Origin: Escherichia coli
Lineage (GTDB): Bacteria; Pseudomonadota; Gammaproteobacteria; Enterobacterales; Enterobacteriaceae
Assembly (NCBI RefSeq): GCF_044324785.1
Contig: NZ_CP172127.1
Reading direction: 5' to 3' (one strand)
DNA: 64,000 bases
The notes beneath the pieces are model-generated. The model saw nothing but the letters and a program-made list of their open reading frames with translations, did not search any database and was not told the origin of the DNA. Position numbers and translations under genes: made by a program. Shown piece by piece: positions 1-64,000 of this stretch; positions within the stretch are counted from its first letter, which is position 1, and each line of letters opens with the position of its first letter.

Positions 1-54
1 GTTTGAGCAGGCAATAAGTCCGGACGGGTATTTACCGCAGTCCGGACTTATTTT

Positions 55-1308
55 TCAGGCGTGCAGACGACGATGCAAACGCGTCCCGACCAGCAGAGCA
101 ATGACCAGCATCAGAGCAATAAATGCGCCGACGCCGTTCCAGCCATAGTTATGCCAGAAAACACCACCCAGCGTCCCGGCAATACTCGACCCCAGATAGT
201 AACTGAACAGATAGAGCGAGGAGGCCTGGCCTTTAGCGCGTTTTGCGCGGGGGCCGATCCAGCTGCTGGCTACTGAGTGGGCTGCGAAGAATCCGGCTGA
301 GAAGAGTAACATTCCGGCAAAGATCAGCCACAGCGAGCTGAATAAGGTCATCAGTAAACCAAACAGCATAACCCCCGTCGAAAACAACATCACCGGACCG
401 CGTCCATAGCGGGTGGTCATGGTTCCGGCTTTGGGTGAGCTCCATGTACCGGTCAAATAAGCCAGCGATAATAAGCCAACCACGGCCTGACTGACATGCC
501 AGGGGGAGAGCATCAACCGATAGCCGATGTAATTAAACAGCGTGACGAACGACCCCATCAGCAAAAAGCCTTCTGCGAACAATAACGGTAATCCCCGGTC
601 ACGCCAGTGCAGACGAAAGTTGATAAATAACGTCTTTGGTCGCAGGGAAGTCGGGCGAAAATGGCGTGATTCCGGGAGGATTTTCCAGAACATCAACGCC
701 GAGGCCAGCGCGAAACAGCCGATAGCCGCCAGAGCAATTCGCCAGTTGAAAAAGTCCGTGAAGACACCGCTAATTAAGCGTCCGCTCATGCCGCCAATTG
801 AGTTGCCGCTGATATACAACCCCATCGAAAAGGCCACGAAACTGGGGTGGATTTCCTCGCTAAGATAAGTCATGCCAACAGCTGCCACGCCACTTAACGA
901 AAGCCCAATCAAGGCGCGCATAATCAAAATGCCGTGCCAGCTGGTCATCATTGTCGAAAGTAACGTACAAATGGAGGCCAACAGTAGCGCCGTGACCATC
1001 ACTGGTTTGCGACCAATGGCATCGGATAGCGGGCCAGTAAACAGCAAACCGATAGCCAACATCGCCGTGGAAATGGACAGTGAAATACTACTGTTCGCGG
1101 GCGTTAAGCCAAACTCTTGTGAAAGCACCGGAAGGATAGGTTGCACACAATAGAGAAGTGCGAAGGTTGCCAGTCCGGCAGAGAACAGCGCCAGGGTGAC
1201 GCGCATAAATTGCGGCGTACCGCGTTTAATAAATTGATTTGGCTGAGAAATGCTTTGCTTGTCAGTGTCGCTTGCCGGAGCGCCATCAACAGTTGTAGTA
1301 CGGCTCAC
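55..1308 (-). CDS. ynfM: MFS-family inner membrane transporter
   Basis: 417-aa ORF, multiple hydrophobic helices, matches recalled YnfM; conserved position next to ynfL. Confidence 0.9.
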   Translation of the reverse strand: MSRTTTVDGAPASDTDKQSISQPNQFIKRGTPQFMRVTLALFSAGLATFALLYCVQPILPVLSQEFGLTPANSSISLSISTAMLAIGLLFTGPLSDAIGRKPVMVTALLLASICTLLSTMMTSWHGILIMRALIGLSLSGVAAVGMTYLSEEIHPSFVAFSMGLYISGNSIGGMSGRLISGVFTDFFNWRIALAAIGCFALASALMFWKILPESRHFRPTSLRPKTLFINFRLHWRDRGLPLLFAEGFLLMGSFVTLFNYIGYRLMLSPWHVSQAVVGLLSLAYLTGTWSSPKAGTMTTRYGRGPVMLFSTGVMLFGLLMTLFSSLWLIFAGMLLFSAGFFAAHSVASSWIGPRAKRAKGQASSLYLFSYYLGSSIAGTLGGVFWHNYGWNGVGAFIALMLVIALLVGTRLHRRLHA

Positions 1309-1414
1309 TTGAAATCCTTGCTAAATATGCCTGTGGATCAGGCTTATACATAGGGTAGGAAAATCGAATTGTTCTGTCTAATATATTAATAATCTCAAAT
1401 AAGATGTTTTAAAT

Positions 1415-2308
1415 ATGAATATTGAACTTCGTCATCTGCGTTACTTTGTTGCTGTTGCGGAAGAGCTGCATTTCGGGCGCGCCGCTGCCCGCCTGAATAT
1501 TTCGCAACCGCCGCTAAGTCAGCAGATTCAGGCGCTGGAGCAACAAATTGGTGCCCGACTGCTGGCACGAACCAATCGCAGTGTATTGCTGACGGCAGCA
1601 GGAAAACAGTTTCTTGCAGATAGTCGGCAAATCCTGTCTATGGTGGATGACGCTGCCGCTCGCGCTGAAAGACTGCATCAGGGTGAAGCGGGGGAGTTGC
1701 GTATTGGTTTTACTTCGTCCGCTCCTTTTATTCGGGCGGTGTCCGATACGTTATCGCTGTTTCGCCGTGATTATCCTGATGTCCATTTACAAACCCGCGA
1801 AATGAACACTCGCGAGCAAATCGCTCCGCTCATTGAAGGAACGCTGGATATGGGATTGCTGCGTAACACAGCGTTACCGGAGACGCTTGAACACGCAGTC
1901 ATCGTCCATGAACCGCTTATGGCGATGATCCCGCACGATCATCCCCTGGCAAATAACCCGAATGTAACGCTGGCTGAACTGGCGAAAGAACCCTTTGTCT
2001 TTTTTGATCCGCACGTCGGGACAGGGCTGTATGACGATATTCTCGGACTGATGCGACGTTACCATTTGACGCCCGTCATCACTCAGGAGGTGGGCGAGGC
2101 AATGACCATCATCGGTCTGGTTTCCGCCGGTCTGGGTGTTTCAATTTTGCCTGCGTCATTTAAACGTGTTCAGCTCAACGAAATGCGCTGGGTGCCGATT
2201 GCTGAAGAGGATGCGGTTTCTGAAATGTGGTTGGTCTGGCCGAAACATCATGAACAAAGTCCGGCTGCGCGTAACTTTCGTATTCATCTGCTGAATGCTC
2301 TCAGGTGA
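1415..2308 (+). CDS. ynfL: LysR-type transcriptional regulator
   Basis: 297-aa ORF with N-terminal LysR HTH (LRYFVAVAEELHFGRAA), divergent from ynfM. Confidence 0.9.
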   Translation: MNIELRHLRYFVAVAEELHFGRAAARLNISQPPLSQQIQALEQQIGARLLARTNRSVLLTAAGKQFLADSRQILSMVDDAAARAERLHQGEAGELRIGFTSSAPFIRAVSDTLSLFRRDYPDVHLQTREMNTREQIAPLIEGTLDMGLLRNTALPETLEHAVIVHEPLMAMIPHDHPLANNPNVTLAELAKEPFVFFDPHVGTGLYDDILGLMRRYHLTPVITQEVGEAMTIIGLVSAGLGVSILPASFKRVQLNEMRWVPIAEEDAVSEMWLVWPKHHEQSPAARNFRIHLLNALR

Positions 2309-2442
2309 GGGAAATTTCAGCGAAAAAGCCCGAAAAATGTGCTGTTAATCACATGCCTAAGTAAAAATTTGACGACACGTATTGAAGTGCTTCACCATAG
2401 CCTACAGATTATTTCGGAGCGCGAAAATATAGGGAGTATGCG

Positions 2443-3663
2443 GTGGTTGCTGAAAACCAGCCTGGGCACATTGATCAAATAAAGCAGACCAACGCGGGCG
2501 CGGTTTATCGCCTGATTGATCAGCTTGGTCCAGTCTCGCGTATCGATCTTTCCCGTCTGGCGCAACTGGCTCCTGCCAGTATCACCAAAATTGTCCGTGA
2601 GATGCTCGAAGCACACTTGGTGCAAGAGCTGGAAATCAAAGAAGCGGGGAACCGTGGCCGTCCGGCGGTGGGGCTGGTGGTTGAAACTGAAGCCTGGCAC
2701 TATCTTTCTCTGCGCATTAGTCGCGGGGAGATTTTCCTTGCTTTGCGCGATCTGAGCAGCAAACTGGTGGTGGAAGAGTCGCAGGAACTGGCGTTAAAAG
2801 ATGACTTGCCATTGCTGGATCGTATTATTTCCCATATCGATCAGTTTTTTATCCGCCATCAGAAAAAACTTGAGCGTCTGACTTCGATTGCCATTACCTT
2901 GCCGGGAATTATTGATACGGAAAATGGTATTGTACATCGCATGCCGTTCTACGAGGATGTAAAAGAGATGCCGCTCGGCGAGGCGCTGGAGCAGCATACC
3001 GGCGTACCGGTTTATATTCAGCATGATATCAGCGCATGGACGATGGCTGAGGCCTTGTTTGGTGCCTCACGCGGGGCGCGCGATGTGATTCAGGTGGTTA
3101 TCGATCACAACGTGGGGGCGGGCGTCATTACCGATGGTCATCTGCTACACGCAGGCAGCAGTAGCCTCGTGGAAATAGGTCACACGCAGGTCGACCCGTA
3201 TGGGAAACGCTGTTATTGCGGGAATCACGGCTGCCTCGAAACCATCGCCAGTGTGGACAGTATTCTTGAGCTGGCACAGCTGCGTCTTAATCAATCCATG
3301 AGCTCGATGTTACATGGACAGCCGTTAACCGTGGACTCATTGTGTCAGGCGGCATTGCGCGGCGATCTACTGGCAAAAGACATCATTACCGGGGTGGGCG
3401 CGCATGTCGGGCGCATTCTTGCCATCATGGTGAATTTATTTAACCCACAAAAAATACTGATTGGCTCACCGTTAAGTAAAGCGGCAGAAATCCTCTTCCC
3501 GGTCATCTCGGACAGCATCCGTCAGCAGGCCCTTCCTGCGTATAGTCAGCACATTAGCGTTGAGAGTACTCAGTTTTCTAACCAGGGCACGATGGCAGGC
3601 GCTGCGCTGGTAAAAGACGCGATGTATAACGGTTCTTTGTTGATTCGTCTGTTGCAGGGTTAA
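2443..3663 (+). CDS. mlc: ROK-family global repressor Mlc (DgsA)
   Basis: 406-aa ORF, probable GTG start, ROK family with Cys-rich zinc motif (CYCGNHGCLE). Confidence 0.9.
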   Translation: MVAENQPGHIDQIKQTNAGAVYRLIDQLGPVSRIDLSRLAQLAPASITKIVREMLEAHLVQELEIKEAGNRGRPAVGLVVETEAWHYLSLRISRGEIFLALRDLSSKLVVEESQELALKDDLPLLDRIISHIDQFFIRHQKKLERLTSIAITLPGIIDTENGIVHRMPFYEDVKEMPLGEALEQHTGVPVYIQHDISAWTMAEALFGASRGARDVIQVVIDHNVGAGVITDGHLLHAGSSSLVEIGHTQVDPYGKRCYCGNHGCLETIASVDSILELAQLRLNQSMSSMLHGQPLTVDSLCQAALRGDLLAKDIITGVGAHVGRILAIMVNLFNPQKILIGSPLSKAAEILFPVISDSIRQQALPAYSQHISVESTQFSNQGTMAGAALVKDAMYNGSLLIRLLQG

Positions 3664-3787
3664 CATTTTTTAACTGTTCTACCAAAATTTGCGCTATCTC
3701 AATTTGGGCCAGGAAAGCATAACTTAGACTTTCAAGGTTAATTATTTTCCTGGTTTATATTTGTGAAGCATAACGGTGGAGTTAGTG

Positions 3788-4483
3788 ATGCTGAAGCGTT
3801 TCTTTATTACCGGTACAGACACTTCTGTAGGGAAAACGGTGGTTTCCCGCGCATTGCTACAAGCGTTAGCCTCCCAGGGAAAAACGGTTGCGGGATATAA
3901 ACCCGTAGCGAAGGGGAGCAAAGAGACACCCGAAGGGCTGCGTAATAAAGATGCCCTGGTGTTGCAGAGTGTTTCAACCATCGAACTGCCTTATGAAGCA
4001 GTTAATCCTATCGCGTTAAGCGAAGAAGAAAGTAGCGTGGCGCACAGTTGCCCAATCAATTACACCCTCATTTCAAACGGCCTGGCAAACCTGACCGATA
4101 AAGTCGATCATGTCGTGGTAGAAGGGACTGGCGGCTGGCGCAGTCTGATGAATGATTTGCGTCCGCTCTCTGAATGGGTGGTGCAGGAACAACTGCCGGT
4201 ATTGATGGTTGTCGGTATTCAGGAAGGTTGCATTAACCATGCACTACTAACAGCTCAGGCGATTGCCAACGACGGGCTGCCGCTCATTGGCTGGGTGGCT
4301 AACCGAATCAATCCAGGACTGGCGCATTATGCGGAAATCATTGATGTGCTGGGTAAAAAACTTCCGGCACCGCTCATTGGTGAACTGCCTTATCTGCCGC
4401 GCGCCGAACAGCGTGAACTGGGGCAATACATCCGCTTAGCTATGCTTCGCAGTGTGCTGGCGGTAGATAGAGTCACGGTGTAA
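3788..4483 (+). CDS. ynfK: dethiobiotin synthetase paralog (BioD-like)
   Basis: P-loop GTDTSVGKT near N-terminus; start taken at MLKRFF to give 231 aa. Confidence 0.85.
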
Positions 4484-5692
4484 CGTCCGCGAAATTACCG
4501 ACGCAATTACGCAGGCAATCAATAAACCGGGGAGTAGCTGATACTCCCCGGTCATTTCACATATCATCAACGTCGACATAATCGGCGCGTGCGTGGTTGC
4601 CGCCAACAGTGTCGCCATCCCGGTCAATCCTAGTAAAAGCGTAATTTCTTCCCCGTCAGGGAACCATAATCCCAGGCTACGACCATACAACATGCCAATG
4701 GCAAGACCGATAAATAGTGTCGGTGTAAAGACACCACCGGGCGCGCCAGAACCACTACTCGCCAGCACGGCAAACAGTTTACAGAGGAAGATCCCGGCAA
4801 TGATCATTAACAGTGGCGGGGCGGTTAAAAAGGATTGTACGGTGCTATAGCCGTTGCCCCACACTGCAGGTGTGACCAGGGAAAGCTGACCCACGATTAA
4901 GCCGCCCAGTGCCAGTTGCCAGGGCGGCGCAAGTTTGAGACTTACAAATCCACGATGACAGGCGTTCATTAACGTTAACAACAGTGGTCCGCACAGACCT
5001 GCCAGCACACCTGTACTGATAATCAGCGCATAGTCACGAGCCTGAACCGTCACTGAGAGTTGTACGCTGTAGAGTAACGCGTCGCTATGATTAATCAGAT
5101 TGCTAACCAGCAACGCCACGACGGCGGAAATAATCACCGGGCCGAGAGAGGCCAACATCATAGTGCCAAACAGCACTTCGGCTATAAATAAACTGCCAGC
5201 AAGCGGGGCGCGATAGGCCGCAGCCATTCCCGCCGCAGCTCCACAGGCGATCCATAATTTACACTCCTGGCGTGGCGTAAAACGTTGGGCAAAACAGGAG
5301 GCGGCAAGGGCAGCTAAAAGAATCATCGCACCTTCGCGACCAATTGCACTGCCGCTGGTTACTACCAGCAGCGAGGCAAGGGATTTAACCAGGCTTGCTG
5401 CGTAATCAAACTGCCCATCGGTTTGCAACGCTTCCATGTAATCGGTCGGCGCATGAGGGCGTTGCTGGGTAAATTTCTGCCAGCCCATCAACAACAAACC
5501 CGCCGCCAGTCCGCCGAGCGCCGGAGTTAGCAGCCGTCGCCACGGGGAAAGATTTGTCGCTGCATTGACCAGACTGCCGGAGTCATTATTGAGGAACAAC
5601 CACTCCAGTAGCAGCATTGCATGACGAAACCCGGCAACGGCAAAGGCCGCAAGAATACCGACGACTGTTGCGATAAGCAGACGGCGGAACAT
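4436..5692 (-). CDS. clcB: ClC-family voltage-gated chloride channel
   Basis: Polytopic membrane protein with GSGAPGGVF-type ClC motifs; start placed at MFRRLL within the longer ORF. Confidence 0.85.
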
Positions 5693-5886
5693 AGTGCGCA
5701 GATCCGGATAGATGTGTAGATGATGCATGAGCAGAAATGGGCAATGAAACACGGGCGACTATTTTGCGGCAAAAGAGGCCAGCCGCAAAAGCAGTGCGTG
5801 CTTTAAGAGATAAAAAAACGTGACACTGTAACCTATTATTGCCGAATTGCGCGTAATCGTCACCATCCGGCAATAATAAGGTGATC

Positions 5887-6501
5887 CTATCGAAAGAGTG
5901 GTTTAACCGCGACAGGAATTAACAGTTGTGATTGCCATTGCGCCAGCGTTAAGCGAGCCAGTTCACCCAGTGCACGGTAGAAAGGGTGTTCTGCTTTTTC
6001 GATAAAAACGTCAAGAAAACGTGTTGACCACGGAAAAAGGTGCCATGCCAGCAATTCTTCGCATTCTGTCTGGCGACCATTCTCCGCCAACCACGCAGCC
6101 ATCAACAGCAGTGAACCAAAATGATCTTCCGGTTCGTTTTGCTTCATTTCAAACTGAATGCCTTTCTCGCGCATCCACTGACGAAGTGCCAATGTTGAAT
6201 CGCCAAACAGCACAGATTCGCGATCCAGCCAGACCGATCCCCACGGCGGTGACGGCAGTGCCCACGGGCCGACAAACAAACGCTGCCAGGCCTGGGCGTG
6301 AGTCTCTTCACTCTGTGTCTGAAAAGCCGTCACCAGCGGCGCTAATGACGCTTCTGGTAGAGGCCACTGAGTTTCCCAGCCGTCACGGGTGAGTACCGCA
6401 ACCAGGGGGGCGGCTTCCGCACTCTCTGGAGCGTAATAAAACAGCGCGCCCAACACGCGCGCCGCGACAGAAAAATTATCTTGCTGTGAAAAATGGGTCA
6501 T
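5887..6501 (-). CDS. dmsD: Tat proofreading chaperone DmsD
   Basis: Begins MTHFSQQDNFSVAARVLGALFYYAPE, matches recalled DmsD; lies downstream of ynfEFGH. Confidence 0.9.
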   Translation of the reverse strand: MTHFSQQDNFSVAARVLGALFYYAPESAEAAPLVAVLTRDGWETQWPLPEASLAPLVTAFQTQSEETHAQAWQRLFVGPWALPSPPWGSVWLDRESVLFGDSTLALRQWMREKGIQFEMKQNEPEDHFGSLLLMAAWLAENGRQTECEELLAWHLFPWSTRFLDVFIEKAEHPFYRALGELARLTLAQWQSQLLIPVAVKPLFR

Positions 6502-6543
6502 TCCTAACATCCTGAAATGTGCGGGTTGCCCCGCACCAATTTG

Positions 6544-7398
6544 TTAACCTGCAATAGCCATTCCTACCGTCATGTGCAGGCCATAAAAGAGCACACGCCC
6601 GATCATCTCACCGCCAAGTATGAGGATTAGCCCCAGAACAAGTCCGGCAACGTGAGGTTCACGGCGACGAATGAGCGGACAAAGCCAGCATCCTAGACCT
6701 GCGCATAACAATACCACACGCCAGACCTGTAAGGAGGCGTAATCTGGTACCAGTGCGCTGGCTTGTTGTACGGATGAGTGAATAGACGCCAGAGACAAAC
6801 CTTGCAGCACAATCACCCCGGCACAAGCGATCAGCGCCAGAACGCTAATGATGGCAAATGGTGTGGTATTAAATGTAACGCGGGCTGCCCGCAGAATTGC
6901 GGCAGCAAGTATTGGACCACTCAATAATACTGTCAGGAAGAAAGCCAGCGTAGTGTAACCGTTATGCCAGGTTGGCACAGTGTCGATTTGATACACGCCG
7001 GTCATCATCCAGACGAAAATGACGCCGAGCGCCATGCTGACAAGTAACCAGAGTTTCCCCAACGCTTGCGGCATTTTACCGATGACCGCCACCAGCCACC
7101 ATAATCCGCCAACGGCAAAAAATATTGAACCGGCAGCAATCTCGTTACTCAGACCAGAAGCACCGATTCGATTCAGCGAGTTAAACGCTCGCAGTGGCGA
7201 TCCCAGGTGCATGACAGAGGCAATAAACCCGATGCCCATCAACAGCCAGAGGAAAAACATGCCACGAACAATGTGCTGACGGTCTGCGTCATTTTTGGCG
7301 GCGAACCAGCCAATTCCGCTAACAATCAGCGCGCCTACTACGCATTGACCCAATACGGTAAAGATAACCAGTGGCCATTCATGCCATCCATTTCCAAT
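6544..7398 (-). CDS. ynfH: DmsC-type membrane anchor subunit of the YnfEFGH oxidoreductase
   Basis: Hydrophobic polytopic ORF directly after ynfG; start codon uncertain because no ATG sits at the expected 284-aa start. Confidence 0.75.
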   Translation of the reverse strand: MGNGWHEWPLVIFTVLGQCVVGALIVSGIGWFAAKNDADRQHIVRGMFFLWLLMGIGFIASVMHLGSPLRAFNSLNRIGASGLSNEIAAGSIFFAVGGLWWLVAVIGKMPQALGKLWLLVSMALGVIFVWMMTGVYQIDTVPTWHNGYTTLAFFLTVLLSGPILAAAILRAARVTFNTTPFAIISVLALIACAGVIVLQGLSLASIHSSVQQASALVPDYASLQVWRVVLLCAGLGCWLCPLIRRREPHVAGLVLGLILILGGEMIGRVLFYGLHMTVGMAIAG

Positions 7399-7399
7399 T

Positions 7400-8017
7400 T
7401 TACACTTCCTCCGGATTAGCCAGATAACCAGTGGTATCGCCGGTCGGGCGGCTGTTGGCGTTAGGTTTGATAACGATATTGGGTTTTGTGAAATGCGCGC
7501 GCGGCAGTGGCGCGACGGCAGCCAGAGTGCCGTACTTCTGGCGCAGCTCTTCAATTGGACCGAACTCAAGTGCACGCAGCGGGCAGGATTCGACACATAT
7601 GGGTTGTTTCCCCTCGGCGACGCGCGAATAACAACCATCGCACTTCGTCATGTGCCCTTTTTCAGCATTGTACTGTGGCGCGCCGTACGGACAAGCCATG
7701 TGGCAGTAGCGGCAGCCGATACAAACATCTTCATCAACCACCACAAAGCCATCTTCACGCTTATGCATTGCGCCGCTGGGGCAGACTTTTGTACATGCGG
7801 GGTCATCGCAATGGTTACAGGAGATGGAGAGATAATAAGCGAACACGTTCTGGTGCCAGACGCCATTATCTTCCTGCCAGTCGCCGCCAGCATATTCATA
7901 AATACGGCGGAAACTGACTTCCGGGCCAAGATCTTTAAAATCTTTGCACGCCAGTTCGCAGGTTTTACAGCCAGTACAGCGGCTGGAATCGATAAAAAAT
8001 CCATATTGTGTGGTCAT
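7400..8017 (-). CDS. ynfG: 4Fe-4S ferredoxin-type subunit (DmsB-like)
   Basis: 205 aa with four CxxCxxCxxxCP clusters. Confidence 0.9.
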   Translation of the reverse strand: MTTQYGFFIDSSRCTGCKTCELACKDFKDLGPEVSFRRIYEYAGGDWQEDNGVWHQNVFAYYLSISCNHCDDPACTKVCPSGAMHKREDGFVVVDEDVCIGCRYCHMACPYGAPQYNAEKGHMTKCDGCYSRVAEGKQPICVESCPLRALEFGPIEELRQKYGTLAAVAPLPRAHFTKPNIVIKPNANSRPTGDTTGYLANPEEV

Positions 8018-8027
8018 GGGCTACTCC

Positions 8028-10454
8028 TTAAACCTTTTCGATCTGGACAAGATTGCTGTGCGACGGGTTTCCCTTTGCCAGCGGTGAAGGGCGGTGAGAG
8101 GTCAGAATATTAATACTGCCGCCGTGATCGACCCGGTCACCAAACATATCCGCTTTAAGCCACGCACCTTGCCCGATGGCGGTAACGCCAGGCAGAATAC
8201 GCGGAGTCACTTTTGCGGCAATCAGCATTTCTCCATTATTGTTAAATACCCGCACGGTATCGCCATGACGGATACCGCGTGCCTGAGCATCAATAGGGTT
8301 GATCCACACCTCTTGTGGGCAGGCCTGCTGTAACACATCAATATTGCCGTAGCTGGAGTGGGTACGCGCTTTGTAGTGGAAGCCCGTTAACTGCAGTGGA
8401 TAGGTTTTCCGCAGGGGATCGTCCCAGCCATCAAAACCTGGGGTATACGCAGGAAGGGGATGAATAATTTCATCTTTTTTCAATTCCCAGGTATCCGCAA
8501 TCGTCGCCAGTCGTTCAGAATAAATTTCGATTTTCCCCGAAGGTGTTTTCAACGGGTTTGCCTGTGGATCTTCACGGAATGCGCGGAAAGCGACGTAGTG
8601 TTCTTCCGGGCATTTTTTCTTAAAGATCCCGGTCGTTTTCATCTCCTCGTAGTCGGGCATCTCAGGGTTACGTTCCTTCGTTTTCGCATGGAGATATTTG
8701 ATCCATTCGTGCTGACTGCGGTCTTCAGTAAAGGTTTGATAAACGTCTGGTCCTAAGCGTTTGGCGACTTCGCTCAGCATCCAGTAGATGGGTTTGCGTT
8801 CAAATTTTGCTGAGGTTGCGGGTTGGGCGAGGATCACATAGCCCATATTCCCGGCAGATTCGTGAGAGATAAGGTCTTCTTGCTCTGTTGGCATCAGGTC
8901 GGGCAACAGGATATCGCAATACTTAGCCGAGGCAGTCATGAAGTGGTCAATGCCAACAATCATCTCGCACTTGCTGTCATCCTGAAGCACCTCATGGGTG
9001 TGATTGATGTCGCCATGTTGATTGATCAATGTGTTACTGGCGTAGCACCATAAAAACTTGATGGGGACATCCAGTTTTTCTTTTCCACGAACACCATCAC
9101 GGGTCGCGGTCATTTCCGTACCGTGGTCGATGGCATCTGTCCATGTAAAGACGGAAATCTGCGTTTTAACAGGATTCTCGAGCATCGGGAACCATTCTAC
9201 CCCCAGATCCCAGCTACCTTCGCGTACACCTGAGTTGCCGCCGTTTATGCCGACGTTACCGGTGAGAACGGAAAGCATGGCAATAGCGCGGGACGTTTGC
9301 TCGCCGTTGGAGTGTCGTTGTGGCCCCCAACCCTGACAAATATAAGCAGGTTTTGCTGAACCGATCTCTCGTGCCAACTGGATAATTTTTTCTGCCGGTA
9401 TGCTGGTGATTTTTGCTGCCCATTCCGGCGTTTTAGCTATGCCGTCAGGCCCTTCGCCCAGAATATAGGCTTTATAATGCGCGTTACGTGGTGCGTTGGC
9501 GGGCAGCGTTTTTTCATCGTAACCAACACAATATTTGTCGAGAAATGGCTGATCGACCATGTTTTCAGTAATCAGTACCCAGGCAATCGCACAGGCCAGT
9601 GCGCCATCGGTGCCTGGGCGAATTGGCAGCCATTCATCTTCACGCCCGGCAGCAGTGTCGTTATAACGTGGATCGATGACGATCATGCGTGCGTTTGAAC
9701 GTTCTCGGGCTTGCTCGACGTAGTAAGTGACACCACCGCCGCTCATCCGGGTTTCTGCCGGGTTATTTCCGAACATAACGACCAGTTTCGTATTGGCGAT
9801 ATCATCCGGGCTGTTGCCATCATTGGCACCGAACATATAACTCATTGCGGCACTGATCTGTGCGGTACTGTAGCTACCATAGCGACTGAGAAAACCACCG
9901 CAAGAGTTCATCAGACGGTACGGGACGTTTGAGTTGGTGATGTTTCCGCCATCTACGCCTGTTCCGTACAGGACATGTACAGCCTCATTGCCGTAATCTT
10001 TTAGGATCCGCCGAAGATTATCACTGATGGTATCCAGGGCTTCGTCCCAACTTATCCGTTCAAATTTACCTTCACCGCGCTTGCCGACGCGCTTCATGGG
10101 ATATTTCAGCCGATCAGGATGATTCATCCGTCGGCGGATAGAGCGCCCGCGTAAACACGCCCGAACCTGATGATTACCGTAAACGTCGTCACCTGTCGTA
10201 TCAGACTCCACCCAGTACACAGTGTCATCTTTCACATGCAAACGTAACAGACAGCGGCTCCCGCAGTTAACGGTGCAGGAACTCCAGACCGCTTTCTCTT
10301 CTACCGGTGCCTCTGCCGCTCGGACCATTTGGGAAAATGGCAGAGTGAAAGCACTGCTTGCCAGCGCGAGACTGCCAAGTGCGGAGGTTTTCATCAGACT
10401 TCTACGGCTGATTTCAGCCTTCATGAGCGCCTCTGTGGTATGGAATTTCATCAT
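8028..10454 (-). CDS. ynfF: molybdopterin oxidoreductase catalytic subunit (DmsA paralog)
   Basis: 808 aa, twin-arginine signal SRRSLMK, molybdopterin oxidoreductase family; tandem paralog of ynfE. Confidence 0.9.
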   Translation of the reverse strand: MMKFHTTEALMKAEISRRSLMKTSALGSLALASSAFTLPFSQMVRAAEAPVEEKAVWSSCTVNCGSRCLLRLHVKDDTVYWVESDTTGDDVYGNHQVRACLRGRSIRRRMNHPDRLKYPMKRVGKRGEGKFERISWDEALDTISDNLRRILKDYGNEAVHVLYGTGVDGGNITNSNVPYRLMNSCGGFLSRYGSYSTAQISAAMSYMFGANDGNSPDDIANTKLVVMFGNNPAETRMSGGGVTYYVEQARERSNARMIVIDPRYNDTAAGREDEWLPIRPGTDGALACAIAWVLITENMVDQPFLDKYCVGYDEKTLPANAPRNAHYKAYILGEGPDGIAKTPEWAAKITSIPAEKIIQLAREIGSAKPAYICQGWGPQRHSNGEQTSRAIAMLSVLTGNVGINGGNSGVREGSWDLGVEWFPMLENPVKTQISVFTWTDAIDHGTEMTATRDGVRGKEKLDVPIKFLWCYASNTLINQHGDINHTHEVLQDDSKCEMIVGIDHFMTASAKYCDILLPDLMPTEQEDLISHESAGNMGYVILAQPATSAKFERKPIYWMLSEVAKRLGPDVYQTFTEDRSQHEWIKYLHAKTKERNPEMPDYEEMKTTGIFKKKCPEEHYVAFRAFREDPQANPLKTPSGKIEIYSERLATIADTWELKKDEIIHPLPAYTPGFDGWDDPLRKTYPLQLTGFHYKARTHSSYGNIDVLQQACPQEVWINPIDAQARGIRHGDTVRVFNNNGEMLIAAKVTPRILPGVTAIGQGAWLKADMFGDRVDHGGSINILTSHRPSPLAKGNPSHSNLVQIEKV

Positions 10455-10511
10455 TACTCACTTATTGCTTTTCAAACAAAATGTCATGCCAGAATTTATG
10501 GTTGTAGTGGG

Positions 10512-12938
10512 TTATATTTTTTCGATCTCGACCAGATTAGTGTGCTGCGGGTTTCCCTTCGCCAGTGGTGAAGGGCGCAGAGTGGTTAGCGTATTCACAC
10601 AGCCGCCGTGGTCGATTTTATCGCCAGACATATTGGCCTCGTGCCAGGCTCCCTGACCCATAGCGCTAACTCCAGGAAGAATGCGTGGTGTCACTTTGGC
10701 TGGTAGCCGAACTTCGCCACGATGGTTAAACACCCGCACCATATCGCCGTTGGCAATCCCACGTTTCTGTGCATCTATAGGGTTGATCCACACTTCCTGA
10801 CGGCAGGCTGCCTTCAGGACATCAATGTTGCCGTAGGTCGAGTGAGTACGGGATTTGTAATGGAAACCAAACAGTTGCAGTGGGAAGGTACTACGTTCAG
10901 GGGAGTCCCAGCCTTCAAAGGTTGAGGCATAAACCGGCAGTGGGCTTATCACTTCATCTTTTTCCAGTTCCCAGGTACGGGCAATTTCCGCCAGCTTGCT
11001 GGAATAAATTTCAATCTTACCGGAAGGCGTTTTAAGTGGATTTGCCTCGGGGTCGTCACGAAATGCTTTGTAGGCGACAAAATGACCATTGGGATCTTTA
11101 CGCTTATAGATACCCATTTTTTTCAGTTCGTCGTAAGACGGTAACGCCGGATCTTTGGCAAGCATTTTGGCGTACAGATGTTGTAACCATTGTTCCTGCG
11201 TGCGACCTTCAGTGAACTTTTGATAGACGTCAGGTCCAAGACGTTTCGCGACTTCACTCAGGATCCAGTAAATCGGTTTGCGTTCGAATTTTTCGCTGGT
11301 GACAGGCTGGAGGAAAATGAGATATCCCATGTTACCGGTGTAGTCGTTAGGAATAATATCTTCCTGCTCAACGGTCATCAGGTCTGGCAGCAGAATGTCG
11401 GCATATTTTGCCGATGAGGTCATAAAGTTTTCGATGACCACAATCATTTCGCATTTCGATTCGTCCTGCAGAATTTCATGCGTTTTGTTGATGTCAGAAT
11501 GCTGATTAACCAGGGTATTTCCCGCGTAGTTCCAGATGAACTTAATGGGCACATCCAGTTTATCTTTGCCCCGGACGCCGTCGCGGATTGCCGTCATTTG
11601 CGGGCCATGATCGATAGCATCCGTCCAGCTGAAGCAGGAGATTGACGTTTTGACCGGATTATCAAGCACCGGCAGGCGTTCTATGGTAATGGTATAGGTC
11701 GATTCACGCGCGCCACTATTCCCGCCGCTGATGCCGACATTGCCCGTCAGAATAGGCAACATCGCAATAGCGCGTGCAGTCAGCTCGCCGTTTGCCTGGC
11801 GTTGCGGTCCCCAGCCCTGGCAGATATAAGCGGGTTTTGCTGTGCCAATTTCACGCGCCAGTTTGATGATACGGTCCACCGGGATACCGGTAATTTGCGA
11901 AGCCCACTGCGGCGTTTTCGCTGTTTTATCGTCACCTTCACCAAGAATATAGGCTTTATAGTGACCATTTTTTGGTGCATCTGCGGGTAAGGTTTTTTCG
12001 TCATAGCCGACGCAGTATTTATCGAGAAAAGGTTGATCAACGAGATTTTCGTTAATCAATACCCAGGCAATACCCGCAACCAGCGCGGCATCGGTGCCCG
12101 GGCGAATAGGAAGCCATTCGTCTTCACGACCGGCAGCCGTATCGGTATATCGCGGATCGATAACAATCATTTTTGCGTTCGATTTCTCGCGCGCTTTTTC
12201 AAGAAGATAAGTGATGCCACCGCCGCTCATGCGGGTTTCTGCCGGGTTGTTACCAAACATCACGACCAGCTTGCTGTTTTCAATATCCGTGGTGCTGTTG
12301 CCATCATTACTGCCGTAGGTGTAGGGCATGGCACAGGAAATTTGCGCGGTGCTGTAGGAGCCATACTGATTGAGTGAACCGCCGTAGCAGTTCATCAGGC
12401 GTTTGACCGCCGAGGCTGATGGTGAAGAGCGGGTCATATTGCCGCCAACAATCCCCGAAGAGTACTGAATATATACAGCCTCATTGCCATATTGTTCGAC
12501 GGTTTTTTTCAGGCTACTGGCGATAGTATCCAGGGCTTCATCCCAGCTAATCCGTTCGAATTTGCCTTCGCCGCGTTTGCCCACGCGTTTCATTGGGTAA
12601 TTCAAGCGATCGGGATGATTAATACGCCGACGGATGGAGCGACCGCGCAAACAGGCACGTACTTGATGATTGCCATACTCGTCGTTGCCGGTGTTGTCAG
12701 TTTCCACCCAGGTCACTTCATTATCTTTAACATGCAGACGAAGTGCACAGCGGCTACCACAGTTGACGGAACAGGCACCCCAGACCACTTTCTCGCTGGC
12801 CTGTTGTACCGCTGCCGCTGCACTGCGCAGGGTGAACGGTAAAGAAAAACCGCCTGCAGCCAGCGCCAGAGAACCTATCGCGGTAGATTTAACGAGTGTT
12901 CTGCGGCTGATGCCCACCATTTGTTCATTTTTGGACAT
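10512..12938 (-). CDS. ynfE: molybdopterin oxidoreductase catalytic subunit (putative selenate reductase, DmsA paralog)
   Basis: 808 aa, twin-arginine signal SRRTLVK, highly similar to the adjacent ynfF. Confidence 0.9.
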   Translation of the reverse strand: MSKNEQMVGISRRTLVKSTAIGSLALAAGGFSLPFTLRSAAAAVQQASEKVVWGACSVNCGSRCALRLHVKDNEVTWVETDNTGNDEYGNHQVRACLRGRSIRRRINHPDRLNYPMKRVGKRGEGKFERISWDEALDTIASSLKKTVEQYGNEAVYIQYSSGIVGGNMTRSSPSASAVKRLMNCYGGSLNQYGSYSTAQISCAMPYTYGSNDGNSTTDIENSKLVVMFGNNPAETRMSGGGITYLLEKAREKSNAKMIVIDPRYTDTAAGREDEWLPIRPGTDAALVAGIAWVLINENLVDQPFLDKYCVGYDEKTLPADAPKNGHYKAYILGEGDDKTAKTPQWASQITGIPVDRIIKLAREIGTAKPAYICQGWGPQRQANGELTARAIAMLPILTGNVGISGGNSGARESTYTITIERLPVLDNPVKTSISCFSWTDAIDHGPQMTAIRDGVRGKDKLDVPIKFIWNYAGNTLVNQHSDINKTHEILQDESKCEMIVVIENFMTSSAKYADILLPDLMTVEQEDIIPNDYTGNMGYLIFLQPVTSEKFERKPIYWILSEVAKRLGPDVYQKFTEGRTQEQWLQHLYAKMLAKDPALPSYDELKKMGIYKRKDPNGHFVAYKAFRDDPEANPLKTPSGKIEIYSSKLAEIARTWELEKDEVISPLPVYASTFEGWDSPERSTFPLQLFGFHYKSRTHSTYGNIDVLKAACRQEVWINPIDAQKRGIANGDMVRVFNHRGEVRLPAKVTPRILPGVSAMGQGAWHEANMSGDKIDHGGCVNTLTTLRPSPLAKGNPQHTNLVEIEKI

Positions 12939-13136
12939 AACTCACTCCCTGTTCTTTATCGTTATATAAAAGTTTATATATTGAATATTTAGCGCGCTAA
13001 CAATAGAGGGAGTCTACCTATTTTGGGTTAAGAATTATTAATCCATATCAATAGAAGGGTATGAGTAATAAGGTGGGATTATGTTGTATGTTCAAATCGC
13101 CGGATGTGTCGTATCCGGCGTTCAGTCGATAATGTG

Positions 13137-13442
13137 TTACTGCGGTTCGGCAGGCGCGCCATCCTGGGTAGACTGCGCGGGAGCAGAGACGTTACCGCTG
13201 GTGGTACGGGTGTAGAGAATTTTATGCGTATCATTAGCGCAATGCCCGACGACCTGGGAATCAGGCTGATCAACCTGGTCATTGGGTACAATACTTAACG
13301 TGAAGCTGCTTTCGGGTACGCCATTATTGATAATGCGCTGTGATATATCGCTCTGTATGCGCTCACAGGATCCCGGCGCGGCGAGTACCGCGGGTGAGGC
13401 GAGGGCGAGCAGAAGCGCGGCACAGCAGGTTGAGAGTTTCAT
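13137..13442 (-). CDS. ynfD: secreted DUF1161-type protein
   Basis: 101 aa from MKLSTCCAALLLALASPAVLA with a signal peptide. Confidence 0.85.
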   Translation of the reverse strand: MKLSTCCAALLLALASPAVLAAPGSCERIQSDISQRIINNGVPESSFTLSIVPNDQVDQPDSQVVGHCANDTHKILYTRTTSGNVSAPAQSTQDGAPAEPQ

Positions 13443-13549
13443 CATAAGCTCCTTACGCGAAGATAACTTCTTTAAGCATAGCATTTAACGTGTAAAGTAC
13501 TGTATTTGCTACTATGATTGAGAATCATCTCTACTCTCTGGTGACTGTT

Positions 13550-14260
13550 GTGAAATACAAATTACTGCCATGCTTACTCGCGATATTCCTCACAGGATGT
13601 GACCGCACAGAGGTAACACTTTCATTTACCCCTGAGATGGCCAGTTTCTCTAATGAATTCGATTTTGATCCGCTGCGTGGTCCGGTAAAAGATTTCACTC
13701 AGACATTAATGGATGAGCAAGGTGAAGTGACGAAACGTGTTTCTGGGACTTTGTCGGAAGAAGGCTGTTTTGATTCACTCGAATTACTGGATCTGGAAAA
13801 TAATACCGTGGTCGCTCTGGTACTGGACGCCAATTATTACCGTGATGCCGAGACGCTGGAGAAGAGAGTACGTTTACAGGGAAAATGCCAGCTAGCGGAA
13901 TTACCTTCTGCCGGGGTGAGCTGGGAAACCGATGATAATGGCTTCGTGATTAAAGCCAGCAGCAAACAGATGCAGATGGAATATCGCTATGATGATCAGG
14001 GTTATCCACTGGGTAAAACCACGAAAAGTAACGACAAAACATTATCTGTCAGCGCCACGCCATCAACGGACCCGATCAAAAAATTAGATTACACAGCGGT
14101 TACTTTACTGAATAATCAAAGGGTTGGTAATGTAAAACAGAGCTGTGAATATGACAGTCACGCCAATCCGGTGGACTGTCAGCTAATCATTGTTGATGAA
14201 GGAGTAAAACCCGCCGTCGAACGGGTTTACACCATCAAAAATACTATCGATTATTATTAA
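13550..14260 (+). CDS. ynfC: UPF0257-type lipoprotein
   Basis: Lipobox LLPCLLAIFLTGC; probable GTG start giving 236 aa. Confidence 0.8.
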   Translation: MKYKLLPCLLAIFLTGCDRTEVTLSFTPEMASFSNEFDFDPLRGPVKDFTQTLMDEQGEVTKRVSGTLSEEGCFDSLELLDLENNTVVALVLDANYYRDAETLEKRVRLQGKCQLAELPSAGVSWETDDNGFVIKASSKQMQMEYRYDDQGYPLGKTTKSNDKTLSVSATPSTDPIKKLDYTAVTLLNNQRVGNVKQSCEYDSHANPVDCQLIIVDEGVKPAVERVYTIKNTIDYY

Positions 14261-14262
14261 TG

Positions 14263-14823
14263 CTATTGTGCGGTCGGCTTCAGGAGAGTCTGACCCGGTA
14301 TTTTGTGCTCTGCCAGATACTGATGCTGGAATATGCACATGCGAATGGCATTCCGATATTGACCATTAATAAAGAACTCATGCATCAATTCACCTTCAAC
14401 CGTAAAGCCAAGCTTGCGGTAAATGTGAATCGCTTTTTCATTCTCTTTATCGACGATCAGATACAGCTTATAGAGATTGAGAACGGTGAAGCCATAGTCC
14501 ATTGCTAATTTTGCGGCACGCGTTGCCAGACCTTTCCCCTGATATTCCGGGGAGATAATTATCTGAAATTCTGCGCGGCGATGAACATGGTTAATTTCCA
14601 CCAGCTCCACCAGACCGGCTTTTTCGCCGTCACATTCCACCACAAAGCGCCGTTCGCTCTGATCGTGAATATGCTTATCGTACAGATCAGAGAGTTCAAC
14701 AAAGGCTTCGTAGGGTTCCTCAAACCAGTAACGCATCACACTGGCGTTATTGTCGAGTTGATGTACATAGCGTAAATCTTCACGCTCCAGCGGGCGTAGC
14801 TTAACACTGTGGGCGCTTGGCAT
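14263..14823 (-). CDS. speG: spermidine N1-acetyltransferase
   Basis: 186-aa GNAT protein matching recalled SpeG. Confidence 0.95.
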
Positions 14824-14857
14824 AACGTGTCCTTACATTCCTTAAATCAATAACAGG

Positions 14858-15199
14858 TTAGGGGGTAATAACGCGGCCAGTTCGACGGTCCAGGCAGCGC
14901 AAAGTATTTGGCTCCCAGTAGGCATTGATGTTGGCGCTTTGCTCACATTTATCGCGGTTATCAAAAGCGGCGTCGGCTTTATCCCACTCTTTTTCAGTGC
15001 GTTTATTCACTTTCTGGCGCAGATTGCGCGTGTCATTCCATTGCTCTTTTTCCATAGCGGCGTGCTGGCGGCTTTGTGCACTGTCGCCAGACTCAATCAC
15101 CAGTTTGTTAGTTTCGGCATGAACAGTTGTGCTCAATGCCAGTGTGCAAGGCAGCAGAAAAGCGAGCAGGCCAATTCGTTTGCTGAGAGTAATTTTCAT
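14858..15199 (-). CDS. ynfB: UPF0482 secreted protein
   Basis: 113 aa with signal peptide, conserved position. Confidence 0.85.
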
Positions 15200-15333
15200 A
15201 ATTCATTCCCTGTATGAATGATTAAAGGTGATTCTACACCATCCACTGCGAACGCAAAACGTACCAGGAGGATGTTTATATTGATGATATTATGTCGTCC
15301 TATAACTATACATGATGTCAATAAGTGACAAAG

Positions 15334-15660
15334 ATGATTAAAACAACGTTACTATTTTTTGCTACTGCGCTGTGTGAAATTATTGGATGCTTTCTGCCCT
15401 GGTTGTGGTTAAAACGAAACGCCAGTATCTGGCTGTTGCTTCCGGCGGGGATTTCTCTGGCACTGTTTGTCTGGTTGTTAACGTTGCATCCTGCGGCGAG
15501 TGGGCGTGTTTACGCGGCTTATGGTGGCGTTTATGTCTGCACGGCGTTGATTTGGCTGCGCGTTGTGGATGGCGTGAAACTGAGTCTTTATGACTGGACG
15601 GGGGCGTTGATTGCGCTTTGCGGCATGTTGATCATTGTTGCGGGCTGGGGGCGCGCGTAA
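15334..15660 (+). CDS. ynfA: UPF0060 small membrane protein
   Basis: 108 aa from MIKTTLLFF, four hydrophobic segments. Confidence 0.85.
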
Positions 15661-15865
15661 GGACATAAATCCATTTTATCAATAAGATACAAGGAAGTGT
15701 CAGCTGACAAAAGGTATTCTATTTCATCTTTTGTCAACCATTCACGGCGCAAATATACGCCTTTTTTTGTGATCACTCCGGCTTTTTTCGATTTTCATAC
15801 TTGTATGGTAGTAGCTCAGTTGCGTAGATTTCATGCATCACGACAAGCGATGCAAGGAATCGAAC

Positions 15866-17080
15866 ATGAAGATCGTAAAGGCTGAAGTTTTTGTTACCTG
15901 TCCGGGGCGTAATTTCGTCACATTAAAAATCACCACTGAGGACGGTATTACGGGCCTTGGGGATGCCACCCTCAATGGACGTGAGCTTTCCGTGGCCTCT
16001 TATTTGCAGGATCACCTTTGTCCGCAGCTTATTGGTCGCGATGCACACCGTATCGAAGATATCTGGCAGTTTTTCTATAAAGGAGCTTACTGGCGTCGCG
16101 GCCCGGTGACGATGTCGGCCATTTCAGCGGTTGATATGGCGCTGTGGGATATTAAAGCCAAAGCTGCCAACATGCCGCTTTACCAGTTACTCGGCGGCGC
16201 GTCTCGTGAAGGGGTGATGGTTTATTGCCATACCACCGGTCACAGTATTGATGAAGCTCTGGATGATTATGCCCGTCATCAGGAGCTGGGATTCAAAGCC
16301 ATCCGCGTGCAGTGCGGAATCCCTGGTATGAAAACCACCTACGGCATGTCGAAAGGTAAAGGTCTGGCTTATGAACCCGCAACCAAAGGACAGTGGCCGG
16401 AAGAGCAGCTGTGGTCGACGGAGAAATACCTCGATTTCATGCCGAAATTGTTTGACGCGGTACGTAACAAGTTTGGTTTTAATGAACATTTGCTGCATGA
16501 CATGCACCATCGCTTAACGCCTATTGAAGCGGCGCGCTTTGGTAAAAGCATTGAAGATTATCGCATGTTCTGGATGGAAGACCCGACGCCTGCGGAAAAC
16601 CAGGAATGCTTCCGTCTCATTCGCCAACATACCGTCACACCCATCGCGGTGGGTGAAGTCTTCAACAGCATCTGGGACTGCAAGCAACTGATTGAAGAGC
16701 AACTTATCGATTATATCCGCACCACGCTGACCCATGCAGGCGGAATTACCGGTATGCGCCGGATTGCCGATTTTGCTTCGTTGTATCAGGTACGTACTGG
16801 CTCACACGGTCCTTCCGATTTGTCACCAGTCTGCATGGCTGCGGCGCTGCACTTTGATCTGTGGGTCCCCAATTTCGGTGTCCAGGAATACATGGGTTAT
16901 TCCGAACAAATGCTTGAAGTCTTCCCGCACAACTGGACTTTCGATAACGGCTATATGCATCCGGGAGACAAACCGGGTCTTGGCATCGAATTCGATGAAA
17001 AGCTGGCGGCGAAATATCCCTATGAACCTGCTTATCTGCCAGTCGCACGGCTGGAAGATGGCACGCTGTGGAACTGGTAA
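15866..17080 (+). CDS. rspA: starvation-sensing protein RspA (enolase-superfamily mannonate dehydratase-like)
   Basis: 404 aa from [17 protein letters not shown]. Confidence 0.9.
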
Positions 17081-17091
17081 GGAGTAAGATA

Positions 17092-18111
17092 ATGAAAAGC
17101 ATTTTAATTGAAAAACCGAATCAACTGGCAATTATCGAACGCGAAATACCCACCCCGTCAGCGGGTGAAGTACGAGTAAAAGTGAAACTTGCCGGAATTT
17201 GTGGTTCAGATAGCCATATTTATCGTGGGCATAATCCTTTTGCGAAATATCCGCGCGTCATTGGTCATGAATTCTTTGGCGTCATTGATGCAGTGGGTGA
17301 AGGCGTGGAAAGCGACAGAGTCGGTGAACGCGTTGCTGTCGATCCGGTGGTCAGCTGTGGGCATTGCTATCCGTGCTCTATAGGTAAGCCGAACGTTTGT
17401 ACGACACTGGCTGTATTAGGTGTGCACGCTGACGGTGGTTTCAGTGAATATGCCGTGGTGCCGGCAAAAAATGCGTGGAAAATTCCTGAAGCAGTGGCCG
17501 ATCAATATGCGGTGATGATCGAACCTTTTACCATTGCGGCTAACGTTACCGGTCATGGTCAACCGACTGAAAATGATACCGTTCTGGTTTACGGCGCAGG
17601 TCCAATCGGCCTGACGATCGTTCAGGTATTAAAAGGCGTCTATAACGTTAAGAATGTGATTGTTGCCGATCGCATTGATGAACGACTGGAAAAAGCGAAA
17701 GAGAGCGGGGCAGACTGGGCGATTAATAACAGCCAGACACCGCTTGGCGAGATTTTCGCTGAAAAAGGCATAAAGCCGACATTAATTATCGATGCGGCTT
17801 GTCATCCTTCAATCCTGAAAGAAGCCGTAACGCTGGCTTCTCCAGCGGCACGTATTGTATTGATGGGCTTCTCCAGTGAACCGTCTGAAGTGATTCAGCA
17901 AGGAATTACCGGAAAAGAACTCTCTATTTTCTCTTCACGCTTAAATGCAAATAAATTCCCGGTCGTTATCGACTGGTTAAGTAAAGGGTTAATTAAACCA
18001 GAAAAACTAATTACCCATACGTTTGATTTCCAGCATGTTGCTGATGCCATTAGTTTATTTGAACAGGATCAAAAGCATTGCTGCAAAGTCTTACTCACTT
18101 TTTCTGAATAA
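17092..18111 (+). CDS. rspB: zinc-dependent alcohol dehydrogenase family protein RspB
   Basis: 339 aa from MKSILIEK, MDR zinc-ADH motifs (GICGSD, GHE), overlaps the rspA stop. Confidence 0.9.
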   Translation: MKSILIEKPNQLAIIEREIPTPSAGEVRVKVKLAGICGSDSHIYRGHNPFAKYPRVIGHEFFGVIDAVGEGVESDRVGERVAVDPVVSCGHCYPCSIGKPNVCTTLAVLGVHADGGFSEYAVVPAKNAWKIPEAVADQYAVMIEPFTIAANVTGHGQPTENDTVLVYGAGPIGLTIVQVLKGVYNVKNVIVADRIDERLEKAKESGADWAINNSQTPLGEIFAEKGIKPTLIIDAACHPSILKEAVTLASPAARIVLMGFSSEPSEVIQQGITGKELSIFSSRLNANKFPVVIDWLSKGLIKPEKLITHTFDFQHVADAISLFEQDQKHCCKVLLTFSE

Positions 18112-18168
18112 TACCAATAACGGCGAGTAAGTAGTACGCATCTTACCTCTTTTTTAGAGATAACCATT

Positions 18169-18261
18169 ATGACAATAGAAAAACACGAAAGAAGCACTAA
18201 GGATTTGGTGAAAGCAGCAGTATCGGGATGGCTGGGCACTGCGCTTGAATTTATGGATTTC
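18169..18261 (+). pseudogene. ydfJ: 5-prime fragment of MFS transporter gene ydfJ, truncated by prophage integration
   Basis: Reads MTIEKHERSTKDLVKAAVSGWLGTALEFMDF, then runs into AT-rich phage DNA and stops after 11 unrelated codons. Confidence 0.6.
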
Positions 18262-18298
18262 AAGAGTCATACGTGTCAACTATTTGATAAATATTAAA

Positions 18299-19594
18299 TT
18301 AATTTTTCATTGCTTCGTTATGGGGCATGGTTGGGGCAAACTCGCTTAACTGTGTATTTAACAAAGCTACCTGTGCATTATTGTTTTCAGACATCCATTT
18401 TCCGTATACCTGAAATACCATTTGCGCATCTGCATGGCCCATCTGGTTTGCTATAAATGCCGGATTAGCACCAGCTGTCAGCGACCAGCAGGCATAAGTA
18501 TGTCTCGACTGATATGATTTTCGATGGCGGAGTCCGGCACGTTTTATCGCTGCGTCCCACATCTGCCTTATTGAGTCAACGGTAAAATGGTCACCATAAT
18601 TTTTTACTCTCGCTGACACTTCAGGTTGAAAAACAAAGGTGCATTTATGTTTTTCTGTTCTGCCATACTCTCTGAGGTGAACATCAATGATATGCTCTTT
18701 GCTCAGTCTCGTTAATGTCATCTGACTCCGGAGAGCGTCGATTGCTGGCTTAATAAGATGAATGACCCGATTGGTTCCCGCCTGTGTTTTTGGTACCGTG
18801 AAACGGTCTTTTGCTAAATTTCTCCTGATCATCATTGTTCCATTTTTCAGATCTATGTCCTCCCATCCAAGTGCACACAGCTCACCAGGGCGAACGCCAG
18901 TATAAACAGAAACACACCATAAATTTTTGGCTTGCTGATTTCTGCACGCATCGATAAGACGGATGAATTCCTCCCGCGAAAGAGGATCCGGAATGGTTCT
19001 TGATTCCTTTAATGGCGAGATCCCCTTAAACGGGTTATCTGCCAGGTAACCGTTATCAACACCAAACTGGAACACGGCGTTAAGATTTGTCATGTAATTA
19101 TTTACAGTTACAGCCGATCTCCCTGGTTGTGTAACAATATAGTTACTTTTGGGGATCTGGTATCCAGTCAGTAGCTCTTTACGAACCTCCAGTAATTTTT
19201 CTTTATTAATCGATGAGGCAAGATTTTTTTCACCGATTATGCTCAGGATATTTTTGATGACGGCACGGTATGTGTTGAGTGATGTTTTTGCGACTTCAGT
19301 TTCTTTCAGTGCCAGAAATTTTTCAGCCAGTTCTTTTATGGTTAAATCTTGTCGAGTCTCACCAAATTTTTCCAGATTGCGTGAGGAGGGAAACTGTTTT
19401 GCATAGTCGAAAACACCAGTTTTTATTGCGTAACAAACAGAGGCGCGTAGCTCACCTGCAACGCGCCTGTTTTTTGCTGTGTCAGGAACCCCCAGGTTTT
19501 CCCTGACTCTTACGCCTTTATAAACAAACCAGATACGTAATTTCCCTCCATGGTTTTCCACGCCTGTCGGATATTTCATTTCAACTTCTCTCAT
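18299..19594 (-). CDS. phage tyrosine integrase
   Basis: 431-aa ORF at the prophage edge with C-terminal catalytic region (HTYACW...VYGKW); true start may be a few codons in. Confidence 0.85.
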   Translation of the reverse strand: MREVEMKYPTGVENHGGKLRIWFVYKGVRVRENLGVPDTAKNRRVAGELRASVCYAIKTGVFDYAKQFPSSRNLEKFGETRQDLTIKELAEKFLALKETEVAKTSLNTYRAVIKNILSIIGEKNLASSINKEKLLEVRKELLTGYQIPKSNYIVTQPGRSAVTVNNYMTNLNAVFQFGVDNGYLADNPFKGISPLKESRTIPDPLSREEFIRLIDACRNQQAKNLWCVSVYTGVRPGELCALGWEDIDLKNGTMMIRRNLAKDRFTVPKTQAGTNRVIHLIKPAIDALRSQMTLTRLSKEHIIDVHLREYGRTEKHKCTFVFQPEVSARVKNYGDHFTVDSIRQMWDAAIKRAGLRHRKSYQSRHTYACWSLTAGANPAFIANQMGHADAQMVFQVYGKWMSENNNAQVALLNTQLSEFAPTMPHNEAMKN

Positions 19595-19613
19595 TAGTTA
19601 GTGTGGCTTTTAG

Positions 19614-19865
19614 TCAAGTAAGATGACGTCTTGGTCTTGCTGATGCCTGGCGCTCAATCCAGCGATCAATTTCTTCCAGGTTGTAAAAGCATGGACTGTT
19701 ATCCCATGGCATACCGTCATGAGCGACATGCTTATATTCCCTTCCTTCCATAAACGATTTTTCCCGGGCCTTTTTTAACGTACCTTTTTTTATTCCTTTC
19801 AGCGCAATTAACTGCTCTTCGGATACCCATTTGCCGGGAGAGACAATCATGATTACTTCGCTCAT
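19614..19865 (-). CDS. putative excisionase
   Basis: 83-aa ORF immediately upstream of int with a GREY motif reminiscent of lambda Xis. Confidence 0.55.
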   Translation of the reverse strand: MSEVIMIVSPGKWVSEEQLIALKGIKKGTLKKAREKSFMEGREYKHVAHDGMPWDNSPCFYNLEEIDRWIERQASARPRRHLT

Positions 19866-19937
19866 CGATTTCTTTATCTCTTACATCAGACGAGCGCCGG
19901 TTGCAGAATACCAGTCACAACCGGCGACAGTTGAACA

Positions 19938-20282
19938 TTAAGAATCAGCCTGACTCGGGATCAGTTTTTGCCAGATAACTGAAACGTATTTTGCCTGGTA
20001 ACGGGCGTCATCAAGTGCATTATGGCGCTCACCTTCGAATGGAATAGCCGTTCTGGCATCGAAGTCTATGGCTTTCCCCAGCTCAACGATTGTGCGTACA
20101 TCGCGATCGTTGTAGTAACGCCACGGGCAGGGGATCCCCTGCCGTTCGTATGAACGGCGCAAAATCGTGTTGTCGAAGTTGGCTCCATTTCCCCAAACCT
20201 GAACAAAAAATTCACCGGAGTTTTCGTCGATAAATTCCCGCAATTGTAACAGTGCATCATCTAACGGGATTTCATCGGTCAT
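19938..20282 (-). CDS. C-terminal part of a split DEDDh 3-5 exonuclease (Exo II and Exo III motifs)
   Basis: WGNGANFD and HNALDDARY motifs; start overlaps the upstream stop as ATGA; the Exo I motif is in the preceding ORF. Confidence 0.7.
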   Translation of the reverse strand: MTDEIPLDDALLQLREFIDENSGEFFVQVWGNGANFDNTILRRSYERQGIPCPWRYYNDRDVRTIVELGKAIDFDARTAIPFEGERHNALDDARYQAKYVSVIWQKLIPSQADS

Positions 20283-22411
20283 AATGGCCGATTGCGCTTC
20301 GCGTGATTGCTCTTAAGCCACCATTTAATGGTGTCCCGATCAATGACTCCGCCAGCAGTTTCCAGATCGATAGTCTTACTAAATTCCGGTCCCATATCTC
20401 CGGTTTGCGGATCGAAAAATATTGCACCTATTGAGATGATCGGGGCATCAGGATTTTTTCCCATGGTTTCAAGGTCGATCATTAGATGGTCACACGTCCT
20501 GCTGGTGGATGTGATTTCGTGATGACCGTTCACCTTAATTGAGTGATCTGCCGTCTCGCCAGTTTCATTATCGCTATCGTGATGCTGATTGCCGCCAGCG
20601 TTCTCCTTGTGTGGATGTTCAGCGCCTTCCATTTCCTCCGGATCATCTTCCTGAACTTCAACCTGATACTCTTCATCGAATGTTTCTTGGTATGTTGCGT
20701 CGCCCATCACCGCGCCACAATCAGGGCAGTTGCCGCCGCCGGTCTGACCGCAAGCGGTGCAGACTTTTTCCACTTCCTGTTGCGCCACTGATTCAGGCTG
20801 TTTCGTTTCTGGCTCGTTTTGTAACGCATTTGGGCTGTTTTGTTCCGCTTTTTGGTAGTTCCGTTCCGATTCATGCTGGTTCTGGTTCACAGAATCGCGG
20901 GTCTGGATCCCCTTAACCCATTTCGGATCATTCGGGTCACTAATCCCTTCAACAAATTCACCACGTGATGCAGCAAGCAACTTATCGGCGTCAGGCTGGC
21001 TGATATTGGCTGCCTGCATAATTTTGTTTACTTCGTCAGCGGTAACTTTTATCGGCTCTGGTTGTTCTGAATCTTCAGCGGTATCTACATTTTGCGGTAA
21101 GCCCGTGTATGTGCCATTTTTTCGGGCAAAATATTCTTCTTTTGTGATTTCAGTGGCGCCAGCAGCCAGTGCCTTATCCAGACCAGAAAGTTTGTTTGCG
21201 CGACCGTATTTTTCTCCGTCCTTATCTGCGAAGAGGAAATAGAACGGCCCCTCACGCTCTACAGATGGTTCAGCTTCCGGTGCGGTTTCATTTTTTGGGA
21301 TATCAGATACCTCAGTTTCCACTGCATCAGTTTGTGTTTCTGATGACTTGAGAACATCAACAGTGCCCAGGTCTGTTTCTTCATTCTCAAACACGCCCTT
21401 TGTCGTCAGGTATTCGCAGATATATTTGTTCAGTGCTACGGGATCTTTGTGAATGTCGATCGGACGCTCACGGACAAGGCCAAAAATAGTTTGGCGGTCG
21501 TAGCGAAGGGCATCAGGCTGTTTGCGTATTGATGCCGAGATACGCTTCCAGTCTTCGCGGTCGTTGTCGATAACTTCATTTTTTGCCCAGCGATGGATGC
21601 TGCCGTCAATGTTTCCGGCATCCACATCACCAGGCCAGAGAGCGTAGGCCAGTTCGTCATCCAGTGTTTTCCATGTCTGCTTGTATTCGCGATGAATGGC
21701 AGCAATGACCGGGCTGATTTTTCCTGTTGAATTTTCAGTGTACTGTTGATTGGCTCTGGCGCGGGCGAGATCAACAACAGACGTGTATTTTCCGGTTTCC
21801 TTGCGTTCACCTTCGCGACGTTTTTTCCAGATGCGCATCTCTGCCTGAATTTCGGGCCATTTAGCACCAGGAATACATTTATGCTTAACCCACCCAATGG
21901 CGTGCAACTTAAGCTCCGGATACATGGCGTTAACTTCTGGCATTTTCATCAACGCTTCAACGATATGTCCGTTGAATGTTGCCATGTCTTCCTGCAACAA
22001 TTCCTGTGCGCTAATAACCATATCAACGGTGATGTTTTCACATGTGTCGAACTTAACCATGACAGCGTTCTGTACTTCAGGGGCCAGCTTGTCAAAAGTG
22101 ACGTTCATCGGATCGGATTCAGTCTCAACCGGGACAAAAGAAGCAGACTCCTCATCCCAGCGGTTTTCCTGCATATATTCAGCATCCCATGAATCGAGGG
22201 CAGGGCGGGGTATACCAGGTTTATCCTCGCAGACAATAAATTTATAAGCGCAGTCCTGAGCAGCCGGATAATGTTCCAGGAATTGCCAGTGAAATTTTGC
22301 TCGAGCACGGCGTTCGTCGCCAGCTTCAATGGCTGTGGCTACAGCCACAGCGCCTTCTTCCCTTGTTGCCAGTTCGTCAGGAATAGCGGCGCAAATAAAG
22401 ACTTTACTCAT
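20279..22411 (-). CDS. prophage exonuclease, N-terminal 710 aa (RecE/exodeoxyribonuclease VIII position) ending in an Exo I motif
   Basis: 710-aa ORF with acidic low-complexity middle, Cys4 zinc-ribbon (CTACGQTGGGNCPDCG) and C-terminal MIDLETMG motif. Confidence 0.7.
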   Translation of the reverse strand: MSKVFICAAIPDELATREEGAVAVATAIEAGDERRARAKFHWQFLEHYPAAQDCAYKFIVCEDKPGIPRPALDSWDAEYMQENRWDEESASFVPVETESDPMNVTFDKLAPEVQNAVMVKFDTCENITVDMVISAQELLQEDMATFNGHIVEALMKMPEVNAMYPELKLHAIGWVKHKCIPGAKWPEIQAEMRIWKKRREGERKETGKYTSVVDLARARANQQYTENSTGKISPVIAAIHREYKQTWKTLDDELAYALWPGDVDAGNIDGSIHRWAKNEVIDNDREDWKRISASIRKQPDALRYDRQTIFGLVRERPIDIHKDPVALNKYICEYLTTKGVFENEETDLGTVDVLKSSETQTDAVETEVSDIPKNETAPEAEPSVEREGPFYFLFADKDGEKYGRANKLSGLDKALAAGATEITKEEYFARKNGTYTGLPQNVDTAEDSEQPEPIKVTADEVNKIMQAANISQPDADKLLAASRGEFVEGISDPNDPKWVKGIQTRDSVNQNQHESERNYQKAEQNSPNALQNEPETKQPESVAQQEVEKVCTACGQTGGGNCPDCGAVMGDATYQETFDEEYQVEVQEDDPEEMEGAEHPHKENAGGNQHHDSDNETGETADHSIKVNGHHEITSTSRTCDHLMIDLETMGKNPDAPIISIGAIFFDPQTGDMGPEFSKTIDLETAGGVIDRDTIKWWLKSNHAKRNRPL

Positions 22412-22534
22412 TTTGTTTTAACCTCATGACAGATTTAAGGATGAACAAATCCCTGCCATTGCTGGCATATAAGAATGAAACCGGATATTTATTACGGAAC
22501 TGTTTTAAAGACCTGCCGGGATTTCGATATTATC

Positions 22535-22705
22535 CTAGTGAATAACTTTATCGACCGGGTAACAGTTACCGGGAATTTTCTGTTCGGTTGCTGCAGTCAT
22601 ACACTCCTGCATTGTCCTGTGAACACTGACTGCAATATCAACTGGCACTCCGGAAACAAGAAAAACTGTCAGAACAAGCGCAAATGCTGAATTCATTGTG
22701 CACAT
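22535..22705 (-). CDS. ydfD: small secreted/membrane protein at the YdfD (Qin lysis-protein) position
   Basis: Signal-like MNSAFALVLTVFLVSG directly downstream of dicB; start choice uncertain. Confidence 0.55.
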   Translation of the reverse strand: MCTMNSAFALVLTVFLVSGVPVDIAVSVHRTMQECMTAATEQKIPGNCYPVDKVIH

Positions 22706-22881
22706 CCTTTTGGCATCAGACGTAAACGAGCCAGCATTGAAACAATGCATATTTTATTTAATAGCTCCCGTTCTTGTTTTCTCTTGTTAATGGCATCTTC
22801 AGTAAATACAGGGTTACTGATAGTGACACCAATTTCAAAACAACCTTCAGACGTATTAACGTTTGGTAATAACGTTTTCAT
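22693..22881 (-). CDS. dicB: cell division inhibitor DicB
   Basis: 62 aa MKTLLPNVNTSEGCFEIGVTISNPVF... matches recalled DicB; internal start of the 97-aa ORF. Confidence 0.9.
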   Translation of the reverse strand: MKTLLPNVNTSEGCFEIGVTISNPVFTEDAINKRKQERELLNKICIVSMLARLRLMPKGCAQ

Positions 22882-23055
22882 TATCGCGCCCTCAACAATG
22901 AGTTTTGTGATGCGGTGCCTGGTGCCTCCAGGTGACGTTAACCAGTTAACAATTAACGCCGGATACAGAGAATCCACCCATAACACTGTTTTTGGTTTTA
23001 ACTGTTCCGCGTGCGCTCAGCCGCATTCACCACATCACAAAATTCACTTTAAAAA

Positions 23056-23108
23056 GGGCGGCAGAGCAGTCACGGAGTAAAACTGATACCGCCAAACGTC
23101 ACCAGAAA
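23056..23108 (-). ncRNA. dicF: DicF small regulatory RNA
   Basis: Minus strand reads TTTCTGGTGACGTTTGGCGGTATCAGTTTTACTCCGTGACTGCTCTGCCGCCC followed by a T-run, matching recalled DicF; lies between ydfC and dicB as in K-12. Confidence 0.85.
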
Positions 23109-23448
23109 ATTGATAACAGAGGGCGTTGCAGCGGGGTTGTCACTTAAGCGTATGGTCAACCTGACAACCCGGTGTCCTCAACGGGGAAGGAATAACCCCG
23201 CCATACTTACCGCCGCGCCATTTCGCGGGTTGCCACAACCGGAAGCGCACGGTCGACGAAAATTTAACGACAGGCTATCTATGAACCAGCTACCTCGCCG
23301 TGCGCTTTCGCGTTATGGTCTGACTTTTCAGGGAAATATCCTTTCAGTAAACTGTCAGTGCCGGATGCTCACCCGTGTCCGGCGCACGCACTCCACCTCA
23401 CCCGTGGAGAACTCCTTAATTACCAACCTTAGCTTCGTTGGTTAGCTA

Positions 23449-23667
23449 TTAACGCGGGTATGTAATCATTCTGGCAATGCTTAATGCCGCTGCTTTTTCC
23501 AGATTGGTGATATCCTGCTCCAGAGAGAACAGATTTTCAGCCTGCTTAGCCCTGGCTTCATTAGCCCATTTCAGATCCTGCGCTGCATTAATTTTCTGGT
23601 GCATCCACTCATAAAGTTCATCATCGGTATAGTCTGGCGCGATGATAACGGGTTCTCGTTTCTGCAT
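23449..23667 (-). CDS. ydfC: Qin-type protein YdfC
   Basis: 72-aa ORF in the conserved dicB operon position. Confidence 0.8.
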   Translation of the reverse strand: MQKREPVIIAPDYTDDELYEWMHQKINAAQDLKWANEARAKQAENLFSLEQDITNLEKAAALSIARMITYPR

Positions 23668-23696
23668 ACTGATTCCTTGCGGTGCTGTTTCGCTTA

Positions 23697-23825
23697 TCAG
23701 CCGTTAGATTTTGCCGAACTGGAAAGCGCCTGTTTAAATTCGCTGAAGCTGAGAGCTTCTTCGCCTTCGGCAAGGCCTTCGAAGTATTCTTCGTAAGCCT
23801 TTTCCATGATTGTGTCGAAATCCAT
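23697..23825 (-). CDS. ydfB: Qin-type small protein YdfB
   Basis: Manual translation MDFDTIMEKAYEEYFEGLAEGEEALSFSEFKQALSSSAKSNG, 42 aa, below the ORF-track length cutoff. Confidence 0.75.
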   Translation of the reverse strand: MDFDTIMEKAYEEYFEGLAEGEEALSFSEFKQALSSSAKSNG

Positions 23826-23826
23826 A

Positions 23827-23982
23827 TCACCCACCTGAATTTCTTTCCAGCCAGCGACGCGCTCCAGATTCGGTTTTAAACGTTTTGCTTTTGGTATACG
23901 TCATTGCGGTGAACGTGCCGTCCTGGTTTGGAAACACGCCGTACACCAGAGATTCGTTGTTGCCAAGATCGATAGTATCCAT
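23827..23982 (-). CDS. ydfA: Qin-type small protein YdfA
   Basis: 51 aa from MDTIDLGNNESLVYGVF, first gene of the dicB operon. Confidence 0.8.
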   Translation of the reverse strand: MDTIDLGNNESLVYGVFPNQDGTFTAMTYTKSKTFKTESGARRWLERNSGG

Positions 23983-24095
23983 GCTGACCTCATTTCCCCT
24001 TAACGCCGGGGTAGCGGAACTGTTTGCTGAGAACACCGTGCGGTGTCTTGATGGAAAATAATTTAGAATAACCTAACATGAGAGGCAAGTGTTTT

Positions 24096-24113
24096 TGTTA
24101 GATTGATCTAACA
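24096..24113. promoter_or_regulatory. 18-bp palindromic operator (TGTTAGA-N4-TCTAACA) in the dicB-operon promoter region
   Basis: Perfect palindrome tgttagattgatctaaca between dicA and ydfA; same half-sites as the site at 24607-24624. Confidence 0.5.
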
Positions 24114-24149
24114 AAAAGGGTGGGCGCAACTAATCACTTGAAAAGAATG

Positions 24150-24557
24150 TTATTTTATTGATTTATTTTTACGCGCTTTAAGCATTTCTTCGAAGAGTTT
24201 GTTGAAGTTTTCTACTCTTGCGCGCATTTCAGACAGCAAGGCTTCCTGCTCGGAAGATGGAAGAGCATCGAATAATTCGATCAATTCTTTGTGGTTGGGA
24301 GTTAGCTCTGTTTCCACATGAAGTTCTTGTGCAGGCACTGGTGCCTTGTCTTCGTCACCAAACATTAGCCATGTAGGTGAGCACTTCAGAGCATCCGCTA
24401 AAGCAAACAATCGTTTTCCGACTGGCTGGGTTTCGTCTCTTTCCCATTGTGAAATTGTGACGTGAGCAACTCCAGCGAGGCGCGCGGCTTCTCGTTGTGT
24501 TAAGCGTAATTCTTTTCGTCGCGCCAGAACTCGCTGGCCCAGGGTTCTTGTATCCAT
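24150..24557 (-). CDS. dicA: Cro/C1-type HTH repressor, DicA-like
   Basis: 135 aa with N-terminal HTH (LRLTQREAARLAGVAHVTISQWE); divergent from dicC. Confidence 0.8.
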   Translation of the reverse strand: MDTRTLGQRVLARRKELRLTQREAARLAGVAHVTISQWERDETQPVGKRLFALADALKCSPTWLMFGDEDKAPVPAQELHVETELTPNHKELIELFDALPSSEQEALLSEMRARVENFNKLFEEMLKARKNKSIK

Positions 24558-24606
24558 AGTTAGGTAATTCTAATTTTTCTTGACTTAGGTATCCCGCGCA
24601 CAATAA

Positions 24607-24624
24607 TGTTAGAAAAGTCTAACA
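24607..24624. promoter_or_regulatory. 18-bp palindromic operator in the dicA-dicC divergent promoter region
   Basis: tgttagaaaagtctaaca just upstream of the dicC start, with a TTGACT -35-like hexamer at 24580-24585. Confidence 0.5.
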
Positions 24625-24634
24625 AGAGGGGGAT

Positions 24635-24865
24635 TTGATGCTTAAAGTTGACGCAATTACTTTTTTTGGCAGCAAAACAAAGCTTGCCAATGCCGCAGGA
24701 GTGAGGCTGGCAAGTGTTGCTGCTTGGGGGATACTGGTTCCTGAAGGTCGCGCGATGCGTCTACAGGAGGCATCTGGCGGGGAGCTTCAGTATGATCCCA
24801 AAGTTTATGATGAATATCGTAAGACGAAGCGGGCGGGGCGGTTGAACAATGAAAATCACTCCTGA
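24635..24865 (+). CDS. dicC: Cro-like regulator DicC
   Basis: 76 aa; C-terminal RAMRLQEASGGELQYDPKVYDEYRKTKRAG matches recalled DicC. Confidence 0.8.
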   Translation: MMLKVDAITFFGSKTKLANAAGVRLASVAAWGILVPEGRAMRLQEASGGELQYDPKVYDEYRKTKRAGRLNNENHS

Positions 24866-25370
24866 ACAGGCTCGTGAGGCTCTGGATGCCTGGATATGTC
24901 GACCAGGAATGACACAGGAGCAGGCGACGATATTAATCACTGAAGCATTCTGGGCTTTGAAAGAGCGCCCGAACATCGATGTTCAGCGTGTCACAGATGA
25001 AGGTGGCGCGGTTGATCAGCGAGCGCTTGGTGTTAATCGAGTGAAGATATTCGAACGCTGGAAGGCTATCGACACCAGGGATAAGCGTGAAAAGTTCACG
25101 GCGCTAGTGCCTGCGATTATGGAGGCTATCCGGATTAGTGATTTCAGGTTGTATCGTGAAATTACTGACGGAAAAAGCATCACGTGCATGATCGCCGGGT
25201 TAAACAAAGAATATGGCGATGTGGTGGAGTCCGGACTGCTTTTTGCTGATCCTGCCGTAGTGGATCGTGAAACTGACGAACTTATAGAAAAAGCAATTGC
25301 TTTCAAGCTTGCGTATCGACAGCAATACCAACAAAAAGCTGGATGGAATTATGAGCCTTCTTTTTGCTGA
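24849..25370 (+). CDS. hypothetical phage early protein (cII/YdaT position)
   Basis: 173-aa ORF overlapping the dicC stop; function not recognisable from sequence. Confidence 0.45.
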   Translation: MKITPEQAREALDAWICRPGMTQEQATILITEAFWALKERPNIDVQRVTDEGGAVDQRALGVNRVKIFERWKAIDTRDKREKFTALVPAIMEAIRISDFRLYREITDGKSITCMIAGLNKEYGDVVESGLLFADPAVVDRETDELIEKAIAFKLAYRQQYQQKAGWNYEPSFC

Positions 25371-26316
25371 ACGCCCACTGGTTATAAACACGCAGCTGGC
25401 AATGAAAATTGGCTTAAACGAAGCCATTGTTTTGCAACAACTGCACTACTGGTTGAGAGATACCAACTCCGGCATGGAATGTGATGGTGTTCGCTGGATT
25501 TATAACACAACGGAACAATGGCTGGAACAGTTCCCATTCTGGTCAGAGTCAACGTTAAAGCGCGCGTTTGCAAGTCTGAAAACGCTGGGGCTTTTGCGTT
25601 GTGAAAAGCTCAATAAATCAAAGCGCGATATGACCAATTTCTACACGATCAACTATGGGAGCGAGCTTTTAGATGGTGGCAAATTGAGCGAATCCATCGG
25701 TTCAAAATGCGCCGCTCCATCAGGTCAAAATGACACGATGGAAGAGGTCAAAATGAAACGCTCCATTGATTCAAAACGACCCAATGTCATCGGGTCAAAA
25801 TGGCCTGATGATCTTACAGAGAATACAACAGAGATTACTACAGAGAATAAAAACACTTTTCGTCCGGAAGCTTCGCAACCGGACCCGCAGACGACTGAAC
25901 AGGATTTTTTAACCCGGAACTCCGACGCGGTTGTGTTTAGTGCGAAAAAACGCCAGTGGGGTAGCAGGGAGGATTTGGCGTGTGCGCAGTGGATCTGGGG
26001 GCGGATCGTGGGTCTCTACGAACAGGCAGCCAGTGATGATGGCGAGATCATGCGACCAAAAGAGCCTAACTGGACTGCCTGGGCCAATGACGTGCGCACA
26101 ATGCGGATGCTGGATGGCAGAAGCCACAGACAAATTTGCGAAATGTTTGGTCGGGTTCAGCGAGATCCATTCTGGGTAAAAAACATCATGAGCCCGTCAA
26201 AGCTCCGCGAAAAATGGGACGAACTGGTCATCCGCCTGGGACGTTCACCTGTACAGCGTTGTGTTAATCATATTTCTGAACCGGATACAGAAATTCCGCC
26301 TGGTTTCAGAGGATAA
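25297..26316 (+). CDS. phage replication initiation/organizer protein (O-like)
   Basis: N-terminal winged-helix replisome-organizer-like region, acidic linker, conserved C-terminal domain; true start probably MSLLFAERP at 25351. Confidence 0.6.
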   Translation: MLSSLRIDSNTNKKLDGIMSLLFAERPLVINTQLAMKIGLNEAIVLQQLHYWLRDTNSGMECDGVRWIYNTTEQWLEQFPFWSESTLKRAFASLKTLGLLRCEKLNKSKRDMTNFYTINYGSELLDGGKLSESIGSKCAAPSGQNDTMEEVKMKRSIDSKRPNVIGSKWPDDLTENTTEITTENKNTFRPEASQPDPQTTEQDFLTRNSDAVVFSAKKRQWGSREDLACAQWIWGRIVGLYEQAASDDGEIMRPKEPNWTAWANDVRTMRMLDGRSHRQICEMFGRVQRDPFWVKNIMSPSKLREKWDELVIRLGRSPVQRCVNHISEPDTEIPPGFRG

Positions 26317-26356
26317 GTGTTGATTTCAGGTCATGAGGTAATTTTAAGGGGGACTT

Positions 26357-26779
26357 GTGGCAAAAGTTTTTACACAAGAAGAGCGGGAAAAAATTAAATG
26401 GCAGGTGGTGGAACTCGTGCGCCAGAGCGGCCGTGAGACGTTACGGCAACTGGAAGCTAAAACAGGTGCGACTAGATATCTGATGAGCGTTCTTGCCAGA
26501 GAGCTGGTAGCCAGTGGCGATGTATACAACTCCGGCTACGGGTTATTCCCCTCTGAACAGGCGCGTAAGGACTGGCAAAACGCCCGCAAAAAACTCTCGA
26601 GGGCAAAGGTGAAGAAACCTGCTGTGGTTGATCCGGACCTTATCTGGTCATCACCTGACGGAGAAATACGTCGCTACGACAGTCGCCTAAACATAATCTG
26701 TCGCGAGTGCCGGAAGAGCGAAGTTATGCAGCGCATACTGGCTTTCTATCAGGGTAATTTTCAGGACGTGGCGCAGTGA
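26357..26779 (+). CDS. hypothetical phage protein
   Basis: 140-aa ORF with good coding character, no recognisable motif. Confidence 0.45.
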   Translation: MAKVFTQEEREKIKWQVVELVRQSGRETLRQLEAKTGATRYLMSVLARELVASGDVYNSGYGLFPSEQARKDWQNARKKLSRAKVKKPAVVDPDLIWSSPDGEIRRYDSRLNIICRECRKSEVMQRILAFYQGNFQDVAQ

Positions 26780-27210
26780 GTGCACCGGCAACCATTCTTG
26801 ATATGTGCTGTGGCAGCCGCATGTTCTGGTTCGATAAGTCTGACGAACGGGCGATATTTAGCGATATCAGAAAAGAAGGATACACATTACGCAATGGGAG
26901 ACGCTTGATTATCAGCCCTGACATTATCGCAGATTTTCGTGCATTATCATTTGCAGACGCATCTTTTTCGATGGTTGTATTAGACCCTCCGCATCTTGAG
27001 CGTGTTGGTGATAACGCCTGGATGGGAAAGAAATATGGACGGCTGAATAAAGATGCCTGGCGTGATGATTTGCGACAGAGATTTAAAGAAGCTTTTCGGG
27101 TGTTGAGGCCGCACGGCGTTCTGATTTTTTAATGGAATGAAACGCAAATACCGGTAAGCCAGATTCTGGCACTGACAGATAGAAAGCCTGTTATCTGTCA
27201 ACGAACAGGG
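26776..27210 (+). pseudogene. truncated phage DNA methyltransferase (amino-MTase with DPPH motif)
   Basis: VLDPPHL catalytic motif; stop inside a T-run at 27130-27132, similarity continues about 26 codons in-frame after it. Confidence 0.6.
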
Positions 27211-27554
27211 AAAAAACGATAAAACCCACTGGATTATTTTTATGAAAGAGGCATCCAGTGAGTAGATTCGTAAGGTTACAGATACGTATATCTGAATAAT
27301 TAAATTCAGTTCTGTAAATAAAACTTAATCCTTAACCGGATGGATTTCTGCACCCTCAGAACATCAGGAGGCCGCCCGAAAGGGCGGTAGTGAAATGCGA
27401 AAGTTCAAAATTATTATTGAAACGGGAATAGCTGGTGGAGATTTTGAGGATGTATTCGAAGTGGACGATGACGCAACACCTGATGAAATTCATGACGGAG
27501 CATAAGAAATTTTCTTTAACTACTGCAATTACTCATACCACGAAATAAAAGACG

Positions 27555-28030
27555 ATGAGGAAGAACAAAGTGGCTGATTTTTGTTCAGCTAAATATAACA
27601 TCAGTTTTGAAGAGCGGGATGAACTATTAATGGACTATGGTGAGTTACGCGGTGGAAGTGCTGCTGATGTCGAATCCTAGCGTGATGACTATGAAGCGGG
27701 AAAAACTCCGGTCGAAGCATATTGTGAGGAGTGGGGCGATGAATGAGCGAGATTAATTATCAGGAAGGGCATGAAACGGCGGGGCAAGCAAAACCAGTGA
27801 CATGGCGATATCGCTACGTGAAAAAAGGCGTTACGGACTTTCAGGGGAAGTAGTGGTCTGGTGACTGGAAATATGTACCGAAAAAAGAGGATTGTAACGA
27901 CAGGCCGAACTATCAAATTCAGGCCTTATTCACTGCCTCACCAGTCCCGGTTACATCAGAAGAATTGGTTAAAGCTGTGCACTTTTATGAACAACTAAAA
28001 CGCGAAAATCCACCAACATCCGGCAACTAG
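27555..28030 (+). pseudogene. two translationally coupled small ORFs, each interrupted by one in-frame TAG
   Basis: Frame-0 ORF 27555-27746 has TAG at 27678; overlapping frame-2 ORF 27743-28030 (MSEINYQEGHE...) has TAG at 27851. Confidence 0.35.
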
Positions 28031-28284
28031 ATTAATGGGTTAACTATGTCGGTTAAACGACCAGCCAACTGAAAAAGCGGAAACCTGATTACAGGTTGCC
28101 AGATAAGGCAATGAGCTACCTGGCGCGGAACGGACTGATAAGTATGGGGAATGTTTTACGATGAACCTTTAGACTAAAGAGTTTGTAACGCTATGTAAGT
28201 GATTTTTTCTGGTTTAGATATTTATATGTCCGGCCAAATTGAGGTGTGTTTAAATGTAATTGCACATTGATTGTAGGAGGAATA

Positions 28285-28464
28285 ATGAAAAACGCATTGC
28301 AGTTTTTGTTTGTTGCGTTCTGGTTGTTCGCATCATGTATGCCCATCATCTTCACAGCAAGGTATATGGAAAAAGTTGATGTTTTGATATTAATATTTGG
28401 ATATATAAATGCCCTTTTTTTAGGGGTGTTCATGGCGGTCATGTGCATTGAATACTGGCGGTAA
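28285..28464 (+). CDS. small two-helix membrane protein, unknown function
   Basis: 59 aa from MKNALQFLFVAFWLFASCMPIIF, preceded by AGGAGG Shine-Dalgarno. Confidence 0.45.
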   Translation: MKNALQFLFVAFWLFASCMPIIFTARYMEKVDVLILIFGYINALFLGVFMAVMCIEYWR

Positions 28465-29755
28465 ATACAGCGAACTCCATTGGTTTAGTTGGATATTTAC
28501 TGTGCTGGACAAAAACGGTTTGCGGGGAAATCTTAGTTAAGTAGAATGACTGCGGGTGCTTGAGGCTATCTGCCTCGGGCACGAACACCAACGGCAGGTA
28601 GAGAAAAGCCCCAGTTAACATTACGCGTCCTGCAAGACGCTTAACATTAATCTGAGGCCAATTTCATGCCAGACACATGTAGGTTAGCCTCTTACGTGCC
28701 GAAAGGCAAGGAGAAGCAGGCTATTGTTAACACCAAGCTGTAATGTCCCCTTTGAACCATTCTAAAATGTCCCCAGACAATTCTCTGGGGGATTTTTCAT
28801 GACCAAAGAAACTGTTACGATGAGTCATAAGGAACTCCACCGACTTCAGATTATTCAGGAGTCAATTAATCGACATATTACTCAGGAACAAGCTGCGGCA
28901 CGCATTGGCATTTCTATTCGGCAGGTTAAACGTCTGGTGCAACGGTATAGAAATGAAGGGCCTTCTGGTCTGGTTTCCCACCGACGTGGAAAGCGTCCTA
29001 ATAATTCCTTTTCTACTGAATTCAGAGCAACAGTAATTTTACTCCTCAAAGGCCGTTACGCTGATTTTGGACCTACGTTTGCGTGCGAAAAATTGCGCGA
29101 GATACACGGTTTATCTTTATCCGTTGAAACTCTCAGAAAGTGGATGATAGAAGAGGGGGGTATGGCGTGAACGCCGTCGTAAAATTGCCCGTATATATCA
29201 ACGCCGCATGCGACGACCATCTTACGGTGAACTGATCCAGATTGATGGCTCACCTCATGACTGGTTTGAAAATCGAGGCCCCAGATGTACACTGATCGTT
29301 TTCATTGATGATGCCACCAGTGCGTTGATGGCGTTGCGTTTTGTGCCTGCTGAAACAACCCGGGCTTACATGGAAACCCTCCGGGGTTACCTTAATGATC
29401 ATGGCGTACCGCTCGCTCTCTACTCTGATAGACACAGTATATTCAGGGTAAATAACCCAGAGCGGGAAGGTGAGCTGACCCAGTTCACTCGTGCGATAAA
29501 GACACTGGGCATCGAGCCAATCCATGCCAACAGCCCGCAGGCAAAAGGGCGGGTAGAGCGCGCCAATCAGACACTACAGGACAGGCTGGTCAAAGAAATG
29601 CGGCTTCAGAATATCAGTGATATTGAAACAGCAAATGCATGGTTGCCGACCTTTATTGAAGCCTATAACAACCGGTTCGCTACGTCGCCTCGTACTACTG
29701 ATAATGCTCATCTTGATGTGCACCATTCTGAAGAGGAACTGGGTTATATCTTCAG

Positions 29756-29764
29756 CCTACAGGC
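29756..29764. repeat. 9-bp target site duplication (CCTACAGGC), left copy
   Basis: Identical 9-mer immediately flanks both ends of the IS. Confidence 0.8.
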
Positions 29765-30821
29765 GGCTTTGTTGAATAAATCAGATTTCGGGTAAGTCTC
29801 CCCCGTAGCGGGTTGTGTTTTCAGGCAATACGCACGCTTTCAGGCATACCTGCTTTCGTCATTTTGTTCAGCGCTCGTACCAGGGCCATAGCCTCCGCAA
29901 CCTGACCATCGTAGTCACGCAGCGTCAGTGAACCCCCGAACAGCTGTTTTACCCGGTACATCGCCGTTTCCGCTATCGAGCGACGGTTGTAATCTGTTGT
30001 CCATTTCCACCGCGCATTACTCCCGGTCATTCGCTGATTAGCCACTGCACGGTTACGGTCTGCATATTCACCGGGCCAGTAACCCGCACCTTTTCGGGGA
30101 GGGATAAGCGCGCTGATTTTCTTACGCCGCAGTTCATCGTGACATAGCCGGGTATCGTAAGCGCCATCGGCGGCGGCTGACCTGATTTTCCGGTGGGTTT
30201 GCCGGATTAACCCGGGGAAGGCCTCTGAGTCCGTAACGTTGTTCAGCGACAGGTCAGCGCAGATGATTTCATGTGTTTTACTGTCAACGGCGAGATGCAG
30301 CTTACGCCAGATACGGCGGCGTTCCTGGCCATGCTTTTTGACTTTCCACTCGCCTTCACCGAAGACCTTCAGCCCGGTGGAATCAATTACCAGGTGTGCG
30401 ATTTCACCCCGGGTGGGCGTTTTGAAACTGACATTAACCGACTTTGCCCGCCTGCTGACACAGCTGTAATCCGGGCAGCGTAGCGGAACGTTCATCAGAG
30501 AAAAAATGGAATCAATAAAGCCCTGCGCAGCCCGCAGGGTCAGCCTGAATACGCGTTTAATGACCAGCACAGTAGTGATGGCAAGGTCAGAATAGCGCTG
30601 AGGTCTGCCTCGTGAAGAAGGTGTTGCTGACTCATACCAGGCCTGAATAGCTTCATCATCCAGCCAGAAAGTTATGGAGCCACGGTTGATGAGGGCTTTA
30701 TTGTAGGTGGGCCAGTTGGTGATTTTGAACTTTTGCTTTGCCACGGAACGGTCTGCGTTGTCGGGAAGATACGTGATCTGATCCTTCAACTCAGCAAAAG
30801 TTCGATTTATTCAACAAAGCC
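29765..30821 (-). mobile_element. IS903-group insertion sequence (IS5 family), 1057 bp
   Basis: Perfect 18-bp terminal inverted repeats GGCTTTGTTGAATAAATC, 1057-bp length and 9-bp duplication typical of IS903/IS102. Confidence 0.9.
29821..30744 (-). CDS. IS903-type DDE transposase
   Basis: ORF inside the IS with DDE residues and YREK-like signature; probable GTG start giving 307 aa. Confidence 0.85.
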   Translation of the reverse strand: MAKQKFKITNWPTYNKALINRGSITFWLDDEAIQAWYESATPSSRGRPQRYSDLAITTVLVIKRVFRLTLRAAQGFIDSIFSLMNVPLRCPDYSCVSRRAKSVNVSFKTPTRGEIAHLVIDSTGLKVFGEGEWKVKKHGQERRRIWRKLHLAVDSKTHEIICADLSLNNVTDSEAFPGLIRQTHRKIRSAAADGAYDTRLCHDELRRKKISALIPPRKGAGYWPGEYADRNRAVANQRMTGSNARWKWTTDYNRRSIAETAMYRVKQLFGGSLTLRDYDGQVAEAMALVRALNKMTKAGMPESVRIA

Positions 30822-30830
30822 CCTACAGGC
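30822..30830. repeat. 9-bp target site duplication (CCTACAGGC), right copy
   Basis: Direct repeat of 29756-29764. Confidence 0.8.
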
Positions 30831-31642
30831 GAAGCGCGTTCTGTCTAAAAATCTCACTTTCCAGTACAAAAGCAGTGCGTTTCAGGTACGCAGTGAGGGC
30901 CGGGGATATCGACTTAGGCATTCGGTTGTTACTGTATGCGAGAACTTTGACGGTGAAATTAACGTTCTGTATGACGGGAAAGCGCTGGGCTGGGAAAAGT
31001 ATGTTGATGGCCCGGAGCCTATACCACTGGATGATGAAAAGAGTGTCCATGAACGAGTGGATAATGCCCGTATTGATTTACGCTCAAAATACTATGTTAA
31101 ACCTAAAGCTGACCATCCCTGGCTTACGCGCCGAACGCAAAGTCATCAGCAAGTTAAGCCCCCGAAGTTACCTAAAAAGAAGCCTGATCCCGATAAAAAA
31201 GATTGAAACCAAGATCGATTCGGTTGAGTGCATATCCATTCATAGGGTAGATTCTTAAGTCGCGTTTCTGGTGTTCATTTTCGGGTGGTTTGTTACTTGT
31301 TTTACCGGGGATATGCCAGAAACGCGCTGAGTCAGTCTGGGCGGTGCGCGTAATGAGGCGTTATGGTAAATAGCCTATGCTAATGTCCGCTAAGAGCAAG
31401 AAGCGGAAGTTGGCAGTTTTGTGGACTGTCCCCACAAATGTGACTACAGAAATAGTTGCAATTCATAATTGATCATGGGTTGTCAGTTAAACTCGTGGCG
31501 ATTTAAATAGACTAATTGGGAGTGCGTCCATTACTTATATCTTGTAATGTTAACTATCAGAAATGATACAAAGATAATATGTCTTTAAAGAAAAGGCTGA
31601 TGGCGAAAAGTGGCCCGATGAGGGCCACAATACGGCTGTCAC

Positions 31643-31975
31643 TTAGACGTAAATATCAATGGTGCCAGCGGTATTTGTATCGTCTTTTTTCTCTTCTTTT
31701 TTATCAGGCTGAACTGTCGCGTCTTTATTCTTTTTCTCTGCCTGCTGCCTTAACAACTGCTCCAGTTGAGCCCTGAGGCTTTCAATTTGCTTCTGTACCA
31801 ATGCAGCCATTTCTTTTTTCTGCTGTGTCGTCATCCCCTCTTCCGATGAGATTTTCCCAAGCTTTTCAGTCAGCACCTGAATTTGTCTTGTGATTTTGGC
31901 TATTTCTGATGTTCCTTCCGGGGCGGAGTTGTTTGAAATAACGGTTGAGGTATTTCCCTGAATTGTGACAGACAT
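31643..31975 (-). CDS. flxA: FlxA (sigma-28-dependent prophage protein)
   Basis: 110 aa MSVTIQGNTSTVISNNSAPEG... matches recalled FlxA. Confidence 0.9.
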   Translation of the reverse strand: MSVTIQGNTSTVISNNSAPEGTSEIAKITRQIQVLTEKLGKISSEEGMTTQQKKEMAALVQKQIESLRAQLEQLLRQQAEKKNKDATVQPDKKEEKKDDTNTAGTIDIYV

Positions 31976-31999
31976 AGATTTCTCCTTTTAAAAAAGCAC

Positions 32000-32026
32000 T
32001 ATCGGCATGCACAAAAAAATCTTTAA
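32000..32026 (-). promoter_or_regulatory. sigma-28 (FliA) promoter for flxA
   Basis: Minus strand TAAAGATT-N11-GCCGATAG against consensus TAAAGTTT-N11-GCCGATAA, about 25 bp upstream of the flxA start. Confidence 0.65.
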
Positions 32027-32177
32027 TCGTATTTCTTGTGTCATTAATTGTTTGATGTTCAGATTGTTTTCCTCGCGGGCTGGCGCGCCTCAGAAAGTAA
32101 AGCTTGTTGACAGGGGTAAACGTTCGGCAATAATTTTCTGCCGCATGCGGGTGTTGCATAAAACGTGCTACGTTCCT

Positions 32178-32483
32178 TTATCGACAGGTCAGGTCACCGC
32201 TCACCCGCCGACGAGAAAGCAACACTGACATGCTAAAGCAAAAAATAGATGAATAAGTTGAGTTGTGCATATGTAGCCTGACCGTCACAAAGTATATGGT
32301 GTCTGTACCAGTAAGATGATGGCCGGACTCTTTAAAAACGAGCTGACCTGCACAATACAGGATGGACTTAGCAATGGCTGCTCCTGGCACAAAGCGGACA
32401 GTGATCACCGTTCTTACGACTACTTTCTGACTTCCTTCGTGACTTGCCCTAAGCATGTTGTAGTGCGATACTTGTAATGACAT
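32178..32483 (-). CDS. ydfV: hypothetical protein at the YdfV position
   Basis: 101-aa ORF between flxA and relB. Confidence 0.55.
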   Translation of the reverse strand: MSLQVSHYNMLRASHEGSQKVVVRTVITVRFVPGAAIAKSILYCAGQLVFKESGHHLTGTDTIYFVTVRLHMHNSTYSSIFCFSMSVLLSRRRVSGDLTCR

Positions 32484-32507
32484 TTGTAATTACAAGAGGT
32501 GTAAGAC

Positions 32508-32747
32508 ATGGGTAGCATTAACCTGCGTATTGACGATGAACTTAAAGCGCGTTCTTACGCCGCGCTTGAAAAAATGGGTGTAACTCCTTCTGAAGCGCTT
32601 CGTCTCATGCTCGAGTATATCGCTGACAATGAACGCTTGCCGTTCAAACAGACACTCCTGAGTGATGAAGATGCTGAACTTGTGGAGATAGTGAAAGAAC
32701 GGCTTCGTAATCCTAAGCCAGTACGTGTGACGCTGGATGAACTCTGA
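32508..32747 (+). CDS. relB: RelB antitoxin
   Basis: 79 aa MGSINLRIDDELKARSYAALEKMGVTPSEALR... matches recalled RelB. Confidence 0.9.
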   Translation: MGSINLRIDDELKARSYAALEKMGVTPSEALRLMLEYIADNERLPFKQTLLSDEDAELVEIVKERLRNPKPVRVTLDEL

Positions 32748-33034
32748 TGGCGTATTTTCTGGATTTTGACGAGCGGGCACTAAAGGAATGGCGAAAGCTG
32801 GGCTCGACGGTACGTGAACAGTTGAAAAAGAAGCTGGTTGAAGTACTTGAGTCACCCCGGATTGAAGCAAACAAGCTCCGTGGTATGCCTGATTGTTACA
32901 AGATTAAGCTCCGGTCTTCAGGCTATCGCCTTGTATACCAGGTTATAGACGAGAAAGTTGTCGTTTTCGTGATTTCTGTTGGGAAAAGAGAACGCTCGGA
33001 AGTATATAGCGAGGCGGTCAAACGCATTCTCTGA
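32747..33034 (+). CDS. relE: RelE mRNA-interferase toxin
   Basis: 95 aa MAYFLDFDERALKEWRKLGSTVREQLKKKL..., start overlaps the relB stop. Confidence 0.9.
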   Translation: MAYFLDFDERALKEWRKLGSTVREQLKKKLVEVLESPRIEANKLRGMPDCYKIKLRSSGYRLVYQVIDEKVVVFVISVGKRERSEVYSEAVKRIL

Positions 33035-33105
33035 ACCAAAGCATGACATCTCTGTTTCGCACCGAAGGTGACACTTCTGCTTTGCGTTGACAGGAGAAGC
33101 AGGCT

Positions 33106-33261
33106 ATGAAGCAGCAAAAGGCGATGTTAATCGCCCTGATCGTCATCTGTTTAACCGTCATAGTGACGGCACTGGTAACGAGGAAAGACCTCTGCGAGGT
33201 ACGAATCCGAACCGGCCAGACGGAGGTCGCTGTCTTCACAGCTTACGAACCTGAGGAGTAA
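33106..33261 (+). CDS. hokD: Hok-family membrane toxin HokD (RelF)
   Basis: Manual translation MKQQKAMLIALIVICLTVIVTALVTRKDLCEVRIRTGQTEVAVFTAYEPEE, 51 aa, below the ORF-track cutoff. Confidence 0.85.
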   Translation: MKQQKAMLIALIVICLTVIVTALVTRKDLCEVRIRTGQTEVAVFTAYEPEE

Positions 33262-33477
33262 GAGACCCGGCGGGGGAGAAATCCCTCGCCACCTCTGATG
33301 TGGCAGGCATCCTCAACGCACCCGCACTTAACCCGCTTCGGCGGGTTTTTGTTTTTATTTTCAACGCGTTTGAAGTTCTGGACGGTGCCGGAATAGAATC
33401 AAAAATACTTAAGTAGCGCGCAGGGATAAGAGGGATGGTCCCTTAAAGGGGAGAGCTAATTATCCGGAAGGATTCTG

Positions 33478-33729
33478 ATGATGAACATCGAAGAACTGCG
33501 TAAAATTTTTTGTGAAGATGGCCTCTATGCTGTGTGCGTTGAAAATGGAAATCTTGTTAGTCATTACCGCATTATGTGTTTGCGAAAGAATGGGGCTGCG
33601 TTAATTAATTTTGTGGATGCTCGGGTCACGGACGGATTTATCTTGCGCGAAGGTGAGTTTGTCACTTCATTACAGGCATTGAAAGAGATCGGAATAAAAG
33701 CTGGCTTTTCTGCTTTTTCAGGAGAATAA
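33478..33729 (+). CDS. rem: Rem protein (function unknown)
   Basis: 83-aa ORF after relBE-hokD as in Qin. Confidence 0.7.
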   Translation: MMNIEELRKIFCEDGLYAVCVENGNLVSHYRIMCLRKNGAALINFVDARVTDGFILREGEFVTSLQALKEIGIKAGFSAFSGE

Positions 33730-33795
33730 ACTCATCTACAATCTTGCGCGGGGCTGAACTCCCGCTGAGTAACACCGTGCCACCGGAGAAAACCG

Positions 33796-34074
33796 ATGGC
33801 ACGCAACGCAAAATATTACAATTCTGATAATTCGCCCGTTCTTGCCTGCACGCACGGGCGGTATTCTCACGCATTCAAGTCTGAATGGTTCCAGCACCCT
33901 CCATGCACTGCAGAACAGGCCGAATGGCTGATTCATTCTTACCGCAGGCGCGGGTTCGAGGTTAAGAAAGCTCTCAGTCTCGACTATCGGCACTGGATAA
34001 TCTCTGTCAGGCTGCCTTATTCCGAACGCCCACCACGTGCGTCCCGCACTTTCCAGCAACGGATCTGGAGGTAA
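33796..34074 (+). CDS. hypothetical ORF, possibly the frameshifted 5-prime part of ydfU
   Basis: 92-aa ORF overlapping the next ORF start by 38 nt in another frame. Confidence 0.35.
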   Translation: MARNAKYYNSDNSPVLACTHGRYSHAFKSEWFQHPPCTAEQAEWLIHSYRRRGFEVKKALSLDYRHWIISVRLPYSERPPRASRTFQQRIWR

Positions 34075-35125
34075 CGTGCGGGTATTACTTAGACCTGTTC
34101 TGGTGCCTGAGCTTGGGCTGGTGGTCCTTAAGCCGGGCCGTGAATCCATACAGATATTTCATAATCCTCGAGTGCTGGTGGAACCGGAACCAAAAAGCAT
34201 GCGTAATCTGCCATCCGGAGTCGTTCCTGCCGTTCGCCAGCCGCTGGCGGAAGACAAAACATTGCTGCCGTTTTTTAGTAACGAACGGGTGATTCGTGCT
34301 GCTGGCGGCGTTGGCGCATTGTCCGACTGGCTATTACGTCATGTTACATCCTGCCAGTGGCCTAATGGCGATTACCATCACACTGAAACAGTCATTCACC
34401 GTTATGGTACCGGCGCAATGGTGTTGTGCTGGCACTGCGACAACCAACTGCGTGACCAGACATCGGAATCACTGGAGCTGCTTGCTCAACAAAATCTGAC
34501 AGCATGGGTGATTGACGTCATCCGTCACGCAATAAGCGGTACGCAGGAGCGGGAATTATCTTTGGCTGAATTATCCTGGTGGGCGGTCTGCAATCAGGTG
34601 GTGGATGCACTACCTGAGGCTGTATCGCGTCGTTCGCTGGGATTACCAGCGGAAAAAATCTGCTCGGTGTACCGCGAAAGCGACATCGTACCGGGAGAGC
34701 AGACCGCCACCAGCATATTGAAACAACGCACAAAAAATCTTGCACCGTTGCCTTACGCCCACCAGCAACAAAAATCACCACAGGAAAAGACGGTGGTAAG
34801 CATCACCGTTGATCCAGAGTCTCCGGAATCTTTCATGAAGCTGCCTAAACGTCGCCGCTGGGTTAAGGAGAAATACACACGTTGGGTTAAGACACAGCCG
34901 TGTGCTTGCTGCGGTATGCCAGCCGACGATCCGCATCATCTGATTGGTCACGGGCAGGGCGGAATGGGAACAAAAGCACATGATCTCTTTGTGTTGCCTT
35001 TGTGCAGAAAGCATCACAACGAGCTGCATACGGATACAGTGGCATTTGAAGATAAGTATGGCTCCCAACTGGAGCTGATATTTCGTTTTATCGATCGCGC
35101 GCTGGCAATTGGCGTACTGGCGTAA
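34037..35125 (+). CDS. ydfU: DUF968/HNH-like phage protein YdfU
   Basis: 362 aa with C-terminal Cys/His cluster (CACCGMPADDPHHL...CRKHHNELH). Confidence 0.65.
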   Translation: MRPALSSNGSGGNVRVLLRPVLVPELGLVVLKPGRESIQIFHNPRVLVEPEPKSMRNLPSGVVPAVRQPLAEDKTLLPFFSNERVIRAAGGVGALSDWLLRHVTSCQWPNGDYHHTETVIHRYGTGAMVLCWHCDNQLRDQTSESLELLAQQNLTAWVIDVIRHAISGTQERELSLAELSWWAVCNQVVDALPEAVSRRSLGLPAEKICSVYRESDIVPGEQTATSILKQRTKNLAPLPYAHQQQKSPQEKTVVSITVDPESPESFMKLPKRRRWVKEKYTRWVKTQPCACCGMPADDPHHLIGHGQGGMGTKAHDLFVLPLCRKHHNELHTDTVAFEDKYGSQLELIFRFIDRALAIGVLA

Positions 35126-35138
35126 GTGGAGAACGAGC

Positions 35139-35891
35139 ATGAACCTTGAAGCCTTACCAAAATATTACTCCCCAAAATCTCCAAAATTGAGCGATGACGC
35201 TCCAGCGACAGGCACCGGTTGTTTAACAATTACGGATGTAATGGCAGCGCAGGGGATGGTGCAGTCGAAAGCACCACTTGGGTTGGCCTTATTTCTGGCA
35301 AAAGTTGGTGTTCAGGACCCCCAGTTTGCGATTGAAGGCCTGCTAAATTACGCGATGGCACTGGATAACCCGACATTGAACAAATTGAGTGAAGAAATCC
35401 GGTTACAGATTATTCCTTACCTCGTGAGTTTTGCCTTTGCTGATTACTCCAGGTCTGCGGCAAGTAAGGCTCGCTGTGAGCATTGTTCAGGTACGGGATT
35501 TTATAATGTATTGCGCGAAGTGGTGAAACACTACAGACGCGGGGAATCTGTAATCAAGGAAGAATGGGTGAAGGAACTATGTCAGCATTGCCATGGTAAG
35601 GGCGAAGCCAGCACAGCGTGCAGAGGGTGTAAGGGTAAAGGGATTGTTCTGGATGAAAAAAGAACCCGGTTTCATGGCGTACCGGTATATAAGATTTGTG
35701 GGCGTTGTAATGGAAACCGGTTTAGTCGTTTACCGACCACGCTGGCACGACGTCATGTCCAGAAGCTGGTACCAGACCTGACCGATTATCAGTGGTATAA
35801 GGGGTATGCGGACGTCATTGGTAAACTGGTAACAAAGTGCTGGCAGGAAGAAGCATACGCGGAAGCGCAATTGAGGAAGGTGACAAGATAA
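35139..35891 (+). CDS. quuQ: late-gene antiterminator Q-like protein
   Basis: About 250 aa with zinc-binding Cys clusters (CEHCSGTG, CQHCHGKG, CRGCKGKG, CGRCNG) upstream of the lysis genes. Confidence 0.8.
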   Translation: MNLEALPKYYSPKSPKLSDDAPATGTGCLTITDVMAAQGMVQSKAPLGLALFLAKVGVQDPQFAIEGLLNYAMALDNPTLNKLSEEIRLQIIPYLVSFAFADYSRSAASKARCEHCSGTGFYNVLREVVKHYRRGESVIKEEWVKELCQHCHGKGEASTACRGCKGKGIVLDEKRTRFHGVPVYKICGRCNGNRFSRLPTTLARRHVQKLVPDLTDYQWYKGYADVIGKLVTKCWQEEAYAEAQLRKVTR

Positions 35892-36312
35892 ATGATTTTT
35901 GCTGAAGATGGCGACATGATGTTTGCATTTTTCAAAAAATATGGATAAAATTTTTTCAACGATGGGCTTTGTATACCCGACGTTAAGAAAAAGTAGAAAA
36001 CCCGCTGATGAGCGGGTTTTGTGCTTTAAATGGGGCAATGGTAATGTTGAATCTCATCCCGGGACTCATGTCTGTTAACTTATTATTTAGCTGGTGACTT
36101 GGTTATTTGCCTGATGTTTAAAATGTTTTCTTCCAGTACAATGTCCCTAAACACAATGAGTCTGCTTATTATATTATTAGCAGAGCTATTACGGCCAAAG
36201 TACAGCATAAGCTTTTAAAGCCAATCAACCAGTCATCAAGACAGACGGGGTTATTCATAAAAACTCTCCATGTGTGATCCGATGGGGCCTGAAATTAAAG
36301 CTTTAATATAGC

Positions 36313-36525
36313 TCATGAAAGGTAAACATTGGCAGCTGAAGGGCCACGCAGACCATTTATCCGGCAAAATTCCACGCGTAATCCGGTGGTAATTTCTTCT
36401 GCATCGCGGAGATTGAGCGCTGAGACATGAAGCTGGACATCGATACGACCATCGGATGGGGTGATAAGACCCTTGCCGCTTTTGCCGTCAAAGGTTTTGA
36501 CAATTCCTGTCATTTTACGGGACAA
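36313..36525 (-). CDS. cspF: cold-shock-domain protein CspF
   Basis: 70-aa CSD ORF, divergent type. Confidence 0.85.
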
Positions 36526-36825
36526 AAAAATTCCTTAATACTGATAACTTGGCGCACTATACACACGTTCCTGAAGAAAGCTATAGTTTTTTGATGGGGT
36601 TGAAGATGGCTGGATGTCTAAAATAAACATTGCTTCATATGTTCAACTATGCGTTAATGATTGCGTCGGTTTGAAGAACAGACGATATACGAAGTAGTTT
36701 ACTAAAGCAGTTCTCATTTCAGGTGTTATTCACTTATTCCTTCTTTGAGTCTCTCCAATTAAGTACGAAGTCGTTTCTGTTATGCAAACCATTTATGCCG
36801 AAAGGCTCAAGTTAAGGAATGTAGA

Positions 36826-37041
36826 ATGTCAAATAAAATGACTGGTTTAGTAAAATGGTTTAACGCTGATAAAGGTTTCGGCTTTATTTCTCCTGTTGAT
36901 GGTAGTAAAGATGTGTTTGTGCATTTTTCTGCGATTCAGAATGATAATTATCGAACCTTATTTGAAGGTCAAAAGGTTACCTTCTCTATAGAGAGTGGTG
37001 CTAAAGGTCCTGCAGCAGCAAATGTCATCATTACTGATTAA
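36826..37041 (+). CDS. cspB: cold-shock protein CspB
   Basis: 71 aa [23 protein letters not shown] with RNP motifs. Confidence 0.9.
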
Positions 37042-37322
37042 AATTCATCGCTCGTCTGTATACGATAACGAAGAAGGCTGATGCCTGAGTAGAGATACGG
37101 ACAGAGTAGTGAATATTGGATCTCTTTAATAAAAAGTAAGGAGGTCCAATACATGAAACAATGGCTAGCATATTTGGCAAAATCTTAATCAGGAAAAGTA
37201 TGCTAACCATTGTGGTGAAGTGCAGGTTTGCTGCATGAATAGTTTTACAGCAGAAGCTAACTGCTGGCATGGCAAAACAAAGTGCGTAAGTGGATGACTC
37301 CCACAAAAAGCACCACAATCTC

Positions 37323-37346
37323 AAACCCGCTCAGGCGGGTTTTTTA
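37323..37346 (+). terminator. intrinsic terminator after cspB
   Basis: aaacccgc-tcag-gcgggttt hairpin followed by a T-run. Confidence 0.6.
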
Positions 37347-37794
37347 TTATCTGCTTTAAATATATTATTAAAATATAAAAAATACTTGTTACTAATAAAA
37401 TCAATCAGGCTACAGCTTTAAGATTTGTCTGGAATACTTTGTTGCAATGAGGGCAGATCAAAAGGGCACCTTTTTGTACTCTTGAAAAACTGTGTTCTGA
37501 CTCTTGGGTGCAGTTTGGGCAGGAACATTTAACGAGATAATTACGGCGTGATTTTGAGTTTTTACGTTCTGACATAGGCTTTTCCTGTATAAATGGCCGT
37601 ATACAGTACACTAAATATGAAAACATTTCTCGTATTATTATTTTATATATGACTTTCTTTCAAAATAATTACCCACATTTTTAATGTGTATGTTTTTTTA
37701 GCGCCGTTGAGAACAACGTGTGCTGTCAAAACTACCCCGTAGACTCCGATCTTTTCAAACATATTGCACCATCCGTGTACATCGGGGTGAGGAT

Positions 37795-38010
37795 ATGAAA
37801 TCAATGGATAAGTTAACAACAGGTGTTGCCTATGGCACATCGGCGGGTAATGCTGGTTTCTGGGCATTGCAGTTACTCGATAAAGTAACTCCGTCACAGT
37901 GGGCTGCAATCGGTGTGCTGGGTAGCCTGGTTTTTGGCCTGCTGACGTATCTGACAAATCTTTATTTCAAGATTAAAGAAGACAGGCGTAAGGCTGCGAG
38001 AGGAGAGTAA
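37795..38010 (+). CDS. essQ: phage holin
   Basis: 71 aa from MKSMDKL with hydrophobic helices and a charged C-terminus, first gene of the lysis cassette. Confidence 0.8.
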
Positions 38011-38014
38011 TCCA

Positions 38015-38322
38015 ATGACTCAAGACTATGAACTGGTTGTGAAAGGAGTCCGTAATTTTGAGAATAAAGTTACGGTAACTGTAGCCTTACAGGACAAAGA
38101 ACGCTTTGACGGTGAAATTTTTGACCTGGATGTCGCCATGGACCGTGTTGAAGGAGCTGCGCTGGAGTTTTATGAGGCAGCAGCCAGAAGGAGCGTCCGG
38201 CAAGTCTTCCTGGAAGTAGCAGAAAAATTGTCAGAAAAAGTTGAGTCTTATCTGCAGCATCAGTACTCCTTTAAGATTGAAAATCCTGCCAATAAGCACG
38301 AGCGTCCTCATCATAAATATAT

Positions 38323-38326
<4 letters not shown>
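38015..38326 (+). CDS. ydfR: DUF1327 phage protein YdfR
   Basis: 103-aa ORF between holin and endolysin. Confidence 0.7.
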
Positions 38327-39350
<1,024 letters not shown>

Positions 39351-39713
39351 GGTAATATTAAATCGGAACATTTACATCGCGGAATGTAAAATTTAAATAA
39401 AAAGGACTCTTCCATGAGCCAAAATTCCTGAAATCTTAAGGGTAAGATAAAAGGTCTTAATCAGAATGACACGTTATTATTAATAAATAAAGCTATTCTT
39501 TCATTGCTGTGTTTTTCTTTACAAAAGTAATCCTTGCTATGGGTGGTTAATCATGCGTTAATGGTGTTCTGGTTTGTTACAAATTTATCTGAAGCAGTCA
39601 TTGTTATAATTTTATTATTTGTACCTCTTGAGATTTCCTTGTTGGTTTTTCTCTCTGATATTTTTTTTCGGACCATTCTGCCCAAGGGCTAATTTCTTCA
39701 AAAGGTAATAATT

Positions 39714-39926
39714 ATGTCTAACAAAATGACTGGTTTAGTGAAATGGTTTAACCCTGAAAAAGGTTTTGGTTTCATCACGCCGAAAGATGGCAGCAAAGAT
39801 GTGTTTGTCCATTTCTCAGCAATTCAGAGCAACGATTTCAAAACATTAACTGAGAATCAGGAAGTTGAATTTGGTATTGAGAACGGACCTAAAGGTCCTG
39901 CCGCTGTTCATGTAGTGGCGCTTTGA
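39714..39926 (+). CDS. cspI: cold-shock protein CspI
   Basis: 70 aa [23 protein letters not shown]. Confidence 0.9.
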
Positions 39927-40133
39927 GGTAGACAATATTACAAACCATATTCACTTTAGATGCCCGTGTTGTCATGGTTCCCAGTATAGAACATCATCTT
40001 TTGATGTTTCTGACATGAATCCTTTCGGGGCAAAATGTATCTTTTGTAAATCAATGATGATTACATTTGATAATATTTCACAATACTTAAATGCCAGCCG
40101 TCTGTCGTTGGATTTAAAAAAGTGAAAATGAAG

Positions 40134-40153
40134 GCTCCTTCGGGAGCTTTTTT
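40134..40153 (+). terminator. intrinsic terminator after cspI
   Basis: gctcc-ttcg-ggagc hairpin with UUCG loop and T6 run. Confidence 0.55.
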
Positions 40154-40197
40154 GCTTGGTATCTATTCGATGGATACTCACATACTACGGTAACATC

Positions 40198-40428
40198 ATG
40201 AAAAAAATCATAGTTTTTTTTAACTCTGAACCTGCAGTGGTAGTGCCAGCGATGACTGGAGTTAACACCATCATGCGTGAATATCCAAATGGCGAAAAAA
40301 CACACCTTACTGTAATGGCCGCAGGGTTTCCATCTCTGACCGGAGATCATAAAGTCATTTATGTAGCCGCGGATCGACATGTTACTTCAGAAGAAATTCT
40401 GGAAGCAGCAATAAGGCTCTTGAGTTGA
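40198..40428 (+). CDS. ynfN: small prophage protein at the YnfN position
   Basis: ORF beginning MKKIIVFFNSEPAVVVPAMTGV. Confidence 0.55.
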   Translation: MKKIIVFFNSEPAVVVPAMTGVNTIMREYPNGEKTHLTVMAAGFPSLTGDHKVIYVAADRHVTSEEILEAAIRLLS

Positions 40429-40600
40429 TTTGATGCTATTGTATTGATAATTCAGGAAAATTTTCTTTGTCTGTTTGTGTAAAATTTAGACTATCGTATG
40501 TTGATTATTGCGATGTTTCATCTTATCTTTTACACGTTTGCACCATATAATCGACTTACTGTGTAACTGGAAAGTCATAACAGACTAAAAGAGGAAATGA

Positions 40601-40774
40601 TGAATATTGAAAACTTAAAAACAAAAGCAGAAGCAGATATTTCTGAATATATAACAAAAAAAATTATTGAACTTAAGAAAAAGACCGGGAAAGAAGTTAC
40701 CAGTATTCAGTTTACCGCACGGGAAAAAATGACGGGTCTTGAAAGCTATGATGTCAAGATTAATTTAATCTGAT
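40601..40774 (+). CDS. gnsB: GnsB
   Basis: 57 aa MNIENLKTKAEADISEY...REKMTGLESYDVKINLI, Gns-family, manual translation. Confidence 0.8.
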
Positions 40775-40924
40775 GTATTCAATAATAAAATTTATCCATA
40801 AACCTCGTTTTTACGGGGTTTTGTTATATTTGAATGGTTCCGAATATCTAAATCACAATTGTTGATGGTTTTTATTAAACCAATGCAGTCCGGCTCAGGA
40901 GTGAGAGAAGCCGGACGTTATGGT

Positions 40925-41335
40925 TTAGCGTGGTAAGATCTGTGTAGTTTTCTGGATGCTTTCAGTAAATAGTAATGAATTATCAAAGGTATAGTAATAT
41001 CTTTTTTGTTCGTGGATATTTGTAACCCACCGAAAAACTCCTGCTTTAGCAAGGTTTCTTCTGTATTCCTGAAATGTGATCTCTCTGGATTTCAGCTTAT
41101 TAGAGGTCGTTTCTATAAGATGCCTATCCTTTGAAAATTTGACAGACACAATGTTTTTTAGGCCCTTTAATAACACTGTATTATCATTTTTTAATACAAT
41201 ATGAACATTCTCTGTGGCTAAATAGTAAATGTAATGTGAGACATTGTGACGTTTTAGCTCAGAATAAAACCATTGATAGTTTAAATCGTTTCGAACTTTA
41301 TCAAATATTTGTTTAAAAATGACTACCTGATCCAT
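40925..41335 (-). CDS. ydfO: DUF1398 prophage protein YdfO
   Basis: About 136 aa, conserved position before the cos/Nu1 region. Confidence 0.75.
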
Positions 41336-41392
41336 AGATAAACCTTCCATATGATATGAGGGGGCGTAGTCTGCACGATTATCTAAATTGCT

Positions 41393-41626
41393 TCAATCTG
41401 GTCTGACCTGTTTTCTGAGCAATTCAGTAATGTCACTCTTTTCTTTGTTTGCTTCAGAAGAAACTCTTTTTTCTGAGCACAGTCTCCGGCGGCAGGCTTC
41501 AATGACCCAGGCTGAGAAATTCCCGGACCCTTTTTGCTCAAGAGCGATGTTAATTTGTTCAATCATTTGGTTAGGAAAGCGGATGTTGCGGGTTGTTGTT
41601 CTGCGGGTTCTGTTCTTCGTTGACAT
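41393..41626 (-). CDS. ynfO: small ribbon-helix-helix-like DNA-binding protein (YnfO position)
   Basis: 77-aa ORF with RHH-like segment IRFPNQMIEQINIALEQKG. Confidence 0.55.
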   Translation of the reverse strand: MSTKNRTRRTTTRNIRFPNQMIEQINIALEQKGSGNFSAWVIEACRRRLCSEKRVSSEANKEKSDITELLRKQVRPD

Positions 41627-41825
41627 GAGGTTGTCCCGTATTCAGTGTCGCTGATTTGTATTGTCTGAAGTTGTTTTTACGTTAAGTTGATGCAGATCAA
41701 TTAATACGATATCTGCGTCATAATTGATTATTTGACGTGGTTTGATGGCGTAGATGCACGTTGTGACATGCAGATGATAATTATTATCATTTTGCGGGTC
41801 CTTTCCGGCGATCCGACAGGTTACG

Positions 41826-42014
41826 GGGCGGCGACCTCGCGGGTTTTCGCTATTTATGAAAATTTTCCGGTTTAAGGCATTTCCGTTCTTCTTCGTCGTA
41901 ACTTAATGTTTTTATTTAAAATACCCCCTGAAAAGAAAGGAAACAACAGGTGCTGAAAACGAGCTTTTGGGCCTCTGTCGTTTCCTTTCTCTGTTTTTGG
42001 CCGTGGAATGAACA
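41826..42014 (+). other. lambda-type cos site: cosN cohesive-end sequence GGGCGGCGACCT (41826-41837) followed by the cosB region
   Basis: ACAGGTTACG + GGGCGGCGACCT + CGCGGGTTTTCGCTATTTATGAAAATTTTCCGG matches the recalled lambda right-end/left-end junction; Nu1 starts at 42015. Confidence 0.85.
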
Positions 42015-42534
42015 ATGGAAGTCAACAAAAAGCAGCTGGCTGACATTTTCGGTGCGAGTATCCGTACCATTCAGAACTGGCAGGAACAGGGAATGCCCGT
42101 TCTGCGAGGCGGTGGCAAGGGTAATGAGGTGCTTTATGACTCTGCCGCCGTTATAAGATGGTATGCCGAAAGGGATGCTGAAATTGAGAACGAAAAGCTG
42201 CGCCGGGAAGTTGAAGAACTGCGGCAGGCCAGCGAGACAGATCTCCAGCCAGGGACTATTGAGTACGAACGCCATCGACTTACGCGTGCGCAGGCCGACG
42301 CACAGGAGCTGAAAAATGCCAGAGACTCCGCTGAAGTGGTGGAAACCGCATTCTGTACTTTCGTGCTGTCGCGGATCGCAGGTGAAATTGCCAGTATTCT
42401 CGACGGGATCCCCCTGTCGGTGCAGCGGCGTTTTCCGGAACTGGAAAACCGACATGTTGATTTCCTGAAACGGGATATCATCAAAGCCATGAACAAAGCA
42501 GCCGCGCTGGATGAACTGATACCGGGGTTGCTGA

Positions 42535-42560
<26 letters not shown>
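42015..42560 (+). CDS. nohA: terminase small subunit (lambda Nu1 homolog)
   Basis: 181 aa MEVNKKQLADIFGASIRTIQNWQEQGMPVLRGGGKGNEVLYD, matches recalled lambda Nu1. Confidence 0.9.
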
Positions 42561-46241
<3,681 letters not shown>

Positions 46242-46261
<20 letters not shown>

Positions 46262-47561
46262 TCTCCCGCATATTGCCAGCATGGCTTTTAATGAGCCGCT
46301 GATGCTTGAACCCGCCTATGCGCGGGTTTTCTTTTGTGCGCTTGCAGGCCAGCTTGGGATCAGCCGCCTGACGGATGCGGTGTCCGGCGACAGCCTGACT
46401 GCCCAGGAGGCACTCGCGACGCTGGCATTATCCGGTGATGATGACGGACCACGACAGGCCCGCAGTTATCAGGTCATGAACGGCATCGCCGTGCTGCCGG
46501 TGTCCGGCACGCTGGTCAGCCGGACGCGGGCGCTGCAGCCGTACTCGGGGATGACCGGTTACAACGGCATTATCGCCCGTCTGCAACAGGCTGCCAGCGA
46601 TCCGATGGTGGACGGCATTCTGCTCGATATGGACACGCCCGGCGGGATGGTGGCGGGGGCATTTGACTGCGCTGACATCATCGCCCGTGTGCGTGACATA
46701 AAGCCGGTATGGGCGCTGGCCAATGACATGAACTGCAGCGCAGGTCAGCTGCTTGCCAGTGCCGCCTCCCGGCGTCTGGTCACGCAGACCGCCCGGACAG
46801 GCTCCATCGGCGTCATGATGGCTCACAGTAATTACGGCGCTGCACTGGAGAAACAGGGCGTGGAAATCACGCTGATTTACAGCGGCAGCCATAAGGTGGA
46901 TGGCAATCCCTACAGCCATCTTCCGGATGACGTCCGGGAGACACTGCAGTCCCGGATGGACGCAACCCGCCAGATGTTTGCGCAGAAGGTGTCGGCATAT
47001 ACCGGCCTGTCTGTGCAGGCTGTGCTGGATACCGAGGCTGCAGTGTACAGCGGTCAGGAGGCCATTGATGCCGGACTGGCTGATGAACTTGTCAACAGCA
47101 CCGATGCGATCACCGTTATGCGTGATGCACTGGATGCACGTAAATCCCGTCTCTCAGGAGGGCGAATGACCAAAGAGACTCAATCAACAACTGTTTCAGC
47201 CACTGCTTCGCAGGCTGACGTTACTGACGTGGTGCCAGCGACGGAGGGCGAAAACGCCAGCGCGGCGCAGCCGGACGTGAACGCGCAGATCACCGCTGCG
47301 GTTGCGGCAGAAAACAGCCGCATTATGGGGATCCTCAACTGTGAGGAGGCTCACGGACGCGAAGAACAGGCCCGCGTGCTGGCAGAAACCCCCGGTATGA
47401 CCGTGGAAACGGCCCGCCGCATTCTGGCAGCTGCACCACAGAGTGCACAGGCGCGCAGTGACACTGCGCTGGATCGTCTGATGCAGGGGGCACCGGCACC
47501 GCTGGCTGCAGGTAACCCGGCATCTGATGCCGTTAACGATTTGCTGAACACACCAGTGTAA
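46242..47561 (+). CDS. C: head maturation protease/scaffold gpC with in-frame nested Nu3
   Basis: GTG start after GGAGGAG ribosome-binding site, 439 aa (VTAELRNLPHIASMAF...). Confidence 0.9.
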
Positions 47562-47570
47562 GGGATGTTT

Positions 47571-47903
47571 ATGACGAGCAAAGAAACCTTTACCCATTAC
47601 CAGCCGCTGGGCAACAGTGACCCGGCTCATACCGCAACCGCGCCCGGCGGATTGAGTGCGAAAGCGCCTGCAATGACCCCGCTGATGCTGGACACCTCCA
47701 CCCGTAAGCTGGTTGCGTGGGATGGCACCACCGACGGTACTGCCGTTGGCATTCTGGCGGTTGATGCTGACCAGACCAGCACCACGCTGACGTTCTACAA
47801 GTCCGGCACGTTCCGTTATGAGGATGTGCTCTGGCCGGAGGCTGCCAGCGACGAGACGAAAAAACGGACCGCGTTTGCCGGAACGGCAATCAGCATCGTT
47901 TAA
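47571..47903 (+). CDS. D: head decoration protein gpD
   Basis: 110 aa from [12 protein letters not shown]. Confidence 0.9.
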
Positions 47904-47958
47904 CTTTACCCTTCATCACTAAAGGCCGCCTGTGCGGCTTTTTTTACGGGATTTTTTT

Positions 47959-48984
47959 ATGTCGATGTACACAACCGCCCAGCTGCTGGCGGCAAATGAG
48001 CAGAAATTTAAGTTTGATCCGCTGTTTCTGCGTCTCTTTTTCCGTGAGAGCTATCCCTTCACTACGGAGAAAGTCTATCTCTCACAAATTCCGGGACTGG
48101 TAAACATGGCGCTGTACGTTTCGCCGATTGTTTCCGGTGAGGTTATCCGTTCCCGTGGCGGCTCCACCTCTGAATTTACGCCGGGATATGTCAAACCCAA
48201 GCATGAAGTGAATCCGCAGATGACCCTGCGTCGCCTGCCGGATGAAGATCCGCAGAATCTGGCGGACCCGGCTTACCGCCGCCGTCGCATCATCCTGCAG
48301 AACATGCGTGACGAAGAGCTGGCCATTGCTCAGGTCGAAGAGATGCAGGCAGTTTCTGCCGTGCTCAAGGGCAAATACACCATGACCGGTGAAGCCTTCG
48401 ATCCGGTTGAGGTGGATATGGGCCGCAGTGCGGCGAACAACATCACGCAGTCCGGCGGCACGGAGTGGAGCAAGCGTGACAAGTCCACGTATGACCCGAC
48501 CGACGATATCGAAGCCTACGCGCTGAACGCCAGCGGCGTGGTGAATATCATCGTGTTTGATCCGAAAGGCTGGGCGCTGTTCCGTTCCTTCAAAGCCGTC
48601 AAGGAGAAGCTGGATACCCGTCGCGGCTCTCATTCCGAGCTGGAGACAGCGGTAAAAGACCTGGGCAAAGCGGTGTCCTATAAGGGAATGTATGGCGATG
48701 TGGCCATCGTCGTGTATTCCGGACAGTACGTGGAAAACGGCGTCAAAAAGAACTTCCTGCCGGACAACACGATGGTGCTGGGTAACACTCATGCACGCGG
48801 TCTGCGCACCTATGGCTGTATTCAGGATGCGGATGCATTGAGTGAGGGTATTAATGCGTCTCCCCGTTATCCGAAAAACTGGAAGACATCCGGCGATCCG
48901 GCGCGAGAGTTCACCATGATTCAGTCAGCACCGCTGATGCTGCTGGCTGATCCTGATGAGTTCGTGTCCGTTCAACTGGCGTAA
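47959..48984 (+). CDS. E: major capsid protein gpE
   Basis: 341 aa from MSMYTTAQLLAANEQKF. Confidence 0.95.
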   Translation: MSMYTTAQLLAANEQKFKFDPLFLRLFFRESYPFTTEKVYLSQIPGLVNMALYVSPIVSGEVIRSRGGSTSEFTPGYVKPKHEVNPQMTLRRLPDEDPQNLADPAYRRRRIILQNMRDEELAIAQVEEMQAVSAVLKGKYTMTGEAFDPVEVDMGRSAANNITQSGGTEWSKRDKSTYDPTDDIEAYALNASGVVNIIVFDPKGWALFRSFKAVKEKLDTRRGSHSELETAVKDLGKAVSYKGMYGDVAIVVYSGQYVENGVKKNFLPDNTMVLGNTHARGLRTYGCIQDADALSEGINASPRYPKNWKTSGDPAREFTMIQSAPLMLLADPDEFVSVQLA

Positions 48985-49025
48985 TCATGGCCCTTCGGGG
49001 CCATTGTTTCTCTGTGGAGGAGTCC

Positions 49026-49421
49026 ATGACGAAAGATGAACTGATTGCCCGTCTCCGCTCGCTGGGTGAACAACTGAACCGTGATATCAGCCTGACGGGG
49101 ACGAAAGAAGAACTGGCGCTCCGTGTGGCAGAGCTGGAAGAAGAGCTTGATGACACGGGCGACACTGCCGGTCAGGATACCCCTCTCAGCCCGGAAAATG
49201 TGCTGACCGGACATGAAAATGAGGTTGTATCAGCGCAGCCGGATACCGTGACTGATACGGCTGATCTGGTCACGGTTGTGGCACTGGTGACGCTGCATAC
49301 TGATGCACTTCACGCCACGCGGGATGAGGCTGTGGCATTTGTGCTGCCGGGAACGGCGTTCCGTGTCTCTGCCGGTGTGGCAGCTGAAATGACAGAGCGC
49401 GGCCTGGCCAGAATGCAATAA
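49026..49421 (+). CDS. FI: DNA packaging protein gpFI
   Basis: Starts MTKDELIARLRSLGEQLN. Confidence 0.85.
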   Translation: MTKDELIARLRSLGEQLNRDISLTGTKEELALRVAELEEELDDTGDTAGQDTPLSPENVLTGHENEVVSAQPDTVTDTADLVTVVALVTLHTDALHATRDEAVAFVLPGTAFRVSAGVAAEMTERGLARMQ

Positions 49422-49432
49422 CGGGAGGCGCT

Positions 49433-49786
49433 GTGGCTGATTTCGATAACCTGTTCGATGCTGCCATTGCCTGCGCCGATGAAACGATACGCGGGTACAT
49501 GGGAACGTCAGCCACCATGACATCCGGTGAGCAGTCCGGTGCTGTGATACGTGGTGTTTTTGATGACCCTGAAAATATCAGCTATGCCGGACAGGGCGTG
49601 CGCGTTGAAGGCTCCAGCCCGTCCCTGTTTGTCCGGACTGATGATGTGCGGCAGCTGCGGCGCGGCGACACGCTGACCATCGGTGAGGAAAACTTCTGGA
49701 TAGACCGGATTTCGCCGGATGATGGCGGAAGCTGTCATCTCTGGCTTGGGCGGGGCGTACCGCCTGCCGTTAACCGTCGCCGCTGA
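49433..49786 (+). CDS. FII: head-tail connector gpFII
   Basis: 117 aa from MADFDNLFDAAIA. Confidence 0.9.
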   Translation: MADFDNLFDAAIACADETIRGYMGTSATMTSGEQSGAVIRGVFDDPENISYAGQGVRVEGSSPSLFVRTDDVRQLRRGDTLTIGEENFWIDRISPDDGGSCHLWLGRGVPPAVNRRR

Positions 49787-49797
49787 AAGGGGGATGT

Positions 49798-50376
49798 ATG
49801 GCCATAAAAGGTCTTGAGCAGGCCGTTGAAAACCTCAGCCGTATCAGCAGAACGGCGGTGCCCGGTGCCGCCGCAATGGCCATTAACCGCGTTGCTTCAT
49901 CCGCGATATCGCAGTCGGTGGCACAGGTTGCCCGTGAGACAAAGGTACGCCGGAAACTGGTAAAGGAAAGGGCCAGGCTGAAAAGGGCCACGGTCAAAAA
50001 TCCGCAGGCCAGAATCAGGGTTAACCGGGGGGATTTGCCCGTAATCAAGCTGGGTAACGCGCGGGTTGTCCTTTCCCGCCGCAGACGTCGTAAAAAGGGG
50101 CAGCGTTCATCCCTGAAAGGTGGCGGCAGCGTGCTTGTGGTGGGAAACCGTCGTATTCCCGGCGCGTTTATTCAGCAACTGAAAAATGGCCGGTGGCATG
50201 TCATGCAGCGTGTGGCCGGGAAAAACCGTTACCCCATTGATGTGGTGAAAATCCCGATGGCGGTGCCGCTGACCACGGCGTTTAAACAGAATATTGAACG
50301 GATACGGCGTGAACGTCTTCCGAAAGAGCTGGGCTATGCGCTGCAGCATCAACTGAGAATGGTAATAAAGCGATGA
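49798..50376 (+). CDS. Z: tail completion protein gpZ
   Basis: 192-aa ORF in lambda order. Confidence 0.9.
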   Translation: MAIKGLEQAVENLSRISRTAVPGAAAMAINRVASSAISQSVAQVARETKVRRKLVKERARLKRATVKNPQARIRVNRGDLPVIKLGNARVVLSRRRRRKKGQRSSLKGGGSVLVVGNRRIPGAFIQQLKNGRWHVMQRVAGKNRYPIDVVKIPMAVPLTTAFKQNIERIRRERLPKELGYALQHQLRMVIKR

Positions 50377-50768
50377 AACATACTGAACTCCGTGCAGCCG
50401 TACTGGATGCACTGGAGAAGCATGACACCGGGGCGACGCTTTTTGATGGTCGCCCCGCTGTTTTTGATGAGGCGGATTTTCCGGCAGTTGCCGTTTATCT
50501 CACCGGCGCTGAATACACGGGCGAAGAGCTGGACAGCGATACCTGGCAGGCGGAGCTGCATATCGAAGTTTTCCTGCCTGCTCAGGTGCCGGATTCAGAG
50601 CTGGATGCGTGGATGGAGTCCCGGATTTATCCGGTGATGAGCGATATCCCGGCACTGTCAGATTTGATCACCAGTATGGTGGCCAGTGGCTATGACTACC
50701 GGCGCGACGATGATGCGGGCCTGTGGAGTTCAGCCGATCTGACTTATGTCATTACCTATGAAATGTGA
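50373..50768 (+). CDS. U: tail terminator gpU
   Basis: 131-aa ORF in lambda order. Confidence 0.9.
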
Positions 50769-50775
50769 GGACGAT

Positions 50776-51516
50776 ATGCCAACACCAAATCCTCTGGCAC
50801 CGGTGAAAGGGGCCGGGACCACCCTGTGGGTTTATAACGGGAGCGGCGACCCTTATGCAAACCCGCTTTCAGACAATGACTGGTCGCGTCTGGCAAAGGT
50901 TAAAGACCTGACGCCCGGCGAACTGACCGCTGAGTCCTATGACGACAGTTATCTCGATGATGAAGATGCGGACTGGACCGCGACCGGACAGGGGCAGAAA
51001 TCCGCCGGAGATACCAGCTTCACGCTGGCGTGGATGCCCGGAGAGCAGGGGCAGCAGGCGCTGCTGGCGTGGTTTAATGAAGGTGATACCCGTGCCTATA
51101 AAATCCGCTTCCCGAACGGCACGGTCGATGTGTTCCGCGGCTGGGTCAGCAGTATCGGTAAGGCGGTGACGGCGAAGGAAGTGATCACCCGCACGGTGAA
51201 AGTCACCAATGTGGGCCGTCCGTCGATGGCAGAAGATCACAGCACGGTCACAGCGGCAACCGGCATGACCGTGACGCCTGCCAGCACCTCGGTGGTGAAA
51301 GGGCAGAGCACCACGCTGACCGTGGCATTCCAGCCGGAAGGCGCAACCGACAAGAGCTTCCGTGCGGTGTCAGCGGATAAAACAAAAGCCACCGTGTCGG
51401 TCAGTGGTATGACCATCACCGTGAAAGGTGTTGCTGCAGGCAAGGTCAACATTCCGGTCGTATCCGGTAATGGTGAACTTGCTGCGGTTGCAGAAATCAA
51501 CGTCACCGCCAGTTAA
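50776..51516 (+). CDS. V: major tail protein gpV
   Basis: 246 aa from [20 protein letters not shown] with C-terminal Ig-like region. Confidence 0.9.
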
Positions 51517-51531
51517 TCCGGAGAGTCAGCG

Positions 51532-51954
51532 ATGTTCCTGAAAACCGAATCATTTGAACATAACGGTGTGACCGTCACGCTTTCTGAACTGTCAGCCCTG
51601 CAGCGTATTGAGCATCTCGCCCTGATGAAACGGCAGGCAGAACAGGCGGAGTCAGACAGCAACCGGAAGTTTACTGTGGAAGACGCCATCAGAACCGGTG
51701 CTTGTGTGGTGGCGATGTCCCTGTGGCATAACCATCCGCAGAAGACGCAGATGCCTTCCATGAATGAAGCCGTTAAACAGATTGAGCAGGAAGTGCTTAC
51801 CACCTGGCCTACAGAGGCAATTTCTCATGCTGAAAACGTGGTGTACCGGCTGTCCGGTATGTATGAGTTTGTGGTGAATGATGCCCCTGAACAGGCAGAG
51901 GATGCCGGGCCTGCAGAGCCTGTTTCTGCGGGAAAGTGTTCGACGGTGAGCTGA
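51532..51954 (+). CDS. G: tail assembly chaperone gpG
   Basis: 140-aa ORF ending just after the slippery site. Confidence 0.9.
   Translation: MFLKTESFEHNGVTVTLSELSALQRIEHLALMKRQAEQAESDSNRKFTVEDAIRTGACVVAMSLWHNHPQKTQMPSMNEAVKQIEQEVLTTWPTEAISHAENVVYRLSGMYEFVVNDAPEQAEDAGPAEPVSAGKCSTVS
51930..51936 (+). other. programmed -1 ribosomal frameshift heptamer G GGA AAG (G to G-T fusion)
   Basis: GGGAAAG in the G zero frame a few codons before the G stop; the -1 frame continues as the T ORF. Confidence 0.8.
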
Positions 51955-52370
51955 GTTTTGCCCTGAAACTGGCGCGCGAGATGGGGCGACCCGACTGGCG
52001 TGCCATGCTTGCCGGGATGTCATCCACGGAGTATGCCGACTGGCACCGCTTTTACAGTACCCATTATTTTCATGATGTTCTGCTGGATATGCACTTTTCC
52101 GGGCTGACGTACACCGTGCTCAGCCTGTTTTTCAGCGATCCGGATATGCATCCGCTGGATTTCAGTCTGCTGAACCGGCGCGAGGCTGACGAAGAGCCTG
52201 AAGATGATGTGCTGATGCAGAAAGCGGCAGGGCTTGCCGGAGGCGTTCGTTTTGGCCCGGACGGGAATGAAGTTATCCCCGCTTCCCCGGATGTGGCGGA
52301 CATGACGGAGGATGACGTAATGCTGATGACAGTATCAGAAGGGATCGCAGGAGGAGTCCGGTATGGCTGA
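51936..52370 (+). CDS. T: T portion of the gpG-T tail assembly chaperone fusion
   Basis: ORF in the -1 frame relative to G, running to the start of H. Confidence 0.85.
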   Translation: MFDGELSFALKLAREMGRPDWRAMLAGMSSTEYADWHRFYSTHYFHDVLLDMHFSGLTYTVLSLFFSDPDMHPLDFSLLNRREADEEPEDDVLMQKAAGLAGGVRFGPDGNEVIPASPDVADMTEDDVMLMTVSEGIAGGVRYG

Positions 52371-54942
52371 ACCGGTAGGCGATCTGGTCGTTGATTTAAG
52401 TCTGGATGCGGCCAGATTTGACGAGCAGATGGCCAGAGTCAGGCGTCATTTTTCCGGTACGGAAACTGATGCGAAAAAAACAGCGGCAGTCGTTGAACAG
52501 TCGCTGAGCCGACAGGCGCTGGCTGCACAGAAAGCGGGGATTTCCGTCGGGCAGTATAAAGCCGCCATGCGTATGCTGCCTGCACAGTTCACCGACGTGG
52601 CCACGCAGCTTGCAGGCGGGCAAAGTCCGTGGCTGATCCTGCTGCAACAGGGTGGTCAGGTTAAGGACTCCTTCGGCGGGATGATCCCCATGTTCAGGGG
52701 GCTTGCCGGTGCGATCACCCTGCCGATGGTGGGGGCCACCTCGCTGGCGGTGGCGACCGGTGCGCTGGCGTATGCCTGGTATCAGGGCAACTCAACCCTG
52801 TCCGATTTCAACAAAACGCTGGTCCTTTCCGGCAATCAGGCGGGACTGACGGCAGATCGTATTCTGGCCCTGTCCAGAGCCGGGCAGGCGGCAGGGCTGA
52901 CGTTTAACCAGACCAGCGAGTCACTGACGGCGCTGGTGAATGCCGGTGTGCGTGGTGGTGAGCAGTTTGAGGCGATCAGCCAGAGTGTGGCGCGTTTCTC
53001 CTCTGCATCCGGCGTGGAGGTGGACAAGGTCGCTGAAGCCTTCGGGAAGCTGACCACAGACCCGACGTCGGGACTGACAGCGATGGCACGTCAGTTCCAT
53101 AACGTGACGGCGGAGCAGATTGCGTATGTTGCTCAGTTGCAGCGTTCCGGAGATGAAGCCGGGGCATTGCAGGCGGCGAACGAGGCCGCAACGAAAGGGT
53201 TTGATGACCAGACCCGCCGCCTGAAAGAGAACATGGGCACGCTGGAGACCTGGGCAGACAGGACAGCACGGGCATTCAAATCCATGTGGGATTCGGTGCT
53301 GGATATTGGTCGCCCGGACACTGCCCAGGGAATGCTGGAGAAAGCAGAAAAGGCTTTTGATGAGGCGGACAAAAAATGGCAGTGGTATCAGAGCCGAAGC
53401 CACCGGCGCGGTAAAACCTCAGCATTTCTTGCCAATCTCCGGGGAGCATGGGAGGACAGAGCGAATGCGCAACTTGGGCTTTCAGCCGCCACGTTGCAGG
53501 CCGATCTTGAAAAGGCCAGAGAGATGGCAGCAAAGGACTGGGCCGAGTCTGAGGCATCACGGCTGAAATATACCGAAGAGGCGCAGAAGGCTTACGAACG
53601 CCTGCAGACGCCGCTGGAGAAATATACCGCCCGTCAGGAAGAACTGAACAAGGCACTGAAAGACGGGAAAATCCTGCAGGCAGATTACAACACGCTGATG
53701 GCGGCGGCGAAAAAGGATTATGAAGCGACGCTGAAAAAGCCGAAACAGTCCGGCGTGAAAGTGTCTGCGGGCGATCGTCAGGAAGACAGTGCTCATGCTG
53801 CCCTGCTGACGCTTCAGGCTGAACTCCGGACGCTGGAGAAGCATGCCGGAGCAAATGAGAAAATCAGCCAGCAGCGCCGGGATTTGTGGAAGGCGGAGAG
53901 TCAGTTCGCGGTACTGGAGGAGGCGGCGCAACGTCGCCAGCTGTCCGCACAGGAGAAATCCCTGCTGGCGCATAAAGATGAGACGCTGGAGTACAAACGC
54001 CAGCTGGCTGCACTTGGCGACAAGGTTACGTATCAGGAGCGCCTGAACGCGCTGGCGCAGCAGGCGGATAAGTTCGCACAGCAACAACGGGCAAAACGGG
54101 CAGCCATTGAGGCGAAAAACCGGGGGCTTACTGACCGGCAGGCAGCGCGGGAAGCCACAGAACAGCGCCTGAAGGAACAGTATGGCGATAATTCGCTGGC
54201 GCTGAATAACGTCATGTCAGAGCAGAAAAAGACCTGGGCGGCTGAAGACCAGCTTCGCGGGAGCTGGATGGCAGGCCTCAGGTCCGGCTGGAGTGAGTGG
54301 GAAGAGAGCGCCACGGACAGTATGTCGCAGGTTAAAAGTGCAGCCACGCAGACCTTTGATGGTATTGCGCAGAATATGGCGGCGATGCTGACCGGCAGTG
54401 AGCAGAACTGGCGCAGCTTCACCCGTTCCGTGCTGTCCATGATGACAGAAATTCTGCTTAAGCAGGCAATGGTGGGGATTGTCGGGAGTATCGGTAGCGC
54501 CATTGGCGGGGCTGTTGGTGGCGGCGCATCCGCATCAGGCGGTACAGCCATTCAGGCAGCTGCGGCGAAATTCCATTTTGCAACCGGAGGATTTACGGGA
54601 ACCGGCGGCAAATATGAGCCAGCGGGGATTGTTCACCGTGGTGAATTTGTCTTCACGAAGGAGGCAACCAGCCGAATTGGTGTCGGCAACCTGTACCGCC
54701 TGATGCGGGGCTATGCGGAAGGTGGTTATGTGGGCGGTGCCGGAAGTCCGGCGCAGATGCGGCGGGCTGAAGGCATTAATTTTAATCAGAACAATCACGT
54801 GGTGATTCAGAACGACGGTACGAATGGTCTGCCAGGTCCACAGATGATGAAGGCAGTGTATGACATGGCCCGCAAGGGTGCCCGTGATGAAATTCAGGCA
54901 CAGATGCGCGATGGTGGTCTGTTCTCCGGAGGTGGACGATGA
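52363..54942 (+). CDS. H: tail tape measure protein gpH
   Basis: 859 aa starting MAEPVGDLVVDLSLDAARFDEQ, coiled-coil rich, Gly-rich C-terminal part. Confidence 0.9.
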   Translation: MAEPVGDLVVDLSLDAARFDEQMARVRRHFSGTETDAKKTAAVVEQSLSRQALAAQKAGISVGQYKAAMRMLPAQFTDVATQLAGGQSPWLILLQQGGQVKDSFGGMIPMFRGLAGAITLPMVGATSLAVATGALAYAWYQGNSTLSDFNKTLVLSGNQAGLTADRILALSRAGQAAGLTFNQTSESLTALVNAGVRGGEQFEAISQSVARFSSASGVEVDKVAEAFGKLTTDPTSGLTAMARQFHNVTAEQIAYVAQLQRSGDEAGALQAANEAATKGFDDQTRRLKENMGTLETWADRTARAFKSMWDSVLDIGRPDTAQGMLEKAEKAFDEADKKWQWYQSRSHRRGKTSAFLANLRGAWEDRANAQLGLSAATLQADLEKAREMAAKDWAESEASRLKYTEEAQKAYERLQTPLEKYTARQEELNKALKDGKILQADYNTLMAAAKKDYEATLKKPKQSGVKVSAGDRQEDSAHAALLTLQAELRTLEKHAGANEKISQQRRDLWKAESQFAVLEEAAQRRQLSAQEKSLLAHKDETLEYKRQLAALGDKVTYQERLNALAQQADKFAQQQRAKRAAIEAKNRGLTDRQAAREATEQRLKEQYGDNSLALNNVMSEQKKTWAAEDQLRGSWMAGLRSGWSEWEESATDSMSQVKSAATQTFDGIAQNMAAMLTGSEQNWRSFTRSVLSMMTEILLKQAMVGIVGSIGSAIGGAVGGGASASGGTAIQAAAAKFHFATGGFTGTGGKYEPAGIVHRGEFVFTKEATSRIGVGNLYRLMRGYAEGGYVGGAGSPAQMRRAEGINFNQNNHVVIQNDGTNGLPGPQMMKAVYDMARKGARDEIQAQMRDGGLFSGGGR

Positions 54943-55268
54943 AGACCTTCCGCTGGAAAGTGAAACCCGGTATGGATGTGGCTTCGGCCCCTTCCGTCAG
55001 GAAAGTGCGCTTTGGTGATGGCTATTCCCAGCGAGCGCCTGCCGGGCTGAATGCCGACCTGAAAACGTACAGCGTGACGCTTTCTGTTCCCCGTTGGGAG
55101 GCCACGGCGCTGGAGTCGTTTCTGGCTGAGCACGGGGGCTGGAAAGCCTTTCTGTGGACGCCGCCTTATGAGTGGCGGCAGATAAAGGTGACCTGCGCAA
55201 AATGGTCGTCGCGGGTCAGTATGCTGCGTGTTGAGTTCAGCGCAGAGTTTGAACAGGTGGTGAACTGA
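54939..55268 (+). CDS. M: tail tip protein gpM
   Basis: 109-aa ORF in lambda order. Confidence 0.9.
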   Translation: MKTFRWKVKPGMDVASAPSVRKVRFGDGYSQRAPAGLNADLKTYSVTLSVPRWEATALESFLAEHGGWKAFLWTPPYEWRQIKVTCAKWSSRVSMLRVEFSAEFEQVVN

Positions 55269-55966
55269 TGCAGGATATCCGGCAGGAAACACTGAATGAA
55301 TGCACCCGTGCGGAGCAGTCGGCCAGCGTGGTGCTCTGGGAAATCGACCTGACAGAGGTCGGTGGAGAACGTTATTTTTTCTGTAATGAGCAGAACGAAA
55401 AAGGTGAGCCGGTCACCTGGCAGGGGCGACAGTATCAGCCGTATCCCATTCAGGGGAGTGGTTTTGAACTGAATGGCAAAGGCACCAGTACGCGCCCCAC
55501 ACTGACGGTTTCTAACCTGTACGGTATGGTCACCGGGATGGCGGAAGATCTGCAGAGTCTGGTCGGTGGAACGGTGGTCCGGCGTAAGGTTTACGCCCGT
55601 TTTCTGGATGCGGTGAACTTCGTCAACGGAAACAGTGGCGCCGATCCGGAGCAGGAGGTGATCAGCCGCTGGCGCATTGAGCAGTGCAGCGAACTGAGCG
55701 CGGTGAGTGCCTCTTTTGTACTGTCCACGCCGACGGAAACGGATGGCGCTGTTTTTCCGGGACGTATCATGCTGGCCAACACCTGCACCTGGACCTATCG
55801 CGGTGACGAGTGCGGTTATAGCGGTCCGGCTGTCGCGGATGAATATGACCAGCCAACGTCCGATATCACGAAGGATAAATGCAGCAAATGCCTGAGCGGT
55901 TGTAAGTTCCGCAATAACGTCGGCAACTTTGGCGGCTTCCTTTCCATTAACAAACTTTCGCAGTAA
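55268..55966 (+). CDS. L: tail tip protein gpL
   Basis: 232-aa ORF in lambda order. Confidence 0.9.
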   Translation: MQDIRQETLNECTRAEQSASVVLWEIDLTEVGGERYFFCNEQNEKGEPVTWQGRQYQPYPIQGSGFELNGKGTSTRPTLTVSNLYGMVTGMAEDLQSLVGGTVVRRKVYARFLDAVNFVNGNSGADPEQEVISRWRIEQCSELSAVSASFVLSTPTETDGAVFPGRIMLANTCTWTYRGDECGYSGPAVADEYDQPTSDITKDKCSKCLSGCKFRNNVGNFGGFLSINKLSQ

Positions 55967-55971
55967 ATCCC

Positions 55972-56715
55972 ATGACACAGACAGAATCAGCGATTCTGGC
56001 GCACGCCCGGCGATGTGCGCCAGCGGAGTCGTGCGGCTTCGTGGTAAGCACGCCGGAGGGGGAAAGATATTTCCCCTGCGTGAATATCTCCGGTGAGCCG
56101 GAGGCGTATTTCCGTATGTCGCCGGAAGACTGGCTGCAGGCAGAAATGCAGGGTGAGATTGTGGCGCTGGTCCACAGCCACCCCGGTGGTCTGCCCTGGC
56201 TGAGTGAGGCCGACCGGCGGCTGCAGGTGCAGAGTGATTTGCCGTGGTGGCTGGTCTGCCGGGGGACGATTCATAAGTTCCGCTGTGTGCCGCATCTCAC
56301 CGGGCGGCGCTTTGAGCACGGTGTGACGGACTGTTACACACTGTTCCGGGATGCTTATCATCTGGCGGGGATTGAGATGCCGGACTTTCATCGTGAGGAT
56401 GACTGGTGGCGTAACGGCCAGAATCTCTATCTGGATAATCTGGAGGCGACGGGGCTGTATCAGGTGCCGTTGTCAGCGGCACAGCCGGGCGATGTGCTGC
56501 TGTGCTGTTTTGGTTCATCGGTGCCGAATCACGCCGCAATTTACTGCGGCGACGGCGAGCTGCTGCACCATATTCCTGAACAACTGAGCAAACGAGAGAG
56601 GTACACCGACAAATGGCAGCGACGCACACACTCCCTCTGGCGTCACCGGGCATGGCGCGCATCTGCCTTTACGGGGATTTACAACGATTTGGTCGCCGCA
56701 TCGACCTTCGTGTGA
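55972..56715 (+). CDS. K: tail tip assembly protein gpK (JAB/MPN plus NlpC/P60-like)
   Basis: HSHP metal-binding motif and Cys/His peptidase-like region; 3-prime end overlaps I. Confidence 0.85.
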   Translation: MTQTESAILAHARRCAPAESCGFVVSTPEGERYFPCVNISGEPEAYFRMSPEDWLQAEMQGEIVALVHSHPGGLPWLSEADRRLQVQSDLPWWLVCRGTIHKFRCVPHLTGRRFEHGVTDCYTLFRDAYHLAGIEMPDFHREDDWWRNGQNLYLDNLEATGLYQVPLSAAQPGDVLLCCFGSSVPNHAAIYCGDGELLHHIPEQLSKRERYTDKWQRRTHSLWRHRAWRASAFTGIYNDLVAASTFV

Positions 56716-57284
56716 AAACGGGGGCTGAAGCCATCCGGGCACTGGCCACACAGCTCCCGGCGTTTCGTCAGAAACTGAGCGACGGCTGGTATCAGGTACG
56801 GATTGCCGGGCGGGACGTCAGCACGTCCGGGTTAACGGCGCAGTTACATGAGACTCTGCCTGATGGCGCTGTGATTCATATTGTTCCCAGAGTCGCCGGG
56901 GCCAAGTCAGGTGGCGTATTCCAGATTGTCCTGGGGGCTGCCGCCATTGCCGGATCATTCTTTACCGCCGGAGCCACCCTTGCAGCATGGGGGGCAGCCA
57001 TTGGGGCCGGTGGTATGACCGGCATCCTGTTTTCTCTCGGTGCCAGTATGGTGCTCGGTGGTGTGGCGCAGATGCTGGCACCGAAAGCCAGAACTCCCCG
57101 TACACAGACAACGGATAACGGTAAGCAGAACACCTATTTCTCCTCACTGGATAACATGGTTGCCCAGGGCAATGTTCTGCCTGTTCTGTACGGGGAAATG
57201 CGCGTGGGGTCACGCGTGGTTTCTCAGGAGATCAGCACGGCAGACGAAGGGGACGGTGGTCAGGTTGTGGTGATTGGTCGCTGA
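56613..57284 (+). CDS. I: tail assembly protein gpI
   Basis: 223 aa with ubiquitin-like N-terminus and Gly/Ala-rich hydrophobic segment. Confidence 0.9.
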   Translation: MAATHTLPLASPGMARICLYGDLQRFGRRIDLRVKTGAEAIRALATQLPAFRQKLSDGWYQVRIAGRDVSTSGLTAQLHETLPDGAVIHIVPRVAGAKSGGVFQIVLGAAAIAGSFFTAGATLAAWGAAIGAGGMTGILFSLGASMVLGGVAQMLAPKARTPRTQTTDNGKQNTYFSSLDNMVAQGNVLPVLYGEMRVGSRVVSQEISTADEGDGGQVVVIGR

Positions 57285-57344
57285 TGCAAAATGTTTTATG
57301 TGAAACCGCCTGCGGGCGGTTTTGTCGTTTATGGAGCGTGAGGA

Positions 57345-60300
57345 ATGGGTAAAGGAAGCAGTAAGGGGCATACCCCGCGCGAAGCGAAGGACAACCTGAA
57401 GTCCACGCAGTTGCTGAGTGTGATTGATGCCATCAGTGAAGGGCCGATTGAAGGTCCGGTGGATGGATTAAAAAGCGTGCTGCTGAACAGTACGCCGGTG
57501 CTGGACAGTGATGGGAATACCAACATCGCCGGTGTCACGGTGGTGTTCCGGGCTGGTGAGCAGGAGCAGACTCCGCCGGAGGGATTTGAATCCTCCGGCT
57601 CCGAGACGGTGTTGGGTACGGAAGTGAAATACGACACGCCGATCACCCGCGCCATCACGTCGGCAAACATCGACCGACTGCGCTTTACCTTCGGTGTGCA
57701 GGCACTGGTGGAAACCACCTCAAAGGGGGACCGGAATCCGTCGGAAGTTCGCCTGCTGGTTCAGATACAGCGTAATGGTGGCTGGGTGACGGAAAAAGAC
57801 ATCACCATTAAGGGCAAAACCACCTCGCAGTATCTGGCCTCGGTGGTGGTGGATAACCTGCCGCCGCGCCCGTTTAATATCCGGATGCGCAGAATGACGC
57901 CGGACAGCACCACAGACCAGCTGCAGAACAAAACGCTCTGGTCGTCATACACCGAAATCATCGATGTGAAACAGTGCTACCCGAACACGGCACTGGTCGG
58001 CGTGCAGGTGGACTCGGAACAGTTCGGCAGCCAGCAGGTGAGCCGTAATTATCATCTTCGCGGGCGCATTCTGCAGGTGCCGTCGAACTATAACCCGCAG
58101 ACGCGGCAATACAGCGGTATCTGGGACGGAACGTTTAAGCCAGCATACAGCAACAACATGGCCTGGTGTCTGTGGGATATGCTGACCCATCCGCGCTACG
58201 GCATGGGGAAGCGTCTCGGTGCGGCGGATGTGGACAAATGGGCGCTGTATGTCATCGGCCAGAATTGCGACCAGTCGGTGCCGGATGGCTTTGGTGGCAC
58301 GGAGCCGCGCATCACCTGTAATGCCTGGCTGACCACACAGCGCAAGGCGTGGGATGTTCTCAGTGATTTCTGCTCGGCGATGCGCTGTATGCCGGTATGG
58401 AACGGGCAGACGCTGACGTTCGTGCAGGACCGACCGTCGGATAAGGTGTGGACCTATAACTGCAGTAATGTGGTGATGCCGGATGATGGCGCGCCGTTCC
58501 GCTACAGCTTCAGTGCCCTGAAGGACCGTCATAATGCCGTTGAGGTGAACTGGATTGACCCGGATAACGGCTGGGAGACGGCGACAGAGCTTGTTGAAGA
58601 TACGCAGGCCATTCTCCGTTACGGTCGTAACGTCACGAAGATGGATGCCTTTGGCTGTACCAGCCGGGGGCAGGCGCACCGCGCCGGGCTGTGGTTGATT
58701 AAAACGGAACTACTGGAAACGCAGACCGTGGACTTCAGCGTGGGGGCGGAAGGGCTTCGCCATGTGCCGGGCGATGTCATTGAAATCTGCGATGATGACT
58801 ATGCGGGGATCAGCACCGGCGGGCGCGTGCTGGCGGTGAACAGCCAGACCCGGACGCTGACGCTCGACCGTGAAATCACGCTGCCATCCTCCGGTACCAC
58901 GCTGATAAGCCTGGTTGACGGAAGTGGCAATCCGGTCAGCGTGGAGGTCCAGTCCGTCACCGACGGCGTGAAGGTAAAAGTGAGCCGTGTTCCTGACGGC
59001 GTTGCCGGATACAGCGTATGGGGGCTGAAGCTGCCGACGCTGCGCCAGCGCCTGTTCCGCTGCGTGAGTATCCGTGAGAACGACGACGGCACGTATGCCA
59101 TCACCGCCGTGCAGCATGTACCGGAAAAAGAAGCTATCGTGGATAACGGGGCGCACTTTGACGGCGACCAGAGCGGCACGGTGAATGGTGTCACGCCGCC
59201 AGCAGTGCAGCACCTGACTGCCGAAGTCACCGCAGACAGCGGGGAGTATCAGGTACTGGCCCGCTGGGACACGCCGAAGGTGGTGAAGGGCGTGAGTTTC
59301 ATGCTTCGCCTGACCGTAACAGCGGATGACGGCAGTGAGCGGCTGGTCAGCACGGCCCGGACGACGGAAACCACTTACCGCTTCACACAACTGGCTCTGG
59401 GGAACTACAGGCTGACAGTCCGGGCAGTAAATGCGTGGGGGCAGCAGGGCGATCCGGCGTCGGTATCGTTCCGGATTGCCGCACCGGCAGCGCCGTCGCG
59501 GATTGAGCTGACGCCGGGCTATTTTCAGATAACCGCCACGCCGCATCTTGCGGTTTATGATCCGACGGTACAGTTTGAGTTCTGGTTCTCGGAAAAGCGG
59601 ATTGCGGATATCAGGCAGGTTGAAACCAGCGCGCGTTATCTTGGTACGGCACTGTACTGGATAGCCGCCAGTATCAATATCAAACCGGGCCATGATTATT
59701 ATTTTTACGTTCGCAGTGTGAACACCGTTGGCAAATCGGCATTCGTGGAGGCTGTCGGTCAGCCGAGTGATGATGCATCAGGCTATCTGGATTTTTTCAA
59801 AGGCGAGATAGGGAAAACCCATCTGGCTCAGGAGCTGTGGACGCAGATTGATAACGGTCAGCTTGCGCCTGACCTGACTGAAATCAGGACGTCCATAACG
59901 GATGTCAGCAATGAAATAACACAGACCGTCAATAAGAAACTGGAAGACCAGAGTGCAGCGATCCAGCAGATACAGAAGGTTCAGGTTGATACAAATAATA
60001 ACCTGAACAGCATGTGGGCAGTGAAGCTGCAGCAGATGCAGGACGGACGCCTTTATATTGCGGGTATCGGTGCCGGTATTGAGAACACCCCTGACGGCAT
60101 GCAGAGTCAGGTGCTGCTGGCGGCGGACAGGATTGCGATGATTAATCCTGCAAATGGCAACACAAAACCGATGTTTGTTGGTCAGGGTGATCAGATATTC
60201 ATGAATGACGTGTTCCTGAAACGCCTGACGGCTCCCACCATTACCAGCGGTGGAAATCCGCCGGCATTTTCCCTGACACCGGACGGAAAGCTGACCGCTA

Positions 60301-60842
60301 AAAATGCGGATATCAGTGGCAGTGTGAATGCGAACGCCGGGACGCTCAACAATGTCACGGTAAATGAAAACTGTACGATTAAGGGCATGCTGGAGGCGAC
60401 TCAGGTCAGAGGTGACTTCGTTAAAGCTGTATCCAAATCATTCCCGAAACAGGCTGGTACGTGGGGTAATACGGAAACACCAAACGGGACGGTTACAGTC
60501 ACCATCAGCGATGATCATAACTTTGACCGTCAAATCATTATTCCGCCCATTATCTTTAACGGAATAGCGTATAGCGATCCGGGAAGTGGTAATAACCCGG
60601 GAGGTACAAGATACACGGGTTATGGTTTTGAAGTTCGCAAAAACGGCGTATTAATCGCATCCAGAGAAACTAAAGGGGCCATTCCCGGTAGTTACAGTGC
60701 AGTTATTGATATGCCGAGTGGCAGGGGAAGCGTCACTCTGGAGTTTAAGATTTTCCAGAAAGGCAATCAGGGGGCAGGCAATATCACCGACTGTACGGTG
60801 ATTGTGACCAAAAAAGCCGCTTCCGGCATCAGTATTCGTTGA
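57345..60842 (+). CDS. J: central tail fiber / host specificity protein gpJ
   Basis: 1165 aa; N-terminal about 800 aa match recalled lambda J, C-terminal region differs. Confidence 0.9.
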
Positions 60843-60864
60843 AATATTTATAACCCCAATAAAG

Positions 60865-60888
60865 GGCGTCAGGAATGACGCCTTTTTT
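60865..60888 (+). terminator. intrinsic terminator after J
   Basis: ggcgtca-ggaa-tgacgcc hairpin followed by T6. Confidence 0.6.
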
Positions 60889-60912
60889 ATTGCAGAAAAG
60901 CGAGAGGTAATT

Positions 60913-61512
60913 ATGCGTAAAGTTTGTGCAGCAATTTTGTCCGCAGCCATTTGTCTGGCCGTATCCGGTGCGCCTGCATGGGCGTCTGAACATCAGTCCA
61001 CGCTGAGCGCGGGGTATCTTCATGCCTCGACGAACGTCCCCGGCAGTGATGATCTGAACGGGATTAACGTGAAATACCGTTATGAGTTTACGGACACACT
61101 GGGGCTGGTGACGTCATTCAGCTATGCAGGAGACAAGAATCGCCAGCTGACCCGTTACAGCGATACCCGCTGGCATGAAGATTCCGTTCGTAACCGCTGG
61201 TTCAGCGTAATGGCGGGGCCGTCTGTGCGCGTGAATGAATGGTTCAGCGCGTATGCGATGGCGGGTGTGGCTTACAGCCGTGTGTCGACTTTCTCCGGGG
61301 ATTATCTTCGCGTAACTGACAACAAGGGGAAAAAGCACGATGTGCTGACCGGAAGTGATGACGGTCGCCACAGCAACACGTCTCTGGCGTGGGGGGCTGG
61401 CGTGCAGTTTAACCCGACCGAATCCGTGGCCATTGATATTGCTTATGAAGGCTCCGGCAGTGGTGACTGGCGCACTGACGGTTTCATCGTGGGTGTCGGT
61501 TATAAATTCTGA
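60913..61512 (+). CDS. lom: Lom-like outer membrane beta-barrel protein (Ail/OmpX family)
   Basis: 199 aa with signal peptide and C-terminal aromatic GVGYKF. Confidence 0.85.
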   Translation: MRKVCAAILSAAICLAVSGAPAWASEHQSTLSAGYLHASTNVPGSDDLNGINVKYRYEFTDTLGLVTSFSYAGDKNRQLTRYSDTRWHEDSVRNRWFSVMAGPSVRVNEWFSAYAMAGVAYSRVSTFSGDYLRVTDNKGKKHDVLTGSDDGRHSNTSLAWGAGVQFNPTESVAIDIAYEGSGSGDWRTDGFIVGVGYKF

Positions 61513-61576
61513 TTAGCCAGGTAACACAGTGTTATGACAGCCCGCCGGTTCAGGTGGGCTTTTTTGTGGGGTGAAT

Positions 61577-64000
61577 ATGGCAGTAAAGATTTCAGGTGTA
61601 CTGAAAGACGGCACAGGAAAACCGGTACAGAACTGCACAATCCAGCTGAAAGCAAAACGTAACAGCACCACGGTGGTGGTAAACACGCTGGCCTCAGAAA
61701 ATCCGGATGAAGCCGGGCGTTACAGCATGGACGTTGAGTACGGGCAGTACAGCGTTATTCTGTTGGTGGAGGGATTCCCGCCGTCACATGCCGGGACCAT
61801 CACCGTGTATGAAGATTCCCGACCCGGTACGCTGAATGATTTTCTCGGTGCCATGACGGAGGATGATGCCCGTCCTGAGGCACTGCGCCGTTTTGAACTG
61901 ATGGTGGAAGAGGTGGCGCGTAACGCGTCCGCGGTGGCACAGAACACGGCAGCCGCGAAGAAGTCAGCCAGCGATGCCGGCACATCAGCACGTGAGGCGG
62001 CAACCCATGCGACTGATGCTGCAGGCTCAGCACGCGCAGCCAGCACGTCAGCCGGACAGGCCGCGTCGTCGGCTCAGTCAGCATCTTCCAGCGCAGGAAC
62101 GGCATCAACAAAGGCCAGTGAAGCATCGAAAAGTGCTGCTGCTGCAGAGTCCTCAAAAAGCGCGGCAGCTACCAGTGCCGCTGCGGCGAAAACGTCAGAA
62201 ACGAATGCGGCAGCGTCACAACAATCAGCAGCCACTTCTGCATCCGCCGCGACCACGAAGGCGTCAGAAGCTGCCACCTCAGCCCGGGATGCGGCGGCCT
62301 CAAAAGAGGCGGCAAAATCATCAGAAACGAGCGCAGCCTCGAGCGCCAGTAGTGCAGCCTCCTCGGCAACAGCGGCAGGAAATTCCGCGAAGGCGGCAAA
62401 AACGTCCGAGACGAACGCTAAGTCTTCTGAGACGGCAGCAGCACAGAGTGCCTCCGCAGCAGCAGACTCAAAAACAGCGGCTGCCTCATCTGCCAGCGCC
62501 GCGTCAACAAATGCCGGGCAGGCCTCAGCCAGTGCCACCGCCGCCGGAAAATCGGCAGAAAGTGCTGCATCGTCCGCTTCAACAGCCACAACGAAGGCTG
62601 GCGAAGCCGCTGTACAGGCCAGCGCAGCAGCGAGGTCTGCTTCCGCAGCGAAGACATCCGAGACGAACGCGAAAGCGTCGGAAACCAGCGCAGAATCCTC
62701 AAAAACGGCTGCCGCATCGTCCGCCAGTTCGGCGGCGTCATCGGCATCATCTGCGTCTGCTTCAAAAGATGAGGCGACCAGACAAGCGTCCGCAGCGAAG
62801 GGCAGCGCCACGACAGCATCCACGAAGGCGACAGAGGCAGCTGGCAGTGCGACGGCGGCAGCACAGAGCAAAAGTACGGCGGAATCCGCGGCAACGCGCG
62901 CCGAGACAGCGGCAAAACGGGCAGAGGATATTGCATCCGCCGTGGCGCTTGAGGATGCGAGCACGACGAAAAAGGGGATAGTACAGCTCAGCAGTGCGAC
63001 CAACAGCACTTCCGAGTCACAGGCGGCAACGCCAAAAGCCGTTAAGGCCGCGTATGACCTGGCTAACGGGAAATACACCGCACAGGACGCTACGACAGCA
63101 CAAAAAGGAATTGTCCAGCTCAGTAGTGCAACCAACAGCACATCTGAAACGCTTGCTGCGACACCGAAAGCAGTGAAAGCAGCTAATGACAATGCGAATG
63201 GTCGGGTACCTTCTGCCCGTAAGGTGAATGGTAAGGCGCTTTCAGCGGATATAACACTGACGCCGAAAGATATTGGTACGCTTAACTCAACAACAATGTC
63301 ATTCAGCGGTGGTACTGGTTGGTTCAAATTAGCAACGGTAACCATGCCACAGGCGAGTTCTGTTGTTTCAATTACGTTGATTGGTGGCGCTGGATTTAAC
63401 GTGGGGTCACCTCAACAGGCAGGTATATCTGAACTTGTTTTACGTGCAGGTAATGGTAATCCGAAGGGGATTACTGGTGCTTTATGGCAGCGCACATCGA
63501 CAGGGTTTACAAATTTTGCCTGGGTCAATACATCTGGTGATACTTACGATATTTACGTTGCAATCGGAAATTATGCGACTGGTGTAAATATTCAATGGGA
63601 TTATACCAGTAATGCCAGCGTGACGATTCATACGTCACCAGCATATTCTGCTAATAAGCCGGAAGGGTTAACGGACGGTACAGTTTATTCACTCTATACG
63701 CCATCAGAGCAGTTTTATCCGCCTGGCGCACCAATCCCGTGGCCATCAGATACCGTTCCGTCTGGCTATGCCCTGATGCAGGGGCAGACTTTTGACAAAT
63801 CTGCATACCCGAAACTTGCAGCCGCTTATCCGTCAGGCGTGATCCCTGATATGCGTGGCTGGACGATTAAGGGCAAACCTGCCAGTGGTCGGGCCGTATT
63901 GTCTCAGGAACAGGACGGCATTAAATCGCATACCCACAGCGCCAGCGCATCCAGTACGGATTTGGGGACGAAAACCACATCGTCGTTTGATTACGGCACT
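61577..64000 (+). CDS. stf: side tail fiber protein, 5-prime partial (continues past window end)
   Basis: Starts [26 protein letters not shown], long Ala/Ser-rich repeat region, then tail-fiber repeat motifs; no stop before 64000. Confidence 0.8.

Follow-up and report, generated by a model that had tools for sequence, protein, structure and literature searches.

The window, i.e., the whole stretch of 64,000 nt of Escherichia coli DNA that was analyzed, contains two overlapping reading frames, G and T, which are situated between the tail genes V and H as in phage lambda. The genes and sequence elements at this locus are as follows.

50776–51516, + strand: gene V, major tail tube protein, with 95.9% identity to lambda gpV over 246 aa and with PF16461 and Big_2 domains
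51520–51525, + strand: Shine-Dalgarno sequence of gene G, GGAGAG, read from the sequence; the distance from the end of the GGAG core to the ATG is 8 nt
51532–51954, + strand: gene G, an open reading frame in the zero frame that encodes a tail assembly chaperone of 140 aa, with 97.1% identity to lambda gpG and a match to PF06894 (Phage_TAC_2, E = 1.8e-58)
51891–51954, + strand: G/T overlap, open in the zero frame as well as in the -1 frame; the open stretch of the -1 frame begins at 51891, and the G stop codon TGA is at 51952–51954
51930–51936, + strand: slippery heptamer G_GGA_AAG (GGGAAAG), read directly from the sequence and identical to lambda positions 10109–10115; PMC3296357 (Table 1) and PMC7618472 name this heptamer as the slippery site of lambda G/GT
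51936–52370, + strand: T reading frame, -1 relative to G; its translation matches PF06223 (Phage_tail_T, E = 6.3e-14) and the protein is 100% identical to the T part of lambda
51945–52013, + strand: candidate 3' structure, with an outer helix (51945–51951/52007–52013), a hairpin (51970–51985/51990–52005), a spacer of 8 nt and a minimum free energy of -38.1 kcal/mol
52363–54942, + strand: gene H, tape measure protein of 859 aa, with 89% identity to lambda gpH (853 aa) and matches to PF06791 and PF09718

The codons at the end of G are GCG GGA AAG TGT TCG ACG GTG AGC TGA. The heptamer at 51930–51936 is therefore phased G_GGA_AAG relative to G, with five sense codons between it and the stop. The -1 frame, translated from 51930, reads GKVFDGELSFALKLAREMGRPDW... 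and stays open across the shift site to position 52370, a length of 146 codons. The initial annotation had placed GGGAAAG in-frame close to the end of G, with T in the -1 frame, and both placements are borne out by the reading frames. A slip at any position of the overlap (51891–51954) would fuse G with T. The conceptual fusion protein, gpGT, in which the G codons are read through AAG and the last G is re-read, has 279 aa, and the T part makes up its C-terminal 144 residues. On gpGT, Pfam places PF06894 (lambda TAC protein G) ahead of PF06223 (minor tail protein T).

Within the overlap, a heptamer could lie in frame at 19 positions. The number expected by chance at these positions is 0.088 for any heptamer of the form XXXYYYN and 0.002 for GGGAAAG; G_GGA_AAG is the only X_XXY_YYZ motif found among them. 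Recoding-site architecture was taken to require a long zero-frame open reading frame upstream, a stop no more than 7 codons away, and more than 100 open codons in the -1 frame. GGGAAAG occurs 14 times in the window, and only the copy at 51930 is built this way, with a 138-codon zero-frame open reading frame upstream, a stop at the required distance and a -1 frame open for 146 codons. A comparison of all in-frame X_XXY_YYZ heptamers in the late genes (n = 11) gives the same picture, in that only the one at 51930 leads to a long -1 open reading frame (146 codons) and the others lead to frames of 3–48 codons. Given the low expectation for the overlap and the unique arrangement of reading frames, chance does not account for the heptamer at the G-T site.

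The total of 14 GGGAAAG copies on the two strands of the window can be compared with 7.75 ± 2.27 expected from dinucleotide shuffles, where none of 100 shuffles reached 14. Codon or composition bias may be the cause of this excess.

Over its 839 nt, the G-T region shares 98.0% identity with positions 9711–10549 of lambda (NC_001416), with 17 differences. A comparison with the lambda G/T junction, which was proposed in the initial annotation as a check, shows that the heptamer is unmutated and that at least 17 nt on either side of it are identical. In G there are nine synonymous and four non-synonymous differences from lambda, and in T there are four synonymous and none that are non-synonymous. 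At the protein level, 4 of the 279 residues of gpGT are changed (F58C, L59V, N117D and T122A), all in the G part. The pattern of substitutions in G and T relative to lambda looks purifying. The lambda G/GT site itself is an experimentally defined programmed -1 frameshift site (Levin, Hendrix and Casjens 1993; Xu, Hendrix and Duda 2004, 2013 and 2014).

A number of properties of the lambda site are relevant here. GGGAAAG constitutes the lambda G/GT site, at which ~96% of ribosomes remain in frame (PMC3296357). Both lysine codons are decoded by tRNA-Lys(UUU), and 2-thiolation of this tRNA lowers the shift rate, affecting phage yield (PMC3296357; PMC7618472). The proteins gpG and gpGT are needed at a ratio of ~30:1 and neither is present in the virion; the G part has the tape measure protein H as its binding partner, and the T part has the tube protein V (PMC5009743). 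The survey of Sharma et al. 2014 (PMC4066793) places G_GGA_AAG with the heptamers that shift most readily in E. coli and marks the gpG cluster as true.

The site in the window is very probably a lambda-type G/GT programmed -1 ribosomal frameshift site of a lambdoid prophage. By analogy with the lambda experiments, from which the occurrence of the shift in this prophage, its rate and the protein interactions are extrapolated, the ribosome at G_GGA_AAG would have peptidyl-tRNA-Gly on GGA and tRNA-Lys(UUU) on AAG. Most ribosomes would read five further codons and terminate, which would yield the 140-aa chaperone gpG. A minor share, about 3–4% in lambda, would move back by one base, with the tRNAs re-pairing to GGG and AAA, and these ribosomes would continue in the T frame to 52370 and produce the 279-aa gpGT. 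As in lambda, the shared G part would then bind H and the T part would recruit V, and a gpG:gpGT ratio of ~30:1 would be needed for tail assembly. Gene V of the prophage would thus be the partner of the T domain and gene H that of the G domain, if the roles found for lambda (PMC5009743) apply here.

A shift-prone motif is found at the homologous position in 240/240 related viral contigs and in all members of a 13-locus reference panel. It takes five forms: G_GGA_AAG, A_AAA_AAG, G_GAA_AAG, G_GAA_AAA, and G_GCA_AAA followed by TAG. The lambda-like contigs (n = 80) have GGGAAAG in 78 cases and AAAAAAG in two; the in-frame position is the same, and the G stop is five codons later in 80/80. The more distant contigs (n = 160) have G_GAA_AAG in 148 cases, G_GCA_AAA and then TAG in 11, and G_GAA_AAA in one. 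The reference panel extends from lambda down to 37% GT protein identity, and in it the junction is always homologous, with G_GGA_AAG, A_AAA_AAG or G_GAA_AAG as the motif. The motif thus varies while its shiftiness and its position stay, which implies selection on recoding. The claim in the initial annotation of a conserved lambda G-T programmed -1 frameshift signal is supported by this distribution, as well as by the flanks that are identical to lambda, the Pfam domains and the V-G-T-H gene order.

Viral contigs of the distant G-T clade (L144–L151 and L172) have G_GCA_AAA directly followed by TAG in place of the heptamer. This arrangement suggests single-tRNA slippage on A_AAA, helped by the adjacent stop codon.

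The heptamer alone may not be the whole signal, since reporter frameshifting with the bare motif is 0.28%, against ~4% reported for lambda. One possibility is that the heptamer acts together with a clade-specific nested stem on its 3' side (51945–52013), which would pause ribosomes and lift the shift from the bare level to ~4%. We consider this unlikely, although several observations are consistent with it. The 84 nt that follow the heptamer have a predicted folding energy of -38.1 kcal/mol (z = -3.4) and are in the lowest 2.6% of 313 windows of the same size from the late genes. The fold is present in all tested clades with DWRAML in their T sequence, with z values of -2.6 to -4.7 except in L063 (z = -1.0), and it is restricted to clades of this type. 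There is one clean compensatory switch, at pair 16-84, which is A-U in 36 sequences and G-C in 27. In the 13-sequence panel, six compensatory pairs are found and 2.4 ± 0.9 are expected. With moderate stimulators, G_GGA_AAG goes from 0.28% to 3.8% frameshifting (PMC4066793), and the latter value is similar to the ~4% of native lambda (PMC3296357). A downstream structure for this cluster had been flagged earlier by Sharma et al. 2014 (Tables S4 and S8, PMC4066793).

Other evidence is against a conserved 3' stimulator. Covariation was analyzed in a family-wide set of 64 distinct junctions and, within the DWRAML clade, in 35 and then 67 sequences. The robust covariation measures are at the chance level in alignments A4, A5 and A7, where the observed number of two-sided pair changes is reached by 189/500, 123/500 and 398/500 shuffles, respectively. 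RNAalifold gives no family-wide consensus fold for the 64 distinct junctions, and most DWRRML clades have no stable fold at the junction. Within the DWRAML clade, two pairs decay with no compensating change. At 0.325, synonymous divergence across the structure equals that of the rest of T, and wobble-site entropy is alike at paired and unpaired sites (p = 0.27). In addition, the viral contig L047 (IMGVR_UViG_2874956758_000002) has a natural in-frame deletion of 45 nt in T that removes the 3' half of the structure, but the heptamer is retained. For the gpG cluster (G_GGA_AAG_4), Sharma et al. 2014 list no reduced synonymous variability and no Shine-Dalgarno-type stimulator (SD = N), and their hairpin has a ddG of ~0, i.e., a stability that is not above average (PMC4066793). 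A conserved 3' stimulator is on these grounds set aside as a finding and is at most an unproven candidate: the covariation seen with 13 sequences is lost in the larger sets and there is no synonymous suppression, and Sharma et al. 2014 had arrived at the same picture.

The deletion in L047 falls between two GACTGGC direct repeats.

No motif of the GGAG, AGGA or GAGG type is present in the 18 nt before the heptamer, where a Shine-Dalgarno-like stimulator, expected 6–17 nt ahead of the motif, was looked for. Rfam 15 covariance models over positions 51700–52300 give chance-level matches only (E ≥ 0.31, far under the gathering scores). Levin et al. are said to have found a modest downstream effect on lambda frameshifting. 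It can also be proposed that the lambda/N15/phi80 (DWRAML) branch is not free of stimulators as reviews state, in that the stem at 51945–52013 lifts 0.28% to ~4%, while the DWRRML sisters lack the stem and have the G stop beside the motif instead; we regard this broader proposal as quite doubtful.

The element that carries the G-T site extends from ~18.1 to 64 kb and is a Qin-family lambdoid prophage located beside rspB, with dicB/dicC, DicF, relBE, hokD, ydfT (Q), essD/rrrQ and nohA. In E. coli K-12, Qin is a prophage remnant. In contrast to that remnant, the element in the window has kept its integrase intact, along with all of a lambda-type head and tail module. At the sequence level its tail-assembly gene set is complete and of lambda grade, the recoding signal included. 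Full-length, uninterrupted counterparts of all lambda morphogenesis proteins are present from Nu1 to J, with identities of 82–100%. Identity to lambda is 89–100% for the tail proteins Z, U, V, G, H, M, L, K and I, and 82% for J.

Some parts of the module are less similar to lambda than others. Among the tail-shaft assembly proteins of this element, H has diverged most. The host-range end (57345–64000) is the most diverged part of the tail module: J, at 82%, has indels and the Lom homologue is just 46% identical. The side tail fibre region has patchy matches to lambda and extends past the end of the window. At 55972–56715, RefSeq annotates a C40 peptidase of 247 aa, and lambda K has 199 aa (equivalent to 56116–56715); the start annotations disagree. 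Rfam searches of the prophage find the DicF sRNA, a sok-type antitoxin RNA and two cspA-type thermoregulator leaders, in the intervals 23056–23107 (- strand), 28554–28725 (+ strand), 36665–37057 (+ strand) and 39568–39953 (+ strand).

The Qin-family identity of the element bears on whether the site is in use. A defective prophage could have the lambda G-T site by descent, with its late genes silent, and the site would then have been kept through recent acquisition or recombination and not through use. In the early region, within 29208–30823, an IS5-family (IS903-like) transposase open reading frame at 29821–30789 (- strand) abuts a truncated transposase at 29208–29795, and a related genome has annotated pseudogenes in the corresponding region. 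Because the element is of the Qin family and has IS5-family and truncated transposases in its early part, the late operon may never be transcribed. Several findings argue against an intact relic of this type. All head and tail open reading frames from Nu1 to J are full length. The integrase, the Q antiterminator and the lysozyme gene are intact, and an excisionase is annotated beside the integrase in related genomes. The substitutions relative to lambda are mostly synonymous. Ten or more unrelated E. coli genomes carry the identical G-T region, and a copy of the region occurs in 3701/5426 complete E. coli genomes, or about two thirds. A silent relic is an improbable reading of the locus.

In the related strain MB46, a copy of IS5 is present at a different site, inside ydfV.

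The initial annotation had also taken preservation of the heptamer as support for a functional tail assembly pathway. This holds only at the level of the open reading frames, as judged from the full-length genes Nu1 to J and the purifying-looking substitutions. The genes belong to a Qin-family prophage with an insertion sequence in its early region, and its late operon may be silent.

Programmed frameshifting at the heptamer is the preferred reading, and two other explanations for the relation between G and T were considered. According to the first, T is an independent gene that starts at the GTG at 51936 and the heptamer is incidental. A stand-alone T coding sequence beginning with this GTG is given by RefSeq/PGAP both here and in NC_001416. 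However, V, G, H and M all have a Shine-Dalgarno sequence, and GTG 51936 has none before it. Just 12 of the 64 distinct homologous junctions have a start codon at the GTG position; in the remaining lineages the first possible T start codon is at six other positions. In other records, T is either given as partial or begun at one of several codons further on. In most lineages, the first possible start codon comes after the invariant T residues E7, F10, L14, A15 and E17. In lambda experiments, T is expressed as the gpGT fusion (PMC3296357; PMC5009743). An independent T from GTG 51936 is rejected because of the missing Shine-Dalgarno sequence, the unconserved start and the invariant residues upstream, and we hold this explanation to be extremely improbable.

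Past the heptamer, the zero-frame tail of G is short and its sequence varies (CSTVS, SSTAS, HSKAS, PSPVS, P, S, etc.). A short and variable tail is expected if this stretch is selected in the T frame.

The second explanation, that the fusion results from transcriptional slippage in which RNA polymerase adds or skips a base, has almost no probability and is rejected because the homopolymer runs at the site are only G3 and A3, i.e., just 3 nt, the tracts that support polymerase slippage being far longer than 3 nt; nothing specific to the locus favors it, and the run of 6 A is in the A_AAA_AAG variants of related phages. The sensitivity of the lambda shift to tRNA-Lys modification also points to the ribosome (PMC3296357).

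Frameshifting at the heptamer has a consequence for annotation. The GTG at 51936 is not a real T start, yet RefSeq keeps the stand-alone T coding sequence. The separate T represents an annotation convention, since T has neither a ribosome-binding site nor a conserved start. The joined 279-aa gpGT coding sequence is unannotated in the lambda RefSeq record and in the E. coli genomes examined. As RefSeq has T as a stand-alone coding sequence, the true 279-aa gpGT is absent from the protein catalogues for thousands of genomes.

Stand-alone T coding sequences are found at positions 51936–52370 of the window, at 10115–10549 of NC_001416, and in NZ_CP076264.

The G-T frameshift described here is an already known, classic case of recoding and very little in it is new. 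It is closest to the G/GT site of phage lambda (NC_001416, positions 10109–10115), with which it shares the heptamer and its phasing, the distance of five codons to the G stop, the lengths of G (140 aa) and gpGT (279 aa), the V-G-T-H gene order and a T domain that is 100% identical at the protein level. It differs from lambda in that the host element is a chromosomal Qin-family prophage by rspB and in that H has 859 aa and not 853.

The chaperone of Stx phages (cluster A_AAA_AAG_25 of Sharma et al. 2014, ECs1801; PMC4066793) is of the same family and has the same junction position, with the G stop five codons on. Its heptamer is A_AAA_AAG instead, and the protein identity to the GT of the window is about 53–57%. 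The junctions of the N15/phi80/mEp type have homologous G and T, a homologous shift position, an A_AAG ending and a T without a start of its own. Their motif, however, is G_GAA_AAG, in which the first triplet is non-canonical and GAA re-pairs to GGA with a mismatch. Many have the G stop only one codon past the motif, and their protein identity to the GT of the window is 37–53%. The N15 record (NC_001901) labels GGAAAAG as a "slippery sequence for -1 translational frameshift". Outside the tail genes, the signals of E. coli dnaX and of IS911/IS3 combine a heptamer of the same class, with an A_AAG ending that is read by the shift-prone tRNA-Lys(UUU), with a Shine-Dalgarno-like element, a 3' structure or both. 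Their stimulators have been demonstrated by experiment and their shift rates are high, whereas the site in the window has no upstream Shine-Dalgarno-like element and its 3' structure is a predicted one.

Follow-up and report, generated by a model that had tools for sequence, protein, structure and literature searches.

The window analysed here, a 64,000-nt stretch of Escherichia coli DNA, carries a prophage at the Qin locus, between rspB and ydfJ. This prophage is a full-length relative of K-12 Qin, with dicA, dicB, dicC, relBE, hokD and csp accompanied by lambda-like head and tail genes. Gene J belongs to a lambda tail set, in which H, M, L, K and I lie upstream and a lom-like gene and stf downstream, and the gene order around it is collinear with lambda, 434, 21 and the PGAP annotation of strain IAI1 (Table 1). 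A profile search scored J at 2331.7 bits against NCBIfam NF049904 (lambda_TipJ; cut-off 1950), with a match that runs end to end, from J residues 1-1165 to profile positions 1-1163 of 1163. Six Pfam gpJ domains occur in the order characteristic of the gpJ family, all with E <= 3e-25. By family score, domain order and synteny alike, J is a lambda-type tail tip attachment protein.

Table 1. Gene J, its domains and modules, and the downstream features in the window (nt, nucleotides of the window; aa, residues of J).
Feature	Position (nt)	J residues (aa)	Strand	Basis or remark
Gene J, central tail fibre / tail-tip attachment protein	57345-60842		+	ORF, 1165 aa
Pfam FNIII-A_GpJ		86-207		
Pfam Phage-tail_3		330-498		
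Pfam Ig_J		610-714		
Pfam Ig_J_second		716-818		
Pfam Phage_Tail_Tip		872-1000		
Pfam Ig_GpJ_C (PF12421), "C-terminal receptor binding domain"		1029-1164		E = 3e-25
Common lambdoid N-terminal part, hub domains and two FNIII/Ig domains	57345-59759	1-805	+	alignment, Pfam
Phage-21-type module, putative alpha-helical shaft and upper beta-prism	59760-60164	806-940	+	alignment
Conserved linker, putative lower beta-prism	60165-60374	941-1010	+	87-90% aa identity to lambda, 434 and 21
434-type receptor-binding domain (predicted)	60375-60842	1011-1165	+	alignment, Pfam, AF2
lom-like outer-membrane beta-barrel gene, 434 type	60913-61512		+	protein identity
Terminator-like hairpin with trailing T run, downstream of lom	61539-61560		+	consensus scan only
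stf, side tail fibre gene, 5' part	61577-64000		+	open from ATG to window end, at least 808 codons

To characterize the composition of J, we aligned it with the J proteins of lambda (NC_001416), 434 (OL657226) and phage 21 (OL657228). The N-terminal 805 residues are nearly invariant among the four, with 97.5% identity to lambda (785/805, gap-free), 97.9% to 434 and 97.5% to phage 21, and this part of the gene has ~95% nucleotide identity and a GC content of 0.588. These values agree with the first-pass annotation, which had described roughly the first 800 residues as close to lambda J and had placed the onset of divergence at 59800; the break with lambda J falls at nt ~59760-59805, where the GC content drops from 0.588 to 0.48-0.51, and the mismatch rate relative to lambda changes from the N-terminal to the C-terminal part by far more than chance would give (Fisher p = 3e-69). 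The same annotation had described the last ~340 residues as different, which holds for residues 806-940 (50.5% identity to lambda and 28 inserted residues) and for the extreme C-terminus (residues 1011-1165, only 41% identical, with indels), but not for residues 941-1010 between them, which are 90% identical to lambda and reach 100% over residues 961-980. The original observation is thus partly confirmed, since there are two divergent modules with a conserved linker between them instead of one block; a pairwise alignment to lambda J had been proposed as its check, and that alignment reveals a diverged C-terminus and no near-identity there.

The two divergent modules have different closest relatives. 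Residues 806-940 match phage 21 J at 131 of 135 positions (97.0%, gap-free; 95.8% at the nucleotide level) and 434 J at ~51%, and this module is 28 residues longer than its counterparts in lambda and 434. Conversely, residues 1011-1165 match 434 J at 146 of 155 positions (94.2%, gap-free; 92.5% at the nucleotide level) and phage 21 J at 42%. Nucleotide collinearity of the window with phage 21 extends from 53651 to 60380 at 95.4% identity, while collinearity with 434 runs to 59841 and returns at 60011-61998. Based on these breakpoints, the 21-like and 434-like stretches join within the conserved linker (60165-60374), which is likely the site of the recombination that brought the modules together. 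The terms shaft, prism and tip are assignments that we infer from alignment to the lambda structure paper (PMC11101478). With that nomenclature, the alignments show J to be a natural four-part mosaic at the sequence level, composed of a lambdoid N-terminal body, a 21-type shaft, a conserved prism linker and a 434-type Ig-like tip.

To place this mosaic among its relatives, we surveyed complete E. coli genomes and phage records. The C-terminal region of J (nt 59760-60842, at least 80% covered) is present in 1163 of 5426 complete E. coli genomes, many of them 100% identical, as is that of strain IAI1 at the nucleotide level. The whole J gene is 95-96% identical at the nucleotide level in 15 phage records, including Ayreon, PhiR34_1, mEp332, cdtI, ev099 and phi458. 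The recorded host of Ayreon is K-12 and that of PhiR34_1 and mEp332 is K-12 MG1655; the siphovirus phi458 plaques on K-12 MC1061 (PMC9701743). These four are plaque formers with a K-12 host. The 434-type tip occurs more widely, at 90% or greater amino acid identity in 74 phage records, and in some of these, such as mEp460, Perceval, and Stx2c and Stx1a phages, it is paired with the shorter lambda/434-type shaft, indicating that the shaft and tip modules assort independently. The longer 21-type shaft works in phage 21 itself and in phages with the same J mosaic. The 434-type tip swap is common and already known, being present in annotated reference genomes and in cultured phages.

To examine the fold of the tip, we searched 1.84 billion representative proteins, which returned 145 hits that split into those with at least 90% and those with at most 52% identity, and used an alignment of 13 tip types from this search as input to AlphaFold2. 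The monomer model of residues 991-1165 has a mean pLDDT of 77.9. Its top Foldseek matches in the PDB are 8xck (lambda gpJ, closed), 9wcb (A8 gpJ with OmpC), 8xcj (lambda gpJ with LamB) and 9wca (A8 gpJ, closed), with E values from 1e-13 to 5e-15 and TMq of 0.67-0.68. This structure prediction, also proposed in the first-pass annotation, yields a fold that matches the solved gpJ tips; J is thus predicted, from a monomer model, to share their Ig-like fold. A solved receptor-binding domain of the 434 type was not found in the PDB. Relative to lambda, the indels of J fall at lambda positions 1011/1012, 1051/1052, 1078/1079 and ~1100-1114, and they coincide with all four indel hot spots described for natural J proteins at 1012, 1048, 1077 and 1107 (PMC6646904). 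Relative to 434, residues 1011-1165 contain nine substitutions, of which seven adjoin the indel-prone loops (Q1036K, A1037V, N1047D, S1077D, R1127G, Q1138H and G1143R).

We next consider which receptor this tip would recognize. The specificity region of lambda J spans residues 960-1132 (PMC6646904), and replacement of lambda gpJ from residue 964 with natural C-termini moves delivery from LamB to OmpC (PMC11338833); the joint of those chimeras aligns to residue 992 of the window J, within the conserved linker. Divergence from lambda is by itself insufficient to argue for a change of receptor, because the tip of phage 21 is equally diverged and its native receptor is LamB (PMC11336670). The case against LamB rests instead on the 94% identity to 434, a phage that uses OmpC (Hantke 1978, cited by bioRxiv 10.1101/2022.09.30.509847); lambda carrying the 434 fibre likewise binds OmpC (PMC3509688; PMC11101478). 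Among phage records, the 434-class tip is discrete, with relatives at 90% or greater amino acid identity and then nothing until below 45%. When compared with the lambda-type, LamB-binding tip, residues 1011-1165 are only 41% identical, with 17 gap columns at the four loop hot spots. Based on these comparisons, it appears most likely that the tip, within its four-part mosaic, docks as a trimer on trimeric OmpC instead of LamB. The first-pass annotation had proposed a changed host range from the C-terminus of J together with lom and a long stf; homology to 434 supports the part of this proposal that concerns a receptor other than LamB, while no supporting evidence was found for the role given to lom.

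Two further systems were considered in this context. The hybrid lambda h434 imm21 (record OM418627), which we mapped for its lambda/434 crossover, switches inside J at record positions 17619-17637 (~codon 705-711), indicating that a chimeric J with a lambda N-terminus and a 434 C-terminus is functional. Its 434 DNA goes on through lom and stf, so that the tip is not isolated in this hybrid, and we did not adopt it as a map of the OmpC determinant. Similarly, phi330, an OmpC-dependent EHEC siphophage, was considered as a carrier of the same tip and set aside as another type, given the 35-40% identity to 434 and lambda tips reported in the phi330 paper. For Ayreon, the PhiR phages, mEp332 and phi458, no receptor had been reported in the literature that we searched, nor did we find one for the other carriers of the mosaic, namely cdtI, ev099 and the IAI1 prophage. 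The SNIPE preprint uses PhiR phages, in passages that concern ManYZ and tape-measure dependence; the gpJ passages of a 2026 receptor-prediction preprint deal with Drexlerviridae and relatives, and the preprint mentions neither "lambdoid" nor "434".

The specificity of the tip may have no present consequence if the Qin-type prophage is defective and J a mere remnant that no longer serves any infection, a reading that we regard as doubtful but deserving of some weight. The window and E. coli IAI1 align collinearly, at 98.2-99.7% nucleotide identity, and the window has ~1 kb of extra DNA at ~29765-30822. In IAI1, the tail gene L and several genes of the early region are pseudogenes. These early-region pseudogenes, at the same Qin-locus site, suggest that the window copy may not produce virions. 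On the other hand, each of the tail genes H, M, L, K, I and J has an open frame in the window, L (55268-55966) included, and J itself is evidently conserved, with 4 nt different from IAI1 over 3498 nt and G258D as the sole amino acid difference from IAI1 WP_000515369.1. Moreover, this reading bears on the activity of the prophage and not on what the tip recognizes.

The remaining alternatives concern recognition itself. It seems unlikely that the allele range of J, while still of the OmpC class, has shifted from that of 434 or become wider, so as to take in other variants of OmpC or, for example, OmpF as an additional porin. Such a shift would fit the position of seven of the nine differences from 434 beside indel-prone loops, the behavior of A8 and 1A2, which both bind OmpC and accept different OmpC alleles (PMC11338833), and the finding that a single J mutation can add a receptor in phage 21 (PMC11336670); against it, PhiR26_1 and PhiR34_1, with tips 97-99% identical to that of the window, are recorded on K-12, as is 434. 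That the receptor is still LamB is highly improbable: phage 21, whose tip is ~42% identical to that of J and about as far from lambda, does provide a precedent (PMC11336670), but the J tip is 94.2% identical to that of the OmpC user 434 and only 41-42% identical to those of two LamB users, and the bimodal distribution of identities (at least 90% or below 45%) places it clearly in the 434 class.

With OmpC as the predicted receptor, we infer a triggering mechanism from the solved lambda-LamB and A8-OmpC structures. By analogy with these complexes, the J trimer would set its three tips onto the OmpC trimer. After docking, the tips would spread apart and the prism would twist; the helical shaft would then flip, the FNIII strings would detach, and the tail tube would open for DNA ejection.

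To complete the description of the locus, we examined the genes downstream of J. The lom product is identical to the 434 "Ail/PagC/OmpX porin" at 194 of 200 residues (97%) and to lambda Lom at 97 of 208 (47%). Its matches to the NCBIfam Ail/OmpX outer-membrane families fall below the curated cut-offs, and PGAP names the IAI1 copy "Ail/Lom family". The collinearity with 434 spans the tip, lom and the start of stf, and by this alignment lom is co-inherited with the 434-type tip. As a candidate host-range factor, lom was rejected, given its below-cut-off family matches and the lack of supporting evidence. 434 has an annotated terminator at the place equivalent to the hairpin that follows lom, and a promoter scan between J and stf found none above the shuffled expectation. 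In IAI1, the stf orthologue has 986 aa, and tfa and a pin-type recombinase come after it. It is rather improbable, in our estimate, that the OmpC-allele range or the trigger threshold differs from that of 434 through the nine substitutions or through the union of a 21-type shaft and a 434-type tip, or that the tip and lom are functionally coupled. Coupling of the latter kind, if true, would mean, for example, that a lysogen-side protection is tied to receptor class, as opposed to mere linkage.

Work on phage 434 goes back to the 1950s, and its receptor has been known since 1978. That J tips are exchanged at the conserved prism is likewise on record, and engineering already makes use of it. The value of the present assignment is one of annotation, as the label "434-type, predicted OmpC-dependent" can replace "lambda-like, LamB" for this prophage and for the roughly one fifth of complete E. 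coli genomes in which this C-terminal region of J recurs. The comparison also illustrates how poorly the receptor can be predicted from distance to lambda alone, since phage 21, equally diverged, is a LamB user.

Among known systems, 434 J (UMO75286.1) shares with the window J its tip (94.2%), which is the classical h434 host-range type, and its N-terminal 805 residues (97.9%); it differs in the shaft and upper prism (~51%, 28 residues shorter in 434) and by the nine tip substitutions. Phage 21 J (UMO75436.1) shows the converse pattern, sharing the shaft and upper prism (97%), including the 28 extra residues, and differing in the tip (42%); phage 21 is also without lom between J and stf. Lambda gpJ (NP_040600.1; 8IYK, 8XCK and 8XCJ) has the same family, domain order and synteny (H-M-L-K-I-J-lom-stf) and the predicted tip fold in common with the window J, but its tip is 41% identical with indels at four loops, and its shaft is 50% identical and 28 residues shorter. 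The engineered gpJ chimeras A8 and 1A2 follow the same principle, in which a natural tip joined in the prism turns specificity from LamB to OmpC (PMC11338833), although they carry other tip types and their shaft is lambda's own. A8 is the best PDB match to the J tip in both sequence and structure, yet it is 45-47% identical and resembles the tip of phage 21, so we rejected it as the same tip type; 1A2 was also rejected, as it reads as a third type ("DSRAPERWPSG") in a machine-read supplement that contains errors. The same mosaic of 21-type shaft and 434-type tip, with minor substitutions only, is found in Ayreon, cdtI, phi458, ev099, PhiR34_1, mEp332 and the IAI1 prophage.

The window carries a 434-like stretch at 60011-61998, with 91% nucleotide identity to phage 434, a classical lambdoid phage that uses OmpC; this stretch spans the 434-type tip (the C-terminal receptor-binding domain of tail protein J), the 434-type allele of lom, which encodes a putative outer-membrane beta-barrel, and the first ~420 nt of the side tail fibre gene, stf. 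The 434-type tip is present in 74 phage records, and in 67 matching records at least 80% of the equivalent 434 tip-lom-stf segment is covered. A comparison of these two counts indicates that the tip and the lom allele travel together, for which physical linkage may suffice.

KTSETNA-like units repeat within the Ala/Ser/Thr-rich portion of stf, where the GC content is 0.61-0.62 and the AT skew is ~0.4. Two long ORFs overlap stf in other frames (Table); they probably arise from the low-complexity stretch with its GC content and AT skew, and are likely spurious. In the closely collinear prophage of E. coli IAI1, the genes that lie past the window end (positions 13778-15041 of the IAI1 locus) are, after stf, a tail fibre assembly gene and then a pin-type recombinase gene (pinQ). 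This arrangement 3' of the IAI1 stf hints at an invertible side-fibre tip, which would be a second host-range switch located outside the window.

Features of the window (coordinates in nt)
Feature	Position	Strand	Description
Chromosomal genes	1-~18000		outside prophage
ynfE, ynfF	8028-12938		two tandem ORFs, 808 aa each
Prophage	~18300-64000		full-length, lambdoid; located at the site of Qin in K-12, flanked by rspB and ydfJ
ORF at place of IAI1 'exonuclease' gene	20279-22411	minus	710 aa
ORF in ~1 kb segment missing from IAI1	29821-30789	minus	322 aa, TTG start
Tail gene L	55268-55966		intact ORF, 232 codons
Low-complexity part of stf	61900-63000		long, Ala/Ser/Thr-rich, ~aa 115-470
Long ORF overlapping stf	61974-62981	plus	other frame, inside stf
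Long ORF overlapping stf	62074-63345	minus	other frame, inside stf

The window prophage, a relative of the K-12 element Qin, has dicA/dicB/dicC, relBE, hokD and cspB/F/I, and its lambda-like head and tail gene sets are complete. Positions 29765-30822 hold ~1 kb, possibly of insertion-element or moron origin, that is extra relative to the IAI1 prophage, which is elsewhere collinear. Across window positions 1-24230, identity to IAI1 is lower, at 98.2%, and the alignment opens 20 gaps. The 'exonuclease' gene of the IAI1 prophage encodes 823 aa, whereas the ORF at its place in this less similar part of the window is shorter, possibly reflecting a truncation or another start. Tail gene L, in turn, is annotated as frameshifted in IAI1 but is intact in the window.

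Follow-up and report, generated by a model that had tools for sequence, protein, structure and literature searches.

Long open reading frames inside a prophage side tail fibre gene as a probable by-product of its Ala/Ser/Thr-rich rod, with a PF03406 repeat at a likely exchange junction

When three long reading frames are open over the same stretch of phage DNA, how many of them are genes, what keeps the others free of stops and, if that stretch ends in a repeat, what does the repeat do? These questions are raised by a side tail fibre gene (stf) at the end of a 64,000-nucleotide piece of Escherichia coli DNA (the window, i.e. the whole stretch that was analysed), in which an Arg/Gln/Pro-rich ORF of 335 codons on the same strand and an ORF of 423 codons on the opposite strand overlap the Ala/Ser/Thr-rich part of stf. 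We consider it very probable that the composition of the Stf rod opens both of these shadow frames, that neither is a gene and that the PF03406 repeat following the rod marks a junction at which phages exchange distal modules. The observations brought to bear on this comprise the ORFs, composition, heptad register, shuffle statistics, allele comparison and domain matches. All elements of the explanation have already been described, namely the gene family, the coiled-coil rod, the repeat family and the type of artefact, for which there is a precedent in lambda.

The ATG at 61577 opens the stf frame, and frame translation gives 808 codons with no stop by position 64000 (Table 1). In Pfam, residues 1-134 of the product match the prophage tail fibre N-terminal family PF08400 (E 9.7e-72, 239.7 bits against a cut-off of 26.6) and residues 717-764 correspond to a Collar domain. 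Solved structures are matched along the protein as well: 9e7m (chain 9e7m_Ta, 'Tail fiber protein') by residues 1-94 (E 1e-51), the Mu tail fibre S structure 5yvq by residues 492-552 or thereabouts (E 4e-8) and the T4 gp37 tip 2xgf by residues 700-808 (E 6e-49), the window ending within the gene. The order J, lom, stf in the window is the order found in lambda and in annotated relatives. Taken together, the PF08400 domain, two PF03406 repeats, the Collar domain and the place after J and lom identify the gene as a lambda-type side tail fibre gene. Matches occur in 5,130 E. coli genomes. Chromosomes of this species carry the same gene at up to 99.5% identity, with the annotation of a prophage tail fibre and with tfaQ, pinQ, ydfK and ydfJ after it; the prophage is therefore lambdoid and at the Qin position. 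Relatives at 97-99.5% identity possess the C-terminus as well as a tail fibre assembly gene (tfa). A terminator-like hairpin of eight pairs (six of them G-C), followed by TTTTTTGTGG, lies at window positions 61539-61570 (+), after the lom stop (61512) and ahead of the stf ATG; unless late antitermination reads through it, expression of lom and stf may be attenuated or kept apart by it.

Table 1. Features of the stf locus discussed in the text, with their positions in the window
Feature	Position	Strand	Remarks
J-like ORF	57345..60842		upstream of stf; from the ORF list
lom-like ORF, 199 aa	60913..61512		between the J-like ORF and stf; from the ORF list
Side tail fibre gene (stf-like), 5' 808 codons	61577..64000	+	3' end beyond the window
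Ala/Ser/Thr-rich heptad-repeat rod	61877..62971	+	Stf residues ~101-465; predicted trimeric alpha-helical coiled coil
Tail-fibre repeat copy 1 (PF03406)	62972..63103	+	33 residues plus an 11-residue linker; at Stf residue 466
Tail-fibre repeat copy 2 (PF03406)	63104..63202	+	33 residues; at Stf residue 510
335-aa Arg/Gln/Pro-rich ORF	61974..62981	+	frame +1 relative to stf; read here as a spurious shadow ORF
423-aa Ala/Val/Asp/Phe-rich ORF	62074..63345	-	third codon positions coincide with those of stf; read here as a spurious shadow ORF
108-aa ORF	61720..62046	-	in the antisense frame of the 423-aa ORF, from which the stop at 62076-62074 separates it

What lies between the N-terminal domain and the repeats is essential for the rest of the argument. 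An earlier interpretation made from the letters alone, hereafter the sequence-only reading, had described several hundred Ala/Ser/Thr-rich residues of low complexity; the residues are indeed there, but low complexity is a misnomer for what looks like a strict heptad coiled coil with an unbroken register. Stf residues 115-460 consist of 39% A, 24% S, 11% T, 7% K and 6% E, with no C, F, M, P, W or Y at all, and a single register, x-S-A-x-x-A-A, runs from residue 101 through ~52 heptads without a break, with Ala at heptad positions 3, 6 and 7 throughout. The periodicity power of Ala reaches 41 at 3.5 residues and 19 at 7.0, where the 99th percentile of shuffles is ~10, and DNA repeat families in the rod have spacings that are mostly multiples of 21 nt. 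Across related alleles the first PF03406 unit begins at residue 466, 452, 361 or 354, and these differences are all multiples of 7. An AF2 model, a single-sequence, single-chain monomer of low overall confidence (mean pLDDT 59, ~55-88 in the rod) that was read for secondary structure alone, has helix at residues 98-388 and 397-461. A homologous Ala/Ser segment, the 'PCoil', has been found by CD, SEC-MALLS and EM to be a trimeric coiled coil whose length varies by multiples of seven (Ghosh et al., 2012; PMC3368898), and residues 102-393 of Ur-lambda gpStf have been assigned to a proximal coiled coil with a hinge after it, the rod being visible in cryo-ET (Yu et al., 2025; PMC12617516). By analogy with these homologues, we infer that the rod in the window is a trimeric coiled coil.

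Both overlapping ORFs were recovered where the sequence-only reading had placed them, and the simplest question about them is how long an open frame the Stf protein would be expected to produce. This was approached by permuting synonymous codons so that the Stf protein was kept, five alternative frames being tested. In the stop map of each frame, the +1 frame is stop-free from 61902 to 62978, and this run of 359 codons compares with a median of 357 in the shuffles; the length of the 335-aa ORF is thus fully expected from the Stf protein sequence. The antisense stop-free run is 445 codons long against 253 +/- 88 in the shuffles, of which 2.9% reach 445 (p = 0.029). It is longer than typical, but with five alternative frames under test such an excess is unremarkable. 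Choosing synonymous codons uniformly gives the same result as the shuffles for both frames, and the cause of their openness is therefore amino-acid composition and not, as had been proposed, a GC-rich codon bias.

How composition would do this can be spelled out at the level of codons. A stop in the +1 frame would require an xTA or xTG codon (Leu, Ile, Val or Met) followed by A or G, which is essentially absent from the rod, while the antisense frame would be stopped only where a Tyr codon is preceded by one with T or C as its last base, or a Gln or His codon by one with T as its last base. Made almost only of Ala, Ser, Thr, Lys, Glu and Gly, the rod would leave both frames open by composition. 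For the antisense frame the account is partial, as composition covers ~250 open codons and falls short of the complete run. Stops can be created there at no more than 15 dicodons in 445, and the probability that all are open is 0.02; the remainder is attributed to chance because sister alleles carry stops at the same positions. The stop at 62076-62074 corresponds to the stf dicodon GCT CAG (codons 166-167) and is present in 50 of the 50 colinear alleles compared there.

The fate of the two frames in related alleles was followed in 84 stf loci chosen by N-terminal similarity (80 from IMG/VR and four annotated records), which are closely related (median 95% nt identity) and not independent samples, so that counts drawn from them are descriptive. 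An antisense run of at least 423 codons is kept in only three of these 84 loci, most being cut at stf codon 430 or 493; the stops arise at stf codons 430, 470, 493, 503 and 514, by changes that are mostly silent in stf. Thus, GCA CAG to GCT CAG (Ala-Gln, codon 429) and GCG TAT to GCC TAT (Ala-Tyr, codon 492) leave Stf unchanged and cut the antisense frame, each in 22 of 50 colinear alleles. What stays open in nearly all long-rod alleles is a core of 262 codons (stf codons 168-429), a length that equals the shuffle expectation. The +1 frame is broken at varied places among related alleles.

Signs of selection are seen for one frame of the three. Polymorphism in the rod falls on stf third positions at 218 of 344 sites, and stf is therefore the frame under selection. 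As many as 245 of 247 stf-silent polymorphisms alter the +1 product, and the antisense protein is changed by 29 of 92 stf-silent transversions (31.5%), compared with 34.3% in the absence of constraint (p = 0.66). A genuine overlapping gene would be expected to conserve its reading frame and to be under purifying selection of its own, and neither is the case here. Nor does either ORF match a Pfam family, and simple consensus scans found no sigma-70-like promoter site on either strand in 60800-64000 and no Shine-Dalgarno-like sequence ahead of either ATG. An exact-sequence look-up in a collection of 15 billion proteins, which returned no entry for either ORF product or for lambda orf206b, is uninformative.

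Codon usage, one of the checks that the sequence-only reading had put forward, gives a divided answer. It rejects the 335-aa ORF, since reference genes reach +0.26 +/- 0.08 bits per codon and the frame of this ORF -0.22, but it does not reject the antisense ORF and is not decisive there: over the same DNA (62078-62977), the antisense frame scores +0.262 bits per codon and stf itself +0.153. This gene-like score arises because GCN codons are read as GCN on the other strand. The comparison of alleles, also suggested at the outset, is what separates the two frames, since stf-silent changes split the antisense frame in sister alleles. With no family match, an antisense frame broken in about half of the near-identical alleles and +1 residues that are unconstrained, the initial opinion that the ORFs are almost certainly not genes is borne out, and on this comparative evidence neither the 335-aa nor the 423-aa ORF would be a gene.

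Immediately after the rod comes a tandem repeat of a different nature. The whole protein matches PF03406 (Phage_fiber_2) with an E-value of 9.3e-38 and 128 bits against a cut-off of 22, in two stretches. The tandem duplication of a tail-fibre unit that had been reported is thus real and consists of two PF03406 copies, but its period is 132 bp (44 codons) rather than roughly 100 bp, the conserved part being ~84-99 bp. Copies 1 and 2 share 25 of 28 residues, whereas their third codon positions are saturated, matching at only eight of 28. DNA identity between them is 72.6% in the 84 conserved nt and 57.6% for the full 132 nt, and the longest exact run between them, read off the alignment, is ~11 nt. 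Both Tandem Repeats Finder and a seed-based repeat finder missed the 132-bp repeat because DNA identity over the unit is only 57.6%; it was brought out by translation, Pfam and direct comparison. This pattern indicates that the two copies in the window stem from an old duplication maintained by selection at the protein level. Eleven nucleotides of identity are too short for efficient RecA-dependent exchange between copies.

The number of copies nevertheless differs among alleles, and so does what follows them. Counting the window together with 71 complete alleles, PF03406 is absent from 18, present once in 32, twice in 16 and three times in six. One 99.5%-identical allele (L003, E. coli 07-4299, 4001-6961) has a third unit that is a duplicate of unit 1 at 95.5% nt identity. 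Several chromosomal alleles at 99.4-99.5% identity span 132 bp more than the window (2556 versus 2424 nt), the source of the extra 132 bp having been determined in L003, the one allele examined. Where identity is 96.7-97.4%, the alleles have two units and the match to them is uninterrupted.

When the 84 loci are compared with the window by BLAST, homology running from the stf ATG stops at residue 494 in 32 of them and at residues 535-542 in another 18, so that 50 of 84 breakpoints fall just after a repeat copy, be it copy 1 or copy 2; it mostly resumes at about residue 717, with the Collar domain. Such a position of the breakpoints argues that the PF03406 unit marks a junction at which the distal receptor-binding module would be exchanged between phages. 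In 17 other loci the homology ends within the rod, at residue 281, and the alleles concerned lack PF03406 and have another distal part; the vicinity of this residue is best read as a second recombination junction, within the rod. Recombination as the cause of these mosaic junctions is what we infer from their pattern. An allele class of ~1250 aa (L071, L056, L070 and similar, from IMG/VR) has the N-terminus and the first ~26 heptads in common with the window; from about residue 282 onward the rod is a different one (KSETNAK, NSESAAK), and PF03406 is missing from the distal part. The recombination hotspot suspected at the repeat can thus be retained in modified form: copy number ranges from 0 to 3 and 50 of 84 breakpoints lie after a copy, but the DNA identity of the window copies is not the means.

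Three other readings of these data deserve to be weighed. That the Ala/Ser/Thr stretch is an intrinsically disordered, low-complexity linker, with no structured rod and a length that changes by replication slippage, would be consistent with its extreme composition (74% A+S+T), with the variation in rod length among alleles and with the moderate confidence of the AF2 monomer in the stretch. It seems difficult to reconcile, however, with a heptad register continuous over ~365 residues and its very strong 3.5-/7-residue periodicity, with length differences that are all multiples of 7 residues and never of 1 to 3, with a continuous AF2 helix and with homologues that are helical trimers (PMC3368898) or appear as a rod in cryo-ET (PMC12617516); in addition, Tandem Repeats Finder reports no array in the rod except for one 19-nt, two-copy match. 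Disorder is thus regarded as very improbable. A slippage-prone simple repeat had been considered and was rejected, given the missing array and indels that all come in multiples of 7 residues. Still less credible is the notion that the 423-aa antisense ORF is translated, from an antisense transcript within stf, and is thus a true overlapping gene. In 97% of synonymous shuffles the run is shorter, codon usage scores the ORF like a gene, nearly all long-rod alleles leave its core of ~262 codons open and a homologous ORF is carried as a CDS in both the GenBank and RefSeq records of lambda (lambdap90; PMC10695390). Yet the codon score follows automatically from GCN/GCN symmetry, the open core is no longer than the shuffles predict, and about half of the ~95%-identical alleles have stf-silent polymorphisms that interrupt the frame as a whole. 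Its own amino acids are unconstrained, and it comes without a Pfam family, a promoter-like site or a Shine-Dalgarno-like sequence. Knock-down of lambda orf206b had no plaque phenotype, which would also speak against a gene, but neither had the knock-down of stf (PMC10695390). That the frame, here and in lambda orf206b, might be translated in some alleles and yield a functional Ala/Val/Asp/Phe-rich protein is given the same minimal credence; if true, a classic phage locus would contain an overlapping gene that had gone unrecognised.

The remaining alternative concerns the repeat, whose two units could be a recent tandem DNA duplication, with a mutual identity that would make the window gene a hotspot of unequal homologous recombination. 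The copies are adjacent, in phase and near-identical as proteins (25 of 28 residues), and the extra copy of unit 1 in L003 implies that recent duplication does occur at this locus. The pair in the window is another matter, because recent copies would not be expected to be only 72.6% identical in DNA, to agree at eight of 28 third positions and to have ~11 nt as their longest exact run. Although less remote than the two readings above, a recent origin of this pair is therefore unlikely.

The preferred explanation is thus that of a lambdoid prophage stf whose product starts with an N-terminal collar domain, which attaches the fibre to the tail, and would continue as a long trimeric alpha-helical coiled-coil rod of ~52 x-Ser-Ala-x-x-Ala-Ala heptads, with small Ala residues in its core. 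Two PF03406 copies come next, and the part beyond them, akin to the T4 gp37 tip, would bind the receptor. The PF03406 unit is a repeat at the level of the protein, kept by selection, the copy number of which shifts between alleles.

The practical interest of this locus lies mainly in annotation hygiene, Ala/Ser-rich coiled-coil fibre rods being able to yield very long ORFs in two other frames. The antisense frame has its third codon positions where stf has them, which leaves codon-usage and dN/dS-type tests unable to reject it, while silent polymorphisms that create stops among alleles can do so. Gene finders should be used with caution on Ala-rich coiled-coil genes, since the antisense frame outscores the true stf frame here. 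The locus also illustrates variation in fibre length by whole heptads and the use of a conserved repeat as a module-swap junction, both of which are already in the literature. Elsewhere in the window, a 327-aa ORF (58710..59693, -) lies antisense to J (57345..60842) and a 255-aa ORF (42595..43362, -) antisense to a 641-aa ORF (42535..44460); these two are probably shadow ORFs of the same kind as those in the stf rod. In the chromosomal part of the window, two ORFs of 808 aa each (8028..10454 and 10512..12938, -) are adjacent on the same strand, which suggests tandem paralogues.

The closest precedent for the antisense ORF is found in lambda itself, where the GenBank record annotates orf206b (AAA96556.1; lambdap90) antisense inside orf-401/stf. 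Strand and frame relative to stf are those of the 423-aa ORF in the window, and over 118 aa orf206b matches the C-terminal part of the latter at 82% identity, but it is 206 aa long rather than 423. Judging from the alleles, length in both cases would be set only by where stf-silent third-position variants create stops. The RefSeq hypothetical protein lambdap90 was non-essential in a CRISPRi screen (PMC10695390). We regard orf206b as the same annotation artefact as the antisense ORF in the window, one that has stood in the lambda record for decades.

The fibre, too, has well-studied relatives. Stf of lambda (Ur-lambda) and its E. coli prophage homologues StfQ/StfR have the J, lom, stf gene order in common with the window and are likewise built from a PF08400 collar domain, an Ala/Ser heptad rod that ends with PF03406 and a distal part of the Collar/gp37 type. 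Lambda DNA is ~86% identical to the window stf over the 49% of the query that is shared. The two differ in that the rod in the window is longer by 105 residues (15 heptads), the first repeat being at residue 466 rather than 361, in that window Stf has two copies of PF03406 and lambda Stf one, and in the segment from the repeat to the Collar domain (residues ~543-716), where window Stf is unlike lambda Stf. The PF03406 repeat is also found in the Mu tail fibre S, and apart from their number the units in window Stf depart from this family in nothing essential. A more distant comparison is offered by the EHEC prophage collagen-like fibres EPclA/B (PMC3368898), whose Ala/Ser-rich PCoil follows directly after PF08400, as the rod does in window Stf, with the heptad pattern Ala-x-x-Ala/Ser-x-x-Ser. 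No collagen-like Gly-X-Y tract is present in the 808 translated residues of window Stf. In EPclA/B the segment spans about residues 101-245 and a collagen triple helix comes next, whereas the rod in the window extends over ~365 residues and is continued by PF03406 repeats and a gp37-like tip.
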